DNA of 63,819 nt, counting the filler, from Reclinomonas americana ATCC 50394 (Eukaryota), in the NCBI GenBank assembly GCA_048213135.1. It is 5 parts of 2 records of this genome, joined end to end, with 100 filler letters (N's around TTAATTAATTAA, not from the genome) between each part and the next. Parts side by side here need not be neighbours in the genome. Positions count along the whole stretch, not along the records: positions 13,839 to 36,541 come from PS015048.1; 4 more parts are not named here. One strand, given 5' to 3'. The notes beneath the pieces are model-generated. The model saw only the letters and a program-made list of their open reading frames with translations. It had not been told where the DNA came from and ran no database searches. Shown one piece after another: positions 1-63,819 of this stretch. The first letter of the stretch is position 1. Every line of letters begins with the position of its first letter. The translations under genes were made by a program, and so were the position numbers.

Positions 1-30
1 GTGACCATTCTCTGCGTTGTACGTACGCAG

Positions 31-681
31 TCGGTGGACACATTCTTGAAAATCTCGCGAGGCCAGTGCAAGCGCGAATTCGTGGTCGTGCAGGACGGCG
101 AACAACCCTTCATCAACAAAATTCTGGAGCAATTGCCCAACATCATTTGCAAGCTGTGCCCTGAGCATGTGCGTTGTTCACTTCACCCCCGCTCGTACCT
201 CGCTGCCTCTCACTCTTTTTTTCGACTCAGATTCAAGTGTTTTACGAAGCCGTGGGCCACTTGATCAGCGCCGAACCGAACCGCGAGTTGCAGGAGTTCC
301 TGTTGAATCTGCTGATGACACTGCCGAATACGGAATGGACGTCGATTATGACCACTGCGGCGGAGACTGGCGGCGAGGCACTCAACGATCCGGCCGTCGG
401 TCGCGATCTGCTCAATCTGCTGCGGACAAATCTGCGTGCGGCCAACGGAATCGGTGCAGCGTACCTGTCGCAGCTCGGTGTCATCTTCCTCGACATGCTC
501 AACCTCTACGAGACGTACGCCCGGAGAATATCTGCCGCTGTCAGTCAACACGGTGAGTTTGTCACTCGCAGTGTGTGTGTGTGTGTGGTGTGTGTGTGTG
601 TGTGTGTGTACTGACCGCACGCTGGTCGCAGGCGTGGTGGCCACACAACATGCGCAAATACGAATCATGCGCTGTGTGAAA
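31..681 (+). CDS. XPO1: Exportin-1 (CRM1), central exons, on a contig inverted relative to the rest of the gene
   Basis: Exons translate to SVDTFLKISRGQCKREFVVVQDGEQPFINKILEQLPNIICKL and IQVFYEAVGHLISAEP...YLSQLGVIFLDMLNLY. These match CRM1 (DTFIKI..KC.R.FV..Q..E.PFI; VHTFYEAVGYMI; QLGRIYLDMLNVY). They follow on from the minus-strand exon ending ...FEGVQEM at ~730. Confidence 0.93.
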
Positions 682-701
682 NNNNNNNNNNNNNNNNNNN
701 N

Positions 702-3452
702 TTGTGTGCATCACTTGTGGCGCGACAGACGCGGAGGGGCTCGCCAAACCATTTCCTGCACACCCTCAAACGTCTCGTGCATGAACTCAAACAACTTGAG
801 GACGACCGTCTGCAAGAATCTCCAGTGTTCCACCAGAAACTCGGGGTACTGGCCGACAACATACATGATGTTGGTGGCCACCACCGCCTTGTTCTCCTTG
901 CCACGACGCCCCTCGCACAGATGAAGCAAGTCCTTGATCACCGACACCAAGAATCTCTTCTCGGCATCCGGATCTGCGGGGAAACAAGGGGCAAGGGTGA
1001 GTACTCTCTGATAATTCGATCCAACTGCGGGGCAGGCATACACACCCATGGCTCCACTGATGGCACCCACGGCCCAGCACAAACTGTTCAAGCTGTCCCA
1101 ACTCGTGTCGGTGCCAGTCATCTGCCACGCGAACAGGGCGGTTGGTCGACGGCATCAAGAAAGCAAGAGGAAATGAGAGAATGAAACACGTACCTGGTGA
1201 CCGAGCTTCTCCTCGATGATGGCCACCGTGTCGGCCGAGTCCAAGTGCGTCAGATACACCAGCGTCTCATGCAGCGTCTTGTACCGTTGAATGGATTCCA
1301 CATCTTCCAGCTGCTCTCTTACCAACTGGCCAGTGTCGTCCTCCACAAGTCGCACCTGCGATCCGCCAAATGAGTACGCCACGAAGCGACAGCGACGTGT
1401 GGCGACGTGTGACACAATCAGCACCAAACAACAAACCTCTTCTGGCTTGGCCATGCGAGAGATTAGCAGCATGCGAACGTGAGACAGTACGGCGGCGTAC
1501 TTCTGTTTCCGAATGGCACCCGGGTCACGCCCGGCGCCCAGCAGGAGCCCGCGCCCCTGTGACGGACGTGGTGCCGAAGAGGCGTGCAAGTTGGCCGTCT
1601 ACGAGAGGAGAGAAGCGGGGATGAGACGACCTTCAGCACAGCGTGCAGATGTGTGTGCTTGGGGTGAAACGCACCAAAAACAGCCAGTACTCGACACACT
1701 CCATGAAAATGTCAATGTCATCGATGCTGGTGAGCGACACCATGTACTGGTGACCGGCCACCACCAACTCGACCAACTCGGGCACACTTTCCAGTTGGCC
1801 CAAATGTGCTCGGAAGATGGCCGAGAAGAAATGCACCAGGTTGCGCAGGAACTCACGCTCCTCCTCCGTGGCCGACGAATACGCCGAAGTGTAGTCTGCG
1901 CACAAGGAGGACCGACAGTCAACACGTCGACCCCTCATTCTCGTTTCCCGCCCATAAACATGCACACACACACACACACACACCGATCGAGGTCGGCAGG
2001 AACTCGAGCAGCTGGCCCACCACGCCAGCGTACAATTGCGCAAACTTGGGGGCATACTCGCCGCCTGGATCTTGGCCGGCGATCTCAATCAGGCAGATGG
2101 TGGTCGGGTTGCGGAAGGACGGGTACATGAAGAACTGCCAGCAAACGCGTAAACAAGCACACACTCAGTATCGAGCACCACCACGAGGACAAGTGGCGAC
2201 TTGACGCGGACCTTGTGAACCAGCTGGTCGATCAGCGTGGTGTCAAAGATGAAGCCCGACGGAATCCACGACAAGAACTGATGCAGTGTGCGCAGTNNNN
2301 NNNNNNNNNNNNNNNNGTGGTGGCCACCAGCTCCGTGTGCTCCGAGTTGTCGAAGATGTACAGACACAGGTCGAAAATGAGGCCAAACTCGTACGCGAAT
2401 CGACTCTTCATCTCGGCCACACGTGCCGCCGTGATGTTCTCGGTCGAGAAGTCAAAGATCTCTTGACTGCGGCGGCAGCGACAGCACATCAGGACACTCC
2501 ACGGGAAAAGAAAAGAGAGAGAGAGAGAGAAGGAGGGAAACCGACCTGAGCAGCAGCAAAATCTCCATGTTGTTCTCGCAAATGGTCTCGCTGGCCTTGC
2601 TGGAGTTGACAATCTCGGGGATGAAGGTGGACCACGAGGTCATCCACTCCTTCTTCAAGATCTCCACCAGCACCACATTGAGCTTGCCAAGGAAGGTGCG
2701 ATTGGCACGCATGGTCTCCTCACTCGACGAGATCTCCACAATCGTGCTCGTCACATACGCCTTGACCTGCACACGCTGATCCTCCGGCAACGCGTTCCAC
2801 TTGAGCCGCGCCAGATCCGACAGGATGCTGGCCGCGAAGAACTTGACATCGACGCTCGTCGCCTGCTCAATGATCTTNNNNNNNNNNNNNNNNNNNNNNN
2901 NNNNNNNNNNNNNNNNNNNNNNNNNNNNNNNNNNNNNNNNNNNNNNNNNNNNNNNNNNNNNNNNNNNNNNNNNNNNNNNNNNNNNNNNNNNNNNNNNNNN
3001 NNNNNNNNNNNNNNNNNNNNNNNNNNNNNNNNNNNNNNNNNNNNNNNNNGTCGACCACAGTCCACGAGCGCACGTCGTCCTTGAACTCGTTGAGGATTTT
3101 CGATGCCGCATCAATCTGTAGTCAAAAAACACGATGAGTTAACCGACTCGACGCTCTCTCTCTAATCTTTGGCAGGGGCAGTGCATGCGTGTGTGTGCGC
3201 GACAGAGAGAGAGTGTGTGTGAGAGAGAGAATGTGTTGCGCGCGCGCGCGCGCACGTCACTGTAGATGAATCGCACACACATAGAGGAAACTCAACATGC
3301 GCAGGCACTCCACTGTGCATGGCCGAGCACACATGCTCCAACAACGGGATCATCTCGGCACTGCCGGCGCCCGTGTTGACAACAGCCTCCAACATGCCCA
3401 TGAGCGCCACGCGACACTCCTCCCACGAAGACGGCGCTCCAACGTTCGACAT
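702..3452 (-). CDS. XPO1: Exportin-1 (CRM1), N-terminal half, multi-exon
   Basis: Exons give [20 protein letters not shown]...[14 protein letters not shown]...[74 protein letters not shown] and [33 protein letters not shown], all hallmark CRM1 motifs. The likely ATG is at 3452 (MSNVGAP). Confidence 0.95.
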
Positions 3453-3967
3453 CAGTGGATTGCGTGTGGGCACCCAGAAGCTGATCTCTACCTCCTCGTC
3501 AACGATGATTTGCGCCAGAGCCACAGAGACAAGTCACAGTGGACCTTCGTTCTGTTGACTGGCTGGATTTTGCAGAAATGACTTGGCGAGGGAGCTGCCC
3601 TGGACTGTGTGGGCTCAACCTGAAGCTGATACAGTAAGCTGCGTGATGCCGCTCTTGAATCTGCTTTGCAGGCAGCCGGTGGGGAGGAAAAACGAGTTTA
3701 GAGTCGCGGGTCACGAAATTTCATTTGCAATTGAAGTTGGTGAGTGTGGGCGAGCGAAGGAAAGCCTACTTCATCGCTTTGTCGTGCGTGTCTTTCCCCT
3801 CCCCCTTCTCTGTGCTCCCGCTCCCCTCTGTGTTCTTCTTCAGTGCACGTGTGTGTTTGTGTGCTTTATGTCGGGCGAGCATGACCAGAGTGCCTCACAC
3901 TCGCCTCACTCACGCCGCGTGTCGCTGCGCACAGAGAGTATCAACCACAAGCAACAAGGAACACATC

Positions 3968-4391
3968 ATGTCGACCGTTACCATTCTCTACTGCATGTCC
4001 TGGTGCGTGGTGGTTTCCGTCTGCACTGATGCAGTAACGTGTGCGTCTCACATTCTCACCCTTACTTTCTCTCTTTGTGTGCCTCCTCTCTGTGCAGAGG
4101 TTATGGTGGCCGCTTCGCAGCCGTGAAGCGGGCCATCCAAGCCGAGTTTGGCGACTCTGTGGAGGTTGTGGGCAACCCGGCCGGAGCTCCCAAGATGGGC
4201 AGCTTTGAGGTCGTTGCTCCCGACGGCACTGTCGTCTTCTCCAAGCTCTCCTCGGTGCGTGTCCAGAGCAATAGTGAGAGCACCTATCGGGGTGCATCGG
4301 AGTTCTGACGGAGCGAGAATCAACACAGGGTCGGTTCCCCTCGTCCCCCGATGAGGTGATTGTGCCTCTGCGCGAGGCCATTGGCAAGTAA
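3968..4391 (+). CDS. Selenoprotein W/T/H (Rdx family) with CxxU motif; 3 exons 3968-4002, 4098-4254, 4329-4391
   Basis: The spliced product is MSTVTILYCMS-U-GYGGRFAAVKRAIQAEFGDSVEVVGNPAGAPKMGSFEVVAPDGTVVFSKLSSGRFPSSPDEVIVPLREAIGK*. TG|gtgcgt...cag|A forms the TGA across the intron. YCxxUGY, GxFEV and SKLxxGRFP are the Rdx family signatures. Confidence 0.93.
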
Positions 4392-4574
4392 CTCGATTGC
4401 CACCCTCGTCGCCGCTCTCTCCCGTTGGTGAGGCAGCACACACAGAGAGAGAGAGTTTCTGTTTTGTGGCGCTCATTGTCGGAGTAGGAGGCCTCGGCGA
4501 GGGTTTTTCCCCGTTTATTCTGTCTCTCGGCGGCCTGCTGTGTTTTGTTCAGCCCGTCTCCACTGTGCCCCTGC

Positions 4575-4675
4575 CGCGCTCTCCTCGCATGAAGCCGCTC
4601 TCAAAGAAACCGTGAAACATAACGTCCCGTCACTGGGACTCGGTGTGAGGCAGCTGATCGATTGGCGAATGCCGC
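4575..4675 (+). promoter_or_regulatory. SECIS element in the selenoprotein 3' UTR
   Basis: ATGAA (4589-4593) and TGAT (4655-4658) form the non-Watson-Crick quartet. Helix II is AGCCGC(T)CTCA paired with TGAGGCAGCT. An unpaired AAGAA follows helix II, and there is an apical ACCG/CGGT mini-stem. It lies ~200 nt after the stop codon. Confidence 0.75.
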
Positions 4676-5257
4676 GTGTGTGTGCGCGCGTCGTGTGTGT
4701 GCCGGTGTGTATGGCACGTGGCCACTGAGATACTCGCGTGTCTCGGGTGTGTCGCGTGTTTTTTCATTGCACGGCATGCATTCGCGCGCGTACTGCGCGC
4801 TTTGCTGTGGAGTTCGCGCGGTGGGGGATGTGGAGATTTGGTGCTGGAGCATGGCGGCTGCTGGTCGTGAGTAAACAACCATCAGAAACGCAACGTCGGG
4901 CGGGGCGGGGGGACGAAGAGCTGTTCGTTTTTTCTCTCGAGTCTTACACGCGACGAATGTTGACTATTGAGGACATTGAGCAGGGCGCGAGTGACGCCTG
5001 GAACGATGTGCAGCAGGGAGTGGCTGCCGCTGGTAACGACCTCGGCCACCTGCTGGGCAACCTGTGAAAGAAAAGAGAAGATGTTTGTCTGTTTTTTTTG
5101 TTGTGAATAACGTGCGTTGACCCCCGCGCTCACTCTCACGTTCACGCAATGTTTCAATGTGAGCTGCGGCGAGTGAGTGAGTATGCGTGGGTTGGTGGTG
5201 GCTTCGTGCGTAAACACCTCTCGTTGTGTGCGACTGCGAGAAGATTGTGCTCACATT

Positions 5258-6795
5258 TCATTGTTGGTGATTCGCGACCGAACACGCTGCATGAGTCTCC
5301 TCATGAAGGTCACGTTGTGTTGCGTGACCAGCACCTGCGCACAGACAGTGAGTTGATGCAGAGTGAGAGAAGTGAGTATATGTCGCATTCACCTGCGCTG
5401 TGCCCTCCTTGGCCTTGAACAGATGATGCAGATACGCGCNNNNNNNNNNNNNNNNNNNNNNNNNNNNNNNNNNNNNNNNNNNNNNNNNNNNNNNNNNNNN
5501 NNNNNNNNNNNNNNNNNNNNNNNNNNNNNNNNNNNNNNNNNNNNNNNNNNNNNNNNNNNNNNNNNNNNNNNNNNNNNNNNNNNNNNNNNNNNNNNNNNNN
5601 NNNNNNNNNGTGCGGCGGTGGAGGAGACCGACTTGATCTTCTGCAACACGTATCACTTGCTGTGCAATCCGGGGGCGGAGGTGGTGCAGTCGTTGGGTGG
5701 CCTGCATGCGTTCATGCGACGGGAGCGGCCCATCATCACCGACAGTGGTGGCTTTCAGGTGTTTTCGCTGTCGGCCGCCACGCAGCACGAGCATCATCAG
5801 CAGGAGCTGAAGAGTCGAGCGGGCGCGCGGCATGAGTATCAGCAGCAGCAGCAGCCGTGCACGCTGAAGATTACGGAGGAGGGCGTGCTGTTTCGATCGT
5901 ACTACGATGGGCGACGCATCATGCTCAGCCCCGAGACCAGTGTGCAGGCGCAAAAGGCGCTGGGGGCGGACATTATCATCCCGCTCGATGACTTGCCGGC
6001 GTATCACATCTCGCGAGAGGAGTTGGAGCGATCGCTGGAGCGTACGCATCGGTGGGAGGAGCGTAGTTTGCGGGAACACTTGCGGGATCGACGGCAGCAG
6101 GCCATGTACGCAGTGATGCATGGCGGAGTGGACCTGGAGCTGCGCAAGCGCAGCATACAGCACCTCTCGCAGCTTCCCTTTGACGGCATGGCCATTGGAG
6201 GCAGTCTCGGTCGCGACCGCGCCGAGATGCGCCACATGCTGCAACACGTGATGCCGCTGACGCCGCGTCACCTACCACACCATCTGCTGGGCATTGGCGA
6301 TCCGGAGAGCGTGCTGGCGCTGACACCGCTCGGCATCGACACCTTCGACTCGTGCTACCCGACTCGCTCGGCACGACACAGCTGCGCGTTTGTCGCCACC
6401 GCCGACTTGCAAGTGAGCTCGCTGGTGCTGCGTCGCGGCAAGTTCCGCACCGATCCGGCACCCATGGAAGCCGACTGCCCGTGCGAGGCCTGCTCACAAG
6501 GCTACTCACNNNNNNNNNNNNNNNNNNNNNNNNNNNNNNNNNNNNNNNNNNNNNNNNNTCGTCAGCGTCTTGATCGCCGCGTTGGTGGCTGCACACACGA
6601 GTGAGAACGTCAGCGTGAAAGGACAGCTTGCAACAGTGCGTGAGGAGGCAGACCGACAGGCACAAAGTTAGGCGTCTCAATGATCCCATGTGGAGTGTGC
6701 ACGCGGCCCACACGCGCACGACTGCGACTGCTCTCATGCAACACCTCGAATCGAAAGAAGAGTCGGCGCTGTACTCTCCACACATGTGAGAACAT
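5258..6795 (-). CDS. tgt: Queuine tRNA-ribosyltransferase (TGT), chlamydial type; the middle portion 5610-6509 is on an inverted contig and reads on +
   Basis: The N-terminus on - reads [39 protein letters not shown]. The middle on + reads [60 protein letters not shown] and CPCEAC. The C-terminus on - reads [12 protein letters not shown]...[17 protein letters not shown]. Flipping the middle contig gives in-frame joins at both ends. Confidence 0.93.
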
Positions 6796-6842
6796 TTGTG
6801 TTTTTTTCGCTCGCAAATTCGTGTGTCTCTGTGTTTGTGTGA

Positions 6843-9001
6843 ATGATGGGCGGAGCATCGAGCAGTGATCGACGCACAGGCCGAGGCGAGGTCGAGGAGC
6901 GACCGCGACCTCGGAATGTTGGCGTGTTGGCACTGGAGGTGTACATTCCGCACACGTATGTGTCACAGAGAGCACTCGGTGAGTGCATGAGTGCGCGTGC
7001 TCTTAGTGTGTTGGCATGTTCTCACTTGTTGCTGGTGGTGCTGGCAGAGAAACACGATGGAGTCTCCGAAGGTCGATACACAGTGGGTCTTGGTGTCACT
7101 AATATGGCGTTCTGTGGCGACGATGAGGATGTCATCTCCATGTCGCTCACTGGTGAGTGAACGAGAAAGGCAGAAGAGTGTGTGTGTGTTGAGCAGAGAC
7201 AAAGCGAGATGCATGTTATTTTTTCGAGTCTTCTCTTTTCCTATTCCGGTCTCTGTGGGTGTGCGTGCGTGCAAGCGCGTGTGTATATATCGCGCACGAT
7301 TGCAGTTGCTGCGTTAATAGTCTGGTGATTGTCTTTTGTTTTTCCCTCGATGAACAGTGGTGTCGACCCTGTTCGAAAAGTATGGCGTGTCGGCCGGCGA
7401 TGTGGGTGTGCTGGAGGTCGGCACCGAGTCGCTGCTCGACAAGTCCAAGTCGGTCAAGACCGAGTTGATGCGCGTGTTTGAGGCCGCGGGCAACTTTGAC
7501 GTGGGTGGCGCCGACAACCTCAATGCGTGCTACGGTGGCACGGCGGCGCTGTTTCATGCGGTGCAGTGGGTGGAGAGCAGTGTGTGGGACGGGCGGTATG
7601 CGCTGGTGGTGTGTGCGGATGTGGCGACGTATCCGCCAGGCAATGCGAGGCCGACAGGCGGCTGCGGAGCGTGTGCCATGCTCGTCGGACCCGATGCGCC
7701 GCTGGTGTTGGAGCCAGGCACGTCTCGCTCTGATGTCTCTGTCGCTTCTCCTGCTTCTCACTTCCTCGTGCACTCACAGTGCGATCGTGTTATGCACGCA
7801 ACGTGTACGACTTTTACAAGCCGGAGCCGATGAGTGAGTATCCGATCCTCGACGGCCAGCTGACGCTCATCATGTACATGCAAGCGCTGGATTACTGCTA
7901 CGAGCGTGTGTGTGGGCGGCTGCGAGAGATTGTTGCGTGCGGGGGATTGTAGGCCATGTGTGTGGGTTGTTCACACGTTCTTTCGTGCAGGAAAAGAAGC
8001 CCATTGGCACGGCCGACATTGACGTGTTCCTGTTCCACTGCCCGTTTCTGAAACTGATTCGGAAAGCCACTGGACGATTGGTGCGCCACCGCCTGTGTAT
8101 CGCGTGGGAGAGAAGACAGAGTCGGAAACTGAGTGTCATGGTGGCGTGTGTGTGCGCAGCTGTATCGGGACTGGCGTGCGGGCATGTTGAAGCCGCCGCC
8201 GGAACATCCCGTCATCCCCTTGCTGCTCGGAGCTGCCGTCGAGGAGACGTATGGCAATCGAGAATTCGACACGCTGATGCTGGAGCAGAGGTGTGTGTGT
8301 GCGCGCCTAACACGTATGTGTGTGCATGCCTCTCCTCATTGTCGTCTTGCAGCGAATCACTGTACGCGGAAAAAGTGGCGCCGGCCACTCTGCTCAGCCA
8401 GGAGGTCGGCAACTCATACACCGCCTCGTTGTACATGAGTCTCGGTGCACTCGTGTACAAGTACGGGGAGCAGTTGGTATGTCTGCGCGCACACACACAC
8501 ACCGTGTAGTAGAAGCTGTTCACCCATGCGCTCTCGCGCGCAACGCAGGCGACCCGTCGCATCGCACTGTTCTCGTACGGCTCCGGCTTGTGTGCCGCCA
8601 TGTTCACAATCCGTGCTCGCTCCACGACCTCGTCCGTGTTCTCGCTGGCCAACATTCAGGAGCAGGCAAGTCACGAGAACGCGACATTTTGGCGGTCTTC
8701 TTTCCTCACTTCCGCCCTCTCTCCTCAGTTGTGCCTGGAGGAACGACTGCGATGTCGAGAGGAGATCGATCCGCGAAGGTACGAGGACGCCATGGCTCTA
8801 CGCTCGGCAGCATACGGCAAGTGCTCGTACACGCCACGGTGGTCAACCGCGGTGAATCCATGCACGGGCGTGTGGTACCTGACCGACATTGACGAACGAC
8901 ATCGGAGATCGTACCGCAGATGTCGCGGAACAGGTGCCGCCGATCTCCCCGCTCCCGCCCACCTCACAGCGTCCTCAGCAGCCGCAGGCAGTGCTCCCTG
9001 A
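6843..9001 (+). CDS. HMGCS: Hydroxymethylglutaryl-CoA synthase, multi-exon
   Basis: [50 protein letters not shown], catalytic [37 protein letters not shown] and [10 protein letters not shown]. Confidence 0.96.
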
Positions 9002-9068
9002 CATAACACTAAAAAAACAATCGTCCTGCAGTCCCTCTGTCACATCTCAATCCGTCTTGTTTGCAACC

Positions 9069-10036
9069 ATGTCAGGCCGCACACTCGAGGGCAAAGAATC
9101 CGTAATGATCCTGCGCGTGCCTCCGCGCCTCAAGAAGCGCATCGATGCGCGCTTGAGTGAACCACGCGACTTTTACAGAGATGTCTCGCTCCAAATCAAC
9201 AGTGCGCTGTCAAACCTGCATTCGTGTGTGTGTGTATGTGCGTGTCTCTCACGCGCACACTCTCTCTCATGTCGTAGGTGACGACGGACATGCGACATTC
9301 GCGTTTGAGGGAGAGCGCTTTGCGGCGCGAGTTGTCAATCTGCCGGGTGTGGTGGAGACGTACAAGACGTTTGACAGTCGATCGTACTACAAGGCGCAAG
9401 ACATTGGCTCGGTGAATGAGAGTGAAATAGAGAGGGAGACTGTACAGGCCAACTCACGGCTTTTGTCGTACAGATGATGATTGTGAGCGAGGACCCGGAG
9501 GAGGTCGAAAAGGTGCCAGTGGACTACCCGGATGGGCTCACGTTCCCGCTGCAAGGCATCCGCTCGCAATGGGATCGCAAGAAGATGAAGGTGCCANNNN
9601 NNNNNNNNNNNNNNNNAGCACATTCAAGGCCAGAGGTGGAAGAAGGAGCTCGTTGAGCGTGAAACAAAAGTCACCCCTCCCTCATGCTCATCGAAAATCC
9701 ACGCACCCGGCACTCGGTGGTGGCCCACTGGCAAGCGGCCGGATCATGGGTGCCGGCGGTCCCATCGTCGGTATGGTGCTGGTGACGCTGGTGGACGTGG
9801 CCATTCCATCCACTCCGCCCTTCATCTTCTTCTTCCCGGCCTTGCCGCTGGCCGACTTCTTGCCGCCGGCCACCTTGCTGCGCGCCGGTGTCGCATCCTG
9901 CGTGCGCTCCGTCTCCTGCCGCACCACAGTCGTCCGCAACACACGACCCGTGTTGGCATCCTTCTCCACCTCCTCCTCGATAATGTCGTACTCCTCGTTC
10001 AGCTCAATCATGAACTGCCAGAAGAGCTTCTCCAGC
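9069..10036 (+). CDS. TAF7: TFIID subunit TAF7; the C-terminal portion lies on the inverted contig 9617-10036 (minus strand)
   Basis: MILRVPP, ARVVNLPGVVETYKTFDSRSYYKAQDIGSMMIV and YPDGLTFPL match the TAFII55 N-terminal domain. ...KVP at 9595 joins in frame to SDEDFAQLEK read from 10036 on the minus strand. Confidence 0.85.
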
Positions 10037-10450
10037 TGCGCAAAGTCCTCGTCCGANNNNNNNNNNNNNNNNNNNNNNNNNNNNNNNNNNNNNNNNNNNN
10101 NNNNNNNNNNNNNNNNNNNNNNNNNNNNNNNNNNNNNNNNNNNNNNNNNNNNNNNNNNNNNNNNNNNNNNNNNNNNNNNNNNNNNNNNNNNNNNNNNNNN
10201 NNNNNNNNNNNNNNNNNNNNNNNNNNNNNNNNNNNNNNNNNNNNNNNNNNNNNNNNNNNNNNNNNNNNNNNNNNNNNNNNNNNNNNNNNNNNNNNNNNNN
10301 NNNNNNNNNNNNNNNNNNNNNNNNNNNNNNNNNNNNNNNNNNNNNNNNNNNNNNNNNNNNNNNNNNNNNNNNNNNNNNNNNNNNNNNNNNNNNNNNNNNN
10401 NNNNNNNNNNNNNNNNNNNNNNNNNNNNNNNNNNNNNNNNNNNNNNNNNN

Positions 10451-11060
10451 ACATATTCTCATCCTTCCGTCGTCCTTCTTGTTCTCCCACCTCCACCTCT
10501 TGCTTTGTTGTACGCTGTATTGTTCTCACTCTGCTTGTCAACTCTTCTTCATCTCCCTCTCTCACCACTGGCGTTCTGTTTCGCGCATTGTTTCTCATTT
10601 TGGGTGGCATCCGTTCTTCTTCTCCCACCTCCACCACTGGCCGTCTTATACGCTGCATATTTCTCATCCTGTGTACCTTCCCTGCTTCGTCATGCCTCGA
10701 ATGCACTGCATTTTTCTCATCCTGTCTACCTCTGGCCTTTTTATTCGCTGCATTGTTTCTCATCTTGTGTGCCATCCCTTCTTCGTCTCCTTCTGGCCTT
10801 GTTATATGCTGCATTGTTTCTCATCCTGTGTGCCGTCCTTCTTTATCTGCCTCATTCACGCCTCGAATGCGCTGCATTATTCTCATCCTGTGTGCCGTCC
10901 TCCTTCTTCTTCTCTACCTCTGGCCTTCTCACACGCTGCACTGTTTCTCATCCTGTGTGCCGTCCTTCTTCTTCTCCCACCTCCACCTCTGGCCTTCTTA
11001 CGCGCTGTATTATCTCTCATCCTGTGTGCCATCCTTCTTCTTCCTATCCCTCTTCTGCCC
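10451..11060. repeat. Degenerate pyrimidine-rich minisatellite, unit ~60-70 bp
   Basis: The motif GCTGCATTGTTTCTCATCCTGTGTGCCGTCCTTCTT...CCACCTCTGGCCTT recurs about 10 times. No reading frame is kept across units. Confidence 0.85.
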
Positions 11061-11444
11061 CTTCCTTCTCCACCACAGCAACATGCAACAAGGTCCGCGC
11101 CCTACTCCACCCCCCGGCGTCAACCTGGCAGCCGTCGGCATCCCGACACCAGCACAGCAAGCGAGCACCCGGTGTGTATCGTGCAACGCAATCACATCTA
11201 TGCCCTGTGTGTCTCTCTCTCATCCATACACCACCACAGGCCAACACCTCCAAGCAATCCGTATCCATCATATCCACCGCAGCCGCCGCCCACTTGAAGC
11301 ACAGCAGAGGTACTCGTTGTCGGCAAGCTGCTGCTGCTGCAATGATTGTGAAAAAAATGTCGTAAATTGGGCTGACGGGCTTCATTGTTTTGCTGAGTGC
11401 GCGCGTCAGTCAACTCCCAACCCCTCAAAGAATGTACAGGCCGC

Positions 11445-11897
11445 TCAGCGAGCGGCGCCACCGCTCTGGATCACCGTCAGCGCCACCTCCCCGGTCGGCA
11501 CCACAATGTACTCGTACTTTTGCGTTCGGATCCGAATGTTGACAATCTCAGTGTCGGGTGTGTCCTACGCATGTGTGAGACCACCTAACCTGCCTGCCAG
11601 TAGCAAAGAGGACAGCCACACGCACCGGTGCTGATGGCGGCAGATCGCGAATGATGCGCAGGGCCTTTTTGGCCGACTCAATGACACCCACCAGCAGACC
11701 AGCTGTTCGTCCTCCGTCACTACATGAGAAGGGGGAGAAGGTGAGTGGAGAATGCAGAGACAGAGTGTGAGTGAGTGAGAGAGAGAGAATGCGCAACGGC
11801 AACGTCTCGTCTGTGAATTGTGACTTGAGATTGATGCCTTGATTGTTGGCCACAATGTAGCCAGCAATGTTGCGGTTGTGCATCAGCTTGTTGAGGC

Positions 11898-11964
<67 letters not shown>

Positions 11965-11988
11965 GACTACCTACCGTCCGTCGTCGTT
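11445..11988 (-). CDS. DYNLRB: Dynein light chain roadblock/LC7 family protein (5' end in gap)
   Basis: Exons LNKLMHNRNIAGYIVANNQGINLKSQFTDET / AGLLVGVIESAKKALRIIRD / DTEIVNIRIRTQKYEYIVVPTGEVALTVIQ* fit the roadblock pattern (G.IV.N..GI..KS; LRIRSKK.EI.V.P....L.VIQ). Confidence 0.8.
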
Positions 11989-12313
11989 NNNNNNNNNNNN
12001 NNNNNNNNNNNNNNNNNNNNNNNNNNNNNNNNNNNNNNNNNNNNNNNNNNNNNNNNNNNNNNNNNNNNNNNNNNNNNNNNNNNNNNNNNNNNNNNNNNNN
12101 NNNNNNNNNNNNNNNNNNNNNNNNNNNNNNNNNNNNNNNNNNNNNNNNNNNNNNNNNNNNNNNNNNNNNNNNNNNNNNNNNNNNNNNNNNNNNNNNNNNN
12201 NNNNNNNNNNNNNNNNNNNNNNNNNNNNNNNNNNNNNNNNNNNNNNNNNNNNNNNNNNNNNNNNNNNNNNNNNNNNNNNNNNNNNNNNNNNNNNNNNNNN
12301 NNNNNNNNNNNNN

Positions 12314-15279
12314 GATCGCAGTGTTTTCAAGGCCTGGTTGCCGACCGAGGGCGATGTGAGGGACGAGCTGGCCGTGCTCGTCTGCTCGGCGCTGCTGAAC
12401 GAGCCGCGCTACTACGACAACGGCGACCTGAGTGCGCAGGCCAGCGAGATCCGCCGCGTGGCCCGTGCGTGCGCCGCCACTGAGGAGGTCGACGCCGATT
12501 TTTTGCTGTGCCTGGCGCGCTACGTCAGAGTCGACCTGGGCCTACGGGCCTCCTCGTGCTTCCTGCTGGCGCTGGCGGCTGCAGATGAGGAGTGTGCACC
12601 GCGCTGCTCACGATTTGTGTCGCACTACGTGCCTCTGGTGTGCCAGCACCCAGGCGACCTGCTGGAGCTGGCCAATAGCGTGACGGCGCTGTCCGGGCGC
12701 GACAAGTGGCTGCCGTCGTGCATTCGACGGGGCGTGTGCCTCGCCCTGCCGCGATACGACGAGTACCAGCTGGCCAAGCACAACCGCGACAAGGTCCGGC
12801 GAGCGAAGGAGCGCCAGCGCAAGGCGGCCAAGAAGCAGGCGCAGCAGCAGGAGCTGGACGCAGCTGCTGCCGCGGCGGCGGCTATGGCGCCGAAGGGCAA
12901 CAAGGCCAAGGCCAAGGGGAAGAAGGACCAGCGACAGAAGGTCGCAATGAAGGCTCGCGGCAGCATCGCGGCCATGGCGGCTCGTGCACAGGCCGCCAGT
13001 GCCGCCGGTGCAGACGGCAGCGGCAGCGGCAGTGGCAGTGGCAGTGCGCGCCAGCCGTGGACGCTGAAGCAGCTGGTGCGCACTTGCCACGCCCACGAGC
13101 CGTGGAACCTCGTGTCGAAGATCCTGGGCAAGCGCGATGAGACTACGGGCCAGCGCCTGGCACTCGCCACGCCGCAGACGTGGGAGACGCAGGTGGCGGC
13201 CCACGGCAACACGAGCGCAGTGTGGGAGGAGTTGCTGCGGGCGAACAAGTTGCCGCTGCTCGCCACCCTCCGGAACCTGCGCAGCCTGCTCACGGTGACG
13301 CCAATGGTGGACGCGAGCCTGTACCGTGCCACTGTGCTGGCTCGTCTCACCAGTGAGCGGGCGGTGGGCATCTCGCGGTTGGCGCCGCACCAGTTCCTGG
13401 CGGCCGTGCACGTCGTCGGACAGCTCGCGGACTCGGCCGAGTTGTCTGCGAGTGCCGCGGCGTTGGCGCGGGAGACGACGGAGGCGCTGGACACGGCGTG
13501 CGCGTGTGCTGCCAACCGCAACTTGCCTCAGCTGCGCGGTCGGACGGTCGTGTTTTGCGACACCAGCGGCTCCATGGGCTCGGTGTGCAACACGGGCAGG
13601 GCGACTGGCCTCGGCCAGCAGCAGCGGCAGAGAGGCCAACTGGGTGGACGTGGCAACCGTGCTGCCGGCCCCACGCACGTCACCTGCCGCGACGTGGCGG
13701 TGTTCCTCAGCCTGCTGATCAAGTTTGCCGGCGGCGACNNNNNNNNNNNNNNNNNNNNNNNNNNNNNNNNNNNNNNNNNNNNTTAATTAATTAANNNNNN
13801 NNNNNNNNNNNNNNNNNNNNNNNNNNNNNNNNNNNNNNGATTGTGAGCTGCGCGTCTTCAGCTCGGCTCGGCAGCGCGGCGAGAAGAGCCACCGGCGAGT
13901 CGACAACTTGGACAGCAACAGCATCCTCCGCAACATTGCCCGCGTGAACGCCGAGGCCTCACGCCTGGGTGGCGGCACCGACTTCCCGTTCGACTACATC
14001 ACGGGCATGTTGCAGGAGGATGCCGACGCGGTGGAGCCGGTGCAGACCATGGTCATCCTCTCCGACATGCAGTTCACCAACCTGTCGCAGTCGGTGAGCA
14101 GGTCCGGCGACCTGGCCTCCATGTTGCGCGAGTACCGCGAGCGTCGCAACCCGAACATGCTCTTTGTGTCGGTGGACCTGCTGGGCTACGCGCAGCGGCC
14201 GGAGGAGCTGCGCTCGCGCGAGCTCGGCCAGTCGCCGAACAACCTGCAGCTGTCTGGCTTCTCGCCGTCGGTGCTCTCGTTCATCGCCAACCGCCAGCTG
14301 AACCAGGTCGAGCGCATCTACGAGAGACGAGTGACGCCGGCGGAGTGCGAGGCCATGGTGGCGGTGTTGAANNNNNNNNNNNNNNNNNNNNNNNNNNNNN
14401 NNNNNNNNNNNNNNNNNNNNNNNNNNNNNNNNNNNNNNNNNNNNNNNNNNNNNNNNNNNNNNNNNNNNNNNNNNNNNNNNNNNNNNNNNNNNNNNNNNNN
14501 NNNNNNNNNNNNNNNNNNNNNNNNNNNNNNNNNNNNNNNNNNNNNNNNNNNNNNNNNNNNNNNNNNNNNNNNNNNNNNNNNNNNNNNNNNNNNNNNNNNN
14601 NNNNNNNNNNNNNNNNNNNNNNNNNNNNNNNNNNNNNNNNNNNNNNNNNNNNNNNNNNNNNNNNNNNNNNNNNNNNNNNNNNNNNNNNNNNNNNNNNNNN
14701 NNNNNNNNNNNNNNNNNNNNNNNNNNNNNNNNNNNNNNNNNNNNNNNNNNNNNNNNNNNNNNNNNNNNNNNNNNNNNNNNNNNNNNNNNNNNNNNNNNNN
14801 NNNNNNNNNNNNNNNNNNNNNNNNNNNNNNNNNNNNNNNNNNNNNNNNNNNNNNNNNNNNNNNNNNNNNNNNNNNNNNNNNNNNNNNNNNNNNNNNNNNN
14901 NNNNNNNNNNNNNNNNNNNNNNNNNNNNNNNNNNNNNNNNNNNNNNNNNNNNNNNNNNNNNNNNNNNNNNNNNNNNNNNNNNNNNNNNNNNNNNNNNNNN
15001 NNNNNNNNNNNNNNNNNNNNNNNNNNNNNNNNNNNNNNNNNNNNNNNNNNNNNNNNNNNNNNNNNNNNNNNNNNNNNNNNNNNNNNNNNNNNNNNNNNNN
15101 NNNNNNNNNNNNNNNNNNNNNNNNNNNNNNNNNNNNNNNNNNNNNNNNNNNNGAATGCCGGCACCGCAGCTGGTGCTGTCGTTGCTCGCGTTGGAGACGA
15201 GCAGGCCATGGAGGTGGAGGAGCTCGAGGGAGCAATGAGTGTGGACGAGGAGGGCGAGGCTGATGAGGCGGTCGTGTAG
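12314..15279 (+). CDS. TROVE + vWA protein of the TEP1/p80 type (5' end in gap)
   Basis: LVCSALLNEPRYY, FLLCLARYVRVDLGLR, LPRYDEYQLAKHN, WTLKQLVRTCH, LATPQTWETQVAAHGN..VWEELL..KLPLLATLRNLRSLL are TEP1/p80 TROVE motifs. The vWA domain has MIDAS DTSGSM, GGGTDFP and ILSDMQ. Frames join across the linker (13738/13839) and across the 14372-15152 gap. Confidence 0.88.
13783..13794. other. Artificial scaffold linker TTAATTAATTAA flanked by N-runs (also at 36586-36597, 56110-56121, 62571-62582)
   Basis: An identical palindromic 12-mer with stop codons in all six frames is embedded in N-runs four times. Confidence 0.95.
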
Positions 15280-15497
15280 GCGAGCGAGACAGAGAGACGA
15301 AGAAGAGGGGGAGGATACATATATAATGAAACTTTAATAATGATATCAAACTTCTGGAGCCATCGCTGTGGTGCCTGCCTTGATCAGGAGCATGATCCCG
15401 AAGGAGGGAGGGAGAGAGAGAGCGATGAGTATACACTGATGATGAAGACGAACGCAGTAACGCAGTTCGTTTACAGTGTTCTCTTCATTGTCCACAG

Positions 15498-16229
15498 ATG
15501 TCTTCGCGCGGGTTCCCACCACCCCCCGCTGCCTTCACCACGGGTCTCGGCGGCGCGTCGTCTGTGCTGGATCGCGTGCGCAGCTTCCTGCCGACACTCG
15601 CAGCGGCGAACGAAAGCCTGCTGGCCGATCCGAGCAGTCGCGGTGTTGCCGATCCCGAGTCACATGTGCGCTCCGCGTCGCACAGCGGCGGTGATGATGA
15701 CGACGACGAGGAGGAGGAGGATCCAATGCAGGCAGAGGACGAGGACGACCCCATGGGCGAGGAGGAGGACGACGACGGGGCGCAGGCTGTGGAGATGGCA
15801 AGTGCACATTCACATCACCAGCCGCCCCTTCTCTTTCCCCCATTGGTTCGAAACTCACGCGCACGTCATCATATCACACAGTCACTGGCGCTGGGCGTGT
15901 ACATTACATCATCGTCCTCGTCCTCATCGTCAGCCGGAGAGGAAGACGAGGACGAAGATGAAGAGGCAGGGGAAAAGCAGGCAGGTGCGAACGATGGTGA
16001 CGAGGGAATGAGACCAGCAGGTCGCAGAAGACGGCTGCGTTTGCCCACGGCGGCCTCCTCCGCCGCCGCCGGTCACGCCTCCTNNNNNNNNNNNNNNNNN
16101 NNNCACCACCGCGCATTGAAGTACTGGGCGGTGGTGCGGGCGACGAAATCGAACAGGTGGAGAGGCAGAGGCGGCAAGCGCGGCGGGCGGCGCGCAGCGA
16201 GCGACGAAGGCGACGAGCGGCGCAGCTAG
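15498..16229 (+). CDS. NOPCHAP1/C12orf45-like (DUF4598) acidic protein
   Basis: SSVLDRVRSFLPTLAAANESL followed by an acidic tract and AVEM|SLALGVY, the two conserved DUF4598 blocks. Confidence 0.72.
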   Translation: MSSRGFPPPPAAFTTGLGGASSVLDRVRSFLPTLAAANESLLADPSSRGVADPESHVRSASHSGGDDDDDEEEEDPMQAEDEDDPMGEEEDDDGAQAVEMASAHSHHQPPLLFPPLVRNSRARHHITQSLALGVYITSSSSSSSSAGEEDEDEDEEAGEKQAGANDGDEGMRPAGRRRRLRLPTAASSAAAGHASXXXXXXXHHRALKYWAVVRATKSNRWRGRGGKRGGRRAASDEGDERRS

Positions 16230-16256
16230 ATGCACTGCGGCGCTCCTCGCAGTTTG

Positions 16257-17887
16257 TCAATGAAGAGATGTCGTCGTCGTCGTTGTAGATTGGTGTAGGA
16301 GGGCGGGCAGGCGGCGTGTGACGAGCGGTTCAATGATGCGCTCCAGTTGGTGCGTGGTGCGCTCGAGACGCTGCAGTGCGGGCGCCGAGGACGCGAGGGT
16401 GCTGCTGCTGCTGCTGGGCGTGGTGTCGATGCGCAGCAGTGCCGCTTGNNNNNNNNNNNNNNNNNNNNNNNNNNNNNNNNNNNNNNNNNNNNNNNNNNNN
16501 NNNNNNNNNNNNNNNNNNNNNNNNNNNNNNNNNNNNNNNNNNNNNNNNNNNTGCTTCCTGAATGGCGGCGAGCCATTGATCTGCCACAAGAGAGAGTGTT
16601 ACACGCGTGCAGTGAAAGAGAGAGAGGAGTGTGCTGTCGACTGACCGCGCACAGTGGGCGACAAGTCGGCAGCAGCAGAAGGCGACGAGGGACTGTGGTA
16701 GTTCATTTTGTTCTCTCTGCTGTTTCACATGCGTGTGTTGGTGATGACAGTGGAAGGACGACGGACCAAGGGCTCGCCGTCGTCTTGCACGTCGACGTGT
16801 GGCTGCTCCAACCAGCGCACTGCGCATTGCAGCAGGCGCCACACACCACCGAGCACCGGAGTGCCGCGATCGTGCGCGTCCACCTGGCTCGGAATGGACA
16901 AGTGATAGAGATCCCACAGCAGCAGTGTCAGCACCAGCGCAATCAGCACGTCTGCCACACGAACGAGTGAGTGAGTGAGGAGTCACAGTGCACAAGTCGC
17001 AGCAGCAGCGGCAGACCGATGGTGTAGTGGTAGCGACATGACAGGAGGAGCGCCATGCCAGCAAAGCTGAACAACCACGCGACGACATGCGACTGCACAG
17101 CTGCGAATGAGCAGCAGCGGAGCGGAAGGGGAGCACACACACGCACAGTCGACTCACCAGCCGCGACTTGGAGTACGACTGCCAGGCGAGAGTCATCAGC
17201 AGGAAGTGCACCGTGTGCCCGGAAAACATCAAGTCTGTCGTGAGACACAAAGTCAGACTCCCTCTTCTCTGCCTCTTTCTCTCGCGCGCGCAAGGCCGCA
17301 CCTCCACAGCTCCAGAACGGAAACCTCGACACAGTCATCCACACGGCGCCCCACACGGTGGCGGGACACTCGGAGCCACAGTGGTTGCATCGCGGATCGG
17401 GATTGTTGAGCTAGTCAATGAATGAATGAGCGCGGGGTGATTGGATAGGATTCATCATGTATGTGAGTGCCGCTCACCGAGGTGGAGATAATGGTCACAG
17501 CGCGCGAGAACAACAACACTCCGTCAATCACCATCCACCGGATGGCCACTGCCCACCGCCGCGAGTCCAACAACAAGAAGCGCGCGCCAGTGACCAACAT
17601 AAACAGCACCAGCACATATGTCGGCAGCTGGCTGCTGCTGCCAAAGTACCTATGTGCGTGTGCGTATGTGTGAGCGCGTGTGTGTGAAGCGTGTGTATGT
17701 GTGCGAGAACTCACGGGATGGCATCGTAGCCGAGATCTGGCAACACGGGGAACGGATCACGTGGAGGCCATCCGGCGCCCTTGGGCATTCTCCACATGGC
17801 CACGCCCGAGCTCACATCGTTGACCACGTAGGCCACAAAGAAGAAGATAAAGGCCGCCCAGAAGCGCCTTGCGGTGCCCACCATCAT
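16257..17887 (-). CDS. Sphingomyelin/inositol-phosphorylceramide synthase family (PAP2-like), multi-exon
   Basis: LPDLGYDAIP, LFSRAVTIISTS, CG|DLMFSGHT (D3 motif) and RYHYTI|DVLIA (D4 motif), with several hydrophobic TM segments. Confidence 0.9.
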
Positions 17888-17945
17888 CCGTCGACGATCA
17901 CGCGCGCAGGACGACACAGTCCTCTCTCTGTCTTGTCTTCGTTGC

Positions 17946-20900
17946 ATGAGCGCGCTGGTTGCGCTGTTTGGGCGACTGGCCTCTGCGCTGCCGTCATTAC
18001 GTGGGCGGCCACGACTGGCATCGGCAGTGTCGCGCTTGCTTGGCTCGCCCACATCGACGCCCGACGAAGGTACCGTGCATGCCAATCGGGTGTGCGATCT
18101 GGCGCTCTTTCTTCCGGTCAGCGCACGCACTGTGCTGCGAGCAGGTAGGTGTGGAGGACGGCAGATAGAGAGACGGGCACTGACGCGCGCCTCCAGGCTC
18201 GGGGGTGCTCGATGCACAGACGCATCCACCAATGTCGACGGTGACGCTGACGATGAAAGTGACGGCGTATGTGCAGCATCCGCGACGCACGCTGGTGCAT
18301 GGAGTGACGACGCAAGGGCAGCAGGTGCACGTGGTGTACTTTGCGCGAATGCCCATGGGCTACATCCACAAGCAGTTCCCGCGGGATCAGCTGCGCGTGG
18401 TCACCGGGCGCGTCAAGTTCTTCCAGCCGCACTCGTGTTGCGTCTTGCCGCGTCTCGCCGGTCTCTCTATCTCTCTAACTAACTGTCTCTCTGTGTGTGT
18501 GATGCGACAGTGGTGCTGCCGATTGTGAGCATCTCACACCCGACGTATGTGGGTTCACCAGAGACGACTGCTGCTGCTGCCGCCACCGAGCCACCATTAC
18601 CCGAGTCAGCAGGCGAAGGCACACTGGCAGCAACCAAGACGAAGACGAGGAAGACGAGGAAGCAACAAAAGGCGCCAACAGAGGACCTTACTGTAGACTC
18701 CTCCTCCACAACAACATCGGAGGAGCAGCCGGTTCCAGTGTATCCGCTCACCGCCGGGCTGAAGTCGTCGGTGTTGCAGACGTTGATCCGCGAGGCCATG
18801 GATCAGTCGGTGGTACCGCATCTGCAGCGCGTGGAGTGGTTGTCGCCGACCTTGGTGTGTGAGCGACAGTGGATGTCGTTCACCGACGCCTTGCGGTGCG
18901 TGCACTTTATGGATGCGCACGGCAGCTCGAATGACGCCGCAGCCAAGGCGCAGCGCGAGGCGGCACGCTCCCGACTGGCATTCGACGAGCTCTTTGCACA
19001 GCAGTTGGCGTTCTCCGTGGCCCGACACGAGCGCATGCTGGAGGCCGACGCGCGTCAGACCCTTCAACAGAATCGTGTGACACTCAGTTTCGCTGAAGTG
19101 CAGGAACGAGTGCCGCTGATCAAGCGTGCAGCTGCCGCCCTCCCGTTTGCACTGTCGCCCGGGCAGGAGAGCGCCGTGTGCGAAATCGTGTCGGACGTGC
19201 TGCACGGAACAACGACGCGCACACCGATGTGTCGCCTCCTGCAAGGCGATGTCGGCTCCGGTAAGACCGTGGTGACGTTTCTGGCGGCCCTGGCTGCCGT
19301 GCACACCGGTGGGCAAGTGGCACTGATGGCTCCGACCGAGTTNNNNNNNNNNNNNNNNNNNNGCTGGCCTCCCAACACTTTTCCACGCTCTCCAGATTCG
19401 CCGGCCCCATTGGTGAGGCATGCTCTGGCACGCCCGCTCACCGCTCACTGCATACCCACTCTCTCTTTTAATCGCCATGAGCGCAGATGTGTCGGTGCTG
19501 CTGCTGACGGGTCGTCTCGGTGTGCGAGCACGCCGCGACGCGCTGGCTCGCATCGCCGACGGACGAGCGCAGATTATTATCGGCACCCACGCTCTGTTTC
19601 AGCACTCTGTAGTATTCCACACTCTCGCGCTGGCAGTCATCGACGAGCAGCAGCGCTTTGGTGTGCGACAGCGCATGTCGCTGACCGATAAGGGCGCAGT
19701 GCACCGCGTACACGTGCTGGCCACGACCGCCACACCCATTCCACGCACCCTCATGCTGGCGGCGTACGGTGACATGGATGTGACGCGCATTCGTGATCGC
19801 ACACGACCGCCAGTGGAGACAGTGGCGCTCACCGCCGGCCCCAAGGCCATGGAGTACGCACTGGCGCAGGTGCTGGCGGCGCTGAAGCGGGGTGAAAAGT
19901 CGTACTGGATCTGCCCGCTGATCGAGGACAGCGAGATCTCGCCGCAGCTGACGGCCGTCACCGAGCGGCGAGCGTGGCTGGAGAAGCGGCTGGCGGAGAG
20001 CTCGCCCACCACGACGGTGGCGCTGGTGCATGGGAGACTATCGTCGGAGGAGAAACAGCGAGAAATGGACTCGTTTGCGGACGGTGATGCTGCGGTGNNN
20101 NNNNNNNNNNNNNNNNNNNNNNNNNNNNNNNNNNNNNNNNNNNNNNNNNNNNNNNNNNNNNNNNNNNNNNNNNNNNNNNNNNNNNNNNNNNNNNNNNNNN
20201 NNNNNNNNNNNNNNNNNNNNNNNNNNNNNNNNNNNNNNNNNNNNNNNNNNNNNNNNNNNNNNNNNNNNNNNNNNNNNNNNNNNNNNNNNNNNNNNNNNNN
20301 NNNNNNNNNNNNNNNNNNNNNNNNNNNNNNNNNNNNNNNNNNNNNNNNNNNNNNNNNNNNNNNNNNNNNNNNNNNNNNNNNNNNNNNNNNNNNNNNNNNN
20401 NNNNNNNNNNNNNNNNNNNNNNNNNNNNNNNNNNNNNNNNNNNNNNNNNNNNNNNNNNNNNNNNNNNNNNNNNNNNNNNNNNNNNNNNNNNNNNNNNNNN
20501 CTGGTCGGCACCACGGTGGTGGAGGTGGGCATGGATGTGCGTCTCGCCACGCTGATGGTCGTGGAGCACGCGGAACGGTACGGCCTCTCGCAGTTGCACC
20601 AGCTGCGTGGTCGCGTCGGCCGCTCCGGCGATCGACCGAGTCGATGCATTCTCATGGCGTCCGAGTCGGTGTCGACGAGCTCCGAGGCCACCGAGCGATT
20701 GCGCATTATGGAGTCGACTCATGATGGGTGTGTGTGCGCGTGAATGAGAAAGGTCGCGTGTGTGTGTGGCTCATGTGATGGCAGTTTTGTGATTGCTGAA
20801 CGAGACTTGGCATTCCGAGGGCATGGCGAGGTTCTCGGAACCAAGCAGGTGTGTGAGGGGTTCGGAGGGGAGGCGGGGGGAATGGGTGTGTTTCTCATTC

Positions 20901-21172
20901 GACAACACGCAGAGTGGAGCGGTGGACTACCGCATCGCCCAGCCAGGTGACCCCGCACTGTACGAGGAAATGACGCTGGCGCAGGAGCATGCTCGGCAGC
21001 TGGTGGAGGTGGACCCGCACCTGGACAACTCGCCACGAGGCAAGGCCGCTCGCACGCTGTTGGAGGTGTTTGTGAAGCATGAAGCGTTGCAGTTCTTGCG
21101 GTGAGTGCTGCATGTTTTGGCGTTGTGTGGTGGTGCTGCGCTGAGCAATGTGTGTGTCGCAGGTCGGGGTGA
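17946..21172 (+). CDS. recG: ATP-dependent DNA helicase RecG, probably organelle-targeted, multi-exon
   Basis: [116 protein letters not shown] and [23 protein letters not shown]. The N-terminus is Arg/Ser/Leu-rich and lacks acidic residues. Confidence 0.95.
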
Positions 21173-21581
21173 TATGTGATGAAGTTGACAACATCTCCAG
21201 TTCTTTGTTGTTTATGGTGGAAGAGGATTTGCCGTCACTGGCGGGTGAGTGGCGTATTTCCCCTCGTCACCAATCTATCATGTTCGATTGAAATTCAAAC
21301 CCGGTTGTTTCATGATTAGTATTGTAATATGTCAGAGATGTACATATGCATGGGTACGGTATGGAATAATAAGCTTAGAAGGAGAGGTTTTCTTGCTAAT
21401 GTCAGTTGGTTGCCTTCATTGGCGTGTGCAGTGTGTGGCGTGCGTGTCGTGTCGTGTTTCGGATCGTGACTGGTTGTTTTGCTGCAGTGTCTGATGGTGG
21501 GTTTTCGGAAAATCCTGTTACGAGCTCGTATTGTCTCGCTGCCGGATCGTCATCAATTTATTTTTGCTTCTTGTGAGAGCA

Positions 21582-24526
21582 GACCGTGCGAGAGATTGCC
21601 ATGAACGCAGCACTTGGTGTCCGTGATTATGTTGTTGACGACGAAGACTGTGACAGTTCTGATGAGGAGGAACCTGAGGATCAGGTTGACGATGACACCG
21701 CACCCATCATCAAGTTGCGTTTGTCGTCTAACCTGTTGTTTGTACTGTGGATCCTCCACTATTATGTGACTTAAATATCGTGCTCGTCGCAGGAACCCCG
21801 AGTTTTTAAAATGTCGTTGTCGCAACCAGTCTCGCGCACCACTGCCTCTTGAGTCAACTTATGGAGTTCTGCCAACGCGAAACAATCAGCTGGGAAGAGT
21901 TCAAGAACTGTGTGAATAGTTGGTTCCTGGATATCAGTCGTCGACCTGCGGGGTAAGTCAATTATTGTCTCGTCATTGCGCAATCTCGGTAATGAGACTT
22001 GATATCGATGTTTGCTGTGGACATTGCTGTGTTCAGTTCCGTTGTTTGGGAAGTCGAGCGCGGCAATCGAAAACGAAAATGCGTTCGTTTTGAGACCAAG
22101 AAGAAGAACAAGGTGGTTCGACGATGGTTACGTTTCTTGTTGGAGAAGCGAGAGCGAGGAATGCAATTGGTCGACGCAATCGTGGACGGCGGTATTCAAA
22201 TGTTCAAGCACTTTGACATCAGCGCGACTTCGTCGATACTCCGCTTCATGAAATGGAATGGCGTCAGACTTGTCGAGAACGCCGAAGTTGTACGTATACG
22301 TGTATCTTCTGCGAGTCCACTGTTTAACCGCTGAATGCTGACTCTATTGGCGTGTGCGGTTTGCAGCGCGCAACTGTCGAGGAGTTAGCGAAAACGCGGA
22401 ATGACATCATGCACAAGATTGATGCGTTCCCGAGCAGTCGATGGAGAGCACTACGTCGAGATCTTGTTGGACCGACAGAACAAGAGCGTGCATTTGGCGT
22501 ACGCGCACATGCGCCAATGGTGGCAGCGAATCCGGTGCCCGGAGCAGATGCACCATGGCCAATCGTGGCAGTGGGTCCGGCCGTGGAGGCAGAGGCAGAT
22601 GTGCACATTGTTGTACAACCGCCGGTCGCGAATCCGGAACCCGGAGCAGGTGCACTTCTGGTGGCACCGGCAGCGGATCCGGAGCCAGTAGCAGATGATG
22701 CACCAATGGTGGCAGCGGGTCCGTTGCCCGGGGCAGATCGTGATGGCCGCATGCAGCTTTGGGCGAGGTTTCTGCGGGGCTGCGCAAACGTCGACACAAG
22801 AGCCGTTGATGAAGCGATCCAATACCTGCGCGACATCCGCGACGCCGTCGGGCCTCATGCCGACCTGGAAGGCAATGACGCGCAAGCTGCAGGTAATCAT
22901 GTTGCTGTGTTTCGCGTGCCCAACTCCAGCTCCGAATGCGTGTTGATTAACCCGAGCTCGCCGTGATGTAGGTGCAGCTGTTGCCCGTGTCGGTGCCAGG
23001 CAAACGCATCCCTCGTTGGATGCTTTGTGGAGTCGAATTGCCGGGGATGCTGCGCATAATGCAACTCTCGATGACATTTATCAGTATTTTGTTGCTACTT
23101 AAACCTCTCTTGTGCCCAGATGCACTCGTGTTCATCTGTTCGCATACGCAGGTGGGAGAGAACAAACGACCTGCAAAAGCCAGCTTCAGCCTTGCTTTTC
23201 TGGTCAGCGTGAGCGTTGTTCTACTACTGCTGGCTTTCATTCCCACAGAGAATCTCGGATCCTGGTTGACCACGACGGGGAACGGCCAAGTCTTCGTCAC
23301 AACGGGGTCCGACAACGGCGCACAAGTCACGGTGCTAGCGACCATGGTCCTGAAATTCAACGCTCTCAGAGCGCAATGGAGAAGTTTGTCGCTTACGCAT
23401 AATCTCTCCGAGTGAGTTCATTGTAATCCTTCGCGATCGTGCTAACTTTGTCCACACGGCAGTTACCATGGTGGAGAACCACGATACTCATCTCTTCAGG
23501 AACGAAACAATGCTCGACATGGATACTGAGTTGTGGCGGCTTTGTGGTGCATTGATGTTAGCTGCTCGCATCGTCTACTTTGCTTCGCGTCTGACAAACA
23601 CGTCGACTTTGTGTGAGGTTAGATGATCCCCTGATTGGCAACGCGCTTGGTTCATCGTGCACTGCATTGTGGGGACTTGGGATTGGTCCGTATAGTTGCT
23701 TTCCTCGGTTATGCTCGAGCTCAGGACCTGCTGATCAGATGTATGTCATGCAGCTATCTCTGTCATTGCAGCTGCTGCCGCGTTCTTTTGCCTTGCCGCC
23801 GAGTTTTTCTTGCTTCAGATGATTCCGTGGCGACACATTCGCACATGTTTCAAGTCGACTCCGTCACAATTGGTCAGTTACCATCTGTTTGTACTCTTCA
23901 CTTGCACGTCAGCCGTTCTTATCTGACAGTGCAATGCATCAATGCAGGGCCGCAAGTCCGGCTGCTGCTGCAACTTCTGGTCCGCGTCGAAAATGGCGAC
24001 ACATGCGACGGTATACATGTGCATATGCATATGCTACGCGCGCTGCTCTGTTTTCATTGCGGCTGCTTTGATGTACACCCGCAGACATCGCTGATATTGT
24101 CACTGGCCCTGGCGTGCTTCAACGGTGCGTTTGGTAGCTGTCTAGTGGAAGATATTCACTCGCAGATGTGCCTGACTTGATGAATTCCTAGTTCTCATCT
24201 GGCTTGCAATCGCCTTCTTCGGTCGTCCCCCGTTGAACAATAACATCTCCAAGGTCATCAACTCGCTGCTTCCGGCGTATGCTCATCCGGTTGTGGATGT
24301 GGGTCAAGTGGAAATCCAGTGGCTGCTGTGGCTGGAGGTGGCCGCCGTTGGACCAATCTTCATCGCCTTAGTTGCTCACATAAAGCTCCGACGTCGCTAC
24401 TCAATCAAGAGGGCCTATGCTGCAGCGTGGAGCCATATTTCGGAGATCTTTCACGGTCACGCCGTGGCGAACAGGGACAACAATAACAACAACGGCAACG
24501 GCAATGGCAACGACGACCGCGTCTGA
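21582..24526 (+). CDS. Uncharacterised multi-exon protein convergent with the Fanzor gene
   Basis: A series of GT-AG-bounded open segments, e.g. SVVWEVERGNRKRKCVRFE..., ATVEELAKTRNDIMHKID...APMVAA repeats, and final exon ...NNNNNGNGNGNDDRV*. No family motif was recognised and some junctions are uncertain. Confidence 0.5.
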
Positions 24527-25223
24527 ATGTGCCGCGCACGTGCTTCGAATTCGAGTGGGATCCGGAGGAGTGGGTGGAGGAACGTACTGCGGCCGGTGGC
24601 CATGATTGGGCAGGATTCATGATTATTCACTGGAACGCATTGAGTGTGTGTTTGTATTCATGTGTACATATAGTGAACACAGCTGTACAGAGTTTGAGTT
24701 CCTGTATCTGTGGCCAAGCATTTTTCACTGCATGCTAGCACAGGCTGATATGTGGAGGCAGCGATGCCAACCAGAGGTGCGCAGATGGGCTGCGCAGTTG
24801 TGCATATGACCTACAATAGTGCGTACGCCGCAGCTGCTGCCGCAGCCTTCTTGTGGGCAGCTCGTTGATATTCACAAATTTCACTAGGGGGGCACGCGGT
24901 GAGAACACGGTTTGAAGGGCAATGGCAGCACCCCAACGAAACAATAAGTTTGGGTACAGTACCCCCGGAAGGGAAATTTCAGAAAGCAGAAAGAGAGGAG
25001 AGGGGAAAAGAAGGCAGGGGAAGGAGACAAGAGAGGAGAGATGCGTGTGAATGAAGACAAAAAAGACTTACCACACAGTTTGCTTCTGCGCAGCATGGGA
25101 GAAAAAACGGGAGTTAGAGACCGCCTCTTCCACCCATCGTTACCCCCATCAACACACACACACACACGCACACCAGGCAAAGAGAAAGGAGAAGAAGAAG
25201 AAGAACGCAACATGAGTTTGGGC

Positions 25224-27589
25224 TTACTCCTTGGAAAATGAGTTCAAGGGTCTCTTGGACCGCTTGTTTGAGTTGGATCGGCGCTTACTCGCCGATTGCG
25301 ACCGCCCAGGTACAGATGGGGCACTCGAACCCTCACTGCGAACGACGGAAGGGAGACAGCAATGAGGACAGCCTCAACACAAAAGAGCACAATGCATGGG
25401 AGGGATCACATCCAGTGGCACGCACGGTTGCTGTTGGTGCTCGACAAGTGTTCCCGGTCGCGATGCAGCTGCAGATTGCAATTGAGCTCGACCAGTTCGA
25501 GCTGCAATCCTGGCCGATTGCCTCGTCCCTGCGGGCGGTGACGGCTCCACGACCTGCGCGAACACGTGTTGGAATGTACAAGAGAGGAATGAGAGCATTG
25601 AGAAGAGTACCTCCTCCTCCTCCTCCCCCTTCCACTCTCCGTCCTCCTCCTCCTCCTCCTCCACCACCTCCTCCTTCTTGTTCTTCCTCTTCTTCTTGGT
25701 CTTCTCCGACGTCGACTTCTTGGTCCGCTTCTTCTTCGGCTCTGTCTCCTCCTCGTCCTCCTGGTCCACCGTTGATCGGGGACGCTTGCAATTGGCGGGC
25801 AACTGCAGCGGCACACTCTGCAGCACCAAGCCGCTCAACAGAATGTTCCATGCACCGCGAGCGTCACGGAACACCGTTTTGCCTTGCAGCGGGCACCCCT
25901 CAGTGTTGCACACGATCGTCTTGTCGCTCCCCACCTTCTTCCCTGTTCCGCAACCCGGGCAGTGCATAGTTGATCCCGCCTCCGAGAGTGATAGCACCAC
26001 CAGCTCAACGAACGACGCATCCTGTTGAGATAGCACTCTCGTCTTGGCAGCCTGTGCATGCACAGACACGCGGAGAGAGAGAAAGAGAGTGAGTGAGACA
26101 GAAATCAAGTCAACTCAGTCCGTCAGCCGCTGATACACGTACACACCAGTGATTCCGCTAGCCTCTTCACCACACCAAAGCCAGAGTATTGCATCTTGAG
26201 CACAGTGTCGCGTCCGATGCATCTGTCCTGCCACTCTTTGCGATAGTCGACCCACTGTCGTTTCTGCATCATGTGCGCCATCTCCTTTGAAAATGGTGGC
26301 AGAATGAGAACCGCATTGATAATGGCCGCTCTGCGTGGTTGATATGCACAAGTGAATGAGACACCACCGCTTGCAATCACCACACCATGCTCATGCACTC
26401 ACTTGCGCACAAAGGAGACTGCGTTGTTGTAGGCAGCGGCCCGCAAACGGCGCGTGATGTTCGCCAGTCGCCGCTCAATCAACTTGCGTGCCCGCGCGTC
26501 CACAATGCGACCATACGACGCAAGCTTCCGCTGCAGCACGGACTTTTGCTGGAGTAGCGGGAAAATGACACGTGCCGCCCAATCCTTTCCATGCTCGTCG
26601 ATCGCCCAGTTCACGCCAGCACCTGTGCGCGTGACATGGCGTGAGAAATGGTGGAGAACGGGGAGGGGGAGGGAGGGGAGAGAGGAAAGGAGATGAGGGG
26701 AGAACAGCATGAAGAAGAAGAGGCCTAGGGGAGGTGATAAGAGAGAGAGAGAGAGAAGAGAGGAGAGAGGAGAAGAGGGAAGAAATGAGAAGAAACGAAA
26801 CGGAGGAAAGGCAAGGGAAGAGAAGAGGAAAGGAGAGAAGAGGAGAGATGAGCGGCGGAGTTAACAACAAGAAGAGAAAGATGAAGAAGAGATGGCGGAA
26901 AGAGAATAGAAAGAGAACGAAAGCGTATTAATAGATGAGAGAGAGAGTACGGAGGACAGGAGTGAACGATGAGAGGAAATGAGGAGAAGAAAAAGGGCGT
27001 CATTCATGCAGTCAATCCTGACACACGTACACACGCAAGAGAGCACAAAACTTCTCTGGTGCACACTCCCACATCCACTCTGCCTCCCCGCCCCATGAGA
27101 ACAACATACCAACGGTTGCCACTGTGGCGAATCTCCGCACACCATAGTCAACGCCCGACGCACAGAGCGTGAGTGCCTTCCAGATCGCTGAACCCACGTC
27201 GCACGCTTGATGGCTACCGCCGCACCGGTGAGGCGGCGATCCACACACCAAACACCGCGATACGTTGCCTTTAGCGTCGACAAAAAACGCAAAGCACATT
27301 TCATCGCTGTCAGATGCATCGGCCTCCACCGCCGGCTCCGCATCGCCGCCACCTCCACCTCCACTTCCACTTCCACTTCCGCTGCCCTGGTCATCTCCAC
27401 GTGCACCTCCACCTCCACCTCTACCTCCTGCACCACCACCGCTGTGAATGTCGGGTGGTTTCGCGCGCCTCCGTTTGCGACATCGTCCCTTGTGGCGTGC
27501 ACGCCGCCGCACTTTCGGCTGTGCTGCGTTCATCGACGAGCGGAGATTCGCCAGAACAGAAAGAAGTGTTCGCCGGGCCTTTCGCGATT
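25224..27589 (-). CDS. TnpB/Fanzor-family RuvC nuclease module (exons 27589-27110, 26622-26403, 26330-26147, 26051-25611, 25553-25426, 25335-25224)
   Basis: RuvC-I is GVDYGVRRFAT (Asp codon 27147-27149), followed by a bridge-helix region LQQKSVLQRKL...RLANITRRLR. The RuvC-II strand is VLILPPF with a relocated Glu in LSEAGSTMHCPGCG (Glu 25980-25982). The zinc finger is CPGC...CNTEGC, and RuvC-III is FRDARGAWNILL (Asp 25863-25865). Splice phases are consistent across all these introns. The tail has basic NLS-like runs (PKKKRTKK, KKKRKNKK). Confidence 0.9.
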
Positions 27590-28171
27590 CTGCACGCATG
27601 CATCAGCACATCTGATCAGTGAAACAAGTTGTCCCACACGACGTCAAGCTCACCATGCATTCGCTGCTGCCGTCGCGCAGCATAGTAATGCTGCTTCCAC
27701 GTAAGCTGGTCGCCGCGACGGGGGGCATCTGGATATGACGAGGCATGGGCGCAGCCACTTGCAAAGGCGACACCGACGTCACCGCCACCGGCACCGCGTC
27801 GATCGGCCTCTGTGCGCGGAACTTGGACGAACCGCGTCGCGCAGTCGAGGATGCCACCGACCAAGTGTGCCATGGCGCCGATTGCATCGCCGGCGACTGT
27901 GCACACCCATGCAACACGACATATGCATGAGTTTCGCAACAGAGAGATAAAGAGAGAGAGAGAGAGAGAGATTGTTGGTCACCTTCGCCGAGAATCCCAT
28001 CGGCATCCATTGCCACGCCATCGTGCATCTTGTCAGTGCGACCCCACATTAACAGCGTAGAACGTTCACTCTCGAGGGCATCTGCAATCGCGGCATTGGA
28101 TGAGCACAGAGACAGAGGGGAGGGAGAGCGAGAGAGAGGACATGGAGAAGACAAAATGACAACAAGAGTGT

Positions 28172-28221
<50 letters not shown>

Positions 28222-31200
28222 GAGCGAGAGCAAGAGAGAGAGAGAGAGCGCAACTGTTGATCCTGGTTGTTGTGGAGTTATACTCCTCAAGACGAATAAC
28301 GGCAGTTTTGATAGCCGCAAACGACCGCAGGTCCCAGCGATGGGGATTGCGTTCCAGCAATGTCCGCATCCGCTCGGGCTCCAACGCAGCCTTCCGCAGC
28401 GCCAGATCCAACAACCGAAAACTGTCGCGCTCACCGTCGTCGCTGTCGAAACGGAACGGCAACTCGCCGAGTTGTGACTGAAGCACGTTGACCGGTAGGG
28501 TGGACAACACGCCCACGATGCGATGCATCGCGCCGATGATGGTTGTTGACGATGCGAGGAACCCTGCTGGAATCGCTTGCCGCAGCTGCGCGACAGCAAA
28601 CTGAACCGGCCACGACTCCGCTGCCCTCGGCGCTTGTTGCGACGAACTGGCGGCCGAGGTTGCGGCACCCCGTTCATCGCCATCGTCCGCCTCCATCTCC
28701 TCGGTTGCGCGATTAGCTGCCCAGGACCGGTACCGCAATTCCTCGACAAGAATGCGGACGGCCTCGTCGACGACGTTGCGCGCGTATTGGAGAACCGTGG
28801 CATGGTATGCCGACACACGGGCGCGACACGAAGTTGCAGCAGGCGACTGGCCCTTCTGTGCGTCTCGCATCGCACACGCCATGTCCAGACGGTAGGTGTT
28901 CGACTCTCGCACTACAATGTCGTAATGAGAGGAGAACGACGATCTGCTGAGTTGCTCCAGAACATCGCGATGATCGTCACTCGCGCCCTCCTGGATCACT
29001 TCTGTCGCCAACGCACGCGCACACGCCAGGACCTTGTAGGTGACAAGCAAAGGGTCTCGCAGCAGCGCTGTCGCGCTGTGTTCACAGAAGCCGGATCGTC
29101 CAAGTGCATCCAGCGTCGTCAAGTATTGCTGCACCGTCCAGTCCGCAGCCTCCGGATGTGAGCGCGGCAACAGGTGCTCGCGAACAATCGGGTTCCACAG
29201 CGGCGAGTCCATCAATTGCAACTCAAGAGTGGGCGGCGGCGAGCCCGGCGGCCGCTCTCGCAATTCACGCTCCAAGGCCGACGCAACAGGAGTGGCCTGT
29301 GCCAGTGGTATCGCTTGTTTCTCGACAGNNNNNNNNNNNNNNNNNNNNGGCGAGTGGCAATGCCTCATCCACCGACGACGACGCCGACGACGACGACGAT
29401 TCGGCATCAGAAGACAATCGCGACGAGCTGGTTCCAAAGTCTGACAAGGCAGAGACAATGGCGGCCGATGCGACGGCTTTGGTGGAGGAACAAGATCAAG
29501 ATGACCTGCAGGCGGATCTTGAGGCCGACATCAGTGACGAGGAGACCGACCGAGATGGTGCGTGAACACGCATGTTAGCTGGCAGTCGACAGTCGTTCTA
29601 GATCTGAAAACCTCCTCACCTTGCGCAATTGCGCAGATGCGAGTGTTGTCGGAGATGGCCGGCTGTACGTCGCTGAATGTGATCAGCTGGCGAGAATCCA
29701 CAAGCTGCGACACCGATTGTGTCCCTCTCTCGTCGATGTGGTGCGATCTGTTGTTCAACGGTTGCCCGTGCGTGACGACGCTCCCAAGCTTAATCAAGAG
29801 GAGAAGGGAAAACAAGCATCCGGATCCACTACAGTGTCGGCCGTGGATGCGATTGCCAACATCGCCGGCATCGTGGCGAACGCGCTGGAGACTCAATTGA
29901 AGGAGGCTGCCACACGCTTGACGGTTGAAGCTGCCGCCGCCGTCGACGACGTGCCTGTGGAACGGATCGTGGAACAATTCGACTGGCTTCTGATCCAAAA
30001 TCTCGTTGCGGCAGCACCTTTGGTGACAGAAGCGGGTGCGCATGCCATGAGTGCTGGCAGTCACGGTACCGGTCGCGACATGGATGTCGATTGTGAATCG
30101 GATGCACCAAGATCACCTTCACCCTCGGCCTCGGCCTCTGAATCGCACATGGAATGCGACGGCGATGACGACAGCGGCAGTGGCGCGGCCGGCGACGACG
30201 ACGCAATGGAGGAGGAGGAGGCCCATGAGGAGGAGGAGGAGGAGGAGGAGAAGGAGGAGGAGGTGGTGGTGGTGGAGGAGGGTGCCGGTGCCGCTGACGA
30301 CGGTGATAGCGCAGCCATGGCCAGTAGCGCAGCTGGCCATGGCGCTGGTGTGGTCGAAGCGCCAGCAGCTGCGGTGGTGGCACCACAAAAAGGCGACAAT
30401 GTCACTCTTGCAGCAAAGCGAGGTACGAGCAACATGTTAACTGCAGAGATGAGATGAATGATGCACTCACTGTCTCGTGTCTCGCAGTGGAACGCGCATG
30501 TGCTTCTGCTGCGCAGGTGCTGCTTTCTCTCGAGTGTTCCAGTCGAGCATGCGCGAGACACGCTGTCGCCTCCTCACTCATGCGAGCGACNNNNNNNNNN
30601 NNNNNNNNNNNNNNNNNNNNNNNNNNNNNNNNNNNNNNNNNNNNNNNNNNNNNNNNNNNNNNNNNNNNNNNNNNNNNNNNNNNNNACTTTCAACGAGCCG
30701 ACAAAAGATTCTATGATATCATGAGCGATCGAGTGCACGGCATGAGTGAGATGCATTCACCAAGAACGACATGGAACTGGCTTGTTGCGCAACTCAGTCT
30801 GTCAAATGACTCATCGAGGGCCCTGCAAGCAGAGGTCAAGCACGACAGCAACCGGTCGGACGAGAATGCTGCTGCAGCTGCGTTCGCACTCTGCTGCAAT
30901 TGCAAGTCACGTTCTTGTGTGTGGATGGCTGACCNNNNNNNNNNNNNNNNNNNNNNNNNNNNNNNNNNNNNNNNNNNNNNNNNNNNNNNNNNNNNNNNNN
31001 NNNNNNNNNNNNNNNNNNNNNNNNNNNNNNNNNNNNNNATGATAGAGAGTGTGAGCGGCGATGTCGTCGTGCAAAAGAAACATGCAAACTCATCAACAAA
31101 CCATTGAAGATGTCCTGTGCCACGAATGCTCGCTGGACGCACTCAAAAAACGCGTCTCGCAACGACACAAGCACACTCGTNNNNNNNNNNNNNNNNNNNN

Positions 31201-34200
31201 GACCTTCGTCAATGTCTCCGAATCGGGCGCCTTGCCTAACAGCGAATCGAGGAGATGGGTTGCGGCTTCCTGAGCAATGGTGAGCTCGGACTCATCGTCA
31301 GAGGTCCAGGGAATAGCGAGAATGTCGGTGACAGCAATGTCGAACGCTGTACAAAGAGAGTGAATGCATGCAAAAGTGGATACTCAACCAAACTTGTCGA
31401 CGCGACATTACTTACCTACTCTCGCTGTTTCGTCCTCCTCCTGCAGCTGTTCCTCCTCCTCCTCCTCTTGTGCCTCCTCTTGCTCCTCCTCCTCTTCTTC
31501 CTCTCCATCATCTTCTTCCTCTCCATCTTGCTCCTCCTCTTCTGCAGCTTGTGCTACAGCAACCATGCACAGACAAGTCAAGGAGGAAAAGCTTGTGAGC
31601 ACGACACCAAACCTGCATGACAACAGCAGCGCTGCTTGCGACTCACCCCCTGCAGCTGCCCGCACGCGTCGGCGGCGCGTTGGAGCACAGATAATGCACA
31701 AGTGCAACCACCGATTCAACACGGTCACTTCCTCGAGTTGGCAACATCCCGGCCTCGCGCTCGCCGACTGATCCGCGGGCAGCAGGACCAGAGAACTGTT
31801 CGACAAGCTCGTCAAAGGGTGGTCGAACGCCAAAGCCGACCATGAACGCGTCCAATTCTGCGGCATACACGGCAGCTCGCTCTTCGGCAGCGACACCACC
31901 GCTTCCGCCATGTCGACGACGAATGGTGAGGCACTGAAGGTACCGCACGAATCGCGTCCACACTTGCTGAGCGTCACAAGTTGCGTTAAAGGTCGGATGA
32001 ATCGTATTCTGAATCGCACAACATGCACAGTCAGTCACAATACCCCAACGTGCAAGAACGAGACGCAACAGCAACCGACCAGCAGATCGCGCTCAACATC
32101 GTGCAAATCCTGTTCTCCGAGCAGAATGAGCACTTGAGTTAGAGGCGGTCGGCTCTCGGCGTTGCCGTCTTTGTCGCCAGCAGCGACGGGGGCGGGGGCG
32201 GCAGCAGTGGCGGCGACAGCAGGGGCGGCAGCAGTGGATGCGACAGCAGCTGCCGAGTCGACATGTACGTCGGTAACGCGAAGTTCCGAATTCACGCTCT
32301 TCTGCTTCTTCGCGCCTTTCAGCTTCTTCGCCTTAATTCGCACAGTTGGCGGCGTGCCGCGCTCGGCACCGCGTGCGACTGCGCGCCCCTGCGTGTGTTC
32401 GGCACCAAGCGATGACTGCGAAATACTATTGGAGAACACTCGCACGCCATGTAGATGTGCGTTGGAGACACTGCACAACACAACAGAAAACAGTGAGAAA
32501 TCAAAACCGTACGCGTTCAATGCACTGCATTGTAGTACGCAACAGCAGCCTGCCATTGTCACCAATGTGGAGAGCGACAAGGAGGTAGCGACCACGGCTA
32601 TTCCTCGCGAGGAAATGCGCCGCGTCAGCCCCACCATCGAACACGAAGCCACCTTGTGTGATGCTGTTCATGGAATGCACAGTCAGACTCTCCACAGCGT
32701 GAAGAGCACACATCGACGCATCACGATCCCCTCGCGCACCGCACAGAATCGTCGGTGCCGCTCTTTCCGTGGCCGGGAGAGAACGTGACTGCTTTCTCAT
32801 CAATACGTATTTTCACGCGCCGCGGAGTGCTGGAAAAATTAGTGAGCCCGACTGATACACTGTGTGTGTCAAGTTGGTGAGAATGGTGCAAATGGAAATG
32901 CGCTAGCGCTAACCAAGCGTACCCCTTCGATCCTTTCTTCTTGTTTCGCGCGTTGGTTGCGGCTGTCTTGGCAGCAGCACGGCATTCCATGCCAATTGCA
33001 AGCTGCTCGAGCATTTGTTTTATACCCGTCGGTGTGATCTTCGCGACCGCGAGAGGCGACTCGCTGCACAGAAAAATGCATGCAGAAGAGTTGGACAATG
33101 CAAGAAAGCCACAAACACTCTCTCACGCTCTTCTCATCCTCTTCCCAGGCATGCAGCAGAGAGTAAATGTTGACATTCAGAAGCGTGGTTGTAGAGAACA
33201 AAACAAAGTGACGAGAGGGAGAGGGAGAGAGATAGAGAGGGAGAGGGAGGAGCGAGAGGAAGGGAGGTGTATGATAGAGGCGCTGGCCGGCATGGAGGGA
33301 GAACAAAAAACAAAGTGACGCGTCGACGGGAGAGAGAGAGAAAGAACAGAGAGGGAAAATAATACAATGGACGCTTGAGATATATATCGATAAGAGGAGC
33401 TAAGCGAGAGAGAGAGAGAGAGAGAGAGAAANNNNNNNNNNNNNNNNNNNNNNNNNNNNNNNNNNNNNNNNNNNNNNNNNNNNNNNNNNNNNNNNNNNNN
33501 NNNNNNNNNNNNNNNNNNNNNNNNNNNNNNNNTCGTCCTCTGAGCTGCGATTCTGCCATCCCTCTCGTGTCACCACTTGCCTCTCATCTCCACCCCTCCC
33601 GCCTCTAGAATGATGCGTACCTCAAGTCGTCGACGTCGAGACGCACACCAACCGCGAGGGAAAACTGACCNNNNNNNNNNNNNNNNNNNNNNNNNNNNNN
33701 NNNNNNNNNNNNNNNNNNNNNNNNNNNNNNNNNNNNNNNNNNNNNNNNNNNNNNNNNNNNNNNNNNNNNNNNNNNNNNNNNNNNNNNNNNNNNNNNNNNN
33801 NNNNNNNNNNNNNNNNNNNNNNNNNNNNNNNNNNNNNNNNNNNNNNNNNNNNNNNNNNNNNNNNNNNNNNNNNNNNNNNNNNNNNNNNNNNNNNNNNNNN
33901 NNNNNNNNNNNNNNNNNNNNNNNNNNNNNNNNNNNNNNNNNNNNNNNNNNNNNNNNNNNNNNNNNNNNNNNNNNNNNNNNNNNNNNNNNNNNNNNNNNNN
34001 NNNNNNNNNNNNNNNNNNNNNNNNNNNNNNNNNNNNNNNNNNNNNNNNNNNNNNNNNNNNNNNNNNNNNNNNNNNNNNNNNNNNNNNNNNNNNNNNNNNN
34101 NNNNNNNNNNNNNNNNNNNNNNNNNNNNNNNNNNNNNNNNNNNNNNNNNNNNNNNNNNNNNNNNNNNNNNNNNNNNNNNNNNNNNNNNNNNNNNNNNAAC

Positions 34201-36104
34201 ACGGGGGGAAGCATCCAGCGAGACACTACCATCGTCGCCGGCAACCACAGCCGTCTTCGACAAGGCAAGTATCGAAACGACGCCAAGCATAGCCAATGTG
34301 GGACGACTGAGGGAGCCGATGTGGGGCGAGAGAAGCCGCATGAAATGGCAGGCGGACCGGAAAAACGACGAAGGACTCTTGGTAAGCTTGCTGACAATGG
34401 CGGCTGCGTCAATGACATTGGAGACGCCCATCTCCGGCACCGGCGACGCGGCAATCTCCCCTCCTGATTGACTCGCTCTGATATCGATCACACCGGTTTG
34501 TTCAAGCTGTGGTGGGACGCATGCAGCTGCAGTGATGAGCGACACCAAGACAGACTATATAGCAATTGCTAGACAATCTCTACATGCGCGCACCCAGCCA
34601 TTGAATGTCGACCGCGAATCCTCATCTATGTAGCCGCTCTGGCGAGCACAATCGATGCAAGTCATCATGAACTGAATGTCACCAGCACACATCCCGTGCG
34701 ACAGGGTGTACGGTGACATGAAGCATTGCGAGCTGCGGGAGACTGCCGACACCAGACGCTCGAGCACACAGCGCGCGACAAATGCTCGCGCGTCCCCGTC
34801 ACCACTCAGAGCTTNNNNNNNNNNNNNNNNNNNNTACGTACAAGAAAAAAAGTAAGTTGTACTGCAGGACAAAGACGTCAGACTACGTACTATCTCGCAC
34901 ACGCACCAAGCAACGATGCACCGGTCGTGCCCCTTTTGCACACCGCGGCAAGCCTCACGGAGGGCACCGGCAGCACCACCGATCGATTTAGCATCGAACA
35001 CAGGCATGCCCCACTTGCGGCGCTCAGCTGCCTGATCCTTGCTCGCCTCCAGTGCCTGCCGCATTCTCTCGACGTGCTCATAGGCCACAAACTCCTCGCA
35101 CAATAGGAGGGCAACCAGCCAGTTGGCGTCCATCGTACCGAGAGCACTCTCGACCAATTCGGCGACGCGTACCGAGGCGTCTTTGAACGCATTGATGATG
35201 CTTGTAAACGCAATGTCGAGGTCTTGCAGGTATGCCGTCAACTGCGCTCCGTGTTGCTGCTGTTCAGGGCCATCACTGCGGACCAACAATCCTGATTAGC
35301 ATCGGGTGCTGAGACGACTTCTCGCAGCGTGCTCACCTCACACGCGCACGTACGTGTACGCACAGCAGGAACAGCTGTACCATCGATTGCGCCAGTGTGG
35401 GGTACAGGGACCGCTTGGCACCACGCGGTTTGCCAGTAGGAAGCAGCACGAAGGGAAGCGCTGGTGGTGGGAACAATAAGCGAGTGGTTTCCTCGTCGTG
35501 CTCCCACCCGTCTTGCTTGAGGAGACCTGCACGCACGAATCATGCAACACACACGTACATGTGTCAGAGCGCGTAAACATGTGCACACACATGAACGCGC
35601 TGCCGCAGCGGCGCTCACCTTTCGAAAAGTAGGCTTAAGGTCGAAGATCAAAATGTGTGCGACACGACACCACAGTGTCGCTGAGCTCAGCGTACAAGCC
35701 GCCTCTTTCGCACGCCGACGACGCAATGCTGTCGACCTCAGCCCTCTGTGAACGTCGGTTGGCGCGCGCCGGTGTGAGTAAGACGCGACATTGCGCGCGC
35801 AATTCGCAGCGAACTCGACACACACCACCATCGATATGCACGAGCTGTCAGAGAGCATGTGTAAGCACTCGTCCTCGCCTTGGCCCGGGGTGAGTTTGAG
35901 TGCGGCGACAACGGTGTCGCAAGACAGAGTGGCGAGCGTGTTCCTCATCGCACCCGCTGCCAGCGCATCAACTGTTTTGGCAACGTGCAAGAAAGAAGAC
36001 GCGTTCACCGGTTGTACATCGAGATCGGCGTCGGTGCCCTCATCATCATCATCATCATGAGTGCGTGTGTCTGTGTCTGTGCTGCGAGACCCAGACGCGC
36101 TCAT
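27590..36104 (-). CDS. N-terminal ~2,000 aa of the same Fanzor-like gene (segment 29349-30590 is on an inverted contig)
   Basis: Exons 29328-28255, 28081-27983 and 27896-27654 splice in phase into the RuvC-I exon with no gap. Upstream contigs join in frame (30686->29349 KV|ASGN; 31201->31180 TKV|TSVL; 34198->33670 PRV|GQFS). TnpB-like motifs are KRSLYPTLAQ (~35387-35416), TPTGIKQM..AATNARNKKKG (~33035-32930) and HFLARNSRGRYLL (~32620-32580). A few junctions need a 1-nt adjustment or an alternative splice site. Confidence 0.62.
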
Positions 36105-36786
36105 TGCGCACACCCAGTGCGCGCGAAGTCGTCCTGTAGTACTCTCGTCGGTTTGTCCGAGGCGTGCGGCAAGTTGCGGAGGGAGAGGAGAGGGGAGAGG
36201 GAGGAGAGAGAGGGAGGAGAGAGAGAGGGATCCGGAGGAGAGAGAGAGAGAGAGAGAGAAAAGACAAGGAGATTGCTTGTGAGAGAGAAAGAGAGAACCA
36301 TCATGTACGCGACGAGCTCGCAGTTGCAAAGTCGCTTATCCTCCCGGCCACGACAACATGTTGGGTCAAGCTTAACAAGCACAGTTGTATTTCTTCATTC
36401 ATGGTTCTTCTTCCTCTCTCTCCCTCCCTCTCATTCTCATCATCCCACCCCTTCGTTTCCTCTTACAAAAGAACACATGTACACCGCAGACACAGACACG
36501 TCCACGAAACAAAGGCAATGTCTGTCGACAAATTAAAACAANNNNNNNNNNNNNNNNNNNNNNNNNNNNNNNNNNNNNNNNNNNNTTAATTAATTAANNN
36601 NNNNNNNNNNNNNNNNNNNNNNNNNNNNNNNNNNNNNNNNNAGTCACGACGACGCAAGAGTGGATGATAAATGAAAACAAAAAAGTGAAAACGCAAAGAA
36701 GGAAGAAAACCCCCAAGTGAACAGAAAAAACACACCACACAACCGTGCCACCGCCACCCACACCACACCACACCACACAGCGGTGT

Positions 36787-49883: not shown

Positions 49884-49965
49884 CGTTGATGTGCAAAAGT
49901 TGTTGAGAATGAAATGTGTCCTGTGGGGCGCACAAGTCTGTCTCCTCTCTCATTGCCAGCCAACC

Positions 49966-51539
49966 ATGGGCGCGTCTTCCACCCGCGCATTCACTCCTCA
50001 CGAGATCAACCAACTTCGCGCACAGTACCTGCGCGTGGTGCGGCGACGTCGAGGCGGCGTGGTGGGCCCTCCGTCGCACTCCGACTCGCCCTCCTTGCCA
50101 CCTGCATCGCCGCCACCACCACCAACACCACCACCACCAGCACGCGCAGCCGCCTACGTTGTGTCCTCTCCAGCGCAGGTGGAGGAGGCGGAGGACGANN
50201 NNNNNNNNNNNNNNNNNNNNNNNNNNNNNNNNNNNNNNNNNNNNNNNNNNNNNNNNNNNNNNNNNNNNNNNNNNNNNNNNNNNNNNNNNNNNNNNNNNNN
50301 NNNNNNNNNNNNNNNNNNNNNNNNNNNNNNNNNNNNNNNNNNNNNNNNNNNNNNNNNNNNNNNNNNNNNNNNNNNNGCGAGGACCGCCTCCACTATTCTC
50401 CGGTGGCGCTGCATCGTCGTCATCGGTGCTGTCGCCGACGGGTGTGTCGATGCATGGCGCAGAGAGTCCTGGTGCAGCAGCAGCAAGTGTGATGATGAGC
50501 GATAGCATGGAGGATGGTGGTGGCGATGATGATGGTGCAGTAGCTGGAGCATCGCCTCCACCACCTCCGCTGCATCACGAGCAGCCATCGTCGCCGCTGC
50601 CGGGTGCTGTGATGGGAACGGCCACGAATGAGACAGCGTCGGATAGCGGCGATGAGGGCGGCGATGGCGACGAGTTGGTGCGAGGTGCGGTTTACATGTC
50701 TAACACAAATGTGTGCTAGTGCAGTTTTTCCTCAATTCGTCGTCGTCGTTGGGTGTGCAGTGGCGCAAGGCTTGACGGCGGAGGAATTCAGTGAAGTGTT
50801 TACTGGCCTGCCGGAGATTGTGCGACCGCCGGCTGAGATTGTGGCGCGCTACTTTGATGCGTTTGACACGGATCACAATGGCTTGGTTGATTTCCACGAG
50901 TTCCTCGCCGGTCTCTACGTGTGCTGTCGCGGCACCATCGACGACAAGGTCAACTTTCTCTTCAAGATTCAGGACCTCGACGGCGACGGCATCATCACGA
51001 AGCGAGAGTATTCGACAGTGGCGCGCGCCTCCATGCAGGCGTTTCATCGGGTCATGCGTGCCGAGTTGGAGGCCAGCAAGGACCCCATTCTGCTTGAGTC
51101 GTTCGACGAGGGCATTCGTGTCGGCGTCGACGAGGGTGTGGAGGAGTTCTTTCGTCTGGCCGATGTGCGTGACGGGAGAGGGGGCGAGATGATGAACCCG
51201 TGCGTCATGTTATCTCACTGGCTGTGCGCACGCTCTGCAGGTCGACTGCAACGGCGTGGTGACGCTCGACGAGTTCCGAAGGCACATCAAGACGAACTCA
51301 CGAGCGCGTGAGCTGCTGAAGCATCTGGGCGTCAACTTTGCGACTGTATTTCCCGACCAACAGGTGACGCCCACCGCACTGTTTTTCTGCAAAAGAGTCG
51401 TGCTTCTGACACAAGCGAGGCACAGCGGCAAGTCCAGCGCATGCAGCGCGACTTTGAGGCGACCCGGCAAAAGTTTCGGGAGACCATCGAGGGTGGTCTC
51501 GTCGAGCCGGAGGAGAACTCCTGTTGTGTGTGCTTGTAG
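49966..51539 (+). CDS. Myristoylated EF-hand calcium sensor (NCS/calcineurin-B-like)
   Basis: MGASST N-terminus, FTPHEINQL, EF-hands FDAFDTDHNGLVDFHEF, QDLDGDGIITKRE and D.DCNGVVTLDEF, and the GTIDDKVNFLFK motif. Confidence 0.88.
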
Positions 51540-51558
51540 AATGTAGTCGCGCCGTGCG

Positions 51559-52998
51559 TCAGTTGCGTCCCATGCGGAATCCCAGACAGTCGACTCGTCG
51601 TGTGTCGGCGTCGTCCAGTCGCGAGACCAGACACTGTGCAGAGAGGAGGCTATAGTGGGGAGTGTGACTTGTGAGATGGAGCAACACCGCGTGCAAGTCA
51701 CCTGTGGCCGACTACGACTGCTTGAGTGCAGCGCCACGGCAAACGACGGTGTGGTGTGACCCCACGCCACTTGCGCGAACTGTCGTTTCGAGTCCACGTG
51801 AAGGGCCAGCACGCCACACAACACATGCGGGTGCTGGTCGAGTACGCTGGTGATGGCTGCCGCAGGGTCGCCGCCTCCGGAGCCGCCCTGTCGCATCGCC
51901 TCCACCACCGTGCCACTCATGCACGTCTCCATGAGTTGCTCGCCCACGCCGGAAGCAGAAGCACCGAGCAGCGATACGCCATCCGCGTCCACGGCAACCC
52001 ATCCGCCGGCGCGAGGCATGGCCGCCTGCGTCAGAGTGCACTGAGCGACGGCGTCCCCAGCCACAGCAAGCGCCCACTCACCGATCCTACTCGCCCTCGC
52101 GTGGCCATCAGCGGCCCTCCCGAGCTGCAAACGAACGCACCAGCGCTGCCTCCGTCTTTCTGTTGCACAGATCAGCATCCATACGGGCGGAAGAGTGTTT
52201 TGATTGCAGGAGCGCAACTGTGTGCAGAAAGAACAGCACACCGATCGTGTCACTGACGCCATCGTCTCGGCGCAACGCCTGCTGCGCGCTCTCGAAACGG
52301 GCACGCGACTGCGCCGTCACCAGGCGCTGCGGACAAGTGGCCACGTCGTGCAATCGCGCAAACTCGCCAGCTCCGTCGCTCACCAGCATGCTGTTCGCAC
52401 ACACACGACAATCAACATCATCCCTTGCCATCCATGCGACACGGAAAGCGCGCAAACGCAACCGCGGTCGCACAAGTCCACTGGCCGAAAAGTCGCCACC
52501 CACCAGCACATCGGCCAGCAGTCGTTGACATACAATGCACGGGTTTCGAACGTCTGCACCCCTCCACCACTGTCATGATCAGCATGCAATCACTAGCGTC
52601 GGCGACAAGGAAAGCGCGCGCGCACCGCTCAGCGCGCCAACCGAGGCCGATTTCGTCGTCGAAGTTCCGACACACCCGCAACTGGCATCGCACTGCACCT
52701 CACCATCGGCATTCAACTGCGACCCAGTGCCTGCATTCGTCAGCGGCGAGTCCTGCACACGCATCTCTATTAATAAGAGAGGCGCAAGGCGACACATAAT
52801 GAAGCAATCCACCTCCAGCATGCACGCCACCTGCGTGGCAATCTGCAACGCCGCCACTCGCACATCAGCCTCGCCTGCCACGCTCTCCACCCACTGCGGC
52901 ACACGCTCGCACGTTTCACGCAGCAGCGACTCGTATTCTTCCGTCGCGCTGTCCGTGTGTCGACCAGCGCCCGCGTGCAAGCAGATCTCCCATTGCAT
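51559..52998 (-). CDS. TASP1: Taspase-1-like threonine aspartase (asparaginase-2 Ntn hydrolase)
   Basis: CLHAGAG, LE|DSPLTNAGTGSQLN.DGEVQCDAS, MLVSDGA, autocleavage site SD/TIG, SSGG, SGVGEQLM and WGHTTPSF. Confidence 0.85.
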
Positions 52999-53128
52999 TG
53001 AGGGATGGTGAAATCGACGGGACAGAGGCTGAGCAAGGCCTTCGCTCTCTGCTTTGTGATTCACTGATGTGCCAAGCGACACCGAGACTGATGGTGGTCA
53101 CCGGCGCCCATCACGAACCGTTGTCATC

Positions 53129-53181
53129 ATGTCGCTGGGACGCAAGCAGCCCATTGACTTTCAGACCTACGAGGGTATGCC

Positions 53182-53219
<38 letters not shown>

Positions 53220-54140
53220 CTACTGTGCGTGACACACCATGTAACCCGCCTATGTACACAGATTACCTCGACACGTTCATTGACGACACCGACATTTACT
53301 ATCTGCGCGACAGTTGTGTTTGTTCCCTGTCGCTGCCTCTCTCTCTCGCACACTCACTCTCTATGTGTGCACGCGCAGAGGAAGTTGGTCGGCGACTGGT
53401 AGAACTGGGCTTCCGCGGCAAGGATGTGCTGTCACGCGATGAGTGGCGGAAGAGACGAGAGGAGGCCGAGATGGCCAAGATGCAGGAGGTGCTGAAGAAT
53501 GCGCCGAGGCGGCTGGCCTCCCTTGGCCGCACGTTTGCGCACTCGCCGTTCTTGCAGGCGCTGGCCAATCGCGAGGAGCTGGTGTTGCAGGGCAAGCTGA
53601 CCACCATTATCTTTATCCGCGATCGCAACGCCAAGGGACAGGTGTGTGTGGAACGATCGGTGTCACGAGTTGTTGTTGTTGTTGTTGACAGGTGGTGACA
53701 TGGTGTTGCGTGCAGGAGGTGTCGGGCTACATTGACTACTATCACCGGCTGACCTCGGAGGACTTTGAGCAGTATTTCGACGGCACGAAGAAGCTGCTGC
53801 CGACGCCCAACGACCTGTCGTACTACAACTGGGATACGATGAATGTGGCCAGCAACGATTCTCCGTTGCGTCCCTCCTCCATCCGCCGACTGCCACAGGC
53901 AGAGATACTGACGACATGTGATGCAGGTACATTGCCGTGCTGACGAACAGCGAGACGGGCATCGAGTTCAAGAACAAGCGCGATCGCAAAGTGATTTGCC
54001 CCGACCCGAAGAGCGAGGCCACGTCGCACTCTGATGTGGATCCGGACGCGATCAAGACAGCTCGTGTGGAGATTCAGAGCCCCGAGTACCTGCATGTGGT
54101 GATCTACGACCACCTCACCAGGCGACGAACCGTGTCATGA
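53129..54140 (+). CDS. CFAP299: Cilia- and flagella-associated protein 299 (DUF4464)
   Basis: [76 protein letters not shown] and VIYDH.TRR. Confidence 0.92.
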
Positions 54141-54237
54141 GCGCCGTGCGCTGCGGTAAAGAAGTCATTCGAGATTGTTGTAATTTTTTACCACTTTGTA
54201 CACACAGCGCTACACACTACTGCTCTGCCTTCTGTTC

Positions 54238-56065
54238 TCAACGGACAAGAGTCATCCATGCGCCGTGGTCTGTCAGGACCTCGTTGACAGCTGCGCGGCC
54301 ATTCTCAAAATAGTCGTTGAACTGGGACGGGCTGAAGAATTGGTTGGCGGTGCTCGTGTGTGGGAAACGGCCGCTAGTCAACGACGACTCGTGGCAGCAC
54401 TTGTTGCAGCACTCGCAGCACATGCCGACATTGTAGCCGTGTTCCTCGCGGCGACGCGGCTTCATGTAGATGATGATGCCTTCGTTGTCGGCGATATTGA
54501 CTCCACCAAAAGCCTGATCGTCGCCGGGGTCGAACGGCCCCACGGCGGCCACACGTTGTACGTCGGCCGGATGCACTGCTGGCGATGGATAGCGCACCTT
54601 GAAGGCCACATAGTGGTCACGCTCGAAGCGTACACGTGTGTCTTCATGGACGCGCGTGCGCTGTGTGCACGGTTGAGCATCGATGGCAAAATGGAGCGAC
54701 AGGCAGGCACCAACAAGCGTTACCTCTTGCAGCTCAATGTCAAACCTGACAGAGTGCATTGTGTCGTCCAAGACCGGCGTCGGGAAGAACGTGTGATGCA
54801 TCAGTGTCTGCAGGGGGCAGCAGTGAGCACAGGAGTGCATGTACATCAGTGTGCGGCACTTCGCACCAAAATGTCCTTGTGTGCTGGGTCAATCGGGTAG
54901 AACTCACATCCGTACCAGTTGCGCGCTCGTTCTAGAGCATTCAACAGATCCAGACACTCACGCGAGCTGTCCATGCCGCCGTCGAGCGCGATGATGTGCT
55001 GCAGTGGATTTTTCCTCATGAGTCAGTGATAACTGTGTGCAGTGGATATAAGCCACGCACCCGGTGACGATCGCGCAGCAGGGCCAGTAGGGCGAGATTC
55101 TCCAGGTGGCCACCATCGGAGAGGTACACTTGAGTCGGCACCGCATCATCGACGGTGTGCAAATGAAGACCTTGGCGAATGGAGCTGACAACGTGCAGTG
55201 TGACTTCCAGCATCTCCGAGGCAGTCCAGCAACAGTTGTTGCGTTTCATCTGCACTTCAGTCCCTCCGGGCAGTCGCGCGTATCGCTCTGCATGTCGCAA
55301 GAGTCAAAAACAGCAGCACGTGAACGGAGGAGGAGGAGTGCACTCACGCAACTGCGACCGAGGAAGGGTATGAGGACCGTGCACACAATGGCCACGAGCA
55401 GCATGCCGAGCAGCGTCGTACTGACACCGATGCGCATGCCAAAGTAGACACCCTGCGCCGTGCTCTGATCGTACTTGTTGTAGTACATGGCGCCGAGAAG
55501 GCCACACACGGCCAAGAATGCGGCAACAAAGATCCAGCACACCACANNNNNNNNNNNNNNNNNNNNCTGCTCGCACATCATCATGATCAGCAGAGATGGA
55601 AGGAGTGGATGTGGAGAAGTAACAGTCAACGCAACATCTTCCACTTGCTCGGCAGCGTGCTGTTGAACCAGTAGCCGAGACCGGCATTGGTCCAGGAGGC
55701 AGCCATCTCGGATCCGTAGCCAAAGTTGTTGACGCCCATCTCGTTGGCAAAGGCAGCGGCCGACGTTGCCATGACCTGTGTCCACGTCAGTGAGTCAGTC
55801 GCTGAGTGGAGTGCTTCAATGCGCAGCGCCACACCGACCTCCGACAGTCGCGGTGCTCCAGGCTGCGCCACCGGATTGATGCCCTCCTATGCACGCACTC
55901 CGCGTCAGAGTGAATGTCATACACAGCGATCAACAAACACCGACACACCAGCGGAATGACCAATCGTCCCTGCGTGCCTGCTGTGGCACCCACCAGCCAT
56001 GGAATCGAGCGCTCCGCGTGCGCCGACAGTCGACGATCGCCTTCCGCTGTGAGCGGGGTGCCTTG
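54238..56065 (-). CDS. Patatin/cPLA2-like (lysophospholipase-fold) membrane lipase, C-terminal part
   Basis: MATSAAAF, NAGLGYWF, two TM helices, VYLSDGGHLENLALLALLR (catalytic DGG motif), IIALDGG, IIYMKP and FPHTSTANQFFSPSQFNDYFENG. Confidence 0.78.
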
Positions 56066-56165
56066 NNNNNNNNNNNNNNNNNNNNNNNNNNNNNNNNNNN
56101 NNNNNNNNNTTAATTAATTAANNNNNNNNNNNNNNNNNNNNNNNNNNNNNNNNNNNNNNNNNNNN

Positions 56166-57490
56166 TGAGGAAAAGGGGGAGGTGGTGGAACAACGGCGAC
56201 AAATCCACCCCTGTGCAACAAGATTCAGGTATCTTGTGGCTTCTCACCGGCAGAGTACATCATGCTCACCTCTCCGCCTTGGGTTCGGGAGTGGCAATGG
56301 TAACGAAGCCACCCCTGTGCGCAGAAGGGATCAGTAATCTTGTGCCATCGCACAGCAAGTACACCATGCGCACCTCTCCGTGACCGATTCAGGAGTTGCG
56401 ACGGCCACGAAGGTACCCCTGTGCGAAAAGGGATCAACATCCTTGTGACATCACACCACTCTTCTGCACAGCATGCGCACCTCTCCGCCTTGGGTTCAGG
56501 AGTGGCGACGGCGACGAATCCACCCCTGTGCAAGGAAGGGATCAGTCATCGTGTGCCATCGCACAGCAAGCACACCATGCACACCTCTCCGCTTTCGGTT
56601 CAGGAGTGGCGACGGCGACGAACCCACCCCTGTGCAACGAAGGGATCAGTCATCTTGTGCCATCGCACAGCAAGCACACTATGCACACCTCTCCGCTTTC
56701 GGTTCAGGAGTGGCGANNNNNNNNNNNNNNNNNNNNNNNNNNNNNNNNNNNNNNNNNNNNNNNNNNNNNNNNNNNNNNNNNNNNNNNNNNNNNNNNNNNN
56801 NNNNNNNNNNNNNNNNNNNNNNNNNNNNNNNNNNNNNNNNNNNNNNNNNNNNNNNNNNNNNNNNNNNNNNNNNNNNNNNNNNNNNNNNNNNNNNNNNNNN
56901 NNNNNNNNNNNNNNNNNNNNNNNNNNNNNNNNNNNNNNNNNNNNNNNNNNNNNNNNNNNNNNNNNNNNNNNNNNNNNNNNNNNNNNNNNNNNNNNNNNNN
57001 NNNNNNNNNNNNNNNNNNNNNNNNNNNNNNNNNNNNNNNNNNNNNNNNNNNNNNNNNNNNNNNNNNNNNNNNNNNNNNNNNNNNNNNNNNNNNNNNNNNN
57101 NNNNNNNNNNNNNNNNNNNNNNNNNNNNNNNNNNNNNNNNNNNNNNNNNNNNNNNNNNNNNNNNNNNNNNNNNNNNNNNNNNNNNNNNNNNNNNNNNNNN
57201 NNNNNNNNNNNNNNNNNNNNNNNNNNNNNNNNNNTGGTCACAAATCCACCCCTGTGCAACGAAGGGATCAGTCATCTTGTGCCATCGCACAGCAAGCACA
57301 CCATGCGCACCTCTCCGATTTCGGTTCAGGAGTGGCGACGGCGACGAATCCACCCCTGTGCGAAGAAGGGATCAACAACCTTGTTACATCACACAGCCAG
57401 CACAGCACACGCACCTCTCCGCTTTCGGTTCAGGAGTGGCGATGGTCACGAATCCACCCCTGTGAATATTACCAACCTTGTGACATCGCG
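56166..57490. repeat. Tandem satellite with ~104-bp unit
   Basis: (C/T)ACCCCTGTG recurs at 56206, 56310, 56414, 56521, 56625, 57247, 57351 and 57455. Whole units are similar, so there are no unique spacers. Confidence 0.92.
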
Positions 57491-57494
57491 TCAC

Positions 57495-58759
57495 TTAATC
57501 CCCGCACGCAGTCCCAACTACACACCGCTCAGCATCCTTGTCCACCGCCTGGCCGCCAGTGACTGCACTTGTTGCCGCTTCGGAGGGCCGCGCCGACGGG
57601 CCAATCTGCATGCCCTGTGCTGTCTTGGCCATCTTGACTAGCTTTTCCAACTCTCGCTCCTCACGATCGCGCTCCCGCTGCCGCTTCTTCTCGGTCGACT
57701 GCGGCGTGATATGCAGCTTCTTGGTCTCCAGCAGACGCTACGAGACAAGGCAACAACCGTGACACAACCGAGGCGCGACCCAGGACGCACAGGAGACGCG
57801 GATACGAAGCGCGTCGGCACACCTTGCGATGGTGATGGTCGTACGAGCTGAGGTGATTCTCCAGTTGCTTCACGTTGGTGTACTGTTTCTTGCACAGATC
57901 GCAGTAGAAGCTCTTGTTCATGTCGCGAACATCCGTCTCGATGGCCTCCTGTCGCTGTACCACTTCCTCACTGCGCATGTGCGACACAGTCACATTCGGC
58001 GAGCAAGAAGAGGTGAGCGAGCGCAGCCACGCAACAGCTTCTCACGTCGTTCCGCGGTGAGCTCCATCTCGATCTCCATCAGCCGTCGCTTAAAGTTCTC
58101 CGGTCGCGTCATCTCCTCGTCGTGTGTGTCTTTGCCGAGGCCAGTCGTGTTGGTCTTGAGGCGCACAGGCACCGGTTCAAGTCGTCCCTGACCCTCCTTG
58201 CCCAGGCCCTTCTCCTCGTTCCAGCCGAGCTTCTTCAGCATCTTGAAACCCTTGTTGGAGGACGCAATGGCCTTGTCTAGTGAGGCCGCCGTGGGTGCGT
58301 CGTCATCCGCACTGCACACGACACCAGAGATAATGTGTGTGAGCAATCGTCTGCAAGCACACACACACACACGCGCGCATGCGCACGCAACTCCTGTGCG
58401 GCAGCACCCAGTGGCATCACGCGCTCCTCGAGCAGATCGTCCCAGCCGGCGGCACGCTCGCCCTGCGACTCATTCACTTGTCAGTGCGTGCATTCCCGCC
58501 ATCTCACTGCCGCGATCACACATGCCTGCTCAATGCGACGCCTGCGATACTCCTCGTAGGCACTGTCGGCTGCAGCCACTGCCTGGTACCGCTCGGCCAC
58601 ACGAGCGATGGGCGCCACAGGCAAGTGTGCCTGGGAACGCGCCTCGGCCAGCAAGGCCTGCGTCTGTTCATCGCGCAGAAAGACGGTGCGATCGGCGGCA
58701 GATGGCGCGGCGATGAAGGAGGGACCGAGTCGGTCGCGCTCACGAGGGGGCTCGCCCAT
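57495..58759 (-). CDS. G-patch + C2H2 zinc finger protein (GPATCH8-like)
   Basis: IASSNKGFKMLKKLGWNEEKGLGKEGQGRLEPV (G-patch) and FYCDLCKKQYTNVKQLENHLSSYDHHHRK. Confidence 0.9.
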
Positions 58760-59194
58760 GGCGACGACGAGAAAACGAGCTCGTCCGTCGAGGTAGATGA
58801 AAGCAGGACAAGGTGAGTCGTCGACGTTGATATCATACGAAAGCCGTTCGTCAACATCAGTAGAGGCAGCATCTGCCGCGCCACGATTAGGTACAGCACA
58901 CACATTCAAACACAACGGCGTGTTGTGCGACGACAAAGCGACGACAAGGTACATTGTATTCTCGAAGTTGTTGAAAGTGTACTCGCAAAATTGTCTTCTC
59001 ACCCATGCATATGGCCACGCGACTCGCCACCTTGCGAGTGCGTCTTGTGCCAGGCAGATGTGTATACAGGACAGCAGCGATCGTCCATAATGCGCCAGCG
59101 ATTCGCCAAAGCTGGCAAGCAATATAACTCCGAACGAAATATATATGACACAAATCCTGTCATCGCGTTTTCCAAACTTTACTTTTTTTTTTGC

Positions 59195-62041
59195 ATGTCG
59201 AACCGCAGAGACTCACTGGCCAGCGGCAAGAGCGAGAACACCGTGGGCGACACGCTTGTGCGTCCGACCACCGCCGGTCTGCAGCAGCAGCGCAACAGGG
59301 CGGCGGCAGGTGGGGGCGGTCATGGCGCTCACGAACCGCCCATGCCACACGCCCATGCCACAAGCGACGCCCACTCCTTCACCCGCGGTGTGCGCGGTCC
59401 GATGGGAGTGGTGCCGCGAGACCCGTACCTGTTTGCAGCCATCCTCACGGCGCTCTTCCTGCTGATCGTGGCCAATGTGACGTTCTTGCCAGATCACTCG
59501 ACGCAGGAGCCGGTGACGCCAGCATCAGTCATGTGGATGCGAGCTGCCGGTCACGGTCGTCGTGTGCGATCCTCCGATGGTGCTGCAATGGGCGCAAGCA
59601 CGACGCAATGCACGCTCGCTCCCGCACCCTCGCCAGATCCAGTGCCGCATGCCATTCGTTCCGGTTCCGGATCCACCACCACCGGCTCCTTTATTCGTGA
59701 GGACGGCAACGAGCTCCTGCCAAATCTCTTCGGCATCCGCGTGTTCCTCTTTGTCTTTGGTGTGGTGCTGGTGGTTGCTACGGCTGTGGGACTGGCAGCT
59801 TGCGTGGTGAGTGTGCGGTAGGCGAAAGACGACACACGCACACATACTCCGAGCCACATGATGGTGTACAGTAGACATACAAACCAAGCTGCACAGCAAT
59901 ACTACACAGATGTCGCTGGTGGAGTACAGATTACAGAGTGCTAGAAGTAGTCGTGTATATCGATATCAACAATACTGCATACAGTATGTACTGTACGTGG
60001 ATAGGCGTCTTTTCGTTCCCACTGACCACTTTGCCGTGCTGTGATGTCCTTGCAGATGTGGTGGTGGCGCTTCAGCTTCCGACCACTCGACACGGAACAG
60101 GAGTTCTTCGATAACGCACTGGCGACAATTGGACTCACGCGACACGCTGTCGTCGAACGAGTGCTTACCCAGTCGCTGACCATTGTGACTGGCGTAGCGG
60201 AGCTGGCCTACCTCATCTACCTCTCCACGCTTGTCAAGCACGACCTCACCGCCTCGTCCAAGCTCTTCATCGGCGGGCTGTTCATGCTCACCTTTGTGTC
60301 GCTGCTGCTCTCGTTTCCCATGGCGATTTTCTCGGTGCGAGAGATTCCGTTCGGCTACGCCGACCTTCGTGACCACCCGCTGCACAAGCCTCTCTCCGGC
60401 TCCATCGTACTCTTGATGGCCGTCAATGGTTCTCTCGGAATCGTGTTCACGCTGGGTCACCAGTTCCAGAGGTGAGTTGCAGTTTTGAACATAATCTCTC
60501 CATGCATGCTGACCTGCTTCTGCTGCTGCACAGCTGGCTGCACTCACTGGAGGAGTCTGACCTCACCGACGCAAACTACCGCGTCGCCACGTTGTTCATC
60601 ACCGTCTTCTCCATCTTCCACCTGCAGTGGTTCTTCACTGCGCTCAGCATGTTCCACGGTGGCCATCATGTCAGCGAGTTGGAGCATCTGACTGCGGCCG
60701 GCATGGAGGCAGGTGGCGTTCCCGTTGCGCACGATGAAGATGCAGCTGATCGTCGTAGTGTGCACTCGTCGTCCGGACCCGCTGGGCTGTCTGTCGTCCC
60801 CCAGTGAGTCTTCTCCGATCGCGACTTTTTTTGCAATCAAACACTGCCTCTCTTATTGTCTCAAACACTCCTTTCGCGCAGCAAAACTGGCACATTCGAA
60901 AAGGCCAAGGCCCGCATCCCCAAGAGTCCCTTCTTGTGGATCTCGGCTGTGCTACTGGTCATCTATGCTGTGGTGCCTGGCATCATTGCTGCTGCTGCAG
61001 ACATGGGCGCCGCCTTTAGCGACACGTCGGGCGCTTTCGCCACTTATCGCATCGTGATCGCCATCCTGCTCACCCTCGCAGTGGCTGCACTCATGTTGCT
61101 GATTCGCGGAGAGCGCATGTCGGTGAGTGTGCCGCTGCTGTACGACACGACGCGCAGTACCGCAGCGTCATCTCACCCTTGTGTTGGCAGCACTTTTCGA
61201 CCGACACATTCTTCTATGTTTCGTGGATTGCCACCATTGCCACCGAGATCTACAACTTCCTCTACTTCTTCGCCTACGACGACACACTCGTGTGCATCCC
61301 GGGCTCGTCGGGACGAAACGGTGTGTTGCACCACTGGCACACAGCAAACGCACAGATGTTCCAATAACGACGCATGTGTCGATACAGGCGCTGCCAGTAT
61401 CTTTTTCATCATTTACTACATTGTGCTGCCGATCCCCATTTTTGTGTTTGAGCGCGACCATGTGTGAGTACGCTGTTTCCTCTGTCATCTGCAGCACTAG
61501 CTCTCAACAGTGTGTGCATGAACAGCAAGTTTCTCAAGTCGCTGATCAGTGACTGTTCTCGGCTGACTGTGTTGTGCATCGGTCTTGGAGTGATTGCGCT
61601 GGGTCAGTTGTCGTGCCACACCTGCTCCTTAAGCTTGCGTGCTGATGATCATCGCCACTTATTCTGTCCCTGTTTATCAACGCTCCAGGAACGTTTGGCT
61701 CTCTGATCCTCACGTTCAGCGACAAGCTGTACGACAACTTGGCCATCATTACCTTTGGAGGTCAGTCGTGAATCCCAACTGTGCATAACGTGCTTCCTCA
61801 CACCATCTATTCTCGTGCAGACAACTTCTCCAAGCTGACACCGCTGATCCTCAAGTTCCACCTGGCCATCCTCGAAAACCTCACCGTCATTGTGGTGATG
61901 TTGTACTATGCCAGCCGCAAGAAGAAGGCGCGACAGAGCAATCAGCCGCCACATTCTCCCTCCACGGCTGCCGCTCCCTCGTCGCCTGCGACGCCAGCCT
62001 CTCCGTCGTCGATGGAGATGCGGACGTTGACAAAAGTGTGA
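59195..62041 (+). CDS. Polytopic membrane protein (~12 TM), multi-exon, unknown family
   Basis: Many hydrophobic 20-aa segments across GT-AG exons, e.g. YLFAAILTALFLLIVANV, LFIGGLFMLTFVSLLLSF, FLWISAVLLVIYAVV and IFFIIYYIVLPIPIF. Confidence 0.7.
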
Positions 62042-62153
62042 GCTTAAATGCACGGCATGCGTGTTGTCGACCCTCTAGATCTCTAATGCTGCAGCGAGAT
62101 GCAGTAAACCACACATTTCCCCTTCCTTTTCCCTTTCGTTCTCCATTCCGTTG

Positions 62154-62480
62154 TTACACTGACCCATCTGCACCTCGCGTATCGCTGCTGCGCTCCTCTG
62201 CCGAGTCGAGCACCACGCGAATAAACGCACTGGAAGGACTCAGAGTGAATCGTGCCTCATGCAAACCCGGCCAGCCCGGCGGCGGAGCCCGACTGACGTG
62301 CAGTCGTTCGGATCGAAGGCCGCCGCGACGGCGATGATCCACGTCGATCGAGTTGGACTCGAGCGAGCGGAAGTCGACTGCCGAGTACTCCGACAGTTCC
62401 ACGTAGTGTGTGCGACCAGAGTCGGCTTGCAGACGCGGAGAGCCCACCGTGAGTTTGACATCGGGCAACGATCGACCTGC
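62154..62480 (-). CDS. C-terminal exon of an uncharacterised gene (rest beyond the linker)
   Basis: Open frame GRSLPDVKLTVGSPRL...ARFTLSPSSAFIRVVLD...* following a CAG acceptor. Confidence 0.35.
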   Translation of the reverse strand, partial: AGRSLPDVKLTVGSPRLQADSGRTHYVELSEYSAVDFRSLESNSIDVDHRRRGGLRSERLHVSRAPPPGWPGLHEARFTLSPSSAFIRVVLDSAEERSSDTRGADGSV

Positions 62481-62669
62481 ACGCACGCAGAAATCACCAT
62501 GGTCATCATCATCATCATCATCTGCGNNNNNNNNNNNNNNNNNNNNNNNNNNNNNNNNNNNNNNNNNNNNTTAATTAATTAANNNNNNNNNNNNNNNNNN
62601 NNNNNNNNNNNNNNNNNNNNNNNNNNATTGGCTCGTGACTGACGAACACGACTCTCCTCTTGCTCCAGG

Positions 62670-63819
62670 ATCTGTGTGCTCCGGATTTCATGCTGTGCGC
62701 CAGCGAGCTGCATCACTTGTGTCGGTGAGCAGCAGAGGGAAGCGGTCTTTATCTCATTCTGCAAACGCACTCTCAAGACTCTCATGCAGTGAGCACGTGA
62801 CAGAGGCTGGAGTGGATCTGTGTGGCGACGGTGACACATCTGGCCACGGCAAAGGAGGTTCCACGGCGATCTGTGCTGGCGTACGGCAGCGTGAAGGTCG
62901 ATTGAGTGTTTAGTGCACGCATGGTTGTTTTCATGCTGACATTGAGGGAGCGCCACAGATTACATGCCCACTGTGTCACGCGCCCATGGTTTGTGTTGTT
63001 CCTCTTGCTGCTTTCTTGCTGTTATCCTCACTGTGTATGGGGAACAGACGATCGGCGACTATTATCGCACACATGCCCTGTCGCAGTGTCCGTATGCATG
63101 CGAGAGATGTGCACAGCAGCTGACGCTCGATCGCACGGCGGAGCATGAGTGGAGTGGATGTTTGCGCGAGTGTCCGCTGGGGTGTGGAGCACGGATGGCG
63201 TTGAGTGAGATGGTGGAGCACAGCTGGAGTGGGTGCATGCGAGCGTGTCCGCGTGCATGTCAGCAGCAGTGTTCGCTGGCGGATATGCAGCGGCATCTTG
63301 GTGAGCGTGCTTGATGGAGAGAGAGGCGAAGAAGTGTATCATTTCACTGACCTGGTGTCTCTTGTGACAGAAACCGAGTGCCGACTGCAGCACACAGTGT
63401 GCCGTGGTGGAGAACTGGGGTGTGGATGGCGTGGAATTGGTGGGGAGAGGGAGGAGCATGAGCGAGTGTGCGATGTGCTGCGAGTGGAGCGACCACTGCG
63501 GGAGGTGAGATCTAGATTATTGAAGTGGGTGCTGCTGGTCAATTCATGCAGCTGATGTGGGTTGTGTTTGTGTGCACAGCTACATGGCAGAGTGCGAGAG
63601 CTTTCTCAGATTATGGCTCTGGAAAGAGAGGTGCGACTAGCTGAGATGCAAGCCGCTGATGATCGACTGCTCGCGGAGCAGCGCGCGAGGCACGCGATTG
63701 AGGAGCAATTAATTCGCGAGCAACAAGCGAGACAAAAGACTGACGAGCATCTTGGCGATTGTGTGGGAATGCTTGTCGAGTGTCGTGAGCAACTCGCCTT
63801 TGAGCGACGCATGCGCGAG
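62670..63819 (+). CDS. TRAF-type zinc-finger and coiled-coil protein (partial)
   Basis: Tandem CP.GCG..M....EH..GC motifs, ECRLQHTVCRGGELGCGWRG...EEHERVC and a downstream heptad-rich coiled coil. Confidence 0.75.

Follow-up and report, generated by a model that had tools for sequence, protein, structure and literature searches.

A highly divergent candidate gene of the relocated-glutamate TnpB kind in Reclinomonas americana

Does the minus strand of a locus in Reclinomonas americana ATCC 50394 encode a nuclease related to the Fanzors, and to which branch of the TnpB superfamily would such a gene belong? Fanzors are eukaryotic RNA-guided DNA endonucleases, and thousands have already been catalogued. 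In the available parts of the papers cited here, Fanzors are described as replacing the canonical RuvC-II Glu by Pro or Gly and using a Glu further on (PMC10530073), which precedes the zinc finger by six residues, against about 50 residues for the canonical Glu of TnpB (PMC10711439). Fanzor RuvC-I is described there as 'near exclusively DPG', and the TnpB RuvC-I rule as D-Phi-G, in which Phi includes Y (PMC10711439). The listed Fanzor traits are introns, an NLS, the relocated Glu and a mean size of 620 aa (PMC10530073). The locus was analysed in a window, i.e., the whole stretch of DNA under study (63,819 nucleotides, filler included), which gives a 64-kb view of the context and contains 39 N runs (8024 N).

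Spliced gene model

The motif-bearing pieces are spread over four separate stop-to-stop ORFs that use three frames of the minus strand, and three introns bring them into one joint frame. All motifs quoted in the preliminary description were found on this strand where it had placed them, joined by three GT..CAG introns. The core of the proposed model is as follows.

27110..27589, minus strand: exon E1, placed by splice sites and frame and by the collinear HMM alignment
26623..27109, minus strand: intron 1 of the RuvC core (27109-26623), 487 nt, GTATGT..CACAG, 77% C+T on the coding strand
26403..26622, minus strand: exon E2, predicted RuvC beta-strands and long helical segment, RuvC-I to RuvC-II (AGVNWAIDEHG..RRLRAAAYNNAVSFVRK)
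26331..26402, minus strand: intron 2 (26402-26331), 72 nt, GTGAGT..CGCAG
26147..26330, minus strand: exon E3, predicted RuvC-II strand with Pro replacing the canonical Glu (VLILPPF)
26052..26146, minus strand: intron 3 (26146-26052), 95 nt, GTGTGT..CACAG
25374..26051, minus strand: exon E4 and stop codon (TGA, 25376-25374), with relocated Glu, zinc ribbon and RuvC-III

The E1/E2 junction is crossed by the profile alignment, the sole disturbance being a one-residue insertion. An in-frame TGA is present at the 5' end of intron 2, so that a transcript retaining this intron would code for a truncated protein. Codon log-odds in the proposed frame are 0.33 for E2, 0.24 for E3 and 0.25 for the E4 core, the other five frames being negative in each case; among the host ORFs of the training set, values are 0.19-0.55 in seven of eight and -0.02 in the HMG-CoA synthase ORF. 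Codon usage of E2, E3 and the E4 core is thus host-like, a sign of a real gene. The negative value of E1 as a whole (-0.14) results from its low-complexity part, a Gly-rich run at 27440-27342, which lies between a basic cluster (PKVRRRARHKGRCRKRRRAK, 27518-27459) and a Cys/His cluster (CLVCGSPPHRCGGSHQAC, 27254-27201). E4 carries a Lys-rich NLS-like tail (PKKKRTKKSTSEKTKKKRKNKK, 25739-25674), and the status of its last ~110 codons is doubtful.

A 452-nt contig from a sequencing run covers 27166-27604, over E1, with ~98.6% identity and keeps the frame: three changes are synonymous, three are non-synonymous, and the deletions of 6, 3 and 3 nt are all in frame. It comes from one of two small-share runs of one sample, possibly DNA, the cover being limited to this stretch; the other run yielded nothing at the locus, and no RNA run was found. 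The contig extends 15 nt into the putative intron upstream of E1 (27653-27590), as expected of either genomic DNA or a transcript before splicing. Upstream of E1, the following pieces are proposed with less confidence.

27654..27896, minus strand: tentative exon X2 (VAGDAIG..LTWKQHYYAARRQQRMH), with a 64-nt GT..CAG intron (27653-27590) between it and E1
27983..28081, minus strand: tentative exon X1 (ALESERSTLLMWGRTDKMHDG..), codon log-odds 0.26
28052..29326, minus strand: upstream 425-aa open frame, interrupted by an N run at 29329-29348

With the two upstream tentative joins counted, all five proposed introns have GT..CAG ends. Translation from the first in-frame ATG of X1 (28049-28047) would yield 623 aa, and the spliced minus-strand gene probably spans at least 28081-25374; it would encode ~620-630 aa, and a longer protein should the upstream frame be part of it. 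Exon X2 has a codon log-odds of ~0 and is without similarity to a giant-virus Fanzor2-type alignment (A1). The 425-aa frame may be an N-terminal extension of the nuclease gene or a separate gene. Its codon log-odds, 0.135, is the highest of its six frames; it matches no Pfam or NCBIfam family and no homologue among proteins of near length, and the ESM Atlas was uninformative for it (recognition 1093).

An N-terminal WED/REC domain was not detectable: minus-strand upstream ORFs give no match to the relocated-Glu profile, and hhalign of the upstream pieces against A1 gives E values of 0.59, 0.79 and, for the 425-aa frame, 0.21. N-terminal halves diverge fast, and those of Fanzors are generally hard to recognise from sequence.

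RuvC motifs, zinc ribbon and family relationship

In the spliced model, the predicted Asp/Glu/Asp RuvC triad is collinear. On the minus strand, RuvC-I GVDYG (27155-27141) provides D261; VLILPPF (26311-26291) places P358 at the old RuvC-II Glu position; LSEAGSTMHC (25988-25959) provides E432, six residues before C439; and RuvC-III RDARGAWNI (25868-25842) provides D471 within the helix R470-D471..N477-I478. The zinc ribbon consists of CPGC (25961-25950; C439/C442) and CNTEGC (25910-25893; C456/C461), the second cysteine pair being C-x4-C and not C-x2-C. The triad and four zinc-binding cysteines that the preliminary description had called intact (D261, E432 and D471; C439, C442, C456 and C461) are thus present in one frame, and the proline at RuvC-II with a shifted Glu before the zinc finger, which it had also pointed out, falls on the matching reference columns. 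P358 coincides with the Pro that is conserved in the ILLPxF motif of the references (LILPPF on illPkl, in a single collinear profile alignment), and E432 on the invariant relocated Glu of the references, six residues before the first zinc-ribbon Cys.

The references were collected through the motif E.YTSK.C..CG; being picked with one motif, these sets under-sample the family and contain no Fanzor1. Against an HMM of 480 positions, for which 49 viral ORFs with a minimum length of 330 aa were used, the spliced model aligns as one domain (HMM 281-469 to model 260-484) with 22.8 bits, and the best of 201 controls (200 shuffles and the reversed sequence) reaches 1.8 bits. Residues 226-425 alone, i.e., without the Glu, the zinc ribbon and RuvC-III, align at the correct places in the profile with 5.8 and 4.6 bits, scores that none of 500 shuffles reached; against a larger 72-sequence DPG profile the same segment scores 1.0 bit, which 2 of 300 shuffles reached. 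In hhalign, GVDYGVRRFATV aligns with aLDPGvRtFxT of A1 (columns 352-363) as a weak top match (E 0.0062). A second D-x-G, DVG at residue 244, lies 17 residues upstream of D261; this alternative RuvC-I Asp could be aligned with the non-DPG profile alone (-5.5 bits), and D261 was kept as the more probable of the two.

Conservation in the alignment points in the same direction. Over the 91 references, 19 columns reach at least 85% conservation; 11 of these are unforced by the search motif, and the model keeps 10 of the 11 (D261, G263, L408, C456, C461, R470, D471, A475, N477 and I478); the sole loss is F404, replaced by L. A relaxed pattern, E-x6-CxxC-x12-18-C-x2-4-C-x4-10-D, occurs in one of the 1181 six-frame ORFs of the window, namely that of E4; among 200 ORF sets with shuffled residues, five contain it. 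As the patterns were chosen after seeing the sequence, the pattern and profile checks are supportive and not formal tests.

In profile searches for TnpB zinc ribbons, a check named in the preliminary description, E4 weakly matches Pfam PF07282 (E 0.0046, 17.5 bits) and positions 341-387 of the 389 in NCBIfam NF040570, guided_TnpB (E 7.5e-4, 18.9 bits), below the respective cut-offs of 26.3 and, for the whole protein, 100. Curated-library matches are confined to E4, and E1, E2, E3, exon X2 and the upstream frame each have no Pfam or NCBIfam match. In the ESM Atlas, PF07282 is found in 30 of 30 matches of E4 (top 0.94). By hhalign, E4 matches A1 with a probability of 91.7% (E 7.9e-7), E2 alone and E3 alone giving no significant match; a relocated-Glu TnpB/Fanzor profile run over the window identifies E4 as the only one of 1181 ORFs at E<1 (18.4 bits, E 5.4e-5). 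These matches suggest that the C-terminal TNB zinc ribbon and RuvC-III helix of the TnpB superfamily are present in the model.

Single-sequence searches with E4 were unproductive. Exhaustive phmmer against 1.84 billion representatives gave six matches, none TnpB-like; these (RCC1, Big, FG-GAP and tandem-repeat proteins) were rejected as sums of several weak stretches. In a word-indexed search among longer proteins, none of 224 candidates scored. Among PDB sequences, six matches at E<=10 included none like TnpB, the best being an Ig-like repeat adhesin, attributable to chance or repeat summation. Single-sequence AlphaFold2 of E4 gave a low-confidence model (mean pLDDT 59.3, pTM 0.42).

The reference family is Fanzor2-like, as judged by profile comparison: the solved structure that best matches A1 is 9b0l (E 1e-91), the mimivirus 'TnpB-like protein L79', with TnpB and Cas12f next. 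In a large protein collection, the A1 profile matched 30 metagenomic proteins closely related to the giant-virus family, with no named eukaryotic Fanzor1 among the matches. SpuFz1 (PDB 8GKH) is an example of Fanzor1 (PMC11832414); PDB searches with E4 or A1 did not return 8GKH.

Taken together, the locus very probably encodes a TnpB-superfamily homologue with a relocated Glu. The best explanation, to which we assign a probability of roughly 0.7, is a highly divergent eukaryotic member of this superfamily of the relocated-glutamate (Fanzor/pro-Fanzor) kind. Its motifs are ordered as in mimivirus Fanzor2 and have roughly the same spacing. If the protein is expressed and folded, D261, E432 and D471 would form one metal-binding RuvC site for DNA cutting. 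By analogy with Fanzors, RNA from the 3' end of the gene might direct cutting beside a short TAM; nuclear import might depend on the basic K/R clusters. Given the homology to relocated-Glu TnpBs, the protein might still be a working RNA-guided nuclease, but the odds lean somewhat against it.

Genomic context, lineage and alternative readings

The predicted gene is eukaryote-encoded and shows signs of adaptation to such a genome: its proposed introns, host-like codon use and two K/R clusters visible in the sequence, which may act as NLSs. Neighbouring host genes encode TGT, HMG-CoA synthase, TROVE, DEAD-box, fn3, EF-hand and DUF4464 proteins. Within ~10 kb, a search for terminal repeats found only low-complexity or chance inverted repeats of at most 13 nt. 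For transposases, none of the 68 ORFs of at least 85 aa at 20.5-36.6 kb matches any Pfam family at E<=0.001, and no IS607-type serine recombinase TnpA (PF00239) is found among the flanking ORFs; PF00239 is carried by 2 of the 30 database relatives of the reference family. A profile search of the 1181 ORFs finds one copy of the gene in the window. The expected site of a Fanzor guide RNA is the following.

24780..25373, minus strand: 3' flank, expected site of a Fanzor guide RNA (omegaRNA/fRNA), nothing detected

Rfam gives no match across the whole window, and the folding z-scores of the 3' flank, -0.19 (25380-25080) and -1.34 (25080-24780), are not exceptional.

This context would fit a gene of the same ancestry that is no longer a working RNA-guided nuclease, an immobilised, drifting relic of a Fanzor-bearing element, in which the RuvC/zinc-ribbon core is still readable and the RNA-binding half, guide RNA and transposon ends have decayed. 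Such decay would account for the failure to find WED/REC similarity, the long Gly-rich and Lys/Glu-rich runs, the negative or neutral codon scores in E1, exon X2 and the E4 tail, the loss of the conserved YTSK beside the Glu, and the single copy in the window without terminal repeats or transposase within about 10 kb or a structured 3' RNA. However, frames are open over at least six exons with consensus-like splice sites at five of five introns, the core exons have host-like in-frame codon usage, and, despite ~5 changes per column, the model retains 10 of the 11 unforced conserved residues, with the complete triad and the four Cys. A sequence drifting that far would be expected to lose some of them. 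In addition, the N-terminal halves of Fanzors are in general poorly recognisable by sequence. A relic is somewhat unlikely.

The kept catalytic residues, together with the ordinary host-gene neighbours, host-like introns and codon usage and lack of transposon hallmarks, are also what a domesticated single-copy host gene would show, i.e., a Fanzor-lineage nuclease exapted with or without its guide RNA and no longer mobile. This is improbable on present evidence: the hallmark of domestication is cross-species conservation, and protein searches returned no orthologue. Moreover, non-autonomous, Helitron, Crypton and IS607-type carriers need no terminal inverted repeats, and the N gaps and the 64-kb view limit what can be concluded from the context.

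The preliminary description had called the catalytic core typical of Fanzor/IS607-type TnpB. The Pro and the relocated Glu agree with this signature as given in the available parts of PMC10530073 and PMC10711439: the relocated Glu (Ealt) is present (E432-AGSTMH-C439), with P358 at the canonical Glu site. 'Typical' does not hold: RuvC-I is DYG instead of the DPG of the Fanzor fingerprint, and neither published regex (DPG x(120,160) E x6 CxxC x(12,18) CxxC x(4,8) D and its D{P}G twin; PMC10711439) matches the spliced model, in which the D-to-E gap is 168 (limit 160), the second knuckle is C-x4-C and 9 residues precede the Asp. These regexes are strict, as they catch only 25 + 7 of the 49 viral references. 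The proposed link to IS630 was not borne out, since the part of PMC10711439 available here describes a link to IS607 and does not include IS630. The suggested active nuclease under selection likewise gained no support, as searches found no relative, no guide RNA and no recognisable N-terminal RNA-binding half.

Among the 91 aligned references, 66 combine DPG with Pro at the old Glu site, 6 DPG with Gly and 19 non-DPG with Gly, and none combines non-DPG with Pro; RuvC-I is DPG in 72 and DYG in none, and the model has D261-Y262-G263. The restriction of Pro to DPG members in this set favours a gene of the Fanzor lineage, i.e., descent from the DPG/Pro branch with a later change of Pro to Tyr in RuvC-I. 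At six columns that discriminate the two groups, the model has the DPG majority residue at three and the non-DPG majority residue at none, and the DPG profile scores higher than the non-DPG profile both over the full model (15.9 vs 8.1 bits) and at the C-terminus (21.0 vs 14.1 bits).

The alternative is an independent eukaryotic capture of a prokaryotic non-DPG relocated-Glu TnpB ('derived RuvC2'), in which case the gene would not descend from a DPG Fanzor. D-Tyr-Gly fits the TnpB D-Phi-G rule, and among ~140,000 TnpBs the relocated-Glu members number 5053 non-DPG and 1227 DPG (Table S7 of PMC10711439, available in part). Of the alignment and phylogeny also suggested in the preliminary description, the collinear RuvC alignment was obtained (22.8 bits); in a tree built on references that include no Fanzor1, the model has a branch of 5.07 changes per column and no supported position, and its best pairwise identity to a reference is 28% over 189 columns. 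When the model is forced to group with the non-DPG clade, the log-likelihood exceeds that of the free tree by 4.88 (p-AU 0.595), a result that may reflect long-branch attraction. All 19 non-DPG references, a small sample picked through the YTSK motif, have Gly and lack GVRxFxT, whereas the model has Pro-Pro-Phe and GVRRFAT like the DPG group; with the signature columns at 3 to 0 and a DPG advantage of 7-8 bits, such a capture seems slightly less probable still than domestication.

Chance, which would mean that unrelated or non-coding sequence happens to hold a Cys-rich segment like a zinc ribbon and a few short motifs, is a very improbable explanation: the library scores under cut-offs, the spurious repeat-protein matches of E4 and its low-confidence AlphaFold2 model would be compatible with it, but three libraries (PF07282, NF040570 and ESM Atlas) agree on family and profile position, E4 reaches an hhalign E of 7.9e-7, the score of the four-exon collinear alignment is reached by 0 of 201 controls and that of the segment without E4 by 0 of 500, and the pattern occurs in 1 of 1181 ORFs.

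Significance and comparison with known systems

Introns, an NLS and a relocated glutamate are the norm in Fanzors, so that the core of the finding is expected biology; the gene is of a known kind with unusual details, not a new system. What is unusual is the combination: the gene escapes published motif screens (DYG, longer spacing and C-x4-C) and has no detected relative or transposon context, yet it keeps 10 of 11 unforced conserved residues. This suggests that motif- and regex-based censuses under-count divergent eukaryotic descendants of TnpB. The gene is also a candidate for asking whether such nucleases can survive in the role of host genes. An active protein would extend the Fanzor toolbox by a very distant scaffold; if it is domesticated, it would be a TnpB-family nuclease with a host function, whose DYG RuvC-I would be missed by published Fanzor screens that rely on DPG and fixed spacing.

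The closest known systems are Fanzor2 and the pro-Fanzors (giant-virus and cyanobacterial IS607-type; mimivirus L79 is ApmFz2, 9B0L). The model shares with them the RuvC-I Asp, GVR(T/R)FxT after RuvC-I (GVRRFAT in the model), the Pro in (I/L)(I/L)LPxF, the Glu six residues before CxxC, a Cys4 zinc ribbon and RD..GA.NIL at RuvC-III. The triad is spaced 171/39 in the model and 143/34 in ApmFz2 (D324/E467/D501). The model differs in having DYG for DPG, AGSTMH for YTSK after the Glu and C-x4-C at the second knuckle; its N-terminal NTD/WED/REC is not recognisable, and it has spliceosomal introns, long low-complexity inserts and no adjacent serine recombinase.

The likeness to Fanzor1 lies in general traits, by description and not by sequence: a eukaryotic host, introns, NLS-like clusters, a size of ~620 aa or more and the relocated Glu. 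Fanzor1 is transposon-borne, and no associated transposon was found for the model; the hallmarks of Fanzor1 are a REC2 of two kinked helices and REC1/WED insertions, according to the available part of PMC10711439. The non-DPG relocated-Glu TnpBs ('TnpB2' or 'derived RuvC2', e.g., TvTnpB of Thermoplasma volcanium; PMC10530073, available in part) share D-Phi-G and the relocated Glu with the model, but the references of this group have Gly at the old Glu site in 19 of 19 and a length of 349-439 aa, whereas the model has Pro and the flanking motifs of the DPG group. Canonical TnpB (ISDra2, 8H1J/8EX9), whose Glu position is occupied by Pro in the model, and Cas12f share with it the C-terminal TNB zinc ribbon and the RuvC-III helix.

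Proposed exon structure and coding potential of the gene

All motifs named in the preliminary description are found on the minus strand in four stop-to-stop ORFs (E1 to E4) lying in three frames, and three proposed introns linking these motif-bearing ORFs restore a single frame; the observation is therefore confirmed. The motif set is present as quoted, the sole correction being the second cysteine pair, which is C-x4-C. Two tentative upstream exons (X1 and X2) precede E1 in a spliced model of 633 codons, or 623 amino acids counted from the first in-frame ATG (28049-28047), and all five proposed introns start with GT and end with CAG. The corresponding junctions are 27983/27896, 27654/27589, 27110/26622, 26403/26330 and 26147/26051.

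Features of the gene model
28081-27983, minus strand, tentative upstream exon X1
27896-27654, minus strand, tentative upstream exon X2
27155-27141, minus strand, GVDYG with the RuvC-I aspartate D261
27109-26623, minus strand, intron of 487 nt, GT..CAG
26402-26331, minus strand, intron of 72 nt, GT..CAG
26311-26291, minus strand, VLILPPF with proline P358 at the canonical RuvC-II glutamate position
26146-26052, minus strand, intron of 95 nt, GT..CAG
25988-25959, minus strand, LSEAGSTMHC with the relocated glutamate E432
25961-25950, minus strand, CPGC, first zinc-ribbon pair (C439 and C442)
25910-25893, minus strand, CNTEGC, second zinc-ribbon pair (C456 and C461)
25868-25842, minus strand, RDARGAWNI with the RuvC-III aspartate D471

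Eight host ORFs from the window served as the training set for codon log-odds; all but the HMG-CoA synthase ORF (-0.02) reach 0.19-0.55 when read in frame. Within the gene model, the proposed frame gives positive values for E2 (0.33), E3 (0.24), the E4 core (0.25) and X1 (0.26), and E2, E3 and the E4 core are negative in the other five frames. E1 (-0.14), exon X2 (about 0) and the E4 tail are not coding-like by this measure, and each has low-complexity runs. Such runs within the reading frame include a Gly-rich one (27440-27342, minus strand) and a Lys/Glu-rich one (25739-25600, minus strand).

One coded sequencing run, run X2 (distinct from exon X2), yields a single 452-nt contig over 27166-27604 that is about 98.6% identical to the window. 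It differs by three synonymous and three non-synonymous changes and, within the Gly-rich run, by in-frame deletions (6, 3 and 3 nt). This gives a weak hint that another allele or copy preserves the frame. The contig extends 15 nt into the putative intron between exon X2 and E1. Its loose end past 27604 holds 25 letters without a match to the window, which resemble sequencing adapter more than genomic DNA.

Intron sequence contains many (CT)n/(GA)n microsatellite-like runs (26640-27000, 27930-27975 and 28130-28250; at most 77% C+T on the coding strand), which also recur elsewhere in the window. Directly upstream of RuvC-I lies a Cys/His cluster, CLVCGSPPHRCGGSHQAC (27254-27201, minus strand; C-x2-C-x6-C-x6-C plus two His), with no counterpart in the reference alignment; it could be an additional metal-binding knuckle or a chance arrangement.

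Alignment with the relocated-glutamate family

Of 1181 six-frame ORFs in the window, one fits a relaxed pattern of glutamate, zinc ribbon and aspartate; among 200 shuffled ORF sets, 5 contain it. Matches to curated libraries are weak and limited to E4: Pfam PF07282 (Cas12f1-like TNB; E 0.0046, 17.5 bits, cut-off 26.3) and NCBIfam NF040570 (guided_TnpB; E 7.5e-4, 18.9 bits, profile positions 341-387 of 389), the five other submitted pieces being without any match in either library. PF07282 is present in all 30 nearest ESM Atlas clusters (top score 0.94, 182 of 256 features in common). Direct sequence search found no relatives, nor did a word-indexed search among longer proteins. PDB phmmer matches were chance repeat matches only, and the six matches of an exhaustive phmmer search of 1.84 billion representatives were all repeat proteins, none of them TnpB-like.

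Reference sequences were obtained by scanning IMG/VR for the motif E.YTSK.C..CG, which occurs at at least 122 loci. The matches listed include 49 ORFs of at least 330 aa, of which 32 giant-virus Fanzor2-type ORFs form alignment A1, with the consensus ALDPGxRTFxT ... KNYxxILLPxF ... IVxExYTSKTCxxCG ... CxxCxxxxDRDxNGARNIL. The solved structure closest to A1 is 9b0l (mimivirus 'TnpB-like protein L79', E 1e-91), with TnpB and Cas12f entries next in rank; PMC11832414 names the 9b0l protein ApmFz2, with the triad Asp324/Glu467/Asp501. A prokaryote sample drawn with the same motif comprised 110 loci; 43 ORFs reached 330 aa or more, and one of these could not be aligned. Together with the viral matches listed, this sample makes up 91 aligned references, Fanzor1 not among them.

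An HMM of the 49 ORFs aligns the spliced model as one domain (HMM 281-469 with model 260-484) at 22.8 bits, against a control maximum of 1.8 bits (200 shuffles plus the reversed sequence). VDYGVRRFAT falls on lDPGvrtflT, VLILPPFS on villPkle, LSEAGSTMHCPGCG on vtEeYTSKtCgrCG and FRDARGAWNILL on dRDvnGArNIll. The alignment continues unbroken from E1 into E2 and from E2 into E3, in support of both splice junctions. As E4 alone supplies most of the score (18.4 bits, E 5.4e-5; the sole ORF of 1181 with E<1), the RuvC-I to RuvC-II segment (model 226-425) was scored separately. The 49-ORF profile gives it 5.8 bits and A1 gives it 4.6, at the right profile positions, and none of 500 shuffles attains these values; on a larger 72-sequence DPG profile it scores 1.0 bit, reached by 2 of 300 shuffles.

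In hhalign comparisons with A1, E4 matches columns 489-541 of 544 (91.7%, E 7.9e-7) and E1 (GVDYGVRRFATV) columns 352-363 (E 0.0062); E2 and E3, each taken alone, are not significant. These results agree with our own profile alignment. The model keeps 14 of the 19 columns conserved at 85% or more over the 91 listed references, and 10 of the 11 conserved columns not forced by the search motif. The gene's anatomy as first described is correct.

Genomic surroundings and predicted mechanism

The window consists of draft eukaryotic sequence in which 39 runs of N add up to 8024 N. Its host genes encode a queuine tRNA-ribosyltransferase (E 3e-82), an HMG-CoA synthase C-terminus, an uninterrupted TROVE-domain ORF of 475 aa, a DEAD-box helicase, fn3-domain ORFs, an EF-hand protein and DUF4464.

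Host genes around the locus
5612-6508, plus strand, host gene
7838-8506, plus strand, host gene
12314-13738, plus strand, host gene
18483-20097, plus strand, host gene
36790-39124, minus strand, host gene
50613-51308, plus strand, host gene
53060-53695, plus strand, host gene

Searches for terminal inverted repeats around the gene gave only low-complexity or chance matches. Between 20.5 and 36.6 kb, none of 68 flanking ORFs contains a Pfam family, the window holds neither a further gene copy nor an Rfam match, folding of the 3' flank is not unusual, and the WED/REC half was undetected in the model and upstream pieces. As none of this expected context (repeats, copies, Rfam match, fold, WED/REC) was found, we only infer the mechanism. 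The protein would use one RuvC active site, D261/E432/D471, beside a structural zinc ribbon. If still functional, it would be guided by RNA from the gene's 3' end, and it might enter the nucleus via K/R clusters (27518-27459 and 25739-25674).

An upstream 425-aa frame is an orphan with a possible link to the nuclease gene. The top hhalign match to A1 from upstream frame 28280-29326, non-significant at E 0.21, is SPLWNPIVREHLLP (29206-29147, minus strand; residues 41-60), which falls on PFWN..L.LP, a motif close to the N-terminal end of the viral alignment, in collinear order with different spacing. At 22509-22738, a 41-nt unit recurs in a tandem-like array of five copies, which are 61-88% identical and spaced at 42-57 nt; the array lies within overlapping long ORFs without a family match.

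Lineage and comparison with known Fanzors

According to PMC10530073, Fanzors are widespread across eukaryotes, contain introns, average 620 aa and bear an NLS in about 60% of cases. In place of the RuvC-II Glu they have Pro or Gly, and a Glu lying about 45 residues later is used instead; ApmFNuc is inactive when mutated to D324A or to E467A.

RuvC-I motif and residue at the canonical RuvC-II glutamate position among the 91 listed references
DPG with Pro, 66 of 91
DPG with Gly, 6 of 91
non-DPG with Gly, 19 of 91
non-DPG with Pro, 0 of 91

Like the DPG group, the model has Pro-Pro-Phe and GVRRFAT. At six group-discriminating columns it carries the DPG majority residue at three and the non-DPG one at none, and the DPG profile gives it 15.9 bits versus 8.1 from the non-DPG profile, the two being unequal in depth (72 and 19 sequences). 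In the tree its branch measures 5.07 changes per column, and no placement is supported. Independent capture of a non-DPG relocated-Glu TnpB would fit the slightly better likelihood obtained when the model is constrained with the non-DPG clade (log-likelihood +4.88, p-AU 0.595), but Pro-Pro-Phe, GVRRFAT, the signature columns and the higher DPG profile score speak against it, and we consider it improbable. Judging from these residues, the gene more probably descends from the DPG (Fanzor) lineage and exchanged Pro for Tyr.

Among the prokaryotic relatives found with the motif (loci L123-L232), those with DPG and Pro are mostly cyanobacterial (Moorena, Microcoleus, Nostoc, Trichodesmium and others), and those with non-DPG and Gly are mostly from archaea or other bacteria. 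The resolvase domain PF00239 occurs in two database relatives of the viral family (P0033 and P0034). Both observations agree with the IS607/pro-Fanzor picture in the accessible text of PMC10711439; the proposed link to IS630 found no support.

PMC10711439 gives, with search regular expressions, a Fanzor fingerprint of DPG in RuvC-I and a Glu placed six residues before the zinc finger. The model's Glu obeys this spacing exactly, and Pro occupies the old Glu site, whereas its RuvC-I is DYG, of the TnpB-type D-Phi-G. Both published expressions fail on it for three reasons: a gap of 168, a C-x4-C second pair and 9 residues before the Asp. Assignment to the family holds in the broad sense. The proposed descriptions 'typical' and 'under selection' are not supported. 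It is a divergent, off-fingerprint and apparently solitary variant among thousands of known Fanzors, and would gain greater significance only if domestication or nuclease activity proved true.

Follow-up and report, generated by a model that had tools for sequence, protein, structure and literature searches.

Fanzors are eukaryotic cousins of TnpB and Cas12, which are RNA-guided nucleases. Members of the Fanzor1 type (SpuFz1, 638 aa, and GtFz1) are described as extended relative to TnpB in the N-terminus, REC and RuvC (PMC10432273), and a Glu-to-Pro/Gly substitution at RuvC-II has been described for Fanzors (PMC10530073). The window analyzed here (the whole stretch of Reclinomonas americana DNA, 63,819 nucleotides) contains a real Fanzor gene with many introns and of unusual length: Its product comprises at least ~1,000 aa and may extend to ~2,500 aa (Table 1). 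We put a probability of about 0.6 on the reading that this is an intron-rich gene of the Fanzor branch, i.e. the eukaryotic branch of the TnpB/Cas12 nucleases, with a spliced ORF that spans 1,011 aa or more and would continue upstream to an ATG at 36104.

Table 1. Predicted exons and motifs of the locus, from the upstream to the downstream end (positions are those of the window)
Feature	Position	Strand	Content
Candidate first exon x1	35619..36104	-	ATG 36104-36102; 162 aa; acidic N-terminus; donor AAG followed by gtgagc
Exon x2	35337..35526	-	carries KRSLYPTLAQ, the 'N-terminal WED strand' of the earlier note
Exon x3	34891..35275	-	128 aa; LQDLDIAF and GMPVFDAK
Exon blocks x4 + x5	34198..34812	-	x4 34812-34558, x5 34554-34198; between gaps 34815-34834 and 33671-34197
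Exon end	33621..33670	-	..LAVGVRLDVDDLR followed by gtacgc; 138-nt island between two gaps
y chain, 7 exons	31201..33063	-	33063-32923, 32829-32725, 32663-32513, 32415-32080, 32008-31647, 31612-31416, 31346-31201; 479 aa open; 'REC-like' and 'second WED half' peptides, K-rich linker, acidic run
Short contig	31039..31180	-	protein-like frame, 47 aa; between gaps
Short contig	30686..30934	either	249 nt; one open frame per strand; between gaps
Three exons of contig 29349-30590	29350-29557, 29637-30422, 30488-30590	+	365 aa, helical and acidic
Exon f	28255..29326	-	357 aa, orphan, all-helical stretch
Exons e1 + e2	27654..28081	-	e1 28081-27983, e2 27896-27654
Exon d	27110..27589	-	K/R-rich PKVRRRARHKGRCRKRRRAK; Gly-rich and acidic linker; beta-hairpin-like MCFAFFVDAKGNVSRCLVC; RuvC-I GVDYGVRRFATV (27155-27120; Asp codon 27149-27147)
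Exon c	26403..26622	-	bridge-helix region
Exon b	26147..26330	-	RuvC-II strand LILPPF (26308-26291)
Exon a	25426..26051	-	alternative Glu (25982-25980); zinc ribbon (CPGC 25961-25950); RuvC-III (25868-25842; Asp codon 25865-25863); then K-rich and acidic tail
Optional last exon	25224..25335	-	ends KRRSNSNKRSKRPLNSFSKE; stop 25226-25224

The RuvC nuclease half

The last ~400 aa of the predicted product make up a split RuvC nuclease domain that is complete and carries a zinc-ribbon (TNB) insert. The Asp of RuvC-I lines up in hhalign with GIDlG of the TnpB profile, and the motif as a whole (GVDYGVRRFATV) resembles GIDPGVRTFATV and GIDPGGRTFATV of published Fanzors in Data S1 of PMC10530073, where the string RTFATV occurs at least 23 times. 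Both catalytic Asp residues, the second in the RuvC-III motif RDARGAWNI, are intact, as are all four Cys of the CxxC..Cx4C zinc ribbon (CPGC .. CNTEGC). At RuvC-II, Pro replaces the canonical Glu, for which LSEAGST, ahead of the zinc ribbon, offers an alternative; the pair matches the 'rearranged' active site that Fanzors are reported to have.

Exon a carries much of the evidence from databases. As an 87-aa query it matched the C-terminus of NCBIfam NF040570 (guided_TnpB; E 8e-4, profile positions 341-387 of 389) and Pfam PF07282 (E 6e-4), with scores below the curated cut-offs (18.8 vs 100 and 20.3 vs 26.3 bits, respectively). Tblastn returned 87 plasmid records (best E 1e-4), the best being haloarchaeal TnpB genes; among the 25 matches listed, TnpB or 'transposase' is annotated under most, and six are without annotation. 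All 30 of its 30 matches in the protein atlas are PF07282 clusters (score 0.95), and it was the sole match of our own TnpB HMM among the 1,296 six-frame ORFs of the window (E 1.8e-6). Aligned by hhalign with 16 diverse TnpBs, the spliced protein scored 58.9-60.6 (probability 92-94%) over 185 columns, GIDlG through RuvC-III; the best score in 40 shuffles was 26.2. With the RuvC-I to RuvC-II part alone shuffled, the alignment extended past the zinc ribbon in 0 of 30 trials, and that part by itself gave no hhalign alignment to TnpB without the zinc-ribbon anchor. Single exons searched by phmmer against the PDB matched no Fanzor, TnpB or Cas12 chain. The nuclease half proposed earlier, with RuvC-I, bridge helix, RuvC-II, zinc finger and RuvC-III in this order, is supported by NCBIfam, Pfam, tblastn, the atlas and hhalign together.

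Extent of the gene

The downstream part (minus strand, 29326-25224) is gap-free, and splicing out its 7 GT..CAG introns, all in phase, leaves 8 predicted exons with a single uninterrupted reading frame of 1,011 aa; the ~990 aa that had been called solid, and the stop at 25224 (codon 25226-25224), are thus borne out. If the last intron (90 nt, gtgcgt..tcgcag, in phase) were unused, translation would end at an alternative in-frame stop (25376-25374). The 617 aa that precede the RuvC-I Asp in this frame include the helical exon f and the K/R-rich, Gly-rich and acidic linker; around e1 and e2, phase 1 is kept over three successive junctions (sites gtgacc/cacag and gtgagc/tgcag). Exon f is without a match in the protein atlas, the region 29326-28112 having none among 1.84 billion representatives, and its AlphaFold2 model is all helix with a pLDDT of 43.8, too poor for structural comparison. 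Its N-terminal ..KQAIPLAQ.. is a weaker look-alike of the TnpB start. A contig of the public reads is identical to 28572-29056, within this exon.

From there the gene would run upstream via the contig 29349-30590 and six more gaps to the ATG at 36104, giving ~2,500 aa. The exons of this contig lie on the plus strand between flanks of minus-strand coding sequence; they are joined in phase by canonical introns of 79 and 65 nt and have neither start nor stop, and GAG runs likewise occupy its plus strand and the minus strand of both flanks. Since the three plus-strand exons are open at both ends, a flip is favoured, and the contig is probably inverted in the scaffold; the earlier note had reasonably read it so. 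Once it is flipped, a GT..AG chain of minus-strand exons can be made from 36104 to 25224, and all 16 fully sequenced predicted introns (34-487 nt) are GT..CAG and in phase. As GT and AG are common and the splice sites were picked by hand, such in-phase chaining is supportive and not proof. The predicted pieces sum to ~2,482 aa, plus whatever the gaps contain, in agreement with the ~2,500 aa proposed earlier. Because seven N-runs lie inside the gene, continuity across these assembly gaps is unreadable, and a single gene of that size, which needs both the flipped contig and the seven gaps, is plausible rather than proven.

The junctions further upstream vary in quality. The x1 donor at 35619 is strong and in phase 0, a mismatch with the acceptor at 35526, which must be in phase 1 if KRSLYPTLAQ is to be read; x2 continues into x3 in phase via a 61-nt intron (gtgagc..ccgcag). 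Blocks x4 and x5 are split by one in-frame TAG, which by eye can be removed by a 57-nt or 84-nt GT..CAG intron, and in the y chain the intron 31646-31613, only 34 nt long and beside a GGGGG run, is doubtful. As the scaffold ends at 36541, the 5' end of the gene may be missing. Of the earlier reading of the DNA itself, the peptides, the possible exon chain and the gap-free ORF stand; continuity across the gaps is presumptive, and the 35619/35526 junction is out of phase.

Any of the seven gaps could conceal gene ends, and two or more genes are accordingly a possible, if less probable, arrangement: one or more orphan upstream genes beside a separate Fanzor of ~1,000-1,400 aa with its WED/REC in 30590-27110, the long chain being an artefact of joining across gaps. 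As part of the same reading, exon f would be an enlarged helical REC; it is all helix in its (poor) model and starts with the look-alike noted above, and the 617 aa before RuvC-I leave room for a WED and a large REC. The mean size of published Fanzors, given as 620 aa in PMC10530073, would also suit it. Against this, the sequenced stretches hold no unavoidable stop, start or terminal exon, the within-contig junctions can all be bridged in phase except 35619/35526, and frames are open into the gap 29329-29348 from both sides, the inverted contig having open ends too. Moreover, the downstream chain showed no WED/REC in hhalign over its first 600 aa (probability 3%).

On the preferred reading of one long gene, ~2,000 aa of the ~2,500-aa product would match nothing known. 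This upstream part has no homologue in any database searched and therefore no recognizable functional tie to the nuclease. By analogy with other Fanzors, the protein may use its basic stretches for entry into the nucleus, associate with a guide RNA and cleave DNA through its RuvC site.

Position of the WED and REC regions

The earlier note had placed WED and REC in the 35526-32513 exons. The peptides on which this was built are present on the minus strand: KRSLYPTLAQ in the ORF 35539-35336, TPTGIKQM..AATNARNKKKG and AVTFSPG/VKIRI in 33122-32724, and HFLARNSRGRYLL in 32812-32504. Pfam and NCBIfam found nothing in these exons, the TnpB HMM gave -4.2 bits for x2+x3, and hhalign against TnpB gave x2+x3 a probability of 0.2% and the y chain one of 0.5%. 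Deleting the proposed insertion yielded a construct that scored 58.7 in hhalign, compared with 59.4-61.3 for eight control segments and 58.7-58.8 for four shuffles; its alignment always began at RuvC-I and was no longer than those of the controls. Because these tests used prokaryotic TnpB profiles, and the TnpB HMM and hhalign detected WED/REC nowhere in the protein, the null results are weak evidence against the placement.

The architecture at issue is one ~2,500-aa protein with WED strand 1 at 35420, REC, WED half 2 at 32830-32513, an insertion of ~1,400 aa and then RuvC-I. It is unlikely in our view, although several likenesses speak for it. At the level of motifs, KRSLYPTLAQ resembles the RLYP[ST]xEQ start of TnpB and Fanzor (KIRLYPSVEQ in a published Fanzor that shares the RuvC-I motif; YRLSPSKEQ in our own TnpB consensus), and further on LQDLDIAF and GMPVFDAK are ordered like ..RLAEAF.. 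and GRPKFKKK in that consensus. The best local hhalign match of x2+x3, which lies in x3, falls on the expected REC helix of TnpB (P 0.31); the AlphaFold2 model of x3 is all helix (pLDDT 55.8, too poor for structural comparison). Six-frame ORFs totalling 96,804 aa contain a single instance of the strict pattern [LIVM][YF]P[STN]..Q (0.13 expected), and 32829-32513 is beta-rich by eye. These patterns, however, were written after the sequence was seen; looser ones occur at chance (5 observed vs 6.0 expected; 2 vs 1.7), and the motifs are carried by just 2/16, 1/16 and 0/16 of real TnpBs. None of the tests (HMM, hhalign, insertion-deleted construct, Pfam, NCBIfam) was significant, the spacing between the motifs is unlike that of TnpB, and x1 does not join x2 in phase. 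Immediately ahead of RuvC-I stands another hairpin of this kind, MCFAFFVDAKGNVSRCLVC, and the last WED strands may thus be located there. The layout may be simpler, with a long N-terminal extension followed by a core that has its WED/REC in 29326-27110. With the WED/REC assignment unsupported by these tests, so is the ~1,400-aa separation of the TnpB lobes, and the "giant with 1,400-aa insertion" form, with its proposed domain layout, is a hypothesis.

Copies of the locus and comparison with known systems

Public reads hold a second copy with 93% identity over 31865-32348 and a copy ~98.6% identical over 27166-27604. In the former, indels (8 nt) are confined to the predicted intron 32079-32009, and the exon 32008-31647 has six synonymous and two non-synonymous codon changes; in the latter, exon d shows three synonymous and three non-synonymous changes, and its only indels (6, 3 and 3 nt) are in-frame. 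These copies fit a multi-copy element or alleles, and the diverged second copy suggests a multi-copy, probably mobile unit, which argues against the single domesticated gene that had been entertained. Of the earlier interpretation, the order of the RuvC half with its introns is supported, and the WED/REC placement, the insertion and domestication are not. Searches for a downstream guide-RNA-like structure (z -1.16), an Rfam family and terminal inverted repeats were negative.

The existence of diverged copies also means that the scaffold could combine contigs from more than one of them. It is improbable, more so than any reading above, that the locus is a decaying or chimeric one, be it a relic of a Fanzor mobile element or a scaffold of mixed paralogous copies, with no working protein. 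The inverted contig, the out-of-phase junction 35619/35526, the implausibly short 34-nt intron and an exon GC3 of 0.52-0.71, below that of five measured neighbouring gene segments (0.74-0.85), would fit such a history. Opposed to it are the 1,011 aa open over eight gap-free exons with the two catalytic Asp, the alternative Glu and the four zinc-ribbon Cys intact, two other chains with open frames of 479 and 365 aa, and second-copy differences that avoid exon frameshifts and are mostly synonymous in one exon.

If the locus is read as an intact Fanzor gene, its closest likeness is to the 'family5' Fanzors (GIDPG[VG]RTFATV), whose studied example we take to be the mimivirus-type Fanzor2. By comparison of motifs rather than alignment of whole proteins, its RuvC-I is identical at 9 of 12 positions to one entry in Data S1 of PMC10530073, and entries of that group share the Pro at the RuvC-II Glu position, the Glu before a (Y)TS..C zinc ribbon, a RuvC-III of the form RD..[GA]A.NI and basic NLS-like stretches. 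Those entries are ~480-490 aa long with ~200 aa from RLYPxxEQ to RuvC-I (PMC10530073, Data S1), whereas here at least 617 and perhaps ~2,000 aa precede RuvC-I. The present gene further differs from them in the seven introns of its solid part.

Like Fanzor1, it encodes a eukaryotic TnpB homologue with extensions, but SpuFz1 consists of one ORF within a ~2.1-kb element that has inverted repeats (PMC10432273), whereas many introns and no detected inverted repeats are seen here, and the protein is far larger. With prokaryotic TnpB, the accessory RNA-guided nuclease of IS200/IS605 and IS607, it shares the collinear RuvC-I, bridge, RuvC-II, zinc ribbon and RuvC-III at 24% identity over 185 columns; TnpBs, ~380-430 aa in the set used, are intron-free and mostly have the canonical RuvC-II Glu, and their N-terminal half is undetectable here by the TnpB HMM and hhalign. 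In contrast to Cas12, the gene is eukaryotic, has introns and lacks a CRISPR context, and its added sequence is without similarity to Cas12 REC domains or anything else among 1.84 billion representatives or in the protein atlas. Nevertheless, large Cas12 proteins overlap the range of 1,000-2,500 aa, and the idea of a TnpB core grown by added helical domains is common to Cas12 and the protein described here.

The RuvC and zinc-ribbon half of the protein

Fanzors are eukaryotic RNA-guided nucleases derived from TnpB. Exon a of the candidate gene (exon coordinates are collected in the table below), read on the minus strand, encodes the motifs LSEAGST, CPGC..CNTEGC and RDARGAWNI, and the four cysteines of CPGC..CNTEGC supply the zinc-ribbon (TNB) domain typical of the TnpB/Fanzor superfamily. 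An 87-aa fragment of this exon is matched by PF07282 in Pfam (E 6e-4; 20.3 bits, below the cut-off of 26.3) and by NF040570 (guided_TnpB) in NCBIfam (E 8e-4; profile positions 341-387 of 389, below the curated cut-off), both cut-offs having been set for whole proteins, with a single 87-aa exon as the query here. By tblastn it matches 87 plasmid records (best E 1e-4), and most of the matches listed fall under a TnpB or 'transposase' annotation; in the protein atlas its 30 nearest clusters are all PF07282 families (30/30, score 0.95). It is also the sole match of a local HMM, derived from haloarchaeal and other TnpBs, among the 1,296 six-frame ORFs of the window (E 1.8e-6). Longer proteins and viral contigs searched with exon a yielded no homologue, and phmmer searches of the PDB with single exons matched no TnpB, Fanzor or Cas12 chain. 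A phmmer match of exon a to a tandem-repeat adhesin (4p99, E 9e-6) is regarded as spurious, since the i-E is about 9 for each single repeat and the cysteines are unaligned.

The second mark of the superfamily, a split RuvC collinear with the zinc ribbon and bearing Asp in both RuvC-I and RuvC-III, is likewise present. When the spliced protein is compared by hhalign with a profile of 16 diverse TnpBs, the alignment spans 185 columns, beginning at GIDlG and reaching RuvC-III, at a probability of 92-94%, with GVDYG placed on GIDlG and RDARGAWNI on aDvNaA.NI; it scores 58.9 (51.9 for exon a alone) against a maximum of 26.2 in 40 shuffles. With RuvC-I..II shuffled alone, 0 of 30 alignments reach past the zinc ribbon, and RuvC-I..II without exon a gives no significant TnpB alignment by hhalign; thus, the RuvC-I and RuvC-II motifs are backed by collinear extension and not on their own. 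Single RuvC-I or RuvC-II exons find no TnpB by tblastn against plasmids or by hmmsearch, and TnpB HMMs with eight sub-HMMs retrieve only the zinc ribbon in hmmsearch, so that such tests are powerless for RuvC-I/II and for the N-terminal half. The order of TnpB-type RuvC-I, RuvC-II, zinc finger and RuvC-III proposed in the earlier note is borne out by the hhalign extension together with the PF07282, NF040570, tblastn and atlas matches.

Several features place this half on the Fanzor branch. According to the accessible part of PMC10530073, Fanzors replace the canonical RuvC-II Glu by Pro or Gly and use an alternative Glu downstream. In the present protein the position of the TnpB RuvC-II Glu is occupied by Pro, in LILPPF, and a putative alternative catalytic Glu lies in LSEAGST, directly before the zinc ribbon and about 74 residues downstream as against about 45. 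RuvC-I, GVDYGVRRFATV, resembles GIDPGVRTFATV and GIDPGGRTFATV in Data S1 of the same paper (part 1 of 139, and a string search). The gene structure is eukaryotic, with 7 in-phase GT..CAG introns in the gap-free part (29326-25224, here the solid part), and published Fanzors can be intron-rich, as the accessible sections of PMC10530073 describe. The K/R-rich stretches PKVRRRARHKGRCRKRRRAK, KKKRTKK and KRRSNSNKRSKRP, read by eye, are putative nuclear localisation signals. The locus encodes a genuine Fanzor, divergent and intron-rich, whose active site looks intact and whose N-terminal part is unusually long and unrecognisable.

The gap-free gene model and its N-terminal region

Canonical introns bring exons d, c, b and a into one minus-strand frame, and the three junctions linking f, e1, e2 and d have good sites, each in phase 1, along a path that departs from plain longest-ORF tracing. 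If the last, 90-nt intron is used, translation ends at the stop 25226-25224, and the 8 exons encode 1,011 aa, RuvC-I falling at residue 617; if it is retained, the stop is at 25376-25374. The claim of a solid, gap-free part of about 990 aa over 29328-25224 is upheld by this 1,011-aa frame. A codon-usage chain finder retrieved three known introns and mis-framed exon d, and the gene model was therefore curated by hand. All 16 of the sequenced introns end in CAG, the sites having been chosen partly for CAG.

Coordinates of the exons of the gap-free gene model and of other genes in the window
Feature	Position	Strand	Remark
Exon f	29326-28255	-	joined to e1, phase 1 kept
Exon e1	28081-27983	-	joined to e2, phase 1 kept
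Exon e2	27896-27654	-	joined to d, phase 1 kept
Exon d	27589-27110	-	followed by intron 27109-26623
Exon c	26622-26403	-	followed by a 72-nt intron
Exon b	26330-26147	-	followed by a 95-nt intron
Exon a	start 26051	-	zinc ribbon and RuvC-III
Queuine tRNA-ribosyltransferase (tRNA-guanine transglycosylase) exon	5612-6508	+	PF01702 in all matches listed
TROVE-domain protein	12314-13738	+	E 5e-40
DEAD/Helicase_C helicase, two ORFs	18483-20097	+	
Fibronectin type III repeat protein	37052-39124	-	
EF-hand protein	50613-51308	+	

The region N-terminal of RuvC-I is at least 617 aa long. Within it, exon f is an orphan: metagenome contigs and the protein atlas hold no homologue, and the interval 29326-28112 has 0 matches among 1.84 billion representatives. 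An AlphaFold2 model of exon f is all helix at low confidence (pLDDT 43.8). The sequence between exon f and RuvC-I includes a K/R-rich stretch as well as Gly-rich and acidic runs, and no internal duplication was found within the Fanzor protein. Long (CT)n/(GA)n microsatellites occur in or beside introns (28175-28250, 27945-27970, 33205-33430, 36190-36300), all of them CT-rich in the coding orientation.

Upstream exons and the proposed giant form

Beyond the solid part the sequence is broken, with 7 of the window's 39 N-runs falling as gaps inside 25224-36104. The first contig upstream, 29349-30590, codes on the plus strand in three exons that a 79-nt and a 65-nt canonical intron join in phase; start and stop codons are absent, the frames stay open into both gaps, and minus-strand coding lies on either side. 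The simplest reading is that the contig is inverted in the assembly, as the earlier note assumed when flipping it. The in-phase exons between minus-strand coding favour such a flip; the alternatives are that the inversion is genuine or that a contig from a paralogue was put in the wrong place. None of the contigs obtained from public reads spans a gap or reveals contig orientation.

Farther upstream a chain of seven exons (33063 to 31201) is open for 479 aa, exons x2 (35526-35337) and x3 (35275-34891) join in phase, and the next two, x4 (34812-34558) and x5 (34554-34198), can be joined. An ATG exon, 36104-35619, closes at a strong donor. Summed, all pieces come to about 2,480 aa, and in this respect the claimed length of about 2,500 aa is matched. 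Its continuity fares less well: the 35619 donor is in phase 0 where x2 requires phase 1, the intron 31646-31613 is merely 34 nt long and adjoins a G5 run, and the small contig 30686-30934 has an open frame on both strands. Pfam and NCBIfam searches of the upstream ORFs and exons gave chance-level rows only. We consider the odds roughly even that the N-terminal region is about 2,000 aa long.

WED and REC are the N-terminal domains with which TnpB and Fanzor hold the duplex of guide RNA and target. The earlier layout placed them in exons 35526-32513, parted from the RuvC lobe by a proposed insertion of about 1,400 aa, a hypothesis that the results do not refute. Neither these exons nor any other part of the protein has a WED/REC profile match in Pfam, NCBIfam, TnpB HMM or hhalign searches, which have little power for so divergent a protein. 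The TnpB HMM gives -4.2 bits for x2 plus x3, and hhalign gives 0.2% for the same pair and 0.5% for the seven-exon chain; with the insertion removed in silico, the alignment stops at RuvC-I, as it does for 8 control segments and 4 shuffles. In the solid part, the first 600 aa are likewise blank (3% by hhalign), and these tests are thus underpowered for a divergent protein. At the level of motifs, KRSLYPTLAQ, LQDLDIAF and GMPVFDAK stand in the same order as in the TnpB consensus, and a Fanzor with the same RuvC-I motif in the accessible portion of Data S1 (PMC10530073) begins KIRLYPSVEQ. The motif patterns (regexes) were written after inspection of the sequence; when loosened, 2 of the 3 occur at chance frequency, and few real TnpBs match them. 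Immediately N-terminal of RuvC-I, the hairpin-like MCFAFFVDAKGNVSRCLVC could be the last WED strands and is compatible with either layout. An AlphaFold2 model of x3 is all helix (pLDDT 55.8) and too poor to use.

Taken whole, a single catalytically intact Fanzor of about 2,500 aa, present in more than one copy, with TnpB-type N-terminal RNA-binding elements (35526-32513) held well over 1,000 aa from the RuvC lobe (27155-25842) by sequence found nowhere else, is to us an unlikely reading, with a probability somewhat under one in five; it would amount to an independent, intron-laden growth of a TnpB core in a eukaryote, past the size of Cas12.

Copy number, genomic setting and known Fanzors

Public reads contributed four contig pieces from two DNA runs of one sample. 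The contig for 28572-29056 is identical to the window, that for 27166-27604 has about 98.6% identity with indels of 6, 3 and 3 nt, and that for 31865-32348 about 93%. In the last, the predicted intron 32079-32009 takes up 8 inserted bases and 4 substitutions; codon changes number 6 synonymous and 2 non-synonymous (one combined by hand) in the exon after this intron, and 2 synonymous and 8 non-synonymous in the K-rich exon that precedes it. The read copy of exon d shows 3 of each. This pattern of changes supports the exon model. The diverged copies suggest that the Fanzor gene has paralogues, or alleles that have drifted apart, under a degree of constraint, and point away from the lone domesticated gene that had been suggested; the literature searched held nothing relevant on domesticated Fanzors. 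At its loose end at 27604 one read contig continues for 25 letters unlike the window, which look more like a sequencing adaptor than genomic DNA.

A Fanzor-bearing transposon would be expected to show terminal inverted repeats or an associated transposase, in several copies per genome. Around the gene, inverted terminal repeats are absent save for GAG/CTC low-complexity runs, the ORFs scanned between 25374 and 36335 contain no transposase domain, and the window holds no other Fanzor copy. In the TnpB/Fanzor superfamily a guide (omega/f) RNA is expected at the gene's 3' end or past it. The 401 nt across and past the stop give folds no more stable than those of shuffled sequence (z -1.16), and no Rfam family reaches threshold in 23000-37000, the only row, MIR408 (26.1 bits; gathering score 64), being taken as chance. 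Third-position GC is 0.52-0.71 in the Fanzor exons (25374-29326) against 0.74-0.85 in the five neighbouring gene segments measured, a difference that may point to a foreign or mobile source or to weak expression.

The intervals 13739-13838, 36542-36641, 56066-56165 and 62527-62626 each consist of 44 N, TTAATTAATTAA and 44 N, the central letters being a six-frame stop linker that marks artificial scaffold joins. The window is thus a concatenation of scaffolds in which genes across a linker are not true neighbours; the Fanzor scaffold is 13839-36541, and the fibronectin-type gene past 36642 is no true neighbour. The queuine tRNA-ribosyltransferase exon reaches a best identity of 59% in a collection of 5.8 billion proteins, which for a conserved enzyme indicates an organism without a close sequenced relative there; proteins of the organism itself are missing from the databases. 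The ORF 43638-44759 was considered as a reverse transcriptase and rejected, having no Pfam match.

Six peptides of the gene are absent from the accessible portion of Data S1 of PMC10530073, which holds 50% cluster representatives in cells ending at 400 characters. The Fanzor literature searched yielded no account of one longer than 2,000 aa, a point on which PDF supplements may bear. If the long form is an assembly artefact, an ordinary, divergent new Fanzor is left over. A Fanzor in which 617 aa, and perhaps about 2,000 aa, of unrecognisable sequence precede an intact RuvC site would mean that eukaryotes can enlarge the TnpB core much as prokaryotes did toward Cas12, with new domains perhaps binding RNA, chromatin or partner proteins; an under-sampled protist lineage would then be a source of divergent nucleases. 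For scale, SpuFz1 has 638 aa (accessible part of PMC10432273), the longest Data S1 entry in part 1 of 139 has 1,686 characters (PMC10530073), and published Fanzors average 620 aa in the available text of that paper, whereas here at least 617 aa lie N-terminal of RuvC.
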